Source of the DNA: Catajapyx aquilonaris
Taxonomy: Eukaryota
Assembly (NCBI GenBank): GCA_000934665.2
Contig: JYFJ02000115.1
Location: 62,001 to 126,000 of the forward strand
Length of the DNA: 64,000 nt
Direction of reading: 5' to 3'
Numbering within the stretch: position 1 is the stretch's first letter; the number at the start of each line of letters is the position of its first letter. Positions 1 through 64,000 of this stretch are shown one piece after another. Both the position numbers and the translations under genes were made by a program. The notes beneath the pieces were generated by a model. It was not told where the DNA came from. It made no database searches and saw only the letters and a list, made by a program, of their open reading frames with translations.

Positions 1-149
1 AGAAAAACGCGCTGTCAAAGTGCCGGTAGCCTATATCAATAGCCGATTTAACAGCCTGCACCATCTGGTCCGACTGCACTGGGTCTAACTGTGCAAAAAC
101 AGTCGCGCACTTGAGAAATCAGCAATTAGTTTAGCAATTAGCTGCGTAC

Positions 150-269
150 CTGGAATGATCCCATGCCAATTGCTGGTATTTCTTTGCCGTCGTTCATCCT
201 CAGCTTGTTGGCCAAAATTGGCATTCGGACCACCTCGTCCGAACCAACCTTCGCACAGCACATACCCAT
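150..269 (-). CDS. Aldo-keto reductase family member, first coding exon only (gene continues off the left edge)
   Basis: MGMCCAKVGSDEVVRMPILANKLRMNDGKEIPAIGMGSFQ then donor CAG|gtacgc at 149; L-x-M-N-D-G-x-x-I-P-x-x-G-x-G is the typical AKR N-terminus, and the intron position matches the AKR at 24101. Confidence 0.75.
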
Positions 270-1123
270 TATTTCCCTGCAAAATATTGTCAATCCAAAA
301 AAAAAAAAATGCAAATTATCCACTCTTAGCCAACAATATATGAAGCGTGAAATGATTCGTTATGGAAGTGTCCTTGAAAATAAAGTTTATGACCACTTAC
401 GCAACAGGGTGGAGCAGAACTGACGGGAAATCCAACAAATATTTTTGGCACACTTTAGCACTGAGGCACGTTCACCTGCTTCACACGCGATCGCCGCACA
501 TGTGAAAGACCACTGCAAAATTACGATTTGGTTCCCCTCACATTATTTTCCTGTTTCCCAAACCGCAGTCTCGGTAAGTTTGGATCGAAAGACGACCAAA
601 TAAACCGCTTGTTAAACAGAAATGGTAACTCTCAGTGACTGAGTCATGTGACATCGATCGTTGGGGGGGCATATGTGGGGGTGGGACCAATGCTATCAGA
701 AGGCTATCTTTACATTGGAGTTGAGTATGTAAGTACGTATAGTCTAATCCATCTTTGTAAGGATTTTCAGCACGAATTCCGCCTTTGCAGAAATTGCAAT
801 TGAGGCACTCACTGCCCGATGAACAGCAGGAAGCATACATTCACAAGCTGGTCATTACCACTTATTGACTGCATAACGACACAGAGAATTGGGCATTAAC
901 TGCTAACGAAATGAAAATCAAGAATATTTCCAAAGAGCCAATTTGCACGTACATTCCGAGTGGCTCACCCGCAGATAATGTGCGGTGTTTTCTCAACTTA
1001 TCTCCATCTACGATATCACAATGTGAGGGTCAGACAAAGTCAAGAGGTGTAATATGATAATATTTTATTTCTGGTAACATATAAAAAGAGTACAAAGATT
1101 GCCAATTAGGAATATTGGCTTGA

Positions 1124-3410
1124 TCACTTCTTCCTCTCCTTGACAGATCCGTCTTCAGTCCCAAAGTATGCCACTGCTGCCATACCAACAAACAGTCCAG
1201 TTTCGACAACGCCTGTAAATTGTTAAAAAATAATCAGAAAAGCTCTGTTTACTCTTCCATAACGGAAAGCAAATATTACACCACAGATACCTGGTATGCA
1301 CTTAATTTCTCGGTGAACTTTGTCCCAGTCTTTCACTTCCTTGAACTTCCAGTCCAGGATGAAATTGCTGTTGTCAGTAATGACAGGTCCCTGTTGGTCA
1401 GAAAGAAAGAAAAAGATGGAAAACACCATAAACATATTGTTGTGTGCAGTACAAACTGTAAGTTCCTCATTTCCTAATTGTTGACATATGGACATTCTCT
1501 TTACACAAAACAGGAACAGGAAATGTAACGTGTGAGTCACTGTTATGATAACCCCCACTTTTGAAGGAAATACAATGAATCAGCCCACTTTTCAGTTGAC
1601 TTTCGTGATGCAATAACTTCGGAAAGAAAGATTCACTCCAGAAGTGTTTGCCTTCCACACACAGTTGCCTCTCAGTATGAACACACAATATTACTCATTT
1701 TCTGGTATCAGTTTCATAATGCGGTATTGTCTTGCCTAGCTTTTAAAATATTGTTTTCCACTGAAATATGTTAGCAGACAGGCACCGTCATATACAATTT
1801 CTCAATCAATAAATCATAAAAATGAGCAGACTGGGTAATAAATTATTGACCTGTGTAATTAATATCCTTAACAGTAGCCTATTAATTCTTCAATTAGCTG
1901 CCAAAATTTGTATGTAATCTGGTATGTCCTATCCAATACTCTTAGAAAATGGGTGGATGTGATGAAATCATTTGTACTAATGCAATATACTAATGTACTA
2001 ATACACATGTGTGGTTACTCCGCTGATGATTGATTGCTGCCTAATGATATGTACTTGCTATTCATTGTTAGACACAAACTTGTAATAGCAAAAATTATAA
2101 GACCTCAAGCAACAATCTTGACTAGTGAAATCAGGCCTAAATTGCATTACCCTTCCATTAGTTAAAACTGACCGCTTTCATCTTTCCCATCCTGAGCTGA
2201 GCAGTTCCCCCAAAGAGATCTTCCACCTTCTTCTTGACGGGTGCATAGGCCATTGGCAATACCTCGATGGGAACACCTCCTTTCCACTGCTGTCCCAACT
2301 CCTGAGAGTCCTTCCTGAACAGTAAACAACCAGTTAATGGCTTCCGTCTTCATTTATTAACCATGCAAGAAACATCCAACGAACCTGTAGTCTGCCACCA
2401 CCACAAATTCCTTGGCATTTGCAGCCACAATCTTCTCCTGGGCAAGGCAGCCTCCACCACCCTTGATTAGAGTCAAATCTGAATCGACTTCATCTGCACC
2501 ATCTATGGCACAGTCAAGCACTGGGTTGACCTCAAGGTCACTCAATTTCAGACCATTCTCCAGTATCAGCTGGCGAGCTTGGAACGAAGTCGGGATGCAA
2601 GTCACTCTCAGATTCTCCTTCCGGACACGCTCAGCTGCAATAAAAACGCACATGATAAATACAGTTCCGCATCCTCTGCCAAATGTTTCAAGTGTCTAAA
2701 GTGGATGAAATTTGATGCTAGAAACAGCAAAGTATTATGCATTTGGTCGCAAGTTCATGCATGGATTTCCTTGACTGTCAGCGTGAAATTTTACGACCAT
2801 AGATTTCCGCTGAAGCTGACTTTCTTTTGTGAAGAAACACTACAACAGGTAGCTACGGCCATGAAGCCAATTTCGACAAGAATGGAGAGGGAAGGAAGTG
2901 GCCGCTATGTGAGTAGGAATGTCTTTCATGCACAAACATGAGCTGTTGTTGTCATTGTTGTGCAATACCATCCAGCATCACTGCTGAGCTTGTTAAATAC
3001 CCTTTAATCCCCAGATGGGGCATTACAACATCCGGCTACATTGCCTAATACGTACCCAACCTGTGCACGGAATACGTGATGGTTGAACCGCTTCCGATGC
3101 CAACCACATGTCCATCCTGTCGTGAAGAGATAGTCGATGCCATTAACACACGACTGCAAGCATCAGCACATTGCAACAACGCCAATAAAAAATTTTAACA
3201 ACCCCTTTCACACCGGTCCAGTATTAAACAAACAAACAATTTAATGAATGCAAGTCATTAAATATTTTTATACGATCTGACACGTACCGTATAAACAAAC
3301 AAGATACGGTATCGTATTAGGCCGGCATTTCAAAGATACGGTACCTTGACGTGGTTGTCGACCGCCCTGTATGCAGCCAGCTTCTTCGCGTGTTCCACCG
3401 GGTCCTCCAT
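1124..3410 (-). CDS. RPIA: Ribose-5-phosphate isomerase A, 6 exons (approx. 3345-3410, 3057-3117, 2386-2634, 2173-2314, 1292-1390, 1124-1213)
   Basis: Motifs [76 protein letters not shown] introns join them in frame. Confidence 0.95.
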
Positions 3411-4559
3411 CTTCGCAGCTGCTGTGGTCCTGATGCTGGCGGGTCTGGATGTCACAAGGAAAAGCGAGGGGCTCAGCAAGAAGTACGACGCCCGTCGCAT
3501 CTCAACCTTGACATTCCATTGGCGCGTTCGGAACTTTCCATTCCATCCGGCTGGGGGTTACTAACTGCGTGACGTCACATCATCAGCAACTTTCCATGCA
3601 AGGAGCGACTGAACGAGCCCAATCCCCGCGAAAATTTGCACACAATCGAAAGGGCGTGTCTGAAATCCGAATCTGTGCGGATTTATCCCACCTTCCAACC
3701 CCTTTTTTACAACACTGGCATCCGCTTCTTTTTTTTGCAATGCGAACTTGGACACAATGGCGGTCTGTTTATCATTACGACCCTTTTTTTTCTCTCGCTA
3801 TCGTTCTGCGTCAGTAGTCGAGTCCTTCAGGAATGTGTCGCAGCACTTAACATCCGGATTTGGACGCCTAATCTCACCTGCAGCCAGCTTCATGTACTCG
3901 CAGGTCTGCTGGGAAAAGGGATTTCATTTTATGCAGATGGGGGTTGCAAATATTGGCAAACACAGTTGATGAATAAATTTTTTTATTTATTTGTGTTACA
4001 ATTAAGCACCGTGGACTAGTACAGTGTGGTCAATGCTGATAAAGCGAACAACAGATTAATAAATAACCTTAAACCTGTTTAAAATCCAATTAAACACACT
4101 TTATGGATAATTATTATTCGTCCTGCTAATTTGCTAATACAGTTGAAGGCAAAGGACAATATGTGCATGAACGAGCCACTGTTTGAAAGTTACTATTGTT
4201 GAAAGTTCATTACCTTTTTATTACAATTTTTTCTAATAAAACAGGTTACAATAACACACTTAAAATAGCTGAAGGCATTGTCCTACACAAGAAATTTGCC
4301 AACGCTGGCGGAATTTATTCACAGCAACATATTTCATGTACTGTACGTCGAAATGTGGGCTTATGCTACAATTTTTTTAAAGGATTGATGTCACCATTAT
4401 CACTAATAAGTCACCATATCACTGACAATTCGATGGTGCACTCAAAACTTTTAACAATGTGACTACACTACAGCAGCAGATGAATAAAACCACACTATGC
4501 ACTCATTTTTTTTTAAATATATATAAACAGCATAATAATTATTATGGATGGTGTTAGAG

Positions 4560-5530
4560 TCATAAATATTCAGAGACGGTGGTCCGGACAGTTCCTCTCT
4601 GCTGGAAGTACCGGTCTTCAAAGTGGCCGAAAGTGAAATGAGGCGGTGTCGACGATGGTACGAACGTGTCTTTTTCAGTCATGATTGGGGAGGATGAGGA
4701 CGTCGACGGGGGGTCAGGATCGACGCTGCTTTCAGGCAACGAGTCGATGAGGCTGCTGGCCACCGACGCCGGCCTGGCGACGACGACGCCTACATCTTCG
4801 TCGACGCCTTCCCCTGGCACAAACACTGTCCGGACCTCCTCGATGTGGTTGGCCTCGAACTCCGACACAAGTCTGCTGACCCTCCTGTTATTGGCGATTC
4901 GGATGTCTTCGTGGTCGTCGTCGTGCATCGACGATGTCGACGACACCGACGACGCTGCCGACGATGTCCTATCAGCCCGTCGCCACCACTGGTCAACCCG
5001 GACGTTCCTCCGTGGTATTAACGCCGCAAAGTCGTTGGTCAGCCGCCGGTACCGACTCCTGAAGCTACCCGAGCTGCTGCTGGCGTCGTCGTCGTCGTTG
5101 CAGGTATGTCCGATGGTGTTGTACCGGCTGGTCACGTGCTGCTTGTGGGCACGAGGAAGCGTGGACGACGCTCGTCCTTGGAGGACCTTGGAGGAAGTGC
5201 CGTCGGCTCCGTTCATCTGAAAAGTGGTCACGCGACAATTACGCAACCGCGGTACCGGTACGCACCCCCTTTAAAACAGAAAAAAACCCAGATTTCCTTG
5301 AAAAAATAATAATTACGCACCTTCCCCCGATAAGATAATACTCAGCTGGCTCTAACGACACTATTATTGCGACTAAGTACACCTTGCGTCATGTCAAGGA
5401 CAGAAATTGACACATCACATCCGCTACACAAGAACGCACAATGTGTACTTACAATAGGATGCGTGCTGCTGTGTCGGCGTCCAATGATGCTTATGTCCGA
5501 TGAAGGTCCGTCGCTGCTGGGGTCCTCCAT
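4560..5530 (-). CDS. Hypothetical low-complexity Ser/Asp/Arg-rich protein, about 244 aa, 2 exons (5453-5530, 4560-5216)
   Basis: GC-rich 228-codon ORF preceded by acceptor tttcag|ATG; upstream exon MEDPSSDG...THPI ends at a phase-0 gtaagt donor; no recognisable domain. Confidence 0.5.
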
Positions 5531-6796
5531 GGTGTGTTACGCCCTCCGGATGGCCCCCAAACTGGCTCTCTGCGATGCCTGCAATGTAATCCAATCTCGA
5601 AGGTTGGAGGGTGGTAGTTGCTGGGGAGGGTGGTATAGGTATAGTGGTGGACGAGAGAATGAATACCACACGTGAATATGTAGATGCAACGACGTCACTT
5701 GCTGATGGCGTCACACCAAAAAGCGCAATGGAAAAAAAAAAAATCAACGAGGAAAAAAATTACACACGCAGCAATTAAACACAACGGAAGATAGACACAC
5801 GTTGATTGCACTTAATGAGGGATGCGGAGATAGCAAAATAATGAGATGTTTGCACTTTTTTTTTAAAACGTGCACTTGGTATTGAATTAATCATCGATTT
5901 ATGGGGATAATCGACCCGTTCGGGGCGATCAAGAGCGTGACGGAAGTTGTGCTGCTGCATCCATTCATTCTTCTAATTGCGATTAGGTCATGCAATTCCT
6001 GTCATGGTATGTCATTTGCACTACCTAAGTAGCTGTGTGTAGGCACCCAGTTTTATTGCATGTCCATAAATAAAATGGGGGTGAAGAAAAAAAAATCATT
6101 GAAATACCGGTTTTGCAAAATATTCATTCAAAATGAGGGAGTCACTCTCTTTTTTGCAAGTACTGTCATAGGTACAACTCTTGTATCATTTTATATGCGA
6201 CAGAAATTCGCGGAACAGTGGTGCAATTTCCAAATAAAATTTCCGCAATGCTGGGCTAATTTCCATTCAATCCGTGTGAAGAAATAGGTGACGACATAAT
6301 AATTATAGGTTCTGATGCATTGCTTCTACCGGGTGTTGGCGTGATTGATGTATGGGATGGATTCAAGATCACTACTAGTGACGTTTGTATTGGACATGTT
6401 AGTGTGCTGCTGGCCTACAAATCAGAACTGAAACAGCCATGTAGGCTACGTATACCAAAGAAAGACGTGCGTAGTCCATACACAAAACAAAACAAAACAA
6501 AACAAAACAAAACAAAAAAATCAACCCCGATTGAACAGGGTTCAAGGACGTGGACTATTGACACATCCGGTCTTTTATTTTTTTTTGTAATAAATTTTTT
6601 AAAAAAACCTTTCAATCACGTCAATCTGCAAGACATTTCAAAGGCCCCGCTGTGCATGCCAAAAATTACCTGCAGAAGGCCTCTTATTATTTATTTTTAA
6701 AATCTAATTTTGGTCTCTCTCACTTCCATGGTGAATATTAGCAGATTTACCTGTGGTTAAATTATAGACTCGTAACGTAGAACACTACGACATAAC

Positions 6797-6860
6797 GCGA
6801 AAATATTCGCTGAGATACAAACAATAATTATTATTGTTTGTCTATCAGCGAATATTTTGC
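6797..6860. repeat. Imperfect AT-rich palindrome (hairpin)
   Basis: aaaatattcgctga..caaacaataa / ttattgtttg..tcagcgaatatttt. Confidence 0.75.
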
Positions 6861-7019
6861 AATTTACAGTAATTGGAATGGAAAAGTTGCATTTTATTCA
6901 GATAATTATTGTCTGAATAATTTTCATTGCAATTAAATTATTGCTCTTGCCTTTCGTTACGGTATAGTACCTAGAATTGTAGATTCTGTACATCAATATT
7001 CTAGGTACTGTAATTACGG

Positions 7020-7266
7020 TACGGTATTTACTCTCGTGACGTCACGTCCGGGTCCGCTTAGGCAACTATGACACTTGAATTCTAAATACATATTGCATTG
7101 CGCCGATTGGGCACACATTGTTATGTGACTAATGCAATTTTTATGTAATTGCAATTAAATTATCCCATTACAGTACGGTATCCACGCTAGTGACGTCACA
7201 CGTAACCATTTCTAAACGGTCCGCTTAGGCAACTGTGATGACACTTGAATTCTAAAAATATTGCAC
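7020..7266 (+). repeat. Degenerate direct duplication containing a CRE-like site (TGACGTCA)
   Basis: tacggtat..gtgacgtcac..ggtccgcttaggcaact..atgacacttgaattctaaa..tattgca occurs at about 7020-7097 and 7174-7265. Confidence 0.75.
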
Positions 7267-7670
7267 AGAACAATTTTATTTACAAACAGTGTTGAAAAAT
7301 ATATACTGATATCTATCATTTACGGTTGATTCGTTTATTCCAAATTTAAATTAGCGAGCTGGCAACCTTGGTTCAATTGAAGCCGCATAGTGGACGCCAT
7401 CTTCCTACTCCCGGCTATCACGTGACCCGAATCTAGCGCTGTGATTGGCCTGATCCAGCCAGGCGCTCCAAGATGGCCGCCTCCTTCCTCCCCTAGAGCG
7501 GGTAACTGCAGGGTCACCATCGTGACAGAATCCACCCACCCACCCACTCTCCCTGTCCCACTGCTTTCTATGCTCGTGGCGGGGCCCCAGCCGGTGGGGG
7601 AAGGCGGGGAGTGCCGGGGGGAGGACGCGCGGGCTTCGATGAGTCAGGCACATGCAGACGCTCGTTTTCA

Positions 7671-10600
7671 GCTAGGGTGCCAGAGGAGGTTGGTCGGTGT
7701 GTGTGTGTGTTTGGCCCCTCGCCCCCCAAAAACTGCAGCGGAATGCAGCGGACTTGCCCCAGCGCAACCCATCGGCCCCCGCAGCCCGGAGCAGCACGGC
7801 CCCTTGGCCGCCCCCACCAGCCCACCAGCAGCGGAGCAGCGTGGCCCCTAGGCCACCCCCAACAGCAGCCCCATAGAACTAACACACGTAAGTGTGTTCC
7901 ATGTTAAATTGTTAAATTACAACCATATTCGGGGAATTAATTGGGACCTGCTCCTGGGTGCAGCATGGCCCCTTGACCTCCCCCACCAGCCCACCATCAA
8001 CGGAGCAGCTTGGCCCCTTGGCAGCCCCCACCAGCCCACCAGCAGCGGATCAGCATGGCCCCTAGGCCACCCCCAACAGCCCACCATCAACGGAGCAGCT
8101 TGGCCCCTTGGCAGCCCCCACCAGCCCACCAGCAGCGGATCAGCATGGCCCCTAGGCCACCCCCAACAGCCCACCATCAACGGAGCAGCTTGGCCCCTTG
8201 GCAGCCCCCACCAGCCCACCAGCAGCGGATCAGCATGGCCCCTAGGCCACCCCCAACAGCCCACCATCAACGGAGCAGCTTGGCCCCTTGTCCACCCCGA
8301 ACAGCCCACCATCAACGGAGCAGCACGGCCCCTTGGCAGCCCCCACCAGCCCACCAGCAGCGGAGCAGCATGGCCCCTAGGCCACCCCCAACAGCCCACC
8401 ATCAACGGAGCAGCTTGGCCCCTTGTCCACCCCGAACAGCCCACCATCAACGGAGCAGCACGGCCCCTTGGCAGCCCCCACCAGCCCACCAGCAGCGGAG
8501 CAGCATGGCCCCTAGGCCACCCCCAACAGCCCACCATCAACGGAGCAGCTTGGCCCCTTGTCCACCCCGAACAGCCCACCATCAACGGAGCAGCACGGCC
8601 CCTTGGCAGCCCCCACCAGCCCACCAGCAGCGGAGCAGCATGGCCCCTAGGCCACCCCCAACAGCAGCCCCATAGAACTAACAAACGTAAGTGTGTTCCA
8701 TGTTAAATTGTTAAATTACAACCATATTCGGGGAATTAATTGGGACCTGCTCCTGGGAACAGCGTGGCCCCTTAGCTGCCCCCAGCATGGGGAGTGGCGA
8801 TGTGGCCTGGGAACATAACAGATAAATGTCATGTCAGCGTGACTGAACTTACGCTGTTCTGTGATGAGTTTGTGGCCATTTGTTTGCACTCACTGTTGTA
8901 ACTGCTTTATATTCTTTCATAACCTTATTTCTGCGAGTACCTGACCAGTCTCCAGAATTTTTGTGCCCTTGGTTATGTGAGGGTAATGAGGACCACCACC
9001 TCATTATCCGCTGGCATCCCAATCGTTTGGAAAGGCTGTGATGGAAATGTATGGGTGTGTGTGTGTATGTATGTATGTATAACCTCATTGAACAAATTGT
9101 GTGTTACTTACCTCTGAATTCTTCATTATACTTTCATCCTTTAATATTATATTTTGATTATTTATTGCAGGTACACCAAAGGAGGCAAAGGTGGCAATGG
9201 AGCATGATGTGGCGATGTTGGCCAAGTCTGTGGAGGCAAGGAATAAGTAAGTTGGTGTATGCATGAATAGCATGAGCACAAAAAAATTTTACTCTGCTAC
9301 TGTCACACATGAAGGCATAATAACTCAACACACTGTACAATACTCTGTGCAAAGGAATGCTCATGTGTGCCTGGATAATAATCAGATAACGCCGATAATC
9401 GGAAAATGGTCCTATGATTTTAAAATGAGCTATTCACAGGTTTTTAGCGAACTACTGTACTGTACTTGTATACTATGGTGTGTGCTGCTTTAAATCAGGT
9501 TCTATCAAAATTATAAAACTTGAAACATAATTTTAATTTTTCTGCTGAAAAAATGCGTACATTTTTGTGTCTGCAAGACATTGACATTCTTTCGGACATT
9601 TTTACTTTAGTTTTTTGGCAATGTATGGATTATCTGCACCCAGATAATCGGGAGCACAGTGTAATTACTCTTTGCCCTTACTGCTTTCCCAGTTTAACAT
9701 GCCTAGGTACATAATTGCCATTTTTCTGCCATCAGGCCACTGCGGGGATGTCTAATTGGAACCAGCCTGGAGAAGTATATCCTTCCGCAGCGGCTCGTGC
9801 CCACTGGGGAGTTCTGCACGTTCAGCTTCCCAGGGGGCACCCTTGCCTCCATGGAACATCTAGTCCACCACTTGGCACATAGAGGAGGGCTGGATGTCAT
9901 TGTGCTAAGTGGTGGAACAAATGATTTGGCTAACATCGCCACCAAAGCCAATCCCCTGGAGATGGCAAGAAAAAAATTGAAGGAGTTGAAGGGCTTCATC
10001 ACGATACTTCAAAAGGCAATGCCCTCATGCAGGCTTGTCGTGTGTGAGGTACCGCCGAGGGTGGAGAAGGTCACACGGCAAGTCCTGCATGAGGGATTGC
10101 GGCGCTTTTGGAACCAGCGGCTGAGGAAGGTGTGCCAGGACACACGAGTGTTCCTCCTTAAGATCAGCGTGAGTTTTTTATTATAAAATTTCCATGAGGA
10201 TGCAATTACATGGAATTTTAATTTTGCTCTACAGCCCATTGCGCGGAAGCGGAAGCTGAAGATGATGCTGGCATGTGATGGTGTGCACTTTTCTAAGAAG
10301 GGGAGCAAAATCTGGGCCAGCTTGCTGAGAAATGTGCTAAAAAATGTGCTGAGCCCAGATTTTGCTCTACCTAGAGTCACACAAGAAGTCCTGGGTGTCC
10401 CTGCCTACCAAGTTGACTGGTGTGACGATTGTCACACCAGGGGACATGAGATGGGAACCTGCATGACCTTTCTTGGAAACCTGGGGTATGATTATAATTT
10501 CTGCATGCTGATTTTACATTCTTGCTTGGGTTATGCCATACTCTTAAACTGATTATTTCTTCTATCAGATGTGCTTGGGGTGGAGAAAAATGTCAGATGT

Positions 10601-10671
10601 GCCGCAGAAAGAGGCCCCCAAACCACCATGGCAACAACAGCAGAGGGGGAGGATACAGGCGGCGTCGATGA
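7671..10671 (+). CDS. Spliced gene for a repeat-rich SGNH/GDSL-hydrolase-domain protein with CCHC zinc knuckle (exons about 7671-7887, 7964-8686, 9171-9246, 9736-10168, 10235-10485, 10569-10671; start codon uncertain, possibly ATG 7743)
   Basis: All junctions are GT-AG and phase-compatible (1,1,2,0,2). SGNH blocks LIGTSL, FPGG, GGTNDL, DGVH; then CDDCHTRGHEMGTC (CX2CX4HX4C); C-terminus CAWGGEKCQMCRRKRPPNHHGNNSRGGGYRRRR*. Confidence 0.75.
7788..8790 (+). repeat. 45-bp minisatellite (16 units in the main block, higher-order 90/135-bp structure) plus a duplicated 75-nt intron
   Basis: Unit ggagcagc(a/t)tggcccct..ccc(c)(a/c)(a/c)cagcccacca(t/g)ca(a/g)c; block ccccatagaactaac..gtaagtgtgttccatg..gggacctgctcctggg repeated at 7869-7958 and 8668-8757. 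Confidence 0.95.
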
Positions 10672-11608
10672 AGGTGTGCTATTATTTCCCATAAGCCAGT
10701 TGGTCCATCCCTTTCATTGTTGGGCATAAGATCTATTTGGTTGCTCTGAACTAGTGCTGAGCAGCCCAAAGGTGAATATGTGTCTCTGATGCATGCATGC
10801 ATCCCTTGGCATCTGGTATCCATCTGACATCTGAACTATATTACCCGCTTCACAAATCTAATCATTTCAATTGGCATCAAAATTGCACTAACTTGCATTT
10901 AAAAATCCAAATCAGCCTGATTCAAGAGCTCTCTTAATGTAATGATTAATAATGATGCCAATGTGTAATAAAATAAGTCATGCTAGTTGACTTCATGTAA
11001 GGTGCATAAACATATGTTAGGAAAATGCCTTTGGTGACTCTTGTGCTTAGTTCTTTTTCTTTGTTCTCTTTTCAGAAGCTCGTGCACACTTCCCACTGCT
11101 CTGCATGTGTGCTGCTTCCAGGGGTACAAGGCAGTTTTTTGTAGCACTGTACCAAAGACCAAGTGCAAGTCTGACATGTAAATGTACATTGTTTATTTAA
11201 GTTTCACCTTTCCAATAAAATAATGTTACATCCACTTTTGAGTCTTGATTTTCTTGCAGTCTTGAGTGGTTATCATGTTGATGGCCAAGAGTACAAGTAC
11301 ATGACTGTACTGGTAAGTCACAATTGGAAATTTGCAGGAGGCCCAGTGAAACAGACATCATTAACTTGTAATTTAGTATACCACTAATATGGCATAATTA
11401 TTGACCCCAAGTTATAACTGACATATGCATTTATTTATTATAGTACAATGTGAATGAAACACTAAGTGTAAGTGCACAGTATGCATTTTAGGCTCTTTTC
11501 ACAAGATCCCCCTTCACTAAGTTCAAATACAACAAATGCAATCCATAGAAATAAGGTACTTCAGAAAAAGAAAATTGGTGTTGGTGGGGAACATTTAATT
11601 TAAGGGTT

Positions 11609-11873
11609 AATTGAGGAGCCTGAGATCAAAACCGCCAAGTCCACTTGAAATAACTGGTTGTAAAATGAGCAAAAACTGATGATTACTTATAACTTTCAAT
11701 GGAAAAATATTAGAATTTTTTTTACTTCATATGTTGATGCAGTTCAGTTACATAGCCTACATAAATGTTCAATTAATGTACCTAATGACATTAAAATACA
11801 TCACTGCTGCAGGTATTTGTGTTACATCCCCCAAAAGTGGACTTGGCAATTTTTCATATCAGATCCCTAAATT
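11609..11873. mobile_element. Degenerate MITE with about 38-bp terminal inverted repeats
   Basis: aattgaggagcctgagatcaaaaccgccaagtccactt versus reverse complement of aagtggacttggcaatttttcatatcagatccctaaatt. Confidence 0.6.
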
Positions 11874-11936
11874 TCGCAATATTCTGGGCTTTTTCCATAT
11901 CAGAATAGTTCTTACTCACATATACAAAACTTCGAT

Positions 11937-12098
11937 GAGTTCTCTCCGTGTTCACGTGGGTTTTCTCGGGGTACTAGCGTTTCCTCCCACAATCAATCAA
12001 AACCCATCACAGGACAGGCAAATGAATGAAGTTGGTGAATGAAAAGAAGATCCCCTAAAAGGCCCAAGGAGGCCTGTCACGGGGTGTCCATTATTATT

Positions 12099-12142
<44 letters not shown>

Positions 12143-12144
12143 TA
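11937..12144 (+). mobile_element. 5'-truncated SINE fragment with (CAT)n tail
   Basis: ctccgtgttcacgtgggttttctcggggtactagcgtttcctcccaca resembles the conserved core of V-domain-type SINEs as I recall it; followed by a (CAT)n/(TAT)n tail. Confidence 0.55.
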
Positions 12145-12808
12145 TATGCTTCCAAAACAGTAAATTCAGACCTTGGCATCGTTGGTTGAGCATATTCAAA
12201 TTAGTATTTATGAATAGCTCATAAGCTCCACCACCACGTCAAGGAGATGCCGCGGTGGAGTAGTCTTTTTCTACAGGCAAAGACCGTCAACCTCAGGCAG
12301 GTCTGATGTCGCAAAATTATGTCACAAGAAAAACTGCAGAAATGAAAAGCCTGACAAATTAATTTATCCAGTTTTTCACATTTTATAAAAATCTGAGGTT
12401 GATAAGAAGCCATATTATATGTATAAGCTGTGTAATAGAAAAGCTATTTATATCTATATAAAATATTTAGCAACATGCTTAGAATGTTATTATTACATTA
12501 GTGTTAAATGTTTTAAAATAGCAATATACACTATAAATTAATATGAAATAAGTCAATATAAACTACAAGTATATCAATATAGCAGAAATATAGTAACTCA
12601 AAAAATAAAATGTAATGCAAGTAATTAAGTAGGCCTATAATTACGTAGCGTATTAAGCTATAAATTCGACAATTAAGAAATAATACAAGTAAGCCTAAAC
12701 ATACTGGTATGTGATAGCATTTCAATAATTGGAAGACTACATATTATTTTTAAAACTAATATGAAATAGCAGTATACAATTATATCAACAACAAAACAGT
12801 AACAAACA

Positions 12809-13250
12809 CACTTGGTAGCAGGTATGCTAGATCTACAATAATATTCATTACTGCAATCAATGGAAATGTACATGCAACAATAAGGAACAGCAACAATTTC
12901 TTAATAAGACCCTTGCAATACCTGCCTATGGCTCGGACAATCAGTCCGGCACTTGGTAGCAGGTATGCTAGATCTAAAATAATATTCATTACTGCAATCA
13001 GTGGAAATGTACATGCAACAATAAGGAACAGCAACAATTTCTTAATAAGACCCTTGCAATACCTGCCTATGGCTCGGACAATCAGTCCGGCACTTGGTAG
13101 CAGGTATGCTAGATCTACAATAATATTCATTACTGCAATCAGTGGAAATGTACATGCAACAATAAGGAACAGCAACAATTTCTTAATAAGACCCTTGCAA
13201 TACCTGCCTATGGCTCGGACAATCAGTCCGGCACTTGGTAGCAGGTATGC
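12809..13250. repeat. 141-bp tandem repeat, about 3.1 near-identical copies
   Basis: cacttggtagcaggtatgc recurs at 12809, 12950, 13091 and 13232. Confidence 0.95.
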
Positions 13251-13415
13251 TCTAGGTCTTCTATACTTGTTATATGATCAATTATTATCAGAGACAAAGT
13301 TTATAATGAGCAAGCATCCAAACACTGGTGCAATAATTGCATGCATCTAGTCCCACACACAGCACGCACCAACCATAAAGACAGCAAGCACGCAGAAACA
13401 TTTCAAAACTGTACA

Positions 13416-16400
13416 TCAACATTGAGCTGGGACTGATTGTGTTTTACAAATGGAATGGCAAAACCACTTCATGCCCCTTGCTGGTTTCCGTTTCACACCT
13501 ACACAGTCCCAATGGTACCACTTGCCACATCCTTCATTATCGCAACCAATCATGTCTCGTTTTCCTGTCACTACCGCACATTTCCAACACTTCCACTGAT
13601 CATACAAAACCTTCATGATATTCTCAACAGCAAGCCATGCATCTGCAGTGAAATATTCCTTAACACATGTCCAGGTCCTGTCCAACACTTCAGTGTTAAT
13701 GTCATCTAGCTTAGTATATACATGCTTCTCCTCTATCTTGCAGCCAAAATTCTTAAGAGACCGAACACCTTCATCATCGCAGATCATATTCAAAGTTTTG
13801 ACCTTTGCAACTGTAACAAAAGACTTCCTCTTTTGATGTTTAGGAGCAGGAATGCATGGCACTTGCTTGGTGGTATTTGCTGTTGTAGTGTCACCATCAT
13901 GTGGCTCATCGAGACATGCCATCTCAACATCAGATGGATCAGAATCAATGGGTGCTGGTAATGAGTTGGAGTAATTCAGTGTGGGCAGGACTACACTCAT
14001 CTCCACCAAGAGGTCATTCGCTTCTTTTAAGGTTGGCTTACTTAAACGAGCAGTGCGAATTTGTGCCCTAGGTTTCTTTGTGCTGGTAAAACAACGCACT
14101 TGCCTGTCAATTTTTTTGTTTGGTGCAGGAGCATGCTGTGCTGCATGTGGGAGAAAACCACCTACTGCCCTGGGTCCCAGCTGCGCATACTTAGACAAGG
14201 TAGTTACACGATTGATGCAATGAGCAACATCTTCCTCTGAATCCATTTGCATAACCTGCTGAATGAGACCCAAGCAAATAGCTTCAAAATGCTCCTTTTG
14301 ATTTTGCAAACTAGTAGCAGGTTTTGAAATCATCTGAACGATTTCTGCTACTTCTCCAGTATTTGCATACTGGTCTGCAACAACAGAGGAAACAGTAGTT
14401 GTTGGTGGTCCCTTCATAAATCTGCAAACCAAGTGCACATGTTTGCAGATGAGACCATGAATGAGTCGATCTTTGCAGGTGCAAGTGAAGTCATGGATAC
14501 AGATACAACAAGCTGAGCACCTTTCTTGGCATGCACAAATCACCCCTGTTCGCTCTACCGAATACTCTGTGCCTGACCCTGACTGTGAAGGTACAATGTA
14601 TCTATCCCCATCAGTACGAATTGTGCTCATGTCCATCCCTTTGCTGTTCGTATGGCGCGACCTTATTAGTCGGATCTTATGTGTCACCTTGCCTTTGGTG
14701 AGCTTGACCAGCCGTTCCATTCCGCATGCATCCCCCATGTCCATAAGCCTGTCAATGAGCTTGTCGATTCGGCGGTTGTGAATCCCGTGCAAATAGCAAT
14801 GTTTGAGGATCTTATGGAATGCCTCTATCGTCATGTTAGTGTTAGCCCCAGCTCCAAGCCTATAGCAATGCGCCCATTGTTCACTCTTGAGTGAATACTC
14901 ACTTTGGAAGTACGCTCTAAACTTCCTTGTGCTATCATCCTGACTTGAGAGCCAATCCATGAACAGTTTGAGCAGCTTCTCATGAAGACCTACATATATC
15001 ATTCGCTTCCAAAACTGCACGCAAAAAGGTGTAAGTTTTTTGCCTAATCTCCTTATCTCGTATCATGTGCAGTTTACCTTGCCAAGCTCTATCGACATGC
15101 CATGCGCACAGCAGCTTCTGTGGATTACCCTTGAACACATGCTTCCATGCCGTGTAATACTGATCAGCACCATCCGTCATAACACATGCAGGTTCAATAT
15201 CTCCAGTCCTGGCATGCACAGCAAGAAAAAACTGAACCAACAGGGCCTGGTCTTCCCTGTTACTAAGGCACCAGGCAACTGGGATACCTTCACCAAACTC
15301 ATCTCTTACGACAATAGATATCAACTGAAAATCATAGCTGTTGGTCCCATGTGTTGCGTCAAGAAATACCACCTTACTTGGTGCAAACTTTTCCATCATG
15401 TGACGTTGGAATTCAGTTTGGATGACAAGAATGAAATCGCCATCAGCTAAGTCATTGCTATTAGCACCCTGTTGTTCACCCTGAAACTTAGCAAGGAGTA
15501 CTGGATTCTTATCACCCATGTCTTCCATTTCCTTCATCCACATCAAAACACTGGTGGCATCGTCATCATGGCGATTGCCATGCCCTGCAATCCCATATGA
15601 CTTACCGATGTTTTTGATATCATTTTTGGTTAGTAAGTTCATTCTATGTAAGACGCCATCACCACTATTGAGTTTCTGTGCATCATGCAAGATAGTGTCC
15701 TTACTTAACTTGGCCTTCAACTGGTGCGCAATTAGTTCCCTGTCATTGCCGCTTAGTGGTAGCAAACCAAGATTCAGATCATGCCCATAATGTTCATTGC
15801 AATATGACACATGATATTCACCAGACAAGTGGTACACCTTAATTACCATGTGTGCAGTGCAATGCCTCTCAATCTTTCTGCTCTTGTGAAAGTCATTTCC
15901 TACCTTTGCCCTGCAATTTCCTGACCTGTTGCAATACATACGTTTAACCTTATAGTCAGTGTACCTAACAGTGCCAGTCATTTTCACAAAACGTGTAGTG
16001 GTCTTTTGTTCTAGGTCTGTCTTCCAAGTCTCAAAATCTGCCCCATCAGTAAAGTTTTTCTCTTGCATGCAGTAATTGTCATAGTCGTGAGAATGGCTCA
16101 AGTGGTGCACGAGGTCTTTCACAGTCACAAAAGTTCCGGTACAGTCTTTCTCTTGACATAGTATATGACGCTCATTTGCGTCAATTACCAGCATGTCCTT
16201 GTGGTCAGTCTGAATGTGCTTGTCAATGTCTAAAAACGTTCCCGTGCAATACTGGCAAACACTACCAAGAGAAACACTTTCATCTTCTCCCTCGATAGCA
16301 TTCCCACATGTTGCAATACTATCGAGAGCAGTTAGTTCCTGTGGAGAAGTAGTGCCTGTGGTCGTTTCATTCCCCACTAGCTGATTCTGATCATTATGAA

Positions 16401-16623
16401 TCTTCCGATGTCGATGGAGACCCTGCTTGTATTGAAAATCTTTGTCACAAATGTTGCATGTGTATGCGCCCTTGACCTCGTCTTTGACAGGGTGTCCATT
16501 CTTTCCCTGACTTCTGTACTTGTGCTGCCGAAGGCTGTGATATTTGTTGTAACTCTTACTACAAACCTCACATGTAAATACCTCATTACCAAGGCAAGGC
16601 AAACCAGATGCATGTTGCGCCAT
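13416..16623 (-). mobile_element. Mutator-like (MULE) DDE transposase with N-terminal C2H2 fingers, SWIM and C-terminal PHD finger; single frameshift at about 14990-15000
   Basis: ORFs 14980-16623 and 13416-15020 overlap: C2H2 fingers (e.g. CNICDKDFQYKQGLHRHRKIH), WRKY/GCM-like CNRSG..CTAH..HYGH, MULE core FLDATHGTN / MTDGAD / CAWHV / TIEAFH, SWIM CTC..CKH, PHD CWKC..CDNEGC..WYHWDC..WFCHSIC. Confidence 0.9.
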
Positions 16624-19585
16624 GATGCAAATTCATATGCAGACAAAATCCCACAAAAAATTGTTCAAAATACAAGAGTCGCTGAAAATAAGAACTACTG
16701 TATAATATTAATGCAGGTGGTGATGTATACGTCACCAAATCTAGTCTAGGCGTTCCCCTTGGCCGCGGCTGGTCCCAGAGATCCGACAGTGGTGTAGCAG
16801 AAAAACCTTCCTATGCTACCTCAACTGAAGGAATGAGGATTGAGGAAGCTAGGGTACACAAAATGATTCACAGTATTGGCGACAGTATGTCTAGACGCAC
16901 CACGTGACCCACTGCAGTCTATGAAGGGGGTTTTCAGGGATTTATTTTTCTATGCCTCACTTTTGCGAATAGAGTCAATTATTGTACATTCCTGCTGGTC
17001 TTCATGAACACAACATTTTAAATGGTTTCTCTATAGGCCTATTATATAGTTAATGCGTAGTCCAAAACTTTGAAAAATCAATACTTCTTAGTTTTAACAA
17101 ATATATGACTTATTTCTGAATGCCATGGAATTCTTTTCTCCCTGATCGGCAACAGGAGGGATTAAGTGAGTCATCCCTAGAGCCCCAAGGCCAAGGGTGA
17201 CGGCAAGAAAGCTGTTGCTTTGACAAACAGGGTGTCTCACAAGTCTGAACACATAGGTATAATTATTGGATTGTACAGTTGGTTGCCAGTTGTGCCAACT
17301 CCAAGAACTGAACCTGTCAACATATAGTATGTCGATAAACTGCTACAGTGTAGTTGTCACAACTGAAAACCAAACCAACACTATACATTCTACAATGCTA
17401 TTATCTGTGTGTCCAGCACACTGTCGGGGACTTCGGGTTACCCTGTAGGCTGACAGAGTACTCGACACGGCTCGCCAGTAAAACTGTAAAAATAGTTTTA
17501 AATTATGATACCATATAGCTGTGTGTGGGAGGATAGACAATGCCTTCTTTGAAATAGCTGATAAATATTTTGCCTTATTTATATTTTGTTATTGTTTTCC
17601 AGTTATATCGTGAACTGCCCCGTTTCTCTGAAATTAATGAAAATAACATTTTGAGTTAAATAAAAATCATATTTAACATGCTCAAAACGCTTAAATTTTA
17701 AATACCTTCCATCGTCATATATTAGCCTACTCCTCATTCCTGTCATTCGGTTTCATATACATATGCAGGTGCTAGATGAAAATACTACCCTCACCTTTAT
17801 GTCAAAGATATGCACAAAACTGCCATGCCAAGCAAGAACGCAGGAACTTACATTGTTTTTCTATTTAGTTACTGCGTTCTTGCTTGGCAGGGCATAAAAC
17901 TGATGTTTTGTGATAATGATATCGCATTGAAAGTTCCCATTTTTAATGACTTGGATTGGGAAAATTTTGCTTTCAATCAAAATTTAAGCTGAATAGTAGC
18001 CTATTCGAAAAACAATTCGTGCTTTTGCTATAAGATAAAATATCGCAAGACAACTAGAAAAATAACAAAAGCCAATAATGCACACATGTGCCTTATACAT
18101 AGGGCGACAGTTAGTGCTTTGTTCCATTCAAACAATAATATAGTGCACAAAGGTGAACCGTGTTTAATCAATCTGGCCAGAGATTTTATTACAGCCTACA
18201 GCGAATAATATCACCGCTCCATAACTTCTGGAATTCTACGACCAAATAGAAGCGGGCTAATATTAGACGGCCGGACCAGCAAAATAGGAAGAAAAAAAAA
18301 CAACACCAGCACCCTTTGTTTCTAGGAATGAGCTAATAACGGTTTTGTTTAGAACATGGCGTTGTAAATATGCACTCCTATTATGGGTAAAATCAAAGCA
18401 TTTTTACCAACAAAAATCTGGAGCAGAAAAGTGAGGTAAGCAAAAATAATGACTATAAATGCAATATATGGGCGATTGCGAAAGTACATCTTTGTGAGTT
18501 TCTAGTTTCTATGCATATAATTATGGTAACCAATAATAATTAGTCTACGGTACTATTTTTTTTTCTCAATACCTCAAAAAAAAGGCGTGCGTGGTTTACC
18601 CCCAAGTTTACCCACCTCGCTCAAAAAACAAAAGAAAAGACAACAAAAAGCGAGTTCAATAATATGCCTGGAAAGTCCGGACTAGTTCCGGCATTTAAAC
18701 CAATTTTTACAATTATGTGGCGCCTTCCCGATCTTGCAATAATCACAATGATTGACCTTATTTGATGAAGGAAGGAGAAAAAGTGAGACGATGCTGCATT
18801 GCATGCATAAATTGCATTCTTTGCCATTCTAGTTACCTATATGCAACACTGCAAAATTGTGAATAGCATTATAGGCTGTTACATGCAATTCAGCCAGTCC
18901 ATCATTTCCACCAGATTATTTAGGATAATAAGGGCATTTATTGTGTTGTTAACCTGGTGTACACCGCCGTAATGACATGACCACGAGCTACAGCAAAAAC
19001 GAATAGGCAAGTAAGGACCTATGTCACGGGTAAAGATTTATTTGGGTCAAGAAATGTCAGGAAACGGCAAGGCATGCCATATCCCAACCCGCCCGTTGCA
19101 TTCCAATCTCTTTTCGTCCCCTCGACGCCTCCACGGGTTTGCATTCTCAAGCAGACACATGTGACATTCATGGTGTGTGTGTGTCACGCTGGGTGGGTGG
19201 GAAGGTGGCGGAGAGGGGTCTGGGAGGGACGGGGGAAGGAGGGGAGGCCTTCCCATCCTCCCTCTCTCCTTCTGTGGGCCCCGCACAGCGCGTCGGAAGG
19301 CATGAACCATTGAGACATGCGCCACGCACCTCTGCGCACACCCTGACGTCACAGTGTCACAATGGTGACTCTGCGAGTACCTTCTCGTTTCCTCCCCAAC
19401 ATCCGGCTTCAACCTTCTTTTGCCAACGGCCTTTTTCTCTTGTTGTTGTTGCCTCTGGCAACCGTTTTCGAACACTAAAGAAGAAGGGCGTGTGAACGGA
19501 CTTTTGATCCGACATCTTCTATCGCTCCCCCTCGTTGGAGAAAGGATGAGCACCACGGCCTGCTGAAAAAAGGAAGGAAGATCCA

Positions 19586-22500
19586 ATGATGGGCCGGGCG
19601 CTGAAGGAGCTCCAGCAGGTCCATCCGCACAACAATGCAACGAAGGACAACAATGCTAAGTCGGAGGCGGCCACTCCTTCCACGGCTGTACCGACTGAGG
19701 AGGAGGACTGCGCTTTGGTGGAGAAGCTGCGGTGGGCCAACTGGGACCAGTACCAGACACTGGTCCGGATGCACCTCTCATTCGCGCTGGATCTCGCAAC
19801 GGATGAGTACGTACACCACCGCAATTGCAACATGCGCAGCCCACTTAACGGTTTAAACCGCAGGTGGGATTGTTCATCAAGCGGCGGGAAGAGCGAGAGT
19901 CGCCAGGCCAAACGGGTGCTGACTCCCTTCTCGTCCAAGAAAGGCAGCAACGCAGGCGGTGGAAGCGGAGGATGCGGCGGAGCAGCAGGCGGAGGACGCG
20001 GAGTCAACCTGACTCAAGAAGGAGTCTGCCAGGCATACCAGCTGATAGAGTTCCTCTCACGTGAAGACAGTACGTCATTTGCTGTGAACATGTACATTGC
20101 GATAATCGCTACCGATTGCTACTTTGCAGATCTGAAGACCGAGGGGCTTTTCCGCCGGTGTGGGAGGCTTGCCAGGCAGCAGCAGCTGAAGACGCTGCTT
20201 AACAGCGGATCCACTTTGAATCTGGATGCGCTGGAGTTTACGGTTCACGAGGTGGCCTGCGTACTGAAGGGATTTCTGGCAGAGCTGCCAGAACCGTTGC
20301 TTACCGAGGCTCATTACTCGGTTCACTGCCAGATAGCAGGTGCATGTTATAGCAAGTGTAGTGCGAGCCTCGGTGCTCAATGATCACATTGTTTTTCAGA
20401 ACTAGGCACCTCGTCGGATGCTTCCGCACACTCTCCGCCGAGGGAAGATTCGACTCACCGCCGGCAAGTGCGCTCGCTCCAGCTGCTCTTTCTGCTTCTC
20501 CCGCCATCCAATCTGCAGCTCCTGCGTGACCTACTGTCCCTGTTGCATCGTGTTGCCTCCTTCTCGCACACCAACCGCATGTCTGCACTGAATCTGGCGA
20601 CGATGTTTGCGCCGCATCTTCTCCATCCGAGGCGGCTTCCCATCGAGACTGTCCAACAGAAGGCGTCCCTGCTGACTCGTGCAGTTTGCTTTATGGTAGA
20701 GAATGCCACCAGCCTTTTTGGCATACCGTTGGAGCTGGCATTGGACGTCCGAGCCTACTGGGCAGGCCAGCAGCAGAAGGAGGGCAACAATGGGGAGGCC
20801 AGCACTGTGTTCAGCTTTGTTGATCGTGCCAAGACGGCGGAGGTGAGCGCTGGGAGCAGCACGGAAGTGGCTCTGGCGGAGCTGTACGCCTACGTGCAGG
20901 CACTGCCGGAGTCTGGTCGCAAGAGGCGTTTGGTCCGGCAGTTCAACAAGGAGAATGGGGTTGGAACGCCTGCGCTGTTGCATCGAGGGGTCGGGGAGAC
21001 GACCAGCAGCAGCACTGCGGAGGACGCGCAGGGTGGGTCCGGCATAGAGGCCAGGAGGAGAGTGCGCAGCAGGAGCTTCGGAGAGTCCATCAAGGTGAGG
21101 GACTGGAAGTCAGTTAATTCTCCAGCCAAAATGTTCAAATGCATGGTTTTCAGCTGAAGAAATCAAACTCCTGTAGTTCTCTGGAAGATGTTTGTTGTAA
21201 GAAGAATCTTCGCGATCGCTTTCTGAGTTGCTATCAAGTTGGAAAGGCTTGTACTGCTGCACTGGATGAGTGGGGAAGAAAATTAACATTCGTGTGCCTA
21301 CTTTCTTTTTCAGAGGCATTTGTTCAGCCGTCACAAGCACAAGACCGGGTCAGGGACTTCTTCCTCGGCACACTACACCTTACATCGTGCCGCTAGTGAT
21401 GATAACATACTGGTAAGTTACTGCCAAGCCGTTAGTGGTTGTCAGGACTGATCACGTTCTTATCTGCGCAGACTCCAACTGAGCCGTGCTCGCCTCCGCC
21501 AGCGAAGTTGAAGCTCTTCCAAAAGAGCGCCGAGAGCCTCGACTGCGACCCGGACCCTCCCCGCTACTCAGCTTCGGCCGCTTTGGTGGACGATCCACCC
21601 GTGGCAATCAAGGGTCCCAGGTGCCTGTCTGACTCGGCTCTTTGCTGCCACGATGACGATTACGCTCCTTCTCCCACCTCCTCCACCTCGTCGGAACCAG
21701 CCTCCTCTTCGTCTGGGAACTCGGCCCCCTACCAGTGCAACTGCGGGCGCACCCGCATGCTCGGTATGCTCAGCTGCATCCTCCCCCGGTGCAGGCAGCT
21801 TGGTAACCACAGTCACCCTGTAGCCAGCAGTGCAGTGGTGGCCAAAAGTAACCTCCATGCCGCTGAGCGCTGCTTGACTCCGCCCACTGAAACCGCTACT
21901 AACAGCCAGGTAGTGCTAACCCCTGCCGCCACCGCCGCCACTCCTGAGACCGCCAGCAATGCTAACACTAGCTTGGTTTTGTCGCCACTCACGCGCTCTG
22001 CTCAGAGAATGCCGCGCATGCTGCAGGTGAGGCTTCAAAGGGCTAAAAATACTAACCACGCTTGTGCTTTTCGGCTTGTTCGCATGCTTTTTCAATTCCC
22101 CAACCTTCACATTCCTCGTCTGCTTGAATTTTTATCCAGAACGTGCAAGGATTTGTTCATCGTTATACATGTGTCGTTATTCCAGGAGAGTATTCTAACT
22201 CCGAGAAACCGCCGGCCGCTGGTGCTGATGTCAAGCTCGGACCTTCCGACTCCGCCGACTCCAACAAGCATACTCGGGGGTGTGGGCGGAGGGGTAGGGA
22301 TGTGCCAGACTCCCCTGGGCAGCCGCTTGCACCCAGGCGCTGGAGATACCAAAGCCTGCGGGGATGGAGCGGAAGAACCCTTCAGCGACAAATTCCGGAG
22401 GTATCTCCTGGCTCGGCACATGAGTCCCCTGATCCCGGCAACAACTGGTGCCAGCCCCTCCTCCCCAATGTCAAGCGGAATTGACGAGGACGACAGCGGG

Positions 22501-22593
22501 GTCGGGGCGGAAGGGATGAGCGACTCCATGCTGTACTTCTTGGACGGGAACCTCGACCAGGGGGAAGGCGGCGGGGAGGGAGCAGAAGGGTGA
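19586..22593 (+). CDS. ARHGAP19: Rho GTPase-activating protein 19-like (exons approx. 19586-20069, 20130-20339, 20400-21093, 21314-21411, 21472-22026, 22186-22593)
   Basis: RhoGAP domain EGLFRRCG, HEVACVLKGFLAELPEPLL, LLLLPPSN, NRMSALNLATMFAP; VFSFVDR and TEVALAELYAYV..RRLVRQF typical of ARHGAP19/RhoGAP54D; the 3' exons are less certain. Confidence 0.85.
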
Positions 22594-23095
22594 CTCTCCA
22601 TCTCGAGGAGGAGTTGAATCTCTCATGCTTTTTTAAAAATATACTTCTGTTCGCTTTGATCATTCGAGACTGCCATTTGTGCTCATCAATTATTAACAAT
22701 CAACAATGTGTAAAACTGACAACTTCCAAGACTGATTTCAGCAGCATTATTAGCGACAATAGGCGGCAGATAATCTACAGCATGTTGAAAGGGTCGACAG
22801 AATGCCTGTCGCATTAGTATTACGTCAACGAAGTCTTTTAAAGGCAGGCGTTTCTTCCATGCAAATATGTGTTTATCATGCGAACCCGACACTTAAATTG
22901 TTTGACGAGCATAAAAAATTGCACCGGTTAATTATTTTGAAGACAAAAATGTGATCTTTATACCAGTTATCTTGACAAGCTGTCTTTTTTTTTATTGTAA
23001 GTGTTTCTCTATTTTTTACAATGTATATGTTTTTTTTCTTGATCTTTAAATACATGAAAAAAGCATTTGTGCATATGCTATGTTTTATTGAGTAT

Positions 23096-23872
23096 TCAGT
23101 ACATGTCGTCTGGACCGAGATCCACTGTGTATTGGAGGCCACGTTCCCTGAGAGCCCTTGCCCTCAGCTTCTCCTTCTCCTGCTTGGCCTCCTGTTCCAT
23201 CCTCTGGGCGTCCAATATCGCATCGACAGTCACCTCAGTCAGCGGAAGCCGATGCTCCTCCATGGGATCCTGCAATAAAACCTGGGCGTATAAACCGCTC
23301 GCTTTCATTGCCCCGTCTCGGCGCTCACTATTTCGCCAAGAAGCACGACATTTTCCCCTCGGACAATGAACACTCCTCGCTCTATGTCGCCGTACTCCTT
23401 CCCGACATGGATACGCTCAATGGTCCGATGCAGCACCAGGTTAGCAAACTGGTCCACGCTTCGGAGGTACCCAATCAGTGTGCGTCCATCCCGCAGAAGA
23501 ACCATCAACTTCTCTGGAAACGAAACACAAAATGTAAGAAAAAACCCTCGGTTTCCAAGTAGGAAACACTCGCTTCCCTCTAATTTTTCTCGGCCTGCGG
23601 TTCGAGACGCACTCGCTTCCCTCTAATTTTTCTGGGCCTGCGGTTCGAGACGCACTCGCTTCCCTCTAATATTTCTAGGCCTGCGGTTCGAGACGCACTC
23701 GCTTCGCTCTAATTTTTCTAGGCCTGCGGTTCGAGAAGGGCTCGTTTCGCTCTAATTTTTCCAGGCCTGCGGCTTTGAATCGCCCCCCGTGCTTACTGTC
23801 AAGTTCCTCCATGAGACTGGCTGTTCCAGGCAAGCTGTTTTTGGGGTACTGAGGGTAACCCATGAACGACAT
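23096..23872 (-). CDS. LSM1: LSm1 mRNA-decapping Sm-like protein, 3 exons
   Basis: [79 protein letters not shown]... Confidence 0.95.
23567..23772. repeat. 43-bp tandem repeat (about 4.8 copies) in LSM1 intron 1
   Basis: cactcgcttccctctaatttttct(c/g/a)ggcctgcggttcgagacg at 23567, 23610, 23653, 23696 and about 23739. Confidence 0.95.
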
Positions 23873-24100
23873 GGCTGGATTCTGTGCAGCTGTACCAACT
23901 GGAAGGAACGTCAGCTGAGTGCCGCCATTAGCCGACTGCGGGTTCGAATGTGTCCACCAGATGGCGCTGCTGGCTCCAGATGGCGCTGCTGCAGTCGCCG
24001 ATCCTTCTTCTTTCTTCGTTCCATCGCCGGTATTACAGCAGGAAGAAGAAGAAGGTCTTGTCTGTTCTCCGTTGTCGAAAGGAATCTGTCGTGTCCAGCC
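23873..24100. promoter_or_regulatory. Bidirectional LSM1/AKR promoter region with two CTCF-like motifs
   Basis: 228 bp separate the divergent ATGs; ccaccagatggcgctg (23954-23969) and ctccagatggcgctg (23974-23988) resemble the CTCF consensus CCACYAGRKGGCGC. Confidence 0.55.
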
Positions 24101-27061
24101 ATGGCTGTCCCTCCAGTGGTCCTCAGCAATGGAGCCAAGATGCCCATACTTGGACTTGGAACATGGAGGGTTCGAAGAATATTTAATCGCACACATTCCA
24201 TTTCAGACCATTTTGCTTCGAGCAATGCCAACAAAGTAGCTCTAGATTATAGAATCAATCCCCCCAGCCGCTAAGCCAGATGTGGCCGGCACGTATCAGT
24301 CGTAAGGTCATCTGAAGGATGTTCATATCCTGTTGGGGAATCCGATTACATTTCATCTGACTGGGGATTGGCATCGCCATTACAATTATTATATTATGAA
24401 AGAAAAACAAACTAAGGGGTAAATCACTCTGGATGTCCGTTGTACGGTATATGGCACCAAGTCCGACAAGTCCAGACCCAAGTCCAACAAGTCCAAGTCC
24501 CAACAAATCTGAGCCCAAGTCCTGACAAGTCCAACCCCAAGTCCTGACAAGTCCAACCCCAAGTCCCGACAAGTCCAGACCCAGGTCTCGACAAGTCCAA
24601 GCCCAGGTCCCGACAAGTCCCGACCCAAGTCCAACAAGTCCCAAGTCCAAGTCCCGACAAGTCCAACCCCAAGTCCCGACAAGTCCAGACCCAAGNTCCA
24701 AGCCCAAGTCCCGACAAGTCCCGACCCAAGTCCAACAAGTCCAAGTCCCGACAAGTCCAAGCCCAGGTCCCGACAAGTCCAGACCCAAGTCCAACAAGTC
24801 CAAGCCCAAGTCCCGACAAGTCCCGACCCAAGTCCAACAAGTCCAAGCCCAAGTCCCGACAAGTCCCGACCCAAGTCCCAACAAATCTGAGCCCAAGTCC
24901 CGACAAGTCCTGACCCAAGTCCCAACAAATCTGAGCCCAAGTCCCGACAAGTCCCGACAAATCCGAGCCCAAGTCCGACAAGTCCGTTGTATGCTCAATA
25001 GCCGAGTGATTTACCTTCTTGACAAAATCAGTGCTGATTCGTTTACTCATATAAGTTTTTAATGTTTCAGTCCAATCCTGGCGAGGTGACTCAGGCCGTG
25101 AAGGATGCGATTGATGCCGGTTACAGGCATTTCGATTGCGCCTTTGTGTATGGGAATGAGGTGGAGGTGGGAGCCGGAATCAAGGCCAAAATGGATGAAG
25201 GGATCATCAAGCGGGAGGATATTTTCGTTACCAGCAAGGTACGTGCTGCTTCAAACACTGACTTGAAAAAATTACATTGGGATTTCGCCTACACTGCGGA
25301 AAACTAAACGGCCATCTGACGTCATCAATGTTTCCACGGAAATGCCGTCAAGAAGCAACAATGTAAGAAACGAAGACGTCAGATCCGTCGTTTGGTTTTC
25401 CGCACTTTAGAATGTGTATAAGTTAAATCAGAAATAAATGTTATCAGCATGTGACTAGGGCAAGAGTCAACTTGGGTTTATCTGGAAGGGAATAACATTT
25501 TTGTCCTGATACGTTTATAATATTATCCGAAGGGTCAAGGTCCAACACATACCATAATTATTCTTTGAAATTATCGGAAAAATATACTAATCGTATTATG
25601 TATACTTTCCCTGGAAGCTGTGGAACACGTTCCATCGTCCAGATCTGGTGGTTACGTCATGCAAGAAGTCTCTGGAGAACCTGGGTCTGACCTACCTGGA
25701 TCTGTACCTGATTCACTGGCCGATGGGATACAAGGTGACGTGAGTCGTTTCTTTCTAAAAAATATTTGATGGCATTTTATGACCTGGGGAAGGGCGCATT
25801 GTAGGAGGGGGAGGAACTGTTTCCGAAAGATGCGGACGATAAGTGGCTATTCAGTGATTGCGATTACGTGGACACCTGGAAGGGGATGGAGAAGTGCGTG
25901 AGTCAGGGGCTGGTCAAAGCAATCGGACTGTCCAACTTCAATGTGAAGCAGGTGGAAAGGGTGTGTGACAGTGCCGAGGTCAAACCAGCCATGGTTCAGG
26001 TTAGATCAGGAGGATTTACTCTGGGGCCGCTTGATTCACTCGGGATTATGGAGTTTGTGTAACTGCATGTGAATTGGTGGCGTCTTGCAATGGCTTGTTG
26101 TTCTGCTTGGGTAGGAAGGTGATGAGCTGTTCCCTATGGTGGATGAAAAGACTCAGTACAGCGATGCGGACTATGTGGACACCTGGAAGGCCATGGAGGA
26201 GGTGGTGGCTTTGGGACTTAGCAAATCGCTTGGACTGTCCAACTTCAGTAGCAAGCAGGTTGAGCGGGTGCTTGCGGTAGCTAAGGTCAAGCCTGTTAAT
26301 AATCAGGTACGGAGCGGAAAGAAGATGCATGCTACAACTAACATGCATGTGCGCTGTGTTGAATGTGTCGTATGTGTAACATCTAACAACATGTTAATCA
26401 CCATCAGTAGTGCAATTAACTAGAGACTTGCTTGCTTCATCGTCAATAACTGCAACCAGCTCAGTTGCGTTCACATGTTTCAGGTTGAGTGCCACCCGTA
26501 CTTGAACCAGCAGAAGCTGATTGACTTATGCAAATCCCGAGGCATCCATCTGACTGCGTATGCGCCTCTGGGATCTCCAGACCGACCCTGGGCCAAGCCA
26601 GGTGATCCCCAACTCATGGAGGATCCAAAGATTAAGAAGATTGCCGACAAGTACAAGAAGACACCAGCGCAGATTTTGCTACGCTGGCAGGTACACTCTT
26701 GCAGTGTTTAATGTGTGTGCCTCAGGTTAATTGGCAGTTTTTGTCTGGCTGCAGATCCAAAGGAACGTCATTGTGATTCCCAAGTCCGTAACCAAGTCCA
26801 GAATCCAGGCCAACATCCAGTGCTTTGACTTTGAGCTGGACAAGGATGACATGAGCCTGATTGACAGCTTCGATTGCGGAGGACGCACTTTCTGTCTGGA
26901 ATGGTGAGTTTATCACGAATTTTACAATTAGCCTTCCTCATTACGACAGGCACAGCTTTAAGATATGTTGTTACAAGTGTAATGAACCAACGCATACTGA
27001 ATTTTAAAAACGTTTCAGGGTGAAGGACCATCCTCACTATCCGTTCAACATTGAGTACTAA
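24101..27061 (+). CDS. Aldo-keto reductase (aldose reductase AKR1B-like); exons 24101-24169, 25071-25238, 25618-25734, alternative 25805-25999 or 26115-26306, 26484-26690, 26755-26903, 27019-27061
   Basis: [68 protein letters not shown]; catalytic D-Y-K-H tetrad present. Confidence 0.95.
24457..24985. repeat. Low-complexity minisatellite built from caagtcc/gac/aac modules in AKR intron 1
   Basis: Irregular repeats of ccaagtcc(c)gacaagtcc.., containing an N at 24696. Confidence 0.95.
25295..25404. mobile_element. Short MITE-like hairpin in AKR intron 2
   Basis: tgcggaaaactaaacggccatctgacgtc versus gacgtcagatccgtcgtttggttttccgca. Confidence 0.65.
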
Positions 27062-27665
27062 AATGTTGGAAAGCCAGTCTCTCGTAACATTTCTTCAAGA
27101 TGCTTGGAGTAACTTTTATACTTTTGAGAAGACAAACTGGACAGGTGCAAAGTGAGCGTTTGTTTTAAAACCCAAGAATTGCAACACTACTGTGTAGAAG
27201 ATAATGTACATCATTTTTTGGGGAGAAATACATATTGGTACATGGGAGTCGAGTTTATTTTTCTTCACCCCAGTTGATTTAACCTTGACTCCAATGTAAA
27301 TAATTTGTTCTGCTCCACATGAGTGCATGTGATGCCATATCCACTGGGTACACTTAGGACCATGTAAGCTGTACCAAAACATTACCAGTGTTGCATTGTT
27401 GGCAAAATTAACATTTTTTGTTTTGTTTCCACGTGTAATAAAACATCTCCTGTACAAGAAATGGAACATGGAAATGGTTGAAAACAACAGGCATAGAACG
27501 AATCGAGAACAAATGGCAAGACGCCAAACATATGAACAAAGAACGAAAACTAAACTTCGAAAATAACAAAAATGAACAGACTTGAATGAGGCTCACATAA
27601 CAAAGCTACAGTGAGCTATCACGACTTCCACTCGTTCATCTTTCTCTGACGTCCAAGCAATCGGC

Positions 27666-29378
27666 CTACTTATTTTCCTTATCTTCCTTGTCATCCAGCT
27701 CAATGTATGGCCCCAGCTTCTTCTTCAACTGCTCATATGTAGTCAGAGCCATTTTAAGTTTTGAACTGACTGCATCAAACTTTTGTAGTCTTGAGGAATC
27801 CACGTTCAGCTTAATGGCGTCCAACTTGACTGAAATGAATTAATTTGAAGATCAGAATAGAGTGAAGCGTTTTGTGCCATGTTACTTACTATCCAGCTCT
27901 CCTAGTACTTCCACGGTCTTCTTTCCCTTCATGAGCAGAACTGTTTGTTGATTGGCTTCCTGTGTGTGTCCCCTTGCCTGCTGTTTTAGTGCCTCCCCGG
28001 TGAGGAAGTCCTTCTCACGTGGACTGCCTCTATTAGGCAATGTTTGCTGCCCATTCGCATTGCTCCCAGTGCGCGCCGCCTCATTCCCTGATGGACCGGC
28101 CCTGTTTGGTATCATCTGCTGTTGCACGTTGGCCGCATTGGTCTTGGACTTGTGTCGCTCACCACTCCCATGGACCTTGGACTGCTGTTGTCCACCAGTC
28201 CCGCTGGGCATGGACTTACGTCGCATGCCATTTCCGCTGGGCATAGACTGTTGTTGCAAGCCACTTCCGCTGGGCATGGACTGATGATGCATGCCACTTC
28301 CACATGGCATGGACGTAGGTTGCACGTTGGTCCCAGCCGTCATCATGGCCCATCGCCGCATGTCCCTTGTGTCCCTCGTGAATGAGGACTGATGCCTTCT
28401 GTTCTCTCCCATCATGGCCTGCCACTCTGAACCAGTGTTCCTGGTTTGAAGCCGAGGAGTGCGTGAAGTGGAAGCACCCATACTGCTCTGATTTCTTCCA
28501 TTGGCATTGAGAGAAAAATAGCTGCTGGGCTTCTTGCCTGGGAATGCCATTGGGAATTTGACGCCCTGTTCATCAGATCGGTAGTAATGTTTGTGGGACT
28601 GGTTGGGGGTTTTCAAGAGCTCTCGGGAAGGTTTGAAAGGCTGCTTCACAAGAGACCAGTCATCCCTGTTGTTATCCTTTCTAGCTTCACGCATGTTGCC
28701 TTGGAGGCTGGGAACCGCATAAGTGCTGCTGGCTTGGCGTCGGCTGCCCTCAAAACCTTGGAGCTCGCTTGAAATGTTTTCTTCGGACTGGCTGATCTCA
28801 TCGTCTTGGCACTGGCTAAACATTTTTGCTTGGGACTGGCTGCTCTCATCATCGGCCTGGCTAGCTTCATCTCCCCGCAGCTCTCTGGCTCCTTTGTCGT
28901 CAAGCTGACTGGGATCTTCACCCTCAGACTGGCTGATCTCCTCATCTTGTGGCTCACTAATCTCTTCTGATTGGGGTTGAATAATCTGGTCATCTTGAGG
29001 ATCATTGGGCTTGTCATCTTGGGGCTTGTTGGTATCATCAGCTTGCTCCTGGCTGACCTTTCGAAAGAACTGGCTCAAACTGCCATCTTGGATTGGGCTG
29101 CAGCTGCTCTTGGGAAAGAGCTGGTTGAAACTGCTTTCAGCGAAGCTGCAGCCACCACTAGGAAAGACTGGATTGAACTTGTCGTCTTCTTTAGCTGAGC
29201 CACTGCTTGCATCGGAAAATAGAAAGTTGAACTTATCCATTTGGACCGCAGTGCCCTCGCTGCTGCTGCCGGAAAACATCTGGTTGAACCCCTCCTCCTG
29301 CTGGCTGGCGGAGTTGTCTTGAAAAAACATATCTGCCGCCTCGTCTTCTTCAGGCTTGTTGGAGTGCGGCTCAGCCAT
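27666..29378 (-). CDS. Hypothetical protein, about 550 aa, disordered S/Q/D/E-rich with QQSMPSG repeats and a C-terminal helical segment (exons about 27890-29378, 27666-27829)
   Basis: 517-codon ORF, phase-1 donor GAT A|gtaagt joined to ttcag|TC AAG, giving ..GELD|IKLDAIKLNVDSSRLQKF..KENK*. Confidence 0.7.
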
Positions 29379-30188
29379 AGCCCTACAGTTGAAATAGGAA
29401 TTAATTTTGTTTGTCCAGATGATCAACAATTTCATCTGCGTTTACCACCAATTACGCACCACAGTTCAATGACCTCTGGTACATGTAATGGAATTTCATA
29501 CAACCCGTTCCATTTTGTGTCTAGTTTGTTCCTATTGATATTCTCAATGTTTTACATTATTACTGCCATTATTCAGGCCGCTTGTTCACCTCTGGAATAT
29601 TCTAAAAGATGGGGAGACAGGTGCAGGTTGTACCTGTGGTTCCCTTCCTACCTGCAGGGACCAGTCTGCTCCGGCAATGCCACTGCCGATGCCTTGGGAC
29701 CAACAAGTCCTTTCGAGGCCGCCTCTCTCCTAATTCTGCGAAGAACCGGCCTGATGTGCGACTACCCTTTGGAATGGAACACTGCGAATGGAACGCGGGG
29801 GAAAAATATTTTCCAGGGCGGCAGTGTTGACAGGCCTAATGTGCAACTAGCATCGGGAAGATTTAAATTAAAATATATTTAGCTACTATCTAACAGTAAA
29901 TATTATTAATGGTGAAGTTTTAATAATATATTATTTAAAATGTGCTGAATAAGACACAAGTGGGGGTGACACAAGGTAGCCAGATGCAATAGGCAATATG
30001 GCGGATGAGCGCGGGATTTTGAACTGCTACCAGAATTAATGACCTTTTATTGCCCGAAATGACAAAGAGGATATACTTGTGTGAGCTTTATTTTCATATT
30101 ATTTAACATGAGAATTATTGGAAGCGGTCAGGCTGTAAAAAAAAAGAAAGAAAATCCGCAAATTCCCAAGTTATATTGTGTTCACGCA

Positions 30189-30852
30189 CTAATTCTGACC
30201 ATCCTTGTCATCTGATAGTTTCTTGTCCCTCTTGTACACACAGACGACTTCTTTTTCTGCAGTAGTGTCTTCTATCTCCTGGCAGTCTTCTTCTTCTTTT
30301 GATGCCTGATCGCCACCACCTTCCTCGTCTGCAGCTGACGTGTCTTCCTTCCCGCTGTACTTTTCGTCTTCCTCGTCCTCAACATCTTCGTCGACTTCTT
30401 CGTCCTCGTCCGCCTCATCCTCGATTCCTTTATTCCGACCTGCCTTAGTCATCTTCCTGGCTTTAAGCAGTATGGTCCTCAAGGTGTTCAATCTTTTAGC
30501 CTCCATCTCTATCTGGATTTTTCCAGCTTCACTCGAAGGGTCGTGAAGGGAGCTCACCTGTTTCTTCAGCTCATTGCACTTTTCTAATAAGGAATGTAAC
30601 ATATTAAATGCGACTTGCTCAATACATATCTGCAATAGGAGAGGTAATAAGTGGCTCACTCCTTATGTCCTGCACGCCCCTTCTGAATCGCTTGAGTTTC
30701 AGGCTGGTCTTGAACAACGCCTCTAAGCTCTCCTGGCTGCTGCTGACGCTGCTGAGGCCATCTTGAGACATTGACGTATTACTTGTTGTTGTAGTGCAGC
30801 GGCTAGTGGCTGCTGAAGAGGTCCTACTAATATTTTGACTTTCATCCGCCAT
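30189..30852 (-). CDS. Hypothetical 195-aa coiled-coil protein with acidic tail (exons 30660-30852, 30189-30583)
   Basis: A 76-nt phase-1 intron gtgagc..ccttattag joins two ORFs: ..RGVQDIR|KKCNELKKQVSSLHDPSSEAGKIQ..; paralog at 47416. Confidence 0.7.
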
Positions 30853-31474
30853 CTTAACCTATTCCGTATAATAAATGCAAGTATTGCATGTCATTATTAT
30901 TTGATTGCATTTATTATTTCTTTGCATTGCCTTTGCAATAATCAAAGCCTGCGATGTACAACTCTTCCTTTCATATGACAACTAGTGTTTGTTCATTTCT
31001 CAAAGAATCGCTTGTTCATAATTAGCTTAATTACTAGTGATTTTTAAAAAATGTAGATGGTTTATTTTAAAAGGACTTATTGGATGGTTCTTACTTTAGC
31101 TGCAATGAGCAAAGACTACGAGAGGCACAGAAACTCCTGACGACTTACTTGTTCTACGTTTCCATGGCTGCTGATTGTAAATGTGCAAAAAATTAATTGC
31201 AAATGTGATGATACAGTACTGTAACCTGTATGCAACGATCATCTATAATACTAGGCTCTCTTCGTTTGTTCAACAGCCATGCTTGTACAGTCAACGGCAC
31301 TGACTTGATCAAAGATGGCGACACCTGACATTCTGAGTTCATCTGACAAATGACAATCGGCGAGCGTGGCGTGAACGCAGCACGCTGTTTTTATCAATCG
31401 GAAATTTTCATATTTTGATTTGATTAATTGATTCGATAAAATATTGTTGTCTGAGAGACACTGGAAGTAGCGCA

Positions 31475-34400
31475 ATGGCGGTAAGTAACGACGTACCAAA
31501 TTTCACCCATCAATTCAATGCACATATTCGCATGTACTGTGCGTACCATGTGTGCTGGTCACACGTGCCAAGTAATGAGCAAATACCTTAATATTTTTTT
31601 GCAGAAGCAGCGCAAGAAGGCCTCAAAGAGCCCTGGACGCAAGACCAGGGTGAAGGTGGCCAACAAGACCAGGTTCAAGAAGGGGAAAGGAATCACTGCT
31701 TCGGGTGGGACCAATAGTAAGGCAGCCGGGAAGGGACATGCCGCCAAGAAGCTCTGGGGGAGCAGCAGCGGAGGAGGAGGAGACGCAGCCAAACGCAAGG
31801 GAAATGAGAAGAAGAAGAAGGAGAAACGGGCGGAGAAGCACGATGAGGTTGGGTCGGAGAGCGACGAGGAGCTTGGAGAGCAGATGCTGGAGATGATGGA
31901 ACAGGAGGACGTGGAGTACCTTACGAGGCAGCGGGACGCACGCCAGCAAAATGGGTAAACTTATCTCACTTGATACCGGTTGGAGCAAAAGCGCATCGGT
32001 TACTGAATCCTCTGGCGTTATATAACACTCATGGAGTTATAAATGGCAGCGAAATTTTTGATTGTTACAGCAAGGTGGTTCCGAAGCGCAAATTTGATGA
32101 CGTGGATGATGACGCCATGGAGCAGAAATATGAGAAACAGTTTTGCATGGAATCTCAGGACACTAAGAAGATGATGCTGCCGATTAAGACTCGGCAGGGA
32201 TTGGAAATCGTGGAGGAGGAGCAGGACGAAGAAGGTTTGATGTCTTCTTGCGTTTTTAAAGTTGCAGGTTGATGGGGGAAGAGTTTTTATTGTAATTGCA
32301 TTTGGCATGTGAGATACATTTGCGCAACAATGAGATGTCTCGGTGAATATTACCAAAGCTTAGCTCGTTGCGACTGCTCTTCTAAATTAGTACAAAACAT
32401 GCAGTACTAATAATATGCCCCTTCCTGATTTATGGAGATTGAATGATGATGATTTTGACAGGGCATGAGCGTGACGGTGAAGATGGTGACGAAGAGGAAG
32501 CGGAGGATGAAGAAGTTGAAGAAGAAGAAGAAGAGAAGGAAGAAGCAGCTGCAGACCCAGTGAGCACAGCTGCACTGTTTCTGATTCGCAGGCAAAAACT
32601 ACAGGAAAAGAGACTGCACATCGGCAAACTTGCTAGTGGATTTCTAGAGGAACCAGAACATCGGGTGAGTACCACTGTGCTGTAAAAAAAAAGTAAGCGT
32701 TGGCCTGATGAATTAATCCCATTTGTTCGCACTAGGTGAAGCGTTTGGAGGTGCTTTTAGAGTATATGGAAGAGCCTGATCTGGAGGTTTGCCTGACGGT
32801 GAAGAAGCTAGCGATGGCTGCGTTGCTCGAGGTTTTTAAGGACGTCCTGCCCACCTACAGGATCCATCACCACCAGTCCACCAACAAGTGTAAGTCCTTA
32901 GCAGTAACTGAAGTCATTTTATTTACTCATCGTGTCAATCTCCAGTGAAGAAGGAGACGGCTGTGCTTTGGGAGTATGAACGTGGTCTCCTCAAGAACTA
33001 CAAGCTGTATCTTCAAGCCCTGGAGAAGGTGGTCATGTCCAACCTAAAGCCCAAGAGGAGTGAAATGCAGAAGAGAAACGAGGCCGAGAAGGGCCTAGGA
33101 GAGTTTGGTGTCCGTTGCCTGGGACAACTCCTGGTGTCCAAGCCGGAATCCAACTTTTCCACCAACATTGCGCACATGTTGGTCCCGTTCTTGGACCACC
33201 CTTCCCAGTCTGTGAGGGACTGTTGCAAGCAGACCCTTCGCACCGTGTTTAAGGAGGACAAAAGAGGGCAGGTCACCCTGCAGGTTGTCCGTCGCATTAG
33301 CTACCTGGTCAAGGCCAAGAAGCATCAGTTGAGGAGAGACGTACTTGATGTTTTGCTGGTGAGTTGCTGAAAATTTATTGGGTTGAAATTATTACTGATC
33401 TTATTGTGTAGTCCCTGGGCATCAGGGGCGTGGACCTGGAGAAGGAAGAGCGTGACAAGGAAGGCGAGAAGAAGCGGTTGACGTACAAGGAGCGAATGAT
33501 ACGACTCTCCCGGCGTGAGAGGCGACGCGAGAAGCACCGCTCGGAACTAGAGCGCCAGCTTTTGGAGGCCCAGGCGCAAGAGAACGTGCAGACGAAGCAC
33601 AAGCTACTCACGGAAGTCACCAAGCTGGTGTTTGCCATGTACTTCCGAGTCCTCAAGTCCCACCCGACCTCCCAACTGATCAGTGCCGTCCTAGAAGGAC
33701 TTGCCAAATTCGCACACTGCATCAACCTGGACTTTTTCCAGGACTTGATCGGAGTCCTGCATTCGCTGTTAGACACACACAAGCTGGGCCTCAGGGACTC
33801 CTTGTTGTGCATCCAGACCGTTTTTCAGATCCTGTCCGGACCAGGCGAGGCCCTAACAATGGATCCCCAGAGATTTTATAGCGTTCTGTACCGATGCTTG
33901 TTGGAACTAGACGTTGGCAATAACGACGAGATTCCCTTGGCGATTCAGTGTCTGCATGGGGCACTTGTTGTGCGAAAGAAGCGCGTGTCGCACCAGCGGG
34001 CATTGGCATTCGCCAAGAGGATATCCACCGCGGCTCTTCAGACGGCGCATGATGGGTCGGTGGCATGTCTACATGTTGTGAAAGATGTCATGCAGGTATG
34101 TTGCGTAATTATGTGCTGCGTTAGGTTTGGCTTAATGTCCGTTTTGCAGGCCCATCCCCAAGTTGACGTCCTGCTGGATTCGGATGCAACGAGCGGATCC
34201 GGAGTGTTCTTGCCAGAATTGGAAGAACCGGAGCATTGCAATGCCGCCAGCACTTCTCTGTGGGAACTTACAATGCTCAAGGTACACACGTTTTCATGGT
34301 CAGCTGTTGCCAGTCACACTAACATAATTCCTTCGCTGCAGCGTCATTACCATCCGGCGGTGCAGGCATATGCAGGAGCAATTCTCGGAGGGAAATCAAT

Positions 34401-34564
34401 TGGGATCAGACAGTATGTAAACTTTATTTTGACTACAAAGGCATTCCAGATTGATTCCTTCTTTATTTAATTTCAGGTCTGCGTCTGAAGTGTTTGCTGA
34501 CTACGACTGGTCCGAAATGGCTTTTCGGCCTCCAGTCCCACCTCCAAAGGGGGTCAAGAAATAA
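31475..34564 (+). CDS. NOC3L: Nucleolar complex protein 3 homolog (multi-exon, 6-nt first coding exon ATGGCG|gtaagt)
   Basis: MLPIKT, LEVFKDVLPTYRI, YERGLLKNYKLYL, VLEGLAKFAHCINLDFFQDLI, RALAFAKR, GSGVFLPELEEPEHCNA, HYHPAV; final exon ..EMAFRPPVPPPKGVKK*. Confidence 0.93.
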
Positions 34565-34587
34565 AACATGTTTTCTCATTGAGAAAG

Positions 34588-35304
34588 TTACTGGCTTGTC
34601 TTTTCCTTCTCTTGTCGATACATCTCGTACAAAAGTTCGGTGGCAGTGGGCTTCTGGTGAGGCGCCTGGTACAGCTCCTCCTGTTCAAAAAACGGAATTG
34701 TTAGGCACGGCGGATCCTTCGCATGACAGAACAGCCTTACTTTTGGAAACTGGGTGACGTTGAGAGACGAGTCTTTGTGGGTGAATGGAGTCCACACCCC
34801 TTGTATCGATGGGTGGTCCGTATGCTGCATCATCCTGAACCTGACTATGGGATAACCGCTGACTGTTCGGAGGTACTCGACCCACTTGGCCACCTCATCC
34901 CGGCTGTAGTTGTGGCAGCTGATCCAGTGCTTCTCTCCGTTCACTGCGGAACAAGCAGAGTCGGTCGCGGCTCATTACCACCAACTGTTATACTCACAAT
35001 ACTCCGCGGCGAGTATAGGCGACCGGTGTCTCCTTGGCTTCAAGTAGACAACAACGCCCGGGTTACTCTTCGCAAATTGGAGCAGGTCCATCTCGATGAA
35101 ATCCCTGTAGGAAATCCGGTTAGCAGTCCGTTCATTGTTTTCACATGTAATTTGTAAATGAACATACCGCATTCCCCTGCTGGCTCCGTAGCTCTTGCAG
35201 AACTTGAACACGATCCTCTGCAGCTGGCAAATGTATCGTCCCACCCCGTTCTGAAGTGGGGCCCGGACAAACCCTGACTTAATGAAGAGGCTGTTGGCCG
35301 ACAT
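34588..35304 (-). CDS. MRPL43: Mitochondrial ribosomal protein L43, 4 exons
   Basis: LQNGVGRYICQLQRIVFKFCK..SRGMR|DFIE..NPGVVVYLKPRRHRSP..EY|LNG..HTDHPSIQGVWTPF. Confidence 0.95.
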
Positions 35305-35946
35305 TGCTTCTGGAAAAGGCAATTAAAACAGTAATTATTATTGTGGCACTGAATAATGCATATTAATCTGATTAAACTGTTCCCATTGTCTTTATCACCA
35401 AGACGTTAAAATGCAGATTTATTCTCACCTGTGCAGGTTTTACGAGTAGATGCCCGAGTAGAAGCTTCTTTAACTTTTAGAGCTGCTGATCAGTGACTTC
35501 CGAGGCCTGTTAATTAATCAAAATTAACCAAAAAAATTAACCAAAAACAATTATTTTCCGCACGGCGAAATGTCCGCCATCTTTGATATGACGTCATTAC
35601 AAGTTGCCAGGTTCAGCACGCACTTTTATGATTGTACAAAATAATTTGTAAATTATTTTTTAAATTTTACGTTCCATTTGTACAATCGTTTAATTTAATC
35701 ACTAAAGGATTGATGTAAAAATGAGCCGGATAAAATCCAGCGTTGCAGATCCAGCAGCCCCGCCATTTTTTTAAAGAATTTGTTATGGAAGAGAACATAT
35801 TATCTGATGAGATTAATAATTATGGTGTCACTCTTTATCAAAGAAGATTACAAGTACCGATTTAGTTTACAGCGGTTTGCATTCAGAATAATAGACAACA
35901 GCGGTTTACAGAGGGACACTGAAGGAAGAAACACACTTTAGCAATC

Positions 35947-37362
35947 ATGGGAGTCAATCATATTGTGGTAAAAATACTCATTATTGTCTCTCATTTACTG
36001 ACAGTTGTTGTAATTTGGCTATCTTTACAGGTGCTGATGTTTTTGGCATGTTGTTTCCTAAGTCAGTAAGTTGAATGCAACTCTCAATTCTAGGCAAAAA
36101 AATCACTTATTATTCATTTGACTTTTAGAGCCTCAGCTAGAATTATAGACGACATTGATGACGAGATATGTGAATGGGGACAATCATATCCGCATGCAAA
36201 TGACTGCCATCAGTTCTACAAGTGCACCTTTGAAGCGGACACTTTTAAAACGATAGTCTCTTCATGTCCTCAAGGGTCATTCTTTCATCCTGTTCTCAGG
36301 TTGTGCTACCTTGAAAGTTCTGAGGTAAGGACTGCTTTTTTTTAGTGCAATGAAAGTGCTATAAAATTTTACCATTGTTCGTGTTTACAGACCCAATGCC
36401 AATCTAACAATGTGGGATTCAAGGATGACACATGTGATGCTGACAAGGACAAGCCAAAGTGTGTCGACTGCTCTACTTTTGCATATTGCAATTCCTTCAC
36501 TAGCACCTGGACTTATGGGAAATGTCCAAAAGGATTCTGTGATCCTGTAAAAGTCAAGTGCCTAGAAGACGTTCCAGCTTGCATTCCCTTTCAGTGTGGT
36601 GACGACGATGGAACATTCCCAGATTCCTCCAACTGCACGAAATATCACATGTGCAAGGGTGGAAAAGAAACTCCTGGAGTTTGTGACAATGGGAAGGCTT
36701 TCAATCCTGTGTCGCTCATTTGCGACAAAGCGATAGATGACGCAACATGTAACAAAACAATTGTCAACTGTGACATGCCACAGCCAAGTGCTATTAAAAA
36801 ATTGCCTGTGACCAGCAACTGTCTCCAGTATCACAAGTGCGACGTGTCAAAAGAGTACAAAGATGCCTTGGTAGCCATCTACTATAATTGCCCAAAAGGA
36901 CAGTTTTTTGCTTATAACTCCACATATGAAACTGACCCAAAAGGTGGACAGTGTTTAAATGTATCAGCTGCAAATGTACCATCCGACGAGGCATGCAAAG
37001 AAGCGCTGTCAGAGTCAGGAGTGCATTGCTTGGCTGGTGGTTTCAATCCAATCGAGCCATGTCCAACCATGGCTTATTATTGCAGTCCAGATACGCTGAA
37101 GGAGCTTGGAAAGATAACCTGTCCTGATGGCCAGGCTTTTGATAAAGATAATTGCAAGGATTTTGCTGATGTCACGTCTTGCAAAGATTTGTGCAAGGAA
37201 GATACTCTGAAGAAGAAGAACCCAAGTGATTGCACCACATACTTTGAATGCGACAAGGTTGGTGGAACACCCAAGGTTAAAAAGTGCCCAGATGGTCAAG
37301 CCTTCAATGGTGCTAAGGGAGACTGCGACGACAAGGCTAATGTTCCACTGTGCCAAACTTAA
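35947..37362 (+). CDS. Secreted peritrophin-like protein with multiple chitin-binding (CBM14/peritrophin-A) domains, copy 1 (exons 35947-35967, 36031-36065, 36129-36324, 36391-37362)
   Basis: Signal-peptide exons; repeated C-x-YPH..DCHQFYKC..CPQGSFFHP..C and DCTTYFEC..CPDGQAFN..C motifs. Confidence 0.85.
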
Positions 37363-38003
37363 ACCAATTAATATAACCATGTCCCTAAATATTGGCCATC
37401 TTTGATCTTCGACATTTTTATAGCTTCTTCTTCCAATTGAGATTTTTGCAATCTTACAATACAGTACAATGTTCACTTCTAATTTGGACTTATGCCCAAA
37501 GGTTAATCATTCGATAAAGATTAATCAAAAAAATAATATTCTTGAGGATTTAAGTTGATAGTGTTTTATAATTTATTGGCAAATCCGCGTAAACTTTTAT
37601 TATGATGTGCACTAATCAGTGGATTTGATAATCCTTTGCAGATAATGATTGTGAATGAACAATATTGCTTGTAGTTTTTTTGTACTCTTTGGCCATTTTT
37701 TATTGCCATTATTAAAGTTGAACTAGTTCTTTCAGAAACACTTGTTGTTGTTGCATCAAAATGATATTTATTATTTCTGGTCATGCTGATAGTAACCTGC
37801 ACTCCTGATAATCAATGGGAACAAGATATGATTAGAAACCAGTGAAGTAACCCAGGTTAAGAAGATACAACCAATGGAAATGGCTTATTATTATCACAGT
37901 AGGCCTACTAATATATTATCAAAGTAATGGTAATCTAATCTGAGGATGTGAAATTGCACAGGTGACAAATAGGACAACACGTTAATAGAAAATCCAAACT
38001 AGA

Positions 38004-40156
38004 ATGAGCATCAGGATGGCAAGAGATCTTTTCATAAGCTGCATGGTAACACATCTGGATTGATATGAGCCTGAGCCTTGCATTATTAATCATATTATTC
38101 TTTAAGGTGTTGGTCGTGTCTGCATGCTGCCATCAGTATGAGTAAGTATGCTTGGTGGATGTTGTTGCATCATTATTGTGGAATTTTGCATCATGAGGCC
38201 TACATACACAGTAATAATAATCAGTATCAACAATTAATTTGTTTGGTTGTACGCTTCTGGATTATAGATTTTTTGAGAGGATCCGAAGAATGTACTTTTC
38301 ATTCCAGTGTCTTTGTTATGATTCTTATTTTACATTGACTTCCTCCAGAGTGGTGGCAAGTACAGACAATAACTCTGATGGCCAAGAATGCACTCTAGGA
38401 CACACATATCTGCATCCAGGTGACTGTCATAAGTTCTACAGATGCGACTACAAGACATCAAAAATGGTGACCCATTCTTGTCCTCGTGGAACATTTTTCC
38501 ATCCTGCTCTGCACTTGTGCTACCTGGAAAGTACACAGGTAAGGACAATAATTATTAGTGGATTTTGTTAACATTCAGGAATGTTGATTTGTTTGTTAAT
38601 AAAGGTTACGTAAAATCAAAAAGAGCAAAAGTTGCAATTAACATACCTGTAAAAATATAACATTCGACATATAGAAAAAGTGACATATGTGGAAATAAAG
38701 CAATTTCATGAGAAAATAGTGCCTGCATATTATAGTGTCTATTATGGAATGTTTCAATGCGTATATGGATTGCAGTTCATGTGAACTAAACATTCTTTCA
38801 CATTTACAGACCCCCTGCCATGCTGGAGACCTGGCTTTCAGTACAGTCATGGACGATTCATGTGATCCTGACAAAGACAAAAACAAATGCTTTAATTGCA
38901 CCACATATGCAACTTGCATATCTGTCACTAGCACATGGTACTATGGATCATGTAAAGATGGACAGTTTTGTGATTCCAAAACTGCTAAATGCTCAGAAGA
39001 CGTTCCAGCCTGTATTCCATTTCAGTGTGGTGATGATGGAACATTTCCAGATTACGCTAACTGCACCGTGTACCATGTTTGCAAGGATGGAGTGGACACT
39101 CCTCAGACTTGTGATAATGGCAAAGCATACAATCCTGCCTCTCTCCTTTGCGACAAAGACATGGATGACAAATGTTATGACTTAGTTGTCAAATGCGATG
39201 AGTCACCACAACCAAGTGTTCTAAAAAAGTTGCCTGTGGCAGGTGACTGTCTGCAGTATCACAATTGTGATGTGTCTAAGGAGTACAAGGAATCTTTGGT
39301 AGCCATATACCATAATTGCCCAAAAGGACAGTTTTTTGCTTATAACGACACATATGCGAGTGACCCAAAAGGTGGAAGGTGTTTAAGCGTATCAGCTGAC
39401 AACCAACCACCAGATGACTGCAAGGATGCTCTGGAAGAAGCTGGCGTACATTGCTTCAAGAGTGGTTTTAATCCAGCCGCTGAAGCTTGCCCAACAATTG
39501 CTTACTTTTGCAGTCCTAATTTACAGGAAATTGGAAACATTACCTGCCCTGATGACCAGGCTTATGATGCAGATGATTGCAAAGATTTTGCTGATGTCAC
39601 ATCTTGCAAAGATTTGTGCAAGGAATTGCCTCTGAAAAAGAAGAACCCGAGTGATTGCACCACATACTTTGAATGCGACAAGGTTGATGGAACGCCGAAG
39701 GTTAAAAAGTGCCCAGATGGTCAAGCCTTCAATGGTGCTAAGGGAGACTGTGACGACAAGGCCAATGTTCCACTGTGCCAATCTGGGAACATTCCATCTT
39801 CAACAACCGCATCCTCTTCAACATTTGGATCCACAACTGCTTCAAACACTGGTTCCACTCCGACAAGACCGTCTGGTTCCACATCTACAAACACAGGGTC
39901 GACTGTGACAGCAACTGGTTCCACTGCAATCACTTCTCCACCAACAGCTAGTACTCCTAAGCCATTCGAGTGTTCCAGAACTGGGAATTTTCCAGTTTCG
40001 CCAGGTTGTAATACCCATTACTACAATTGTTCTAGGCAACAGGGCAAATGGGTTAAGCAAATGAAAAATTGCCCTCCTTCATTCATATTTAGCAATATTC
40101 TGCTCCGTTGCGTCAAAGGCTCTTGTCCTGCTACAACAACTTCCCATATAAATTGA
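38004..40156 (+). CDS. Peritrophin-like protein, copy 2, with Ser/Thr mucin-like linker and terminal CBM14 domain (last exon 38810-40156; start 38004 or 38016)
   Basis: Same 4-exon layout and Cys pattern as copy 1, plus STT-rich linker and FECSRTGNFP..YYNC..CPPSFIF..C. Confidence 0.85.
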
Positions 40157-40892
40157 TCATTTATCGATATGTGTCTTTAATTATGTGTGCCGAGCTACAT
40201 ATGATATGTACGAGTATAAAATGAGGCAAGATAATGCATTTGCAGAATTGGCAGGTGGAAGAATATGTGATATGGGTTATCGCGCCAAAGCTACACATTA
40301 TCTTGCTTTCTCCAAGTAAGCAGAGATAATTATTTTTATTCCTTCATACCCTTCAGTTATTTTGTAACAAGGATTTTTGATTAGATAATAATTCTCTTTT
40401 AGCTGCTAGAGGTTACAATCATAATTTCGCAGTAGGTCATGATTAGGTTATTACATGTTTTGTTTTTCATTACTCTTGCAGGATTTTCTGATTGCAGATA
40501 GTATATTAGTTTGTATGTTATCCTTATTCTTTCCAGGTAAATATGAGCTTGCAATAGCTAATTGAACGCTAACTTCTTGAACGTTTTTGAATAGCATGCC
40601 TCCTACAATTTCACGTTTACTGTTGAAATGTAATAATCTGTTTGCAAAACCAGTGGCTTACTATAATTATGCTCTTTTGAGATTACTCATAGTGTGCCAT
40701 TTTTAACATACACGTATATAAATTTCAGAGTGGGACACTAATGTGTTTCGCAATTTAGTGGCACTTGCTTTTAAACTGTAAACACAAACAAAGATACACT
40801 ATCCCTGCCCTCAATAATTATTATCATGCATTAATGATAATAAAAAAATGTGCAGTAGTGAATGCGTCAAATATTAGTTATCATGGTTCAGT

Positions 40893-41034
<142 letters not shown>

Positions 41035-41679
41035 TAGTATTTTCCAGAATGTCAGACTTGTTAGTATGTACATGTATCTGCTTTGTTTTCATATATTGAG
41101 CCACTAAAAAGATACAGGTAAATAATCCCTATGTAAATTCTTCATTGCACGAATGTCAGTAATGTCACACAGTCATAATATTGAAGCTGCATATTTTGAG
41201 ATGATGGTTTCCTAATGAATATTACCATATCTAATAAGCAAGCCACTTGCTGCACAAAACCTTGGACTGTAAAGATTGCGACACTGTAAAATGAATTGAT
41301 AAGTACCTTAAGTAGGTAGCCTACGTTTATTTTGTGTTTGCAAGTGACATTAGGAGGAGTGTTTTTACGGCAGGTTGAATTGTATACCTTACTAATGTAC
41401 TCCATCTAAATATTATTCCTGGGGGTCAAATATTACATGCAATTTACTCATATGAAAGTCTCAGAAGGCAATGGAGAATGAAGTTGAAACTGATATTATA
41501 ATGGCAACTGATTAGTAGGTACTTGGATACTGACCACTGATGGCTCAAATTGCAAACAAGATTGGCCTTCTTTGTCGCCCATCATTAATGATAATCTAAT
41601 CTAAAGATGAGAATTACGCTGTGAAACAAGTAGGTTGGTTTCATCAGTTAACAAGTGCAACTGAACAAGACATCAAAGG

Positions 41680-43952
41680 ATGCCAAATAGCCTTTTTGCA
41701 ATGGAAATGGTAATTATTGTTTCATAAATTTGTCAGGTCAGGTACTTATTTTTACAGTTGAAACTATGTTTTGCTGTGGGAAAACATTATTACTGTGTAT
41801 TATCATTTGGCTTTTTTTCAGATTTTGATGGCTTTAGCACTTTTTATTGGACCTTACAGTTGCGGGTAATTATCTGTTGTACTAAATGCACCTTTTCCGT
41901 TTAGAGCCCAAGTTATATCGCAAACATGAGTTTTGTTCACTTTGTACTTATTCAAGTTCTGCAATGTTTCTTTTTAAAAAAAGGCATCGTAGTGGCAGAG
42001 TACTAAATGTGTTGAGAAAGGCATCACAATTATTTACTAATCATAACAGTAGCTAGAATATGCCTACTTTTGCTGAAGTGTTGAGTCAGAATATGGCATA
42101 TATGTAGTTTTTTAAATGTAGATATCACGGGATGTATATTAACTATGTTCCTTGAAACCTTATTATAGAACTGCGACAAGCCGGAATGGACATTCTCATG
42201 ACTGCAAGTTAGGAGAAGAGTATCCTCATCCTGATAATTGCCATCAATTTTACACCTGCACTGCCATAGAAGAAGATACGAAAGTCACCATGCACACATG
42301 CACCGAGGGAACTTTCTTTGAACCTATTCTGGGTCTATGTGTACCTGAAGATCCGCAGGTAAATATTTTCTTATTTTTGTTCCTTCATCCTCTTTTTAAA
42401 ATCAATAAATACAATATATTTGATGCATCATAAAAACATTGCCTTAATTGTAATAATTTAAATAATGTACAGTAGGTACTTGGTTATGTTGGTTTTTAGT
42501 CTTTTTACTGATTCATTCATGTATGTTTTAATAATTCCACAGAATTTATGTCAACTTGATCTGGACGCCTTAGAAGACTTTCGCATGTTGACTCGAATAG
42601 GAGATGATCCATGCAAATCAGGAGATAATCCAAAGTGTGAAAACTGCACCACATATGCATATTGCAATACCTTTACATCAACATGGATGTACGGTACCTG
42701 CACTGGTGATACGCCATTTTGCGACGCAGAAAAAGCCAAGTGCAGTGCTGACGTACCTTCATGCATACCGTTTCAATGTGGAAAAGAAGGTATATATCCA
42801 GATGTTTATGACTGCACTAAATATCACGTATGTGATAAATCCGGAAAGGACACACAAAAGACATGCACCAATGGCAAGGCATTTAATCAAGTGTCCATGC
42901 TTTGTGATGCAGAGATGGACGATGATTGTACCAAAGCCATTGCATCTTGTGAGGATCATCCAAGTTCACTGAAGAAACTCCCTGTGGATGGTGACTGCTT
43001 GCTGTATTATAATTGTGAGGTGTCAAAGCAGTACCCAGACTCTCTTGTGCCAGTCTTTAGTAAATGTGACCAAGGACAATACTTTAATGAAGGCAATGCA
43101 AAATGTTTAAGTATAGCATCAGAAGATAACCCACCAGACCTAACATGCGCGTTACTTTTGACCGAGTCTGGAATTCACTGTGTGTATTCAGGATGGAATG
43201 CTGCTGATACTTGTCCAACTGTGGCTTACTTCTGCAATGATAAATTAAAGGAGCTTGGGAAGATCTCTTGTCCTGATGGCCAAGCTTTTGATATAGTTTC
43301 AACAGAGCCTAATTGCAAGGAATATTCTCAAATTGAAACGTGCAGCGACCTATGTAAGGAAGACACGACAAAAAAGCAGAACCCAAGTGATTGCACCACA
43401 TATTTTGAATGCAAGGAGAAAGGTGGAATGCCTAAGGTTGCAAAGTGCCCTGATGGACAAGCCTTTAATGATGCCATAGGAGAGTGTGATGCCATGTCTA
43501 ATGTTCCATTGTGCCAATCTGGGAATGTACCAACCTCAACTGCTGCAACATCCACCAGCAGTTTAACAACAGCGATATCCTCTTCTTCAACTCTGAATAC
43601 AGGTTCCACCCTGACAACACCGTCTGGTTTCACATCTCCTAACACTGGTTCTACAGCAACAGCATCACCATCCTCTGGTTCTACTTCAACAAACACAGCC
43701 ACAACTGCTGGATCAACATCCTTCACGTCTCAGCCAACAAGTCCTACCCCTCCACCATTCAAGTGCACGCGTACTGGATTTTTCCCAATTACCTCAGGCT
43801 GCAGTGACCAATACTACAGATGTTACAAGTCGGGAGGTATATGGCACAAGGTGGTGTTAACTTGCCCCAACGGATTCATATTTAACAATGAATTAAGTCG
43901 CTGCGTGAAGGGGTCGTGCCCTTCTTCAACAACCACATCCACAATCAGTTAG
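41680..43952 (+). CDS. Peritrophin-like protein, copy 3, with mucin-like linker (last exon 42543-43952)
   Basis: Same exon layout; YPHPDNCHQFYTC..CTEGTFFEP; CIPFQCG, NPSDCTTYFEC, S/T linker, FKCTRTGFFP..CPNGFIFN. Confidence 0.85.
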
Positions 43953-44268
43953 TTTACGAGTTATTCAGCATACTGTTCGTAATATGCACCGCTTGACGTA
44001 GAAATAAAATATCGTAGTAACATATGTTGTCAGTATTTCTGTAAAAGTGATATTTGGAACCTATGGATGTAATGTATGTGCCAGATTTTTAAAAAAATTC
44101 ATGTTTTCAAAGTTCCCATGAATATAGAGAAAAAGGTGAAGTTTTAGCATGGAATTTTTTACATGCTTTCCCAGAAACTCACTTCTACCCAATTTGGCTC
44201 ATCATTTATTTTGTTGAAGTTGGTATGCTCTCTCCGCCAAAAGGGCTAATCGCCCGTGGTGAAATAAA

Positions 44269-44353
<85 letters not shown>
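44269..44353. repeat. (ATT)n microsatellite
   Basis: About 28 uninterrupted units. Confidence 0.95.
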
Positions 44354-45149
44354 GTGCAATGATTGCACTTGCCATTGCAGCATGCTGTAATATCAAGCTT
44401 GAAGTTGCATGCCACTCACAAAACTACAACAAGAAAATGATTTAAATTAAATAAATTTTGAAATGGGCAAAACCCATGCGTTTTAGGTCCATTATTGGCT
44501 ACATCTGCAACAGTGGGTTGGACATTTTTATAATACAATATAAATACGAATAAAACTACCGAAAGTAATAATTTGCCACACTATTTGGGTATAAACCTTA
44601 TCAAAAAATTTCTTTTAAAATTCTAAAATTCTCTAAAATTATTCTGGCTTTTTTATTTTCTGTAACATTATCCGCCATATGCCCAAAAAAGTAATATTTT
44701 CGTGCCTATTTGATGGTTTTTTTCGTGCCTATTTCGGGGTGCCTAAAAATCCGGACTCTAATAATAACGTAGAATCTGTTATAACCACCATTTTCCACCT
44801 GTTTTGCAGCAATTTTTTAAAACCGATATACACTCCATTGTTGACTGAGGAAGGATTAACACACTTTTGACTTGAGCAGTTGTCAGCTACAGATAAATTC
44901 TACCTGATAAAACGCTAATCAAGAGGAAAAAATATGGAGATAACATTACACCTTCTTTATTTCTTCGATTAAAACACACATCTCACTGGAATGTATAACA
45001 GCTACGGAGTTGCCCATAAATGAGAGATATAAATACTGATGAAGTATGCTGTGTTGCTATAAATTACTGCTTACCGTGTTGTATGCAAGCTCTTTTCAGC
45101 TATTTTTCATAGCAATCTCTCTGCACAATTTTGGCGTAACATTCCTCAG

Positions 45150-45402
45150 TGGTCCAGTGGCTCAGTGGTCCGAGGTCACCGCGTATATGACCTCTTAGAA
45201 TCACCGTTTGTTCGCCCATTAGACCTGTGTCAGGTCAATCCCGGTGTGGGCAAGGCCATCGTTAGATATACGCAGTGTAATTTGGGCCTTTTTATAGAGT
45301 CATTCGGCAGAAGAACTGGTACCGGCCATTTATCAGGGGGAGTACGTCGGAACCTTATTAATCCCTATGTACCTTGCAGTACCACCAAGCCCTTTGAATT
45401 GT
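45150..45402 (+). mobile_element. Possible tRNA-derived SINE
   Basis: Pol III A-box-like tggctcagtgg at about 45158 and B-box-like ggtcaatccc at about 45233 within a GC-richer island. Confidence 0.3.
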
Positions 45403-46497
45403 AATTTATGCTGCCTCAACAATGAGGCATAATCGCCGAAGAAATGTTTTGTACTTGTTCACATCCTCCCCCTTGCATGACATTGTTATAATAACTGAGG
45501 TGTACAGTGATGTGCGGTATGCTGGTTGTGTGTTGGTATCGGATATATGCCTGCTATGGCATTATGCAGTATTATTATGGCATGTGATATACTACACGAT
45601 GGTTTGTAGCATATCAGTAAGTGTCCGTCTCCTCTCTCCGCCGTTACATTATCGTACTCCCCAATGGCACTCCAAAGGCACCCAAGAAGAAAAATGCTAC
45701 AACGAATTGGTTGTAGCATTTTGAACGAGACGCAACAGGGACGTCAGGTACGGTATTTATTACTTGGCAAGTACTATACTGGTACAATATTGAAACTTAT
45801 TGTTGCAATTTTGCATATGTCAGTAGCTGTAGCGTGCCTAGGTTCCTCGAGGGGCTGGATGGCACGGCATCTGACGGCATTTTGCCACATTGTTAAAGGT
45901 TCGCGCAATATTGTTTATTCCTCCAATAATTAAATAATTCACTCTAGGCCACATTCCATTTGTTCAATTGTTTATGACTCCTGATGTAATGGAGTTTTTT
46001 TAAAAAAATTCTCTTAAAAAAAAAGCAGGAAAAGCGTCCTGCACCATGAGTTGGAGCCTTGTCGCCGGCGGTGTGGCTTTTCACCAATCCAGCTCGCACA
46101 CTGACATCGTCATGACTCATGTAAACATGCACAACACTGGTTTGCATGAGTCATGATGCCTTGGTCATGACAAACACTTTAATATATTTTTTTCTTCTTC
46201 TAGATTAACTGCGATTCATCATGACCGTAAGTTTTTGAAATTTCCGCCGGCCTTTTATGCCACCTGGCGCCAAATATTTAGTAGTTTCTCCTCTTGGCAA
46301 TAGATGGCATGGAAACACAACAGCTGTTTACATTTGAAGCAATATTTATGCAAACCAATCACCTGCCGAGTTTGCACACGATTGTCCAATCAGCTCTAGA
46401 CGCACATGCGCAATGGCCATTCCTTGTTGGCGACTGGAACGTGTGAACCGTCTCTTAAAGACAGCGTCGCACCGGCGGTCCACACGTCGTCGTTGCA

Positions 46498-47236
46498 ATG
46501 TCCTCAACGACGAACGGCAGCGGAAACCTTGTCGACGAGTTCGACGAAGCCTTCCAGGTAGCCCAAGCCACATTCCTAATTACACCCAAAAAAAAGTAGC
46601 TGCGGTACCTATATCACAAGTGTGCATTGTTCCCCCGTACAGGCGTGTTTGAATGTGCTGACCAAAGATGACAGCCTGCAATGGCCGGACAAGGAGGAGG
46701 TCCGCAGCGACATGGACCAGACAGTCCTCCGCTTCATCGACACGGCCAGGCAGATGGAGAGCTTCTTCCTTCAGAAGCGGTTCTTGCTGTCCGCTCTGAA
46801 GCCGGAGCTTATCGTCAAGGAGGACACCAACGAGCTCAGGCTGGAGCTGGTTAGTCGGCACTCGGCAGTATACGATGTATGTTACTATGAGTTTGTTTTG
46901 CAGGTGAGGAAGGACGAGCTGATCAAGAAGCATTATGACAAGATATCGGTATGGCAGAGCATGCTGGCTGATCTGCAGGGTGGTTCGAAGTCGCCTGCAC
47001 AAGGGCCGCCACCGCCGCCGCCACCTCAGGCCTCCACCCCTAGCTCAGGACCACCGGCTGCTTCCACCCCACCCGTTTCGGGACCAGGTGCGGCTCCACC
47101 TTTCCCAGGGCCCACACAGGGGCCGCCTCAGGGCCAGCCTAGGATGCAGTTTTCAAATCCTTCAGCCAATCTGCAGGGTCCGCTAGCTTATCTGGAAAAG
47201 ACAGCCTCGAACATCGGGATCCCAGAAAGGCGGTAG
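46498..47236 (+). CDS. MED28: Mediator complex subunit 28, 3 exons (46498-46557, 46643-46849, 46904-47236)
   Basis: NLVDEFDEAFQ|ACL..DQTVLRFIDTARQMESFFLQKR..KPELIVKED..LRLEL|VRKDELIKKHYDK..QGPLAYLEKTASNIG. Confidence 0.95.
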
Positions 47237-47415
47237 CGCAACTGGACAGCAAAAGTGAAGGGACACGTTTTCAAAATTCGACGAGGAGGTGCAGTGTCAA
47301 ACGATGTTAATCCAAATATATTTTTAATTTAATCTGTTTGCAAACTTATGTTTGGTGTAAGCTCTGACCGCGTACAAAAGACAATCAGGAACAACTGATA
47401 AACAGTGAAGGTTTT

Positions 47416-47789
47416 TCATTTGCTGATATCGCCCTTGGTGGCACTCTTGTCCGCAGAAGTTGAGGAATTGCCGGCCTCTCCGAACTCCTCTGGCTTTTGT
47501 TCCGCGTCTTCTTTTATCTTCTTTATCCTGGCAGCCTCGCCTTCCGGATCGTAGAGAGAGCTAAGCTGAAGCTCCATTTCGCTGCAGCTCACTGCAAGAG
47601 ATGTAATTTCTTCACAGGTCCCACCTTTTTCATGGTATTTTTGAACTGCAATCGTAACTGACCTCTCATGTCCACGATTTCCTTCGCACACTCTTGTAGA
47701 ACACCGGTGTTCTCCGCCAGCTGCTGCACGCTCCATTCCATCTCCCTTACACTCTCCTCGCACCTCTTCCTCAAGTTATGAAGCTCCAT
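47416..47789 (-). CDS. Hypothetical 100-aa coiled-coil protein (exons 47663-47789, 47416-47591), paralog of the 30189 gene
   Basis: A 71-nt phase-1 intron gtcagt..ctcttgcag gives ..KEIVDMR|VSCSEMELQLSSLYDPEGEAARIK.. Confidence 0.65.
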
Positions 47790-48251
47790 CGTACTGAACG
47801 AAGTCAGTCCAACACTATTTGCACTCTCCAAAAAATTCGAACAAAAATAATGGCGCCTGACTGGCCAGGTGGCAGAGTGATCTGCACTGTTGCCAAATAT
47901 AGCCATCGCAGGATTGCCATGTGTTCATAGGAGGATAAATGACTACTACCAAAGTGCAATGCAAAAATGTCCCCATTTATTTCCTGATTCATGTCTGTGT
48001 ATATGATGTTCCAACTGTAGGCCTACTTACAAAAAAAGGGGGGGGGGGATGTCAGCATAATTGTCATGTGTTGAAACAACAATGAAATACGAGTCCCTCC
48101 AAACTGTTAAAAATTACTAGAAACCACAGGCATCAACAATGTGACAATCCCAGCATCCAACTATTATTCGCAGAATCTTTTGCAACAAATGGGCCGCATC
48201 CCCGTCCATTTTCGCAAGAGTAGCCTTCAATTGTCCATTTTCCGATGTCAA

Positions 48252-51200
48252 TTATTCCTGCATACCAACCAGAAACTCAACAATGGTTCTCAGAGGCCTT
48301 CCTGTGAATCCTTTTCCCAGGTAGACGACCTCATCCTTGTTCTCCATTGTTCCAGCAATGTCCATATGGACCCAGTGCTCAGCAGTGGTGAATTCCTTCA
48401 GGAAGGCTGCGGCCACACAGGCACCGCTGGCTGGAGAGTGCTTCCCAATGTTGTTCAGATCCGCGTTGCTGCAATCCTGGACCTGAAAATTGTTGCGGAC
48501 ATGCGTCAAGTCCAGCTGCAATAACATGACGGCAATGCGACATGTACCTGTCTGGTGTAGATGTTCCACACCGGCATCCGCCAGACCCTGTCCCCCGTCT
48601 TGATCCCAGCTTCATGCAGCCTCTTCCACATTTCCGTTGAGTTAGTGAAGGTTCCTGCTGCACCTGCACCCAACGCAACACGTATGGCACCAGTCAAAGT
48701 GGCCATATCAATCACTACTCTCGGATTGAACGTATCTGCATAGCACAGGGCATCCGCTAACACCAGTCTGCCCTCCGCATCTGTGTTGTCCACCTGTAAG
48801 CACAGGAAGTGGTGCACACTAATTTAAAAAAAAATTATCATGCTTACCTGTACAGTCTTGCCGTTCATAGCGTAAAATACGTCTCCTGGTTTGGTAGCAG
48901 TGCTGCTGGGGAGATTCTCGCTCAACGGTACAAGACCGACCAAGTTGACATTCAGCTTTAAGGACGCAGCAGCATAAAACGAAGCAAAGACAGTAGCTCC
49001 TCCACCCATGTCTCCGCGCATCTGATCCATGCGAGCAGAGGGCTTGATGGAAATTCCGCCGCTGTCAAATGTTATTCCCTTGCCTGGAAAATTGGGTCAA
49101 CAATTTAAAATAATGGCCAGTAAATGAGGCTAGCGAAACCTACCAACAAGAACGATGGGCTTCTTCCCTTGCGCCCCTTGGCTGCAGTAGCTCAGTTCCA
49201 GAAACACTGGAGGCTGCGCTGAGCCTTGTGATACGCTCAAGAAGCATCCCATTCCCTTCTGCTTGGCCCATTCCCGATCGTGCTGCACCACCTTCACACC
49301 CAGAGGACTCAGCAGTCTTTCAGCCTCCCCTCCAAATATAGTGGGCGTCATCAAATTGGCTGGTGTCTCAGCCAACCTCCGTGACACGTTCTGAGCCTCC
49401 GCCTTCACTTTCCCTTTCTCCCACTCGGCCTGGCCTGAAGGATGGCAGAAACAATTAAATATAAATACGCACAAGGCGGGCATATTCTGACCTTCTCCTG
49501 ATGTTGGGTATGGCTCCACAGCGACAGCATCCTTGCGACGGTTTTTGAGATCATCGTAAGCCCACATCCCCAAGAGCGCTCCTTCTGCAGAGGCTTCAGG
49601 GTCACCTGCAGTGTCCAGGGAGACATGAGTGACACCAGCAGTGTCACGCAGGGCACGGCAAGCTACAGAGGCATATGCACGGATGGCCTCTCGTCGCTCA
49701 TCCACTTCCTCCAGTTCTGAGTAGCCAAGATCATCGCGACCTAAGCCTGAAATGGCTACTACTGGATATTCAGGTTCGAGTCCATAGAACAGTCGAGTTT
49801 TCCCAAGTTTTGGAGCAGGGCCGGATCTGAAAATCAAAAAGTGAACGATACAGCCATATTGTCCAGTTATGTAAGTGACACATCTCCACACATAACTGGA
49901 CAGTCACTCTGGGAAGATGTGACTTACCCATGAGTAGTCGCGTACAAAACTGAAAGTAATGATTACATTTCAATCAAACAAAATTGGCTTTGACTTCAGT
50001 GGCAAAAAATGAAACGTGCTCCGTCACTTGTTAAGGCATGATAACAAAAATGAGATTGAGCAGAAGGAAGTGCAACAGAGAAGGAGACTGATAAGTAATC
50101 AAATTCTATTATTAGTGAAAGAGCACAATATACATCAGTTTTGCCACCTTGACTTGACCTTCTGGCTGTAATGTAACGCAACACTTTATTGCTACCACAT
50201 CAAAACAAATAAAAACATGACTTAAGTACAAATTAAGTCAAACCAGTTCTAGTATCTTTATGGTTCCTTGACTGTTTGCTGCCACAACCACGTCTGACCC
50301 TTGCCTCCAACACACGGCTGATACAAACTCATTGGCGTCGTCCTCTTTCCGATCCTTTTCAAACACCCCCCGGACTGCATCAAACCTGAAGTTGAAGAGC
50401 TGCTTCGATAGTCCTTTATAGTACACATAAAGGGCATTGTTCTCTGACCCACATGCTACATAGTCGCCATCAGTGGCCAGCCCGACAAAATTCTTCTCGT
50501 TGACATGGCCAACAAATGAACGGACAGAATGAGTCTTACCAATATCCCACAGTTTCAGCTGGGAATCAGTTGATGCAGACACAATCTCATCACGACTCAC
50601 AAACTTCACGTAACTCACTGCCTTGCGGTGACCCTTGAAAACTGCCAGCGCTTCCTTGGTTGACCTCAGGTCATAGTAATGCACACAGTGATCTGCTGAT
50701 CCAAATGCCAGGTGGTAACAGCTCTCAGGGTTGAACTTGACGCAGCATACGTTTGCCTTTGCTTCTAAGCAAGCAACTGAGTGGTCCACATTAATCGACC
50801 ATAGTTTGACTCTCGAGTCATCGGACCCAGAAGCAATCAGTTTGGTGTCGACCCGGTTGAAGTCAACTGACCAGCAGCGCTTCTCGTGCTCCTGGAATGT
50901 CCGAGTACGAGTAGCAGTGTTTGCATCCCACACAGTAACAGTGCCTTCGTAATCAGAACTTGCCAACAACCCCTTGTGATATGAACTCCATGATACGCAG
51001 CTAATTTTGGAGTTACACAGCATCTCTACACATGGGTAGTGTATGTCCACAGCATCTTTGACGACGACACTATAGTCAAACACCTTGATCCGTTTGGTGA
51101 CACCAGCAATTGCAAAGTATTCGTTGTCACGATCAAATTCGATGCTGGATACGATGCTTGAGTTGTTGAATATATCACTGGTGTAGTTAAGTGTCGCCAA

Positions 51201-52806
51201 TGGACGGAGTGACTGGTAGCGACAGAACTTTGCAAGCGACTCTGAGAACGAGTCTAGTCCAGTGGCATCGCCACCTCCTAGCACAACCTCACGTGAACGG
51301 CAACCAAAGTAGCACTGGACCAGGTCATCAAAGTGAACATGCACTTTTTTGCGTCTCGCAGATAACCCAGCATCAGTTCTGGCACCAGTGACATTAAAAC
51401 CAGGCACATCTGGTTCAGGCACTGCTACGTCATCCACAACCACATCATCGACGCGAGACTCGGCTGTGTTCAAGTCAGCTTCAACCAATGCTACCTCGCG
51501 TCGCAGTTGCTCCAGCTGATCGCGCCTTTGATGCAACAGCTGGGCCAAGAATTCACGCAGCAATTCTGCATGCGTACGCCGCGACTCTGCTTCCAGTTGC
51601 TGCTTGCGTCGTGTCAAAACGTCCAGCATTAATGACACCTCATTGAGCTTCAACATTTGGCACTGCTCAACCATCAAGCTGCGAAGCTCCGTGTTAGGCT
51701 GCGGTGCCGGCTCTTCCACATGACGTCTTGTGGCACCAGTCTTGTGCTTTGCCACTAGTTCATTCAGCAGTGAGTTTGGTACCAACGTGTCGGCGCCACC
51801 TAAGACATGGTTGCATTTTGGACATCGACCCGTCAGCTCCAGGCTCTTGGATACGCACCGGTAGCAAAAAGTGTGCCCACACTTTGTTATATGCGCAGCT
51901 TCGATTAATTCGAAGCATATTGGACATAAGTAGTCACTCCCCTTGTCCTCAAAAGTCCCACCAATTCCATTCAAAACGGATGGAAAAGGTCGCTTCTGGC
52001 CACGGGATGATGAAGCGGTCGGTTCAGACATGGTTAACACATCAGTTTTCTCACACACACAGGGACGGGGTGCAGGTTGACCTGAAACAGCAAGCAACGG
52101 GGAAGCTTACACACCCATACCAAAACTATGTTTATAATTTTGTTTAAAATAACTACACAGGGGGTGACTTTGCAATGCCAACCTTCAAACAGTTTGCTTC
52201 AATAAGGTGGCCAGTAAGCACCCCCGAAGGTTACGATTTAATGACCACCCTGTCCCAATAAGTGTCCTTTGCAGTGAAGGTTTTAGTCTGAGTTGGTGTG
52301 AGAGGGTTTCAGGTCAATCTCTACCCATCCTCGCCCCAAGCATACGACCATTGCCGCCACTTACAGCTTCAGCAGCTCCACCAGCTTTCCGCCTGTGATC
52401 TGGTCGTACTTGTAGGCGGCAGGGGTCAGCTTGGGCGCACCATCCCCTTCGTACACACCCAGCGCCACTCCTTTCTGCAAAAAATGGATCATATATATTG
52501 TTCCTTTCTACACCCCAGCACGAATCGCCCTGGAATATCCCATGGGTATCGCCACTGGATATTTGGATATCCATGGGATATTCCAGGGCGATTCGTGCTA
52601 CTTGGGACAATATGGAAGTGATGCAACTGTGGCCATACCTTCATCCCCCTTGACGGTACGTGTGTCCCGGCGGTACAGGAAGGTGCGAGGGTGCTTCTGG
52701 AACAGCCGGAGACGAGGAAGAGCAGCGACGAAAGAGGCCTCGACGACGACACTGACGTTCGACGACCCAGGGATGCGATGGAGACGGCGATGCCACCTAT
52801 AACCAT
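48252..52806 (-). CDS. LAP3: Cytosol (leucyl) aminopeptidase, peptidase M17; exons 52639-52806, 52365-52474, then from 49826 down to 48252
   Basis: [89 protein letters not shown]. Confidence 0.95.
50238..52031 (-). CDS. COP1: E3 ubiquitin ligase COP1 (RING, coiled coil, WD40); intronless CDS, ORF open upstream to 52097
   Basis: [34 protein letters not shown]40 [64 protein letters not shown]. Confidence 0.97.
52514..52606. repeat. Hairpin / mini-MITE in LAP3 intron 1
   Basis: agcacgaatcgccctggaatatcccatgg / ccatgggatattccagggcgattcgtgct. Confidence 0.85.
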
Positions 52807-53372
52807 GGCTGACCCACCACTGTTGCCACATCATGCGCAACCACCCCCCTCCCATTTTTTTAAAAAAAATATAATTCCAACCTAGTTTCATTCATTAAAA
52901 AATTAAGGCTAAGCATTATACAATTGCTTTCAAATTAATTGCGACATGATGACGTTCGATTTACGGGATTTACGTAAGAAGCTTGGAAGTTTTCCCGCCA
53001 GATGGCAGGACCGCCTTTTTCCCCGGGAGGTTCAAAACATGTTCCTCTAATTACCGTAATTGACAGTACTTGTTGGCGGCCTGTTCCCCACAAAAAAATG
53101 GTCATGCGAAAACACACTAAAAAACTGTTTCTCCTGAATATGACCTACTGAAATGGGGGGTGCGTCTATACATGCCTGTGAGTCAATGTATAATAATAAA
53201 CTTTTATTTTGTAATCATTCACAACAATATAATGTCACTTGAGATTGTACTGTAATACTGCCATGTGCAAACCCCGGCATTATTGCAGCGTGTCCAACAA
53301 TGTGCCCTAAATGCGTTTCCAACAACCCTGGATTGTCAATTTGTGTCACTAGTTTTTAAAATACCTATTGTT

Positions 53373-53552
53373 GGTACTATTTTAACAGCAAAAGTAATGT
53401 CGCAGTGTTATGTGATGGCGTCCGTGACTTGTTGTTTAGCATGGGTTGTGGAATGTTGCCAAATTAACGTCCGCAACTCGGCAACGCCCATGCTAAACAA
53501 GTCGCAGACGGCATTGTAACAGTGCGACATTACTTTTGCGGTTAATAGTACC
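53373..53552. repeat. Long imperfect hairpin (about 70-bp arms), MITE-like
   Basis: ggtactatt..gcaaaagtaatgtcgca..gtttagcatggg versus cccatgctaaac..tgcgacattacttttgc..aatagtacc. Confidence 0.85.
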
Positions 53553-53646
53553 GTACTGGCCCTTTTGGAATTGTGACAGTCAGGACCTGTCCAAATTTGG
53601 TGAAACAAAACAACAGTCTTTCTTGGCTTTTAAAAAAAGGGTAATC

Positions 53647-54415
53647 TCAGAGTTCCTCATGGTCTTCAAAGTTGTAGTCATCATTGTCTGCACTGTCGTC
53701 GTTGCATAACCCTGCACCTTTTGTACAGAGAAGCAAGGCCGGATCGTCTTGCTTCCATGATAATGCCTTGACTATTGCCTCCTCATGTTCTTCAATAATG
53801 CTTTCACACTGAAAATAATGATAATTATGAGACTCAATTTCATTGGACTGGAAGGATTTGCTGGAAGGACCTGCCAAAGGCTCTGCAACAGTTTTACTTA
53901 CATAGAACTGTAGGTTGTTGTTGGTGTCCAAATCGGGGATCATGTCAACTGCGCTCATCTCCTCATTCATCTTCCCGTCATGCCCTATTAACCTCAGAAG
54001 CGTTAGTTTTCCATTGGACTTGTACTTGGCCTGCGCATAATCCTGGAAGTTCTGACACACCGTCTCCAGCAGGTCCATCAGATGCATTTCAGAGCGTGCA
54101 AACGGAACCTGAAATCAAGCCCATTACAATCGAAGCGCAATGAACAGGTTTATTTTCTGTTCCTCACCGACGTCTGCTTCTGGTTTCCATCCGAGTCCAA
54201 CCGGAAGGTGCCAACGTCCACCTTCTTATTTGGGTCCACCTTCCCAATATCATGCTCCAACTCCTGCATGATCGCCTTGCACACTGGAAAGCATTTAATC
54301 AGGCGACAGTGTCCCGCTACGGAATGACCTGTGTGTACCCACCCAAGCATTTAAGCTCTGCCTTCTGATCCGCACAGGCCAGCGCAACCAGCGTCAACAC
54401 AACAATGAGCTTCAT
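53647..54415 (-). CDS. CNPY2: Canopy family ER protein (CNPY2 / seele-like), 4 coding exons
   Basis: Signal peptide, saposin-like C..C, VDVGTFRLD..G.Q, VPFARSEMHLMDLLETVC, FYCESIIEEHE, C-terminal HEEL ER-retention signal. Confidence 0.88.
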
Positions 54416-54792
54416 ACTCCTGCAGCAGCCTGGAAGGGAAACCATTGTTAGTGTGATGAACACAATGACCAGCATTGTTATGGGCGGTACCTTCCAGGCT
54501 CAACCGATGCCTGCTTCGGACGAGGTGTGAAGAAGTGGTGACGAAGACACCTAGATAGTGGCAGAGGACAACAAGGCGACACAGTGCTTAGCACACGTGT
54601 ACCAGTCAAAACGCACCGCTAGGAGGCGACACCCTCACGGAACATGACAACGACAATTGCACCAGTAAATCAACCTCATATTTAACCCAAACACTTTTTT
54701 TAAAAAAATTCTGGCCAGTTATTTTTGATAAAACAAGCAATTGTTGCTGTTGGCGACCCTGTTGGGATTGGCACCTCCGCGTGTCGTTCAAG

Positions 54793-56629
54793 ATGGCGGC
54801 CAACATGCTGCGAAAGATTCCGGAATATTTGTCAAGGATTTCCAGGCTTTTCTTCGGGCATGGTGAGGCACACACCGGACTAGGGTTTTGCTGGCAATCA
54901 GTTGACAGAATGGACTTTTTTTTGGTAAATCGTGTTGGCCTGACTGAAGTGGCAAATATTGACACAGAGCCAAACCACCGACATGAACAGTGACTTCTGT
55001 GGCTTTCTAAACAGAATTGAAGTATTTAGCAGCATTTTCAAATGCATTGTTGGAGTTTAATTATTATGCCTTATCCTTCGCAGATAATATTCCGGCGTTG
55101 GCCATTGCTCATCCAGCCACGGCTGTACAGTTGACACCTCCAAGTGGTAGCGTTGATGATGGCTTCCTGTGGGCTGTTCCTCGTGACCGCAGATCCATTG
55201 AGAGGCGCCTAACCCGCAAATTTGGTGTTGAGAAATGGGGCACAAAATTGATGATGCCAAAGACAACCCTGCGGATATGTAATGCCTGTGGTCACTACCA
55301 CGAGGCTGGGAGGCTCTGCCGTGGGTCCAGTTTTTGCACTTGGGGGATCTTCTATTATTATTCTTATTTTTAAAAATTTATTTTAAGTAACCCCATTGTT
55401 GGGGCAGAGCCCCTTTAGGGGGGTGGAATTTTCTATTAGCTCCTGTTAAGATGTAATTTTAAAATTTCAGCCAACTGTTATGAGACAGTGAAGAAAGAGA
55501 CAGAAGAAATGCAAGAAGCAATCCAAAACCGTCTGGGTCTGAATCCAATAGAAAAGGAGGTTGTAGTACTTTACGATGGCGAGAAAGAGCAATGTTCAGA
55601 TGAAACAATCAAGGTACTGCATGTGATGCATTCATTTACAGGCACATTTTTTGTTATTGCATGCAATTAGACAAATATGCCCCAGGTTGAAGCGATTGGC
55701 CTGAATCAAGCTTGTTTCGTTTTATACTTGGTACTTTTTCTGCACCCAATGAAAATGCACTAAATATGGCTGTAGATCTACGAGGGCCATTCCAAAATGA
55801 TTTACAATTTTTCTGCCACCAATGCAGGCCCCATTCAGGTCGGCTAATAGGCACACATTATCGATATAATCCTTATGGAGCCGAATTCACAGGAGTCGTG
55901 GGTGTGGCAACCTCTCCAGACCCTCCAGGAACCACCTTTTTCTGGGGCGGCGCACCCACTCTTGGACAACTCTTCGCAGTCAACAATGTCCATGAAATGG
56001 CATCAGTGAAGGGATTTTTTTCAGTTTCTGAACTGGTGAAAGTCACGGGGCCAGGCCATGGTAGTACGGCGGGTGTTGAAGCACCAAAAACTGTATCCAT
56101 AGAAAACAAAACCCTTCGCCAACACAATTTCCAGGACATTGTTGACTGTAAGCAGTTGTCCAGGAGTGAGGGCGCCACCCGACCAAAAAGTGGTTCCTAG
56201 AGGACCTGGAGTGGTTGCCAAACAATGACTTCTGTGCATTCAGGGCTCCAGGAGGATTCTATCAATAATGTGCACCTATTTGCCAACCTGCATGGGCCCT
56301 GTATTTGTGGCAAAAAATAAATTGTAAATCATTTCGGAACATCCCTCATAAAAGTTGATCTCAGCTAGACAACTTAGAGACCAAAAAGGCTAAATCTCAG
56401 GGATAGAATGGATAATGTTGCTTATCACACAAGTTTCATTGGATGGGCAGTAGTACAGGATGGCTTGACTTACACAAGTACTGTTGTGCACATGCTTTAT
56501 TCTCAGTCCAAGTACATAGTGGAAGTGAAGAAGGAGCGACCCAAGTGGTTCAGTCGCAATTTGATGCAGCGGACCACCCAAAGTGTGGATTCAACTACCA
56601 CAACAGTTAAACCATCAGAGCTTGGTTAG
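54793..56629 (+). CDS. MRPL32: Mitochondrial ribosomal protein L32, 4 exons (54793-54862, 55084-55320, 55471-55613, 56507-56629)
   Basis: FLWAVPRDRRSIERRLTRK, CNACGHYHEAGRLC|PNCYE, PIEKEVVVLYDGE, KKERPKWFSRNL. Confidence 0.92.
55781..56348. mobile_element. Fold-back MITE with mariner-like ends and TA target-site duplication, in mRpL32 intron 3
   Basis: ta|cgagggccattccaaaatgatttacaatt.. versus ..aattgtaaatcatttcggaacatccctca|ta; inverted similarity extends about 250 bp per arm. Confidence 0.85.
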
Positions 56630-59600
56630 GAGCAGAATATGATATTGCCAGTCGTGTTCTTTGTTAATAAAAATTTTTTAAACTCACTGCAATTTTATTG
56701 ATTATGTCTGCGATAAGGGTGTCCTCTTGATGAAGATTTAAAATATTTGTATTTGTGATTGTATCTTGCACTTGGTTGAAAAGGTTGGGAGAGGAGGTGA
56801 TTAAACCTGAATGGCTGACCTGGCTTTTGATCATATCCAGCTGGTAGCTTGGGTATTAATTAAATTATGTATATAAAGTCCCACGACGTAGACTGGGATA
56901 GCCCAACCTATGAACTGAGTGGAAAGCTACCACCTCACACATCTCACCTACGCAATTTTCAAAAAGAAGAAAGGAATAAAGAAATGTGATTCGCTTGACT
57001 TGTTCCATTACCTGCATTCCTGACCTGTACTGCCGTCACTGCTGCATGTAACAGAGCGTTCCCTTGAGGAATAATATAATTATGATTTATGAATGCAATG
57101 AGAATGTTATACGGTGAAACCGCAAACAACGCTTTGCCACTTTGAAGGCCCCCTTTTTTTGGTCCCTTGATAATTTCCATAAGGTCAATTTTCTTGCGCT
57201 ATCCCACTTATAGTAGCTACTCTTGGGCTGTCCCTTGAAGAGCATTATATTGAGGATTTACTCTTAACCGCATTTGTTATTTGGTCATGGTACAGTACGC
57301 TGGATTTATGTACCATAATGGTATTTTGCAATGATGTGCCTTTTTTTTCCTATCCCACTGAGCAGAATTCTGGTGAAAATCACTTTTCAAAACAGTGAAC
57401 ATGTGCAATTTTATGGGCAAGAAACCCAGGGATCAGAATGAGACATTTGGAAAATTTTGATGATATTGTGAGGATTCGCGCAGTTGTTACATTGTGCGAG
57501 CACAGTTTCTGGTAGTGAATAGTTATGATGCTTCTGAATGACGTTTTCTCCCTGGGTTAGTCTGTCACAGAGTGCATGTGCTGTACCGCTTTGTTGTGAG
57601 GGACATTTCTCTCCCCCCATTTCCCAATCATCTGGCACCCTGAGTCTGCTTCTATCTTATCTGTCAGTTTGTGAAGGCGGTGTTAACATGTCTTTTGGAA
57701 TTATCTGCTAATTAACCATATGCACTTGTGAACCATCTGGAGCTAAAAATCCTTAAATCCTGCTGCATAAAGTACACAATCCTACCCTGCTGGGAGCAAA
57801 GACCTTTGTTAACAGCCAGGTCAGTCACATGAACAAAAAAGGAAAGCTGTCTGCACTTTCATAGCAGGATATAATGATCGGGAGGATTTAATCACAATTA
57901 ATTTCGGTGATATATGAAACCGCAAAGTGACGCCTGAGCGTCATTGCCTGCTCCAATGAAACAAGCCCCTCTCTTTCCATATAGTATAAAAATAACTAAT
58001 AATAATGGCCAGTGTCCCCTTGCCCCCCTTGGAGAGTATTGCCCCCCGCTGCACCTTCCCTTTCGTCCACAAAAGGATGCTCCTCCAGTAGTGAATGACC
58101 CCCCTGGAAATTTGTTTGCCCCCGTCCTCCTCTTTCACACCCTTGGATCCATCCGAAGATAAATGGGGCGGCCCCCGGGTGTATTCGGTAGCCGAGAGAG
58201 GACAACCATATAAACGCTTCTGGCTGCTGACTACTACAGCACCTCTCCTGCTGGTCCCCCATACATTTTTGTATATAGTGTGAGACAATACAAGTTTGGG
58301 CGACCGAGAGATGAGTCCCCTTGCAAAAGTGGTTATTGACTGAAAAATGGGAGACACTCTCTCTCCCCACGGGATAAAAAGGACCACACAGGATGTGTGC
58401 ATTGCTGGGGGTCGCACCAACAGACCGTTACACTTTTGGCCTCTACTGACTTGTCTATACCTCACACTGAATTTATGACATGTCTGCTCTGCTGAGGGAA
58501 GTCTGTGAAAAAAAAAGTAGGCTAATGAATACTATACCCACGAGTATAGGTATTGTAAAGCCGATATTTTTATTAATTTTTTTGAGCCAGTTATGTGATC
58601 GAATATTGTAAGAAAATCTACACTTTTATGGGTCAAGTAATGATAATTGGTGCACAGTGTGGGATTTGTTGCAAGCGACAAGGAGCCTCATTCCGTGTGT
58701 CAGTTGCTTCTATTCCAAATGGTTGCTGGAGTAAACATTTCAGGAATCTTTACGTGAAATACCGCTTGAACACAAAGGCCAAAGATATTCCCAGTTTTGT
58801 GCTTCTTTTGCTCCAAGTCACACCTTTACTGTCCCAAAAAAAAATTTTACAGATGCTTCTGGAAGAAAGGTTCCTGAGGAGGGCGCTGAAAGTGTTATAT
58901 AAAAAAAAGGACCGAAGAGGAGTCGCATTTTTGTCGCGTGTCCCGCCCACGACATTCGTCATCCTTTTCCCCAACATTTTTATGGAATTTGGGGAGAAAT
59001 AAAGTACATTGTTGTGATTCCTCCCTGGACTCGTGTCCGTCCTCAGATTTTTTCTGTAAAAAAAAAGAGGAAGGGTCCAATAAGGAAATATCTATTATGC
59101 ACACCCCCCTCTGAGTCATAATTCATAAGAGGGAAAGTGATGCTTTTCATCCCAATTTGTCGTCTCGCAAGGCCGCATCCTGAGGGAAGAAGGGGAGAGG
59201 CGGACTCTGGGATATTCCCCCTAGCTCCCGTTATATTTATTCCGATTGTTGTTGAAGAGGATCGAGCCGAAGCTCCGCCCCATCTGGAGAAGGGGGAGGT
59301 CATATTTGACCGATCAATGGTGGTGGCAGTGGTGTGTGATGCTGGGTGGGGATCGAGGGGGGTTCCATGATGATGATGATGAAAAAGGACCGAGGGAGCC
59401 ATCAAGCCCCCTCTGCAGCATCCGAAAATGGCGGACCACAGCTTGTTGTACCACTTTCGCAATCCAAAAAGTAACATGGCGTGTGACTGAAACTTTCCAT
59501 TTTTAGCGAAATTAATTTAGATAAAATCTCTTAAGGGAGGGATGTGTTGAAATCATTAGCCTATATATACTCACTCCTTCCTATATATTACGTTAAGGAA

Positions 59601-61407
59601 ATTAAGAGATATAAGTTAACTTATTGAATTTGTCTGAAGCTTATGAGAAAGTTTATTCGGCCTTATATTATAAGAACAGCTGTGTATACGACCAACTTCT
59701 GCCCCCTAAGTACATACCACCCACTGAGAAGGATGAATTATTTTTATCATTATAGGATACCCTATTTAATTATGTACTATTCTAAAATATTTTAATCACG
59801 ACGGCCTGTGCGAAAGACTCTCTCTTCCAGGATCGGTTTTTCACCCATTGGTCTCCGACATTTTTTGTCGGAGCGTTTCATTCCATAGATTCGGATTTTG
59901 CAAAAATGCACATTTCAAATTCTTAATTATTTGGAAATTTCCACTTTGAAATCACGACCGAAAGCGCAAGGAATGCTAAATAATTTTTATTTTCATTTTG
60001 CCAAGCAATGGGAGATAGTGACTGATTTTTTAAAAATGGCAATTGCACGCTAAAAGTGATATTTAATTTTAAAAAATAAATGATTTGGCAATACAGGTTG
60101 CACTGGTTAATGAAATGGAGGTTATGGTTTTGGACACTTTTGATATCATAAAACTTCCAGTTTTAATGAACAAATGCCGTCTCAAAAAATTATTCGCAAT
60201 CAACCACCGCTTCAAAAATTAAGATCAAAATTGTGCATCCTTCCTTGTCCTCCTGTCGTTATTTTACAGTGAAAAATGTTGCAAAATTGAGAATTAGTTT
60301 CTTAAACCCAATTTTATAAAACAAAATTGAGTTTACGAACAACTTCCAATAAAAACGATTATGGAAGAGACCCTTTCTTATACACCATTTTCATATAATT
60401 ATCCAATAATTATTGCCATCTTTCATTCATTTTTTTGTTGCTCTGCCTTGCTGTTGTTATCATTTGAATGAGATTAACAATCGCGAACTTATACATTGAG
60501 CTAGCCCTCTATGAAACAAACGACTTATTCATTGGTCCTGTTCCGGGTGGCCCGTATATCGCACATCCCCCCTCCTCTCCCGTAAAAACCGGTAGCAGTT
60601 TCAGGTCCTGAACTGGTCCATTAGGGAAGACTGGCCATTTTCTCTGCCAACTCATTGTGAAGAGTTATAGGTGGCAGTCAACGGAAATGGCAATCAATGG
60701 GCGGACATTGATGCCCCTTCGGCAACCCATGACGAATGGGCGGCCCTTGTCAGCAGGGGGGCTAGTGCTGCTGGGGAGGGAATGAGAGGGGAGTGAAATA
60801 GAACCATACTTGTTGCACCCTCCCCCTGTAACTATCCATTTGCCAAGGCTCGGCCCCCCTAGCCTCTCTTTTCTATTATTTATTTTCATCCTCCCCAACC
60901 CAAGCACTCCTAACCAGAGCATAGAAGTGCAAACAGTCCTCTTTGGTCAAGGTGCTCATCAAGCTAAGATTTGGCGACAATACGCTTGGAGGGCCCTCCA
61001 GGTCCAATCCATCAGGCCAGGTCCTCTGTCGCGGTGACGTCTACACCACGGGGGAGGTGGGACAACATGCACAAAACTTACTACCGATTAGACAAGCCGG
61101 ATCGCCACTGGAAGTCTCTGCGACAAATACGTCGCGTGACATTCCAGCAATACCACGGGCTTTTAACGCAAATTTCAACTGAATCAAAGCGACTCACCAA
61201 TAAGAGTAATAATTATGTGCTGAGTTAATTTCAGATGTTTATTACCTCACTAAATATAAATCTTCGTTCTAATTTGTACACAAGTTTATGATACAAAATA
61301 TATACTGAGGCACTTTTTTAAAGTTGCATTGAGTCAGACTTCAGTCCTATATATAATGATATTTTGTATGTGAAGACTACGCTTCCTAAGAAATAATGAT
61401 GCTGTGA

Positions 61408-64000
61408 TCAGAATGTGCATAGATAAGGCGTGAATGGGGGCATGAAGGCGGCGATGGGCAATGAGACGATGGGCGGCTTCTGATGGGTCCTGGTGTGCTT
61501 CTTGAGGTGGTCCTTTCTGCCGAATCTCTTTCCGCAGAGGTGACACGGGAAGGGCCGCAGACCGGTGTGGATCCTCTTGTGTCTGGTCAGCTCCTCGTTC
61601 CTCGTGAACGTCTTGCCGCAGTCCCCGTGGTCGCACTTGTATGGCCTCTCTCCTGAAAACATGGATCGGAAACACATATATTCAGTCATTTGAAGGCCGC
61701 GAAGAAAAACTTCAGGATATCTCAGATTAATATAGGGAGGAAGAAGCTGGCCTCGCTAAGTTGTAAAATGTTATCTCAGAAGTGTCTCATTTGGATTTCA
61801 TTCAGCCTCTTCGAATAACTATTTGCCACAATATTGTGTAATGATAAAATTTTATGTCGCAGTATGGCCCAGTGTATTTGTATCGACAACAAAGCGGTTT
61901 TCTGCCGTCAGAGAAAACCAATTACCGCAATTTATTAATTGATATTATTTTAATTAACATTAGATTTCTTATGAGCATACTACCAACTTTCATAGGTATA
62001 ACTCTTGTTTTTACCATCATCAGAGCAGAAAAGCTTTCAATTGAATCGGGGTAAAATCATAACGTATAGGCCTTCCTGATGCCTTCCGGCATAAAAATCA
62101 GTCGGCACAAAATCATATTGCGCTGGATATGACTGACAAATTATGAACGCAATGCTGTGGTTGCGTATACAGTATACAGTATACAGTATAGTGACTGACA
62201 GATCTGTACTCTATTTTGGGGTATTAAGCAAAACTTTATTGCCTTAAGTCATTTTATTTTGCAACAATACCCTCGAAATCGCTTGAATTATGATGACAGC
62301 TCATCAAGTATAGTTTATCCACAGTTTACACTGAAATATAGTATAGCCTAGATGTTAAGTGTTCTTATTTACGTCATTATACGTGCCATTATGAAAGTTG
62401 GTGTCATGATTTTTCTGGTTATACCGCCAAAATTAACACTGAGTAAAAATCCTTATACGTTGCATGCAGTGCGTTAGTCAATCTTTCTAACTTCTGCAAA
62501 ATCAGTCGTAATTTATTGTTTCGCATGATGGCTTAGAGCTGTAACTTCTACATGTATGTTCAGCGGAAAGCAGTCTCTTATTTGCACATGCCTATCTGGT
62601 AAGTCTGATCTAAATTAGTGCGGAAACAAATACCTTTCTTCATTGGAGCAACTATAATTATTTATTATAATTATAGAGATGCAGTAAATATGTTACTCAT
62701 TTTTCTGGCCATGTACGTGTACGTAGCCTATATGTTGTAGGCTACTCTGTAACATGTTGTTGCTGTGATGCAGCTAAAACGAGATGTTATAGGCCTATAA
62801 AAGTCATGTTTCCCTTGAGAATGCCTTGAAATTTGCAAAGAAATAGCATTCAGGAAGTAAAGAACTTCCCCAACACCGGTGATGCCTATAAGCTTTTCGG
62901 AGATGACATCAAAGTGCAATATCCCTTTGCAAAGTTACTAAAATATTGGAGCATAAAACCCTAGAAGGTCGCTGTAATAATGCGGCTGTTTTTCTGCATT
63001 TCAACTTGGCTTTCATAACAATATTACATTACATCACGCACATAACTTGGGACACATTATATAATTAAGAGCAATTAAGAAAGAAACCCATTCTTACGAA
63101 AGTATAAGTTTTTCAAGCTAAAATTAATTGAGTCAAGATAATTTTTCTGCGAAGAAAAAAAGTGCACAATTCGTAATCGATGTCAGAAAATCTGGCGAGG
63201 AAATCCAACGTATACGATAGAATTTTTCTACTGAAGTGTTTTTTTTTTCTTTCATTCATTATTCTCATATCTTCAACTAGTGCATTAATTGCTCCGCAAA
63301 CACTTTCTGCTATTTTAATCCCCACGAATGTTACTGCTGTATATGCTGCTGTGCTGGTGCCATGCATTTAGAAAGCGAGCAATAAAAGTGCTAATCACAC
63401 AACATTGATCAAATGGTTAGTATTATACTGTGCACTGGACCCGGACCAGATACGATCAACTGTGTTTTCTATAGGGACGGTATTGTCAACCAGTTCTGGT
63501 TAACTCGCATGCTGTGTGAATGACCCCAACTATGGCTTACGGTGATGTCCTGCTATATACCACGTTATATACAACAGTGTCACTCACCGGTATGGATCCG
63601 TATGTGTCCCTTGAGCTGTCCATTGTTGCTGAATGCCACTTGGCAATGCGGGCACTGAAATCTCTTGGGCCTCTGCTTCCTGGAGCGGAGTCGGGCCAGC
63701 TCCGAAGGCGCCAGCAGACCGAGGGCCTCCAGTTCACTTTTGGTCAGGTCCGCCAGGCTGGACAGCGACGAGCCCAAAGAAGTCGTGGTTGACGGCGTCG
63801 ACGGCGAAGGCGGAGACGGCTGCAATGGCTGGTGCTGGTGGTGGATGGCCATCGGCAACGGAACCACCGGCAGTTGATGTCGGTGATGATGGTGGTGGTG
63901 GTGCATTGCCATGTGATGCGTGTGAAGCAGTTGTTCGTGCAGCATCCTCGTCGCTTCCACGCTGTCTTTTCCGTGGTCGTCCGAAGCTGCTGCCCACGGT
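61408..64000 (-). CDS. hkb: Huckebein C2H2 zinc-finger transcription factor, 5'-partial (exons 63588->64000, 61408-61652)
   Basis: KQRPKRFQCPHCQVAFSNNGQLKGHIRIHTG|ERPYKCDHGDCGKTFTRNEELTRHKRIHTGLRPFPCHLCGKRFGRKDHLKKH matches the Huckebein fingers; the frame is open to the window edge. Confidence 0.9.

What the first reader, a model, noticed from the sequence alone, without database searches (positions are those of the whole stretch)
7671..10671. Intron-containing gene combining Trp/Pro repeats, an intact SGNH hydrolase, a CCHC knuckle and a basic RG tail
Seen: six exons join in frame; the SGNH blocks retain Ser (GTSL instead of GDSL), Gly, Asn (GTND) and DxxH (DGVH), followed by a gag-type CX2CX4HX4C knuckle and an Arg/Gly-rich tail. 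Known: animal SGNH domains of this compact type occur in ORF1p of some non-LTR retrotransposons (CR1/L2 esterase) and in the OSK domain of insect Oskar, which is catalytically degenerate, RNA-binding and paired with LOTUS. Here no LOTUS and no adjacent reverse transcriptase are visible, and retrotransposon ORFs lack introns. Inference: a domesticated or DNA-transposon-borne esterase/RNA-binding protein of an architecture I do not recognise; the best candidate for a novel system in this window.
Basis: partly seen in the sequence, partly recalled or inferred. Interest (0 to 1): 0.8.

Follow-up and report, generated by a model that had tools for sequence, protein, structure and literature searches.

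The report
Esterase gene inside a Mutator transposon
This gene is not an ordinary host gene but the second gene of a jumping DNA element, encoding a predicted ester-cleaving enzyme with a zinc knuckle, a pairing that may show how such elements help themselves spread.

Summary
The six-exon gene is real as read: five GT-AG introns give a 576-aa frame with Ser, Gly, Asn, Asp and His intact and a CX2CX4HX4C knuckle. It is neither domesticated nor Oskar-like. It is the second gene of an 11,895-bp Mutator-like DNA transposon (7494-19388). The element has a 9-bp target duplication, short imperfect inverted ends, an empty site elsewhere in the assembly, and a convergent C2H2-MULE-PHD transposase that is frameshifted in this copy. 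Two further copies link the gene to the transposase through contig overlaps. Copies 60-75% identical in protein show purifying selection (dN/dS 0.1-0.3). The conserved unit is about 220 aa (SGNH plus knuckle). The Pro/Trp repeat is a variable 45-bp minisatellite, and the RG tail is not conserved. The same two-domain protein occurs unnamed in many dispersed copies in six tick genera, where its carrier is unknown. SGNH esterases are known cargo of retrotransposons and of a fish Helitron; six literature searches found none in a MULE, but Repbase could not be checked. Most likely role: an active accessory esterase working like the ZfL2-1 ORF1p esterase. Expression and function are untested.

The parts
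7485..7493 (+). Left copy of the 9-bp target-site duplication (TTCCTCCCC)
   Evidence: empty site on contig C15740 holds one copy (1 mismatch)
7494..19388 (.). Whole Mutator-like DNA transposon, 11,895 bp
   Evidence: C15740 joins window 7141-7493 directly to 19389-19857 (95-97% identity)
7494..7528 (+). Left terminus; imperfect inverted repeat, 25 of 35 bases match the right end
   Evidence: nine left ends in the genome by pattern (control pattern 1)
7743..7887 (+). SGNH gene exon 1 (first in-frame ATG; true start uncertain), Pro-rich
   Evidence: phase-1 donor as in the Pro-rich first exon of copy C8680
7964..8686 (+). Exon 2, translated 45-bp minisatellite (array 7960-8665, 15.7 copies); not conserved in sequence between subfamilies
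9171..9246 (+). Exon 3; its conserved 3' part begins at a Met that may be the real or an alternative start
   Evidence: 76 nt in window, C8239 and C9839; 75 nt (frame shifted) in C5994
9736..10168 (+). Exon 4: SGNH blocks I-III (Ser, Gly, Asn)
   Evidence: dN/dS 0.26-0.31 against four family-1 copies
10235..10485 (+). Exon 5: DxxH block and CX2CX4HX4C knuckle
   Evidence: dN/dS 0.05-0.18 against five copies (dS saturated in three)
10569..10673 (+). Exon 6: C-x-W-x4-C-x2-C motif and basic tail, stop at 10669-10671
   Evidence: the Cys/Trp motif is kept in three subfamilies, the RG tail is not
11076..11235 (+). Probable non-coding last exon with AATAAA at 11214-11219 (3' end approximate)
   Evidence: acceptor and signal are kept in C8239; inference
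11931..12143 (.). Small secondary insertion (common genomic repeat plus (ATC)n), absent from copy C2630
12809..13251 (.). 141-bp tandem repeat (3.1 copies) just 3' of the transposase frame
   Evidence: also in C2630 and C11101
13416..16632 (-). MULE transposase (C2H2 fingers, MULE DDE domain, SWIM-like Cys/His stretch read by eye, C-terminal PHD finger); broken into two frames by a small insertion near 14,985; uninterrupted 1071-aa frame in C2630
19354..19388 (-). Right terminus
   Evidence: shared with C436, C4450, C2630, C2238
19389..19397 (+). Right copy of the target-site duplication

Best explanation
The gene is a selected accessory gene of a two-gene Mutator-like cut-and-paste transposon. 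It and the transposase face each other, each with its 5' end at one terminus. SHOWN: element limits, 9-bp duplication, empty site, linkage in three copies, purifying selection, SGNH fold, intact catalytic residues, knuckle. INFERRED from SGNH chemistry: Ser325-His477-Asp474 form a triad, with Gly and Asn377 at the oxyanion hole, so the protein should hydrolyse acyl or acetyl esters. INFERRED by analogy with the ZfL2-1 ORF1p esterase: the basic esterase domain docks on anionic membranes or lipid, while the knuckle and basic tail hold nucleic acid, most likely the element's own RNA. This would localise element transcripts or complexes where transposition is heritable (germ line) or transmissible. 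I put identity as a MULE passenger at about 0.95, selection for the element's own benefit at about 0.7, and the membrane-plus-RNA mechanism at about 0.4.
For: Empty site and duplication. Two more exact 9-bp duplications: a 967-bp non-autonomous copy in C2238, and the C4655 left end with the C436 right end. Linkage: C8239 overlaps C11101 at 99.5-100%, and C11101 runs into the transposase C-terminus; C10267 shares 1113 bp at 99% with C2630, which holds the intact transposase and right end, and that stretch has only these two full-length copies. C8680 and C5994 carry the left terminus followed by gene sequence. Selection: first 66 codons of exon 4, window against C8239, 20 of 51 synonymous and 8 of 147 non-synonymous sites differ, Fisher p=4e-8. 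Across 12 full-length outside homologues Ser, Gly, Asp and His are invariant (12 of 12), Asn is kept in 11 of 12, and two of the three knuckle cysteines are invariant. In Amblyomma americanum near-identical copies sit on contigs of at least seven different lengths, as expected of mobile cargo. ZfL2-1 esterase hydrolyses esters and binds anionic phospholipids (PMC3905857, passages).
Against: Only 3 of 11 family-1 contigs link to the transposase (1 directly, 2 through overlaps; the C10267-C2630 overlap is not end to end). C4956 has a transposase fragment in a different arrangement, and C1900, C1941, C1140 and C1295 show none in the stretches fetched. For the divergent family 2, only 1 of 7 contigs (C4085) has a MULE, 8 kb away and head to head. 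Five more distant MULEs (C3409, C9066, C396, C4293, C6186) have no SGNH gene in the stretches fetched, so the gene is not needed by all MULEs. A cut-and-paste element has no obvious RNA-membrane step. The ZfL2-1 esterase itself did not bind oligo-A RNA. Block I reads GTS, not GDS. The knuckle reaches no Pfam cut-off and is modelled poorly (pLDDT about 50). The carrier in ticks is unknown.
Confidence: 0.6

Rival explanations
1. Nuclear helper or anti-silencing factor, like mudrB or VANC: the knuckle targets element DNA or nascent RNA, and the hydrolase removes an acetyl or acyl group from a host silencing or chromatin protein.
For: Second ORFs of MULEs with integration or anti-silencing roles are known (PMC6446971, passages). 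Convergent two-gene layout. Basic tail. Schneider et al. list protein deacylation as a possibility for SGNH proteins.
Against: The same paper found no histone deacetylase activity in ZfL2-1 esterase. No sequence relation to mudrB or VANC was tested or seen in Pfam.
Confidence: 0.2
2. Captured host gene (Pack-MULE or texim type): an intron-containing host esterase picked up by the element and kept because some copies help the host, not transposition.
For: The gene has introns. Texim is a spliced SGNH gene carried by fish Helitrons with exactly this ambiguity (PMC4021074). Family 2 and tick copies have no shown MULE link.
Against: Selection persists across subfamilies 60-75% identical that each travel with the transposase. 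No non-mobile parent was seen among 24 and 23 genome matches, though these counts are lower bounds. Pack-MULEs lack the transposase and carry fragments.
Confidence: 0.15
3. Domesticated, Oskar-like germ-line gene of the host.
For: SGNH fold with a basic tail; a weak OSK score for one outside homologue (P0002, E=0.019).
Against: Empty site and target duplication; many broken copies; catalytic residues intact; no LOTUS match; no Oskar chain.
Confidence: 0.03

Closest known systems
Two-gene MULEs (maize MuDR mudrA/mudrB, yeast Mutyl mutB, Arabidopsis VANDAL vanB/vanC, plant MULEs with antisense PMD; PMC6446971)
   Same: MULE DDE transposase, 9-bp duplication, an extra gene between the ends; antisense second ORFs are listed in Table 1.
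   Different: The second gene is an SGNH hydrolase with a knuckle. 'Hydrolase' and 'esterase' occur 0 times in that paper's main text.
Rehavkus (MULE-related; PMC6446971)
   Same: 9-bp duplication, PHD finger in the transposase, minisatellite before the end that lies 3' of the transposase, arthropod-type host.
   Different: Rehavkus is listed with one ORF; here there are two genes and the minisatellite is inside the second. Tree placement was not testable.
ORF1p esterase of CR1/L2, RTEX and Penelope retrotransposons (ZfL2-1, PDB 4C1B; PMC3905857)
   Same: Compact SGNH domain with the full triad; best or second-best PDB sequence match.
   Different: No reverse transcriptase in the element, introns present, a C-terminal knuckle in place of an N-terminal coiled coil, and a DNA-transposon carrier. 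In that paper CCHC knuckles belong to a different (Jockey) ORF1p class.
Texim SGNH genes of fish Helitrons (PMC4021074)
   Same: Spliced, multi-copy SGNH gene riding on a DNA transposon.
   Different: Rolling-circle Helitron, 15 exons, 'zinc' occurs 0 times in the paper. Sequence relation to texim was not tested.
Uncharacterised tick proteins (XP_077484989.1, KAM7314221.1, XP_077547684.1 and others)
   Same: About 220 aa, SGNH plus CX2CX4HX4C; same side of a branch as the window's protein (support 77/81).
   Different: No Pro-rich N-terminus or RG tail; carrier unknown; unnamed in the databases.
Oskar OSK domain
   Same: SGNH fold.
   Different: OSK is listed as non-catalytic; no OSK or LOTUS match here.

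Membership tests
MULE (Mutator superfamily) | MULE-type DDE transposase | tested here: met
   PF10551 E=7e-11, above cut-off; D420, D482, CxxH 504-507 and E597 in the intact copy
MULE (Mutator superfamily) | 8-11 bp target-site duplication | tested here: met
   9 bp at three insertions, one with an empty site
MULE (Mutator superfamily) | Terminal inverted repeats (long in many families, absent in some) | tested here: met
   Short and imperfect: 25 of 35 bases
Rehavkus | PHD finger in the transposase | tested here: met
   PF22908 E=2e-5, above cut-off
Rehavkus | Minisatellite before the 3' inverted repeat | tested here: inconclusive
   45-bp array about 300-470 bp inside that end, but it differs between copies
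Rehavkus | Single ORF | tested here: not met
   Two genes
Rehavkus | Phylogenetic placement of the transposase | not testable with these tools
   No Repbase sequences; 112 homologues found carry no clade name
Spectre MULE clade | 8-bp duplication and perfect 74-bp inverted repeats | tested here: not met
   9 bp, imperfect ends; C2H2 fingers are shared
Pack-MULE | No transposase; carries host gene fragments | tested here: not met
   Transposase present; whole gene under selection
SGNH/GDSL hydrolase | Fold | tested here: met
   Exon-4 model; tick homologue P0039 model pLDDT 86, Z 19.5, rmsd 2.8, 174 aligned to PAF-AH 1wab
SGNH/GDSL hydrolase | Ser, Gly, Asn, Asp-x-x-His in four blocks | tested here: met
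   block I reads GTS in family 1 and GDS in family 2 and most ticks
SGNH/GDSL hydrolase | Ester hydrolysis | not testable with these tools
   needs an assay
Non-LTR ORF1p esterase | Intronless ORF1 upstream of a reverse transcriptase | tested here: not met
   Five introns; the only other long frames in the element belong to the transposase
Oskar | LOTUS plus non-catalytic OSK domain | tested here: not met
   No OSK or LOTUS match at E<=1 in the three frames scanned; triad intact
Gag-type CCHC zinc knuckle | CX2CX4HX4C spacing | tested here: met
   no Pfam zf-CCHC model reaches its cut-off; zinc and RNA binding untested

The most novel reading that the evidence does not exclude
A widespread, unnamed arthropod family of esterase-knuckle proteins gives cut-and-paste transposons a Gag/ORF1p-like function: it packages the element's own RNA on membranes for delivery to the germ line or to other cells, and the many dispersed tick copies ride on related elements.
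Probability: 0.15. Interest if true: 0.85.

Novelty: new variant of a known kind. Interest (0 to 1): 0.55.

Why it matters
SGNH esterases recur as accessory genes of unrelated mobile elements (CR1/L2, RTEX, Penelope, Terminons, a fish Helitron), and why is an open question. All current ideas lean on an RNA particle or rolling-circle step. A catalytically intact, selected esterase fused to a zinc knuckle in a cut-and-paste element with defined ends, a naturally intact transposase copy and intact esterase copies makes the question testable: remove the gene or its serine and measure transposition. It also gives a probable identity to more than a hundred 'uncharacterised' tick protein records. For annotation, this locus is a transposon sitting between the probable promoter and the coding region of a RhoGAP gene, not a new host gene.

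Tried and rejected
RNA support: no RNA holder listed for 8800-11300, so no reads were laid; this is no evidence either way. Word-indexed search for longer relatives of exon 4: 314 candidates, 0 at E<=0.001 (weak evidence). Genomic context outside this genome: profile A1 found 0 of 140 candidate stretches in metagenome contigs and 0 of 36 in viral contigs. Tick linkage through adjacent locus tags: the 112 transposase homologues carried no usable names. ESM Atlas for P0005: best hit 0.89, unnamed; leads only. Earlier findings: nothing shown in three look-ups. A third gene at 16600-19400: 18 frames of 60 aa or more, none long apart from the transposase; not scanned against Pfam. My first idea that the transposase was a separate insertion starting at 12144 was rejected: that edge is a small insertion, and homology continues on both sides. 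Carrier of family 2: 1 of 7 contigs has a MULE (Ulp1 plus PHD type), unresolved. The inverted-repeat finder missed the ends because the region given stopped at 19000. Neither Oskar nor 4C1B appears among the rows shown by the fold searches; that is inconclusive. No fold of the whole spliced protein was run; exon 4 and a full-length tick homologue were folded instead. No complex prediction was run.

Full report
OBSERVATION. The window is G000:C43:62001-126000 of a 285.6-Mb assembly in 20,583 contigs. Chitin-binding Peritrophin-A genes in the window fit an arthropod (inference). Six exons (7743-7887, 7964-8686, 9171-9246, 9736-10168, 10235-10485, 10569-10671) are separated by GT-AG introns and give 576 aa without a stop. 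The SGNH blocks are at Ser325, Gly348/349, Asn377 and Asp474-His477, and the knuckle starts at Cys522. Exon 4 scores E=5e-7 to Lipase_GDSL_2. Its model (pLDDT 74) matches SGNH hydrolases. Copies C8239 and C9839 keep exons 3-6 open for 286 aa with the same intron phases. No RNA run was listed, so splicing is inferred.

THE GENE LIES IN A TRANSPOSON. On the minus strand at 13416-16632 is a transposase with C2H2 fingers, a MULE domain (E=7e-11) and a PHD finger (E=2e-5). It is split into two frames by a small insertion near 14,985, whereas C2630 has one 1071-aa frame with D420, D482, CxxH and E597. Searches with both flanks found contig C15740, which joins window 7141-7493 directly to 19389-19857 at 95-97% identity. 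The element is therefore 7494-19388 (11,895 bp), flanked by TTCCTCCCC on both sides. Its ends are imperfect inverted repeats (25 of 35). Two other insertions show exact 9-bp duplications: a 967-bp internally deleted copy in C2238, and the pair C4655 (left end, then an assembly gap) and C436 (right end). C15740 is either the allele without the insertion or a duplicate of the flank; the first would make the insertion polymorphic.

COPIES AND LINKAGE. Exon 4 has 24 matches on 15 contigs (a lower bound): 11 contigs of family 1 (main matches 58-100%) and 4 of family 2 (33-35%). Introns and the spacer towards the transposase are shared between copies. Linkage to the transposase in the same convergent layout is direct in the window. 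It is inferred from overlaps for C8239 with C11101 (99.5-100%) and for C10267 with C2630 (99% over 1113 bp, two full-length copies in the genome; C2630 also holds a remnant of the gene's 3' end). That is 3 of 11. C8680 has the left terminus and the gene; C5994 has the left terminus and exon 3. Against: C4956 has a transposase fragment in another arrangement; four contigs with broken copies show no transposase in the stretches fetched; only 1 of 7 family-2 contigs has a MULE, head to head and 8 kb away; five more distant MULEs have no SGNH gene in the stretches fetched.

SELECTION. Nei-Gojobori dN/dS for exon 4 is 0.26-0.31 between the window and four family-1 copies, and 0.10-0.19 over the first 66 codons (Fisher p=4e-8 and 8e-5 for two pairs). 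Exon 5 gives 0.05-0.18, with dS saturated in three of five pairs. The near-identical pair C8239/C9839 differs only at non-synonymous sites in exon 4 (dS 0, dN 0.012), as expected from neutral decay after insertion. So selection acted during the element's history, not necessarily on each copy now.

WHAT IS CONSERVED. The Pro/Trp region is a 45-bp minisatellite. Copy C8680 has a 39-aa Pro-rich first exon with the same phase; both C1900 copies have a stop in that frame. In family 2 the SGNH exon opens with an ATG. The tail is Arg/Gly-rich here, Arg/His-rich in C8239 and a His/Gly repeat in C10267; only C-x-W-x4-C-x2-C is shared. A profile search of 1.84 billion representatives gave 74 hits at E<=0.001. 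Five of them match the knuckle pattern; four are 218-230 aa proteins made of SGNH plus knuckle alone. A second search gave 37 clusters, 20 named Amblyomma americanum (113 member sequences, isoforms included, species checked only in the clusters opened), plus Ixodes, Haemaphysalis, Dermacentor and Rhipicephalus; Hyalomma came. The 15 listed members of one cluster (90% identity) lie on contigs of eight different lengths. In 12 full-length homologues chosen from these hits, Ser, Gly, Asp and His are invariant. In a tree of 47 domains (42 database proteins, of which 41 from the 74 hits, plus 5 own copies; short fragments, repeat proteins and a number of lower-ranked hits left out) the 14 family rows form one side of a branch at 77/81: not shown, not rejected. 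The tick protein P0039 folds at pLDDT 86 and aligns to PAF-AH at Z 19.5, rmsd 2.8, 174 residues.

INSERTION SITES. Four of nine left ends have an AAnATGGC motif within 60 bp upstream, against 78 of 21,524 background windows. I defined the motif after seeing three of them; 1 of the 3 ends first seen afterwards had it (p=0.01). I recall this as a YY1-type motif near transcription starts. Here the insertion lies 160 bp before the first long frame of a RhoGAP gene, and the C4655/C436 insertion lies just before an ATG-led frame. Insertion in or near genes is typical of MULEs (PMC6446971 abstract).

MECHANISM. Shown: passenger status, selection, fold, intact triad, knuckle spacing. Inferred: an active serine esterase. 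By analogy: ZfL2-1 ORF1p esterase, the best PDB match (E=1.5e-4; 6e-13, where PAF-AH ranks first at 1.5e-13), hydrolyses esters, binds anionic phospholipids and liposomes, and does not bind oligo-A RNA (PMC3905857). Here a knuckle could supply the nucleic-acid grip. I favour a role in placing element RNA or complexes at membranes in cells where transposition is inherited (about 0.4 for this step). Rivals are a nuclear helper or anti-silencing role, a captured host gene, and domestication, in that order.

COMPARISON AND NOVELTY. It is a MULE by transposase, duplication and ends. It shares the PHD finger and perhaps the minisatellite with Rehavkus but has two genes; it fails the Spectre, Pack-MULE, ORF1p and Oskar tests. 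SGNH cargo is known in CR1, RTEX and Penelope elements, Terminons and fish Helitrons. Searches for an SGNH or esterase gene in a MULE, or for the tick family, returned no such paper. 'Hydrolase' occurs 0 times in two MULE surveys. The library lacks most subscription papers, Repbase could not be searched, and I read no supplements; Additional file 4 of PMC6446971 could bear on this. Papers seen: PMC6446971 (passages, section 4 part 1, Table 1 groups 1-12 and 16-50, section 8); PMC4021074 (first fifth and passages); PMC13359780, PMC3905857 and PMC6431247 (passages); PMC9210276 on Ngaro elements and the Oskar papers (search listing only).

VERDICT. A real gene, and a new variant of a known kind: a two-gene MULE whose second gene is an esterase-knuckle protein of an unnamed arthropod family. 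Interest 0.55.

Noticed in passing
window 7400-7493 and 19550-21157: The element sits between a promoter-like stretch (CCAAT box, AAGATGGC motif) and a RhoGAP gene, so it may change that gene's expression; the empty site is on C15740.
   Followed up: partly
G000 left ends C43, C4655, C5994, C17914 (L091, L093, L094, L098): Four of nine left ends lie within about 20 bp downstream of an AAnATGGC motif, all in the same orientation, suggesting oriented insertion near transcription starts.
   Followed up: partly
L040:5103-8797 (C4085): A different MULE with Ulp1 protease and PHD finger, head to head with a family-2 SGNH gene 8 kb away; its 5' frame begins with a 2A-like GGVEQNPGP stretch (label recalled).
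   Followed up: partly
L052:6460-7427 (C2238): 967-bp non-autonomous derivative with both ends and a 9-bp duplication.
   Followed up: yes
window 36346-43952: Three tandem intron-poor paralogues with chitin-binding Peritrophin-A domains and Ser/Thr-rich linkers.
   Followed up: no
window 50238-52106 (-): Single 622-aa frame with RING and WD40 domains, COP1/RFWD2-like by recall, apparently without introns.
   Followed up: no
window 24456-25002 and 23524-23781: A 22-bp minisatellite containing an N, and a 43-bp tandem repeat, between host genes.
   Followed up: no
window 6800-6858, 7013-7265, 17821-17894: A 29-bp-arm hairpin, a twice-repeated motif of about 90 bp upstream of the insertion, and a 28-bp-arm hairpin inside the element.
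   Followed up: no
L017/L018 (C1900:19400-31900): Three partial SGNH copies in tandem next to frames that resemble an EnSpm/CACTA element (resemblance recalled; no Pfam match).
   Followed up: partly
window 27882-30662: Two low-complexity genes facing away from each other (519-aa frame on -, acidic frame on +) with no Pfam match for the first.
   Followed up: no

What the first reader, a model, noticed from the sequence alone, without database searches (positions are those of the whole stretch)
49827..52364. Intronless COP1 nested on the same strand inside LAP3 intron 2
Seen: LAP3 exon 2 (..ELLK CT|gtaagt, 52365) joins exon 3 (ttttcag|A TCC GGC, 49826) across a 2.5-kb intron containing a complete COP1 ORF in the same orientation, with its own downstream AATAAA (about 50185) and an upstream acceptor (ctgtttcag, about 52082). 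Only about 330 bp separate LAP3 exon 2 from the COP1 ATG. Known: vertebrate and plant COP1 genes are multi-exon, and nested genes are usually antisense. Inference: a retroposed COP1 that borrows the LAP3 promoter, so splicing versus intronic polyadenylation chooses between an aminopeptidase and an E3 ligase. Splicing LAP3 exon 2 to the 52082 acceptor is out of frame with COP1 and would act as an upstream ORF; a nearby gaggATGG|gtagag (about 52325) would be in frame.
Basis: partly seen in the sequence, partly recalled or inferred. Interest (0 to 1): 0.72.

Follow-up and report, generated by a model that had tools for sequence, protein, structure and literature searches.

The report
COP1 gene sharing LAP3's first exons
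A ubiquitin-ligase gene (COP1) sits inside an intron of an aminopeptidase gene (LAP3) and is spliced onto that gene's first exons, and this arrangement turns out to be shared by many insects rather than being a recent oddity of this genome.

Summary
A 597-codon intronless COP1 ORF (50238-52031, minus strand) lies in LAP3 intron 2 (49827-52364) in the same orientation. Spliced contigs of one public run (X5) join the LAP3 exon-2 donor (52365) both to LAP3 exon 3 (49826) and to the acceptor 50 nt before the COP1 ATG (52081). A DNA run (X1) is colinear across the same stretch. COP1 therefore behaves as an alternative 3'-terminal exon of the LAP3 transcription unit. Its ORF lies behind the LAP3 start codon, which opens a 102-codon upstream ORF. 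The arrangement is not lineage-specific. In metagenome contigs carrying insect-like COP1 genes, a LAP3 exon-2-like block lies upstream of COP1 on the same strand in 10 of 23 testable loci. LAP3 exon 3 lies downstream in 4 of 37 loci, with the same intron phase. An intronic box complementary to the COP1 3' splice site is kept in all seven sequences compared, with compensatory changes. It probably masks the proximal acceptor and tunes the LAP3:COP1 ratio. A recent retrocopy is not supported; an ancient retroposition cannot be excluded. This is a new member of a known kind (cholinergic-locus or Nmnat type).

The parts
52639..52813 (-). LAP3 exon 1. The ATG is at 52806-52804 in the context tcagccATGG, and a second in-frame ATG lies at 52644. 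The first 55 residues have no acidic residue, as in a mitochondrial presequence.
   Evidence: Joint 52639->52474 with GT..AG ends in X5, and the depth table places the contig end near 52813. ATG list; residue composition.
52365..52474 (-). LAP3 exon 2 (110 nt, [10 protein letters not shown]...ELLK). It ends in phase 2 (CT|gtaagt) and is shared by the LAP3 and COP1 mRNAs.
   Evidence: X5 joints leave 52365 for both 49826 and 52081. The homologous block lies upstream of COP1 in 10 loci.
49827..52364 (-). LAP3 intron 2, the host intron (2538 nt)
   Evidence: An X5 contig skips exactly this stretch with GT..AG ends; the DNA run X1 is colinear across it.
52082..52364 (-). The 283-nt intron removed in the COP1 mRNA form (exon-2 donor to COP1 acceptor)
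   Evidence: X5 contig 11 has the joint 52079->52363, which fits equally as 52081->52365, with GT..AG ends.
52306..52326 (-). Intronic box complementary to the COP1 3' splice site (core TTGACCTGAAAC, 52317-52306)
   Evidence: Inverted repeat I2. The stem is present in both the MFE and the centroid fold. Conserved with covariation.
52068..52088 (-). Partner arm of the stem. It covers the end of the polypyrimidine tract, the AG (52083-52082) and the first exon bases (GTTTCAG|GTCAA, 52088-52077).
52032..52081 (-). 5' untranslated part of the COP1 exon. It holds the end of the LAP3-frame upstream ORF (TGA 52053-52051) and a 2-codon ORF (ATG 52042 to TAA 52036-52034).
50238..52031 (-). COP1 coding sequence, 597 codons plus stop, no intron
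50185..50190 (-). AATAAA, 48 nt after the COP1 stop. It is the only AATAAA or ATTAAA between the stop and LAP3 exon 3.
   Evidence: Its use is not shown by RNA.
49491..49826 (-). LAP3 exon 3 (Peptidase_M17_N)
49143..49433 (-). LAP3 exon 4
48846..49082 (-). LAP3 exon 5
48546..48791 (-). LAP3 exon 6 (contains NTDAEGRL)
48252..48480 (-). Coding part of LAP3 exon 7, including the stop. The X5 contig runs on beyond 48000.

Best explanation
The locus is a compound LAP3/COP1 transcription unit.

Transcription starts at the LAP3 promoter, near 52813, and LAP3 exons 1 and 2 are spliced together. The exon-2 donor (52365) then has two possible partners:
- The proximal acceptor at 52082/52081. This opens a terminal exon that holds the whole COP1 ORF and its own AATAAA, and it gives the COP1 mRNA.
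- The distal acceptor at 49826. This leads into LAP3 exons 3-7 and gives the M17 aminopeptidase mRNA.

COP1 is therefore an alternative last exon of LAP3 and appears to have no promoter of its own.

In the COP1 mRNA the LAP3 start codon opens a 102-codon upstream ORF that stops 19 nt before the COP1 ATG. COP1 must therefore be reached in one of three ways: by leaky scanning, by reinitiation, or from transcripts that start downstream of the LAP3 ATG.

A conserved intronic box pairs with the COP1 3' splice site. When the stem forms, it hides the proximal acceptor, and with it the definition of the terminal exon. The polymerase then reads on and LAP3 exon 3 is used. The stem would thus set the LAP3:COP1 ratio.

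The arrangement is old. It predates the split of the window's lineage from winged insects.

Shown: both junctions, the conserved nesting, and the conserved complementarity.
Inferred: absence of a separate COP1 promoter, the role of the stem, and the route by which COP1 is translated.
For: 1. RNA junctions.
- Run X5 shows eight GT..AG joints across the laid stretch. None of them appears in the DNA run X1.
- The joints include 52639->52474 (exon 1 to 2, carrying all 110 nt of exon 2), 52365->49826 (exon 2 to 3) and 52365->52081 (exon 2 to the COP1 exon; contig 11, 622 nt, no mismatches).
- No X5 depth lies on 52082-52364 apart from the exon-2 letters.
- Contig 11 runs through the acceptor without stopping.

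2. Frame.
- Upstream ATGs lie at 52806 (102 codons), 52644 (same frame, 48 codons), 52443 (5 codons) and 52042 (2 codons).
- The COP1 ATG is at 52031.

3. Conservation.
- A profile of LAP3 exon 2 finds a block upstream of COP1, on the same strand, in 10 of 78 loci (E 9e-22 to 4e-18; the next best hit has E 1.9). That is 10 of the 23 loci that hold the COP1 N-terminus and at least 600 nt upstream.
- LAP3 exons lie downstream in L008, L015, L023 and L026, which is 4 of the 37 loci with at least 600 nt downstream.
- The host intron has the same phase everywhere: 2 nt before it and 1 nt after.
- A strong acceptor lies 17-75 nt before the COP1 ATG in five of the six lineages and 247 nt before it in L008. 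It reads TGTTTCAG in five lineages and GCTTCAG in L023.
- The LAP3 frame stops 1-10 codons into the COP1 exon in every lineage.

4. The stem.
- In the window it is a perfect 12-bp helix, present in both the MFE and the centroid fold.
- In L001, L004, L007 and L008 the only CCTGAAAC on the gene strand of the whole 10-22 kb locus lies 104-176 nt upstream of the acceptor.
- L023 changed both sides (acceptor GCTTCAGG, box TCTGAAGC) and forms about 20 bp.
- On alignment A2, 75.5% of cells are paired, against 24-45% when the partner is slid by 1-3 columns. None of 500 shuffles reaches the observed pairing or covariation score. The eight core pairs are formed in 7 of 7 sequences.
- RNAalifold predicts this helix and no other.

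5. Precedent.
- In Drosophila, stems suppress a proximal acceptor. In Nmnat the proximal acceptor opens a terminal exon with a poly(A) site (PMC2724269, passages read).
Against: - Only one RNA-like run was available, and its kind is not on record.
- The junction contigs carry only 30 letters (exon 2 to 3) and 32 letters, two of them ambiguous (exon 2 to COP1), of exon 2. This is at or under the tool's own 31-letter rule for counting a contig as bridging.
- Contigs cannot show that exon 1, exon 2 and COP1 lie on one molecule. They show no transcript start, no transcript end and no use of the AATAAA.
- The LAP3 ATG has a strong context (GCCATGG), so translating COP1 behind a 102-codon ORF is awkward and remains unexplained.
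- By duplex energy alone the stem beats shuffled introns clearly in only 4 of 7 sequences: the window 6, L007 2, L023 0 and L041 0 shuffles of 200 as good, against L001 48, L004 87 and L008 79 of 200.
- The fold of the whole 341-nt stretch is not unusually stable (z -0.73).
- I derived the box from these same sequences, and L001 and L004 are close relatives.
- The TTTCAG of the acceptor is constrained by splicing itself.
- No RNA from any other species was seen.
- 13 of the 23 testable loci lack the LAP3 block, including intronless COP1 loci (L021, L027-29).
Confidence: 0.7

Rival explanations
1. COP1 has its own promoter inside the LAP3 intron and is simply nested. On this view the exon-2-to-COP1 junction is a minor by-product of LAP3 pre-mRNA splicing. 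The conserved neighbourhood reflects only that a nested gene cannot be moved without breaking its host.
For: Contigs cannot show transcript starts, and only one run was laid. A 102-codon upstream ORF with a strong start context would make the shared-exon mRNA a poor template for COP1. The cholinergic locus, the closest analogue, also has promoters specific to the nested gene inside the host intron (title of reference 44 in PMC3053374).
Against: No X5 sequence lies on 52082-52364, and the COP1 5' contig runs through the acceptor into exon 2 without a break. A strong acceptor is kept just upstream of the COP1 ATG in all six lineages, which an unspliced gene would not need. The box complementary to that acceptor is conserved with compensatory changes. 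LAP3 exon 2 stays within 0.3-1.2 kb of the COP1 ATG even where the rest of the host intron exceeds 10 kb (L001-3).
Confidence: 0.13
2. One reading: COP1 here is a retrocopy that entered the LAP3 intron in this lineage and captured the host promoter, while an intron-containing parent gene sits elsewhere in the genome.
For: There is no intron in 1.8 kb of coding sequence, although LAP3 around it has six. A 14-of-16 direct repeat flanks the gene, at 52054-52039 (starting 23 nt before the ATG) and 50147-50132 (starting 91 nt after the stop). Only 1 of 60 shuffles reaches that match.
Against: The same nesting, in the same intron and phase, occurs in cockroach-like, wasp-like, thrips-like and other lineages, so the event is not recent. 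There is no poly(A) tract after the AATAAA. None of the four other loci tested has a flanking repeat beyond chance (17 to 58 of 60 shuffles as good). A repeat surviving that long in non-coding DNA is implausible, and at 1 in 60 it may be chance.
Confidence: 0.04
3. On origin only, and compatible with the mechanism above: an ancient retroposition put an intronless COP1 into the LAP3 intron in an ancestor of insects, and the mayfly-like lineage (L041) later gained three introns. The alternative origin is an intron-containing nested COP1 that lost its introns several times.
For: Intronless COP1 is found throughout the insect part of the tree and in its unnamed sister clade (L021, L025). Two of the three L041 introns do not coincide with introns of the multi-exon relatives, and the third differs by 1 nt and in phase. 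Three gains need fewer events than many complete losses.
Against: The third L041 intron lies within 1 nt of an intron present in 6 multi-exon loci (L057, L065, L066, L069, L072, L075), as expected if it were retained. No retroposition hallmark survives. The sister-clade loci show no LAP3 nearby within 0.5-1.1 kb upstream and 2.7-3.3 kb downstream, so loss of introns and nesting may be separate events.
Confidence: 0.45

Closest known systems
Cholinergic gene locus (VAChT inside the first intron of ChAT)
   Same: The whole ORF of the nested gene is one exon inside a 5' intron of the host, on the same strand. The arrangement is conserved in nematodes, Drosophila and mammals. Multiple promoters and alternative splicing give the two mRNAs (PMC3053374, abstract and passages read; bioRxiv 10.1101/2021.03.29.437568, start of abstract in the search listing).
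   Different: The two cholinergic products act in one pathway, whereas no functional link between LAP3 and COP1 is known. From recall, the shared cholinergic exon is non-coding. Here the shared exons carry the host's start codon and 92 codons, so the nested ORF lies behind a long upstream ORF.
Gene pairs sharing a promoter and 5' exons, such as human CPNE1/RBM12
   Same: Two unrelated proteins are made from one promoter through shared 5' exons and alternative splicing. The pair is conserved from zebrafish to human, and more than 20 further human pairs are reported (PMC2568002, abstract and outline read).
   Different: By the abstract, what is shared there is the promoter and the 5' UTR. Here coding exons of the host are shared. 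The pair, the taxon and the masking stem are different.
Alternative terminal exon controlled by an intronic stem (Drosophila Nmnat and related introns)
   Same: A proximal acceptor opens a terminal exon with a poly(A) site, and a distal acceptor continues the gene. Conserved complementary boxes decide between them. In another intron in that paper the stem 'suppresses the proximal acceptor site' by incorporating it (PMC2724269, passages read).
   Different: In Nmnat both outcomes are isoforms of one protein; here they are two unrelated proteins. Here one arm of the stem is the acceptor itself. No experiment has been done on this locus.
Dicistronic mRNAs of insects
   Same: Two non-overlapping ORFs on one mature mRNA (FlyBase 'Rule-Benders', PMC4528330; silkworm tricistronic mRNA read by context-dependent scanning, PMC2978622; for both, only the title and start of the abstract in the search listing).
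   Different: Here the first ORF is a truncated piece of the host protein (102 codons), not a complete gene. Translation of either ORF from this mRNA has not been shown.

Membership tests
COP1/RFWD2 E3 ubiquitin ligase | N-terminal C3HC4 RING finger | tested here: met
   Pfam zf-C3HC4_2 on residues 36-73, E 5.7e-12, 45.7 bits against a cut-off of 27. C36, C39, C51, H53, C56, C59, C70 and C73 are invariant in the nine-sequence alignment A1.
COP1/RFWD2 E3 ubiquitin ligase | C-terminal seven-bladed WD40 domain of the COP1 type | tested here: met
   Residues 256-597 match the solved COP1/RFWD2 WD40 chains 5hqg_A and 5igq_A (E about 1e-173). The full-length match to 9ltr_A covers residues 8-597 (E 9.4e-228).
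COP1/RFWD2 E3 ubiquitin ligase | Central coiled coil between the RING and WD40 domains | not tested
   The region aligns with the other COP1 proteins, with conserved L129, L136, L139, E147, L158 and L162. No coiled-coil predictor was run.
M17 leucine aminopeptidase (LAP3) | Peptidase_M17_N followed by the Peptidase_M17 catalytic domain | tested here: met
   Exon 3 matches PF02789 (E 5.9e-7). Exons 4-7 match PF00883 at profile positions 1-82, 84-161, 163-243 and 248-310, in order. NTDAEGRL is at residue 383; that this motif is the family signature is recalled.
Nested gene sharing the host's promoter and 5' exon (cholinergic-locus type) | Nested ORF in a 5' intron of the host, on the same strand, in a single coding exon | tested here: met
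Nested gene sharing the host's promoter and 5' exon (cholinergic-locus type) | mRNA of the nested gene carries a 5' exon of the host | tested here: met
   X5 contig 11 joins 52365 to 52081. This rests on one run and 30-32 letters of exon 2.
Nested gene sharing the host's promoter and 5' exon (cholinergic-locus type) | Shared exon is non-coding for both genes | tested here: not met
   The shared exons 1-2 hold the LAP3 ATG and 92 codons.
Nested gene sharing the host's promoter and 5' exon (cholinergic-locus type) | Arrangement conserved across distant taxa | tested here: met
   10 of 23 testable loci, covering cockroach-like, wasp-like and thrips-like COP1
Processed retrogene | No introns, although the parent gene has introns | tested here: inconclusive
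   The gene is intronless. No parent could be sought because no genome is held. Intronless COP1 is common among related loci.
Processed retrogene | Poly(A) remnant and target-site duplication | tested here: inconclusive
   There is no A tract. A 14-of-16 flanking direct repeat is reached by 1 of 60 shuffles.
Processed retrogene | Restricted to the lineage in which it arose (recent event) | tested here: not met
   The nesting is shared with several insect lineages.
Splice choice set by conserved intronic base pairing (Nmnat type) | Complementary boxes conserved across species, with compensatory changes | tested here: met
   the eight core pairs are formed in 7 of 7 sequences, 10 of 20 pairs change on both sides, and 0 of 500 shuffles reach the observed score. 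Caveats are given in the Against line.
Splice choice set by conserved intronic base pairing (Nmnat type) | Disrupting and then restoring the stem shifts acceptor use | not testable with these tools
   Needs a minigene experiment.

The most novel reading that the evidence does not exclude
Across insects and their nearest relatives, COP1 has no promoter of its own. It is made only as an alternative last exon of LAP3 transcripts. Its output would then be set by two things: a conserved stem that hides its 3' splice site, and ribosomes that pass the LAP3 start codons by leaky scanning or reinitiation. That would mean a growth-controlling E3 ligase has been coupled to an aminopeptidase gene for several hundred million years (the age is my own estimate, from general knowledge of insect divergences). 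The loss of introns from COP1 may itself follow from its life as a terminal exon behind an upstream ORF.
Probability: 0.3. Interest if true: 0.75.

Novelty: new member of a known kind. Interest (0 to 1): 0.6.

Why it matters
COP1 is a central E3 ligase in animals and plants, and how insects regulate it is essentially unstudied. If it is expressed only through the LAP3 promoter, three practical consequences follow:
- Gene models that treat the two as separate genes are incomplete.
- Knock-outs or promoter edits of LAP3 will also hit COP1.
- Expression of the ligase is tied to that of a housekeeping peptidase.

The locus also offers a compact natural system of about 3 kb, with a 283-nt regulatory intron. 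In it, masking of a splice site by RNA structure, intronic polyadenylation, and translation past a long upstream ORF could all be studied together. Independent lineages supply ready-made compensatory variants such as L023.

For the scan, the result shows that a feature which looks like a lineage-specific retrogene can be an old, conserved compound locus.

Tried and rejected
- Whole-genome search for a second COP1: no genome is held for this window.
- RNA runs: no RNA holder is listed. X5 was taken as RNA-like only because its contigs are spliced.
- COP1 3' UTR: X5 has no cover on 50010-50210, and the COP1 contig stops at 50252. This hole proves nothing about use of the poly(A) site.
- Contig depths (42.2 for LAP3 exons 3-7, 8.3-11.8 for COP1, 18.2 for exons 1-2) were not used to rank the two mRNAs, because the tool warns against it.
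- Earlier findings of this scan: nothing by place, by words or by sequence.
- Fused LAP3-COP1 protein models: P0001 (956 aa) is an internally duplicated COP1 model, not a fusion (read by eye). The exon-2 profile finds nothing in the 120 listed COP1 proteins (best E 2.9).
- Rfam on 46000-55000: no family reaches threshold.
- Target-site duplication: marginal in the window (1 of 60 shuffles) and absent in L001, L007, L008 and L023.
- Poly(A) signals after COP1 in other loci: a canonical signal near the stop only in L008 (77 nt) and far off in L001 (757 nt); none in L007, L023, L026 or L041 within the sequence held.
- Literature: four searches found no paper on a LAP3-COP1 locus or an intronless or nested animal COP1. 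They were COP1 + leucine aminopeptidase + nested gene; COP1/RFWD2 + intronless/retrogene; dicistronic + insects + leucine aminopeptidase + COP1 + nested; and 'cytosol aminopeptidase' + 'ligase COP1', which returned 0 papers. Subscription journals and genome-database annotations are not covered.
- The idea that L041 proves the nested COP1 was originally multi-exon was weakened.

Full report
**What is there.**
- On the minus strand the window holds an uninterrupted 597-codon ORF, 50238-52031.
  - It has a RING finger (residues 36-73) and WD40 repeats.
  - It matches solved COP1 chains over residues 8-597 (9ltr_A, E 9.4e-228; WD40 chains 5hqg_A and 5igq_A, E about 1e-173).
  - It is 56-66% identical to the 120 best of 2910 related proteins. 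Where those carry names, they are COP1/RFWD2 of insects, ticks and other animals.
  - In an alignment with eight of them, all eight zinc ligands of the RING and long runs of the WD40 domain are invariant.
- Around this ORF lies an M17 aminopeptidase gene.
  - Exon 1 is 52639-52813, with its ATG at 52806. Exon 2 is 52365-52474.
  - Five further exons run from 49826 down to 48252.
  - Translated one by one, those five exons match Peptidase_M17_N and then Peptidase_M17 in order.
  - Spliced together, the seven exons give 538 residues and contain NTDAEGRL.

**RNA evidence.**
- No whole genome is held, and no run is on record as RNA.
- Run X5, of unrecorded kind, carries contigs that skip eight stretches with GT..AG ends on the minus strand. 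The DNA run X1 is colinear across all of them. X5 is therefore spliced, RNA-derived sequence.
- Three of its joints matter here:
  - 52639->52474 joins exon 1 to the whole of exon 2.
  - 52365->49826 joins exon 2 to LAP3 exon 3 and skips exactly 49827-52364.
  - 52365->52081 joins the same donor to the acceptor 50 nt upstream of the COP1 ATG. This is contig 11 (622 nt, no mismatch). The tool prints the joint as 52079->52363 and notes that it fits equally two places to the right.
- Limits of this evidence:
  - The two junction contigs hold only 30 and 32 letters of exon 2. That is what an assembly graph leaves where a path forks, and it sits at or below the tool's 31-letter rule for bridging.
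  - Contigs show no transcript ends.
  - Depths are not to be compared between genes.
- Apart from exon 2 itself, no X5 sequence lies on 52082-52364, and contig 11 crosses the acceptor without a break. I take this, as an inference, to mean that no unspliced COP1 leader was present at assembly depth.

**Consequence for coding.**
- In the mRNA made of exon 1, exon 2 and the COP1 exon, the LAP3 ATG (tcagccATGG) opens a 102-codon ORF that ends at TGA 52053-52051.
- The other upstream ATGs are 52644 (same frame as the LAP3 ATG), 52443 (5 codons, in the COP1 frame, so that frame is closed upstream) and 52042 (2 codons).
- The COP1 ATG follows at 52031.

**The arrangement is old.**
- A scan of metagenome contigs with a COP1 alignment gave 78 loci.
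- Full-length COP1 lies in one uninterrupted tblastn match in 29 of them.
  - 14 of these are on contigs of 5 kb or more.
  - The other 15 are 2.1-2.9 kb contigs that may be transcripts.
- 11 loci have full-length COP1 in several pieces, and the remaining 38 are partial.
- LAP3 lies downstream of COP1, on the same strand, in L008, L015, L023 and L026.
- A profile built from exon-2-like blocks finds such a block upstream of COP1, on the same strand, in L001-5, L007, L008, L015, L023 and L041 (E 9e-22 to 4e-18; the next hit has E 1.9).
  - That is 10 of the 23 loci that have the COP1 N-terminus and at least 600 nt upstream.
  - The other 13 lack it. They include three groups with intronless COP1 (L021, L027-29 and L045) and the multi-exon loci.
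- These are fewer independent lineages than loci. L001, L002, L003 and L005 are near-identical to one another, L004 is close to them, and L008 and L015 are the same sequence.
- Naming by best protein match:
  - L001 is 90% identical to a Periplaneta protein and 88% to a Blattella protein.
  - L008 is 86% identical to an Ampulex protein.
  - L007 is 74% identical to a Thrips protein.
- In a FastTree of 55 COP1 sequences (632 columns, no support values read):
  - The window's protein is sister to all winged-insect sequences.
  - The L041-like protein P0032 groups with a mayfly.
  - L023 lies inside the insects on a long branch.
  - L026 lies on a long branch outside them.
- The host intron is homologous in all these loci.
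  - Exon 2 always ends two bases into a codon. This holds for the window (AAG CT|gt) and for all six loci.
  - Exon 3 always supplies the third base (L008, L023 and L026).
- In every lineage a strong acceptor precedes the COP1 ATG: TGTTTCAG in five lineages and GCTTCAG in L023. It lies 17-75 nt upstream of the ATG, or 247 nt in L008.
- In every lineage the LAP3 frame stops 1-10 codons into the COP1 exon, 1-53 nt before the ATG (237 nt in L008, using the acceptor I chose there).

**A conserved stem on the COP1 acceptor.**
- The repeat search found a 21-nt inverted repeat between 52306-52326 and 52068-52088.
  - On the RNA, TTGACCTGAAAC, which begins 48 nt into the intron, pairs perfectly with GTTTCAG|GTCAA, the 3' splice site itself.
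  - The stem appears in both the minimum-energy and the centroid fold of 52380-52040. The stretch as a whole is not unusually stable (z -0.73).
- The other lineages have the same feature.
  - In L001-4, L007 and L008 a single CCTGAAAC lies 104-176 nt upstream of the acceptor.
  - In each of the four loci counted (L001, L004, L007, L008) it is the only copy on that strand of the whole 10-22 kb locus.
  - L023 has acceptor GCTTCAGG and box TCTGAAGC, and forms about 20 pairs.
  - L041 pairs GTTGAAGCAATCAAT with ATTGATTGTTTCA.
- By duplex energy against 200 shuffled introns the result is mixed: the window 6, L007 2, L023 0 and L041 0 shuffles as good, but L001 48, L004 87 and L008 79.
- On an alignment anchored at the box and the acceptor (A2):
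  - 75.5% of cells pair, against 24-45% with the partner slid by 1-3 columns.
  - None of 500 shuffles reaches the observed pairing or covariation score.
  - The eight core pairs hold in 7 of 7 sequences.
  - 10 of 20 pairs change on both sides.
- RNAalifold, run without any hint, predicts this helix and nothing else.
- Caveats: the structure was derived from these same sequences, L001 and L004 are close kin, and TTTCAG is constrained by splicing itself.

**How it most likely works.**
- The exon-2 donor chooses between a proximal acceptor, which opens a terminal exon with its own AATAAA (COP1), and a distal acceptor (LAP3).
- Pairing of the box with the proximal acceptor would hide the acceptor and weaken definition of the terminal exon. 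Transcription and splicing would then proceed to exon 3. Opening the stem would favour COP1.
- This type of control has been shown by mutation and compensation in Drosophila. In one intron the stem 'suppresses the proximal acceptor site'. [quoted passage not shown] Boxed introns are also enriched for alternative acceptors combined with poly(A) signals (PMC2724269, passages read).
- How ribosomes reach the COP1 ATG is open.
  - The X5 contig of exon 1 ends only about 7 nt upstream of the LAP3 ATG (depth table).
  - If that is near the true start, a very short leader could let ribosomes pass the first ATG. This rests on general knowledge of scanning, and a contig end is not a mapped start.

**Origin.**
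- A recent retrocopy is excluded by the conservation.
- An ancient retroposition remains possible.
- L041 has three short GT..AG introns in COP1, after window residues 82, 257 and 407.
  - The third lies within 1 nt of an intron present in six multi-exon loci, but in another phase.
  - The second does not coincide with theirs.
  - Retention and regain therefore cannot be told apart.
- A 14-of-16 direct repeat flanks the window's COP1, and 1 of 60 shuffles reaches that match. None of the four other loci tested has one. I treat it as probably chance.

**Comparison with known cases and novelty.**
- The closest known loci:
  - The cholinergic locus, with single-exon VAChT inside the first ChAT intron, conserved from nematodes to mammals (PMC3053374, passages).
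  - Promoter-sharing pairs such as CPNE1/RBM12 (PMC2568002, abstract).
  - The stem-controlled terminal exon of Nmnat.
- What is different here:
  - The pair of genes.
  - The shared exons are coding for the host, which leaves a 102-codon upstream ORF.
  - One arm of the stem is the acceptor itself.
- Four literature searches found nothing on a LAP3-COP1 locus. Genome-browser annotations and subscription journals were not searchable, so annotators may well have seen it.
- I rate it a new member of a known kind. It is of moderate to good interest because of its age and its compact, testable regulatory design.

Noticed in passing
window 52517-52599 (LAP3 intron 1): Hairpin with 34-nt arms, 97% complementary, 15 nt apart. 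The depth of the DNA run X1 jumps from about 34 to 916 in this bin, and several X1 contigs end here with loose ends. It looks like a short, high-copy inverted-repeat (MITE-like) element.
   Followed up: partly
window 53226-53627: X1 depth reaches 520-1953 against a baseline of about 35. One X1 contig replaces 53423-53517 with 16 other letters. This looks like a high-copy repeat, possibly polymorphic, between the upstream gene and LAP3.
   Followed up: no
window 53195-54087, minus strand: The upstream neighbour on the same strand is a DUF3456 (canopy/MSAP-type) gene (Pfam E 1.2e-16). X5 shows it spliced at 53902->53808. Its X5 contig ends at 53195, about 380 nt upstream of the start of LAP3 exon 1.
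   Followed up: partly
window 46580-47236, plus strand: ORF matching Mediator subunit Med28 (E 4.8e-25), convergent with the 3' end of LAP3.
   Followed up: no
window 38720-40156 and 42462-43952, plus strand: Two long open frames (478 and 496 aa), each with several chitin-binding peritrophin-A (CBM_14) domains. They are probably tandem paralogues.
   Followed up: no
window 52054-52039 and 50147-50132: A 14-of-16 direct repeat (GTGAGAAAACTGATGT / GTGGCAAAACTGATGT on the gene strand). One copy starts 23 nt before the COP1 ATG and the other 91 nt after its stop. Only 1 of 60 shuffles reaches this match. It could be a relic of an insertion or chance.
   Followed up: partly
window 49860-49902: Perfect 13-nt inverted repeat with a 17-nt loop, 34-76 nt upstream of the LAP3 exon 3 acceptor. 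A hairpin there could affect use of the distal acceptor.
   Followed up: no
L041:1331-3575: A mayfly-like COP1, 82% identical to P0032, nested behind a LAP3 exon-2-like block. Unlike the other insect-like loci, it has three short introns (55, 68 and 238 nt).
   Followed up: yes
L021, L025, L027-L029: Intronless COP1 genes on genomic-size contigs with no detectable LAP3 exon nearby. An intronless COP1 is therefore not always tied to LAP3.
   Followed up: partly
P0001 (named Papilio xuthus RFWD2, 956 aa): This public protein model repeats about 160 residues of the WD40 domain twice (read by eye). It is probably an assembly or annotation artefact.
   Followed up: no
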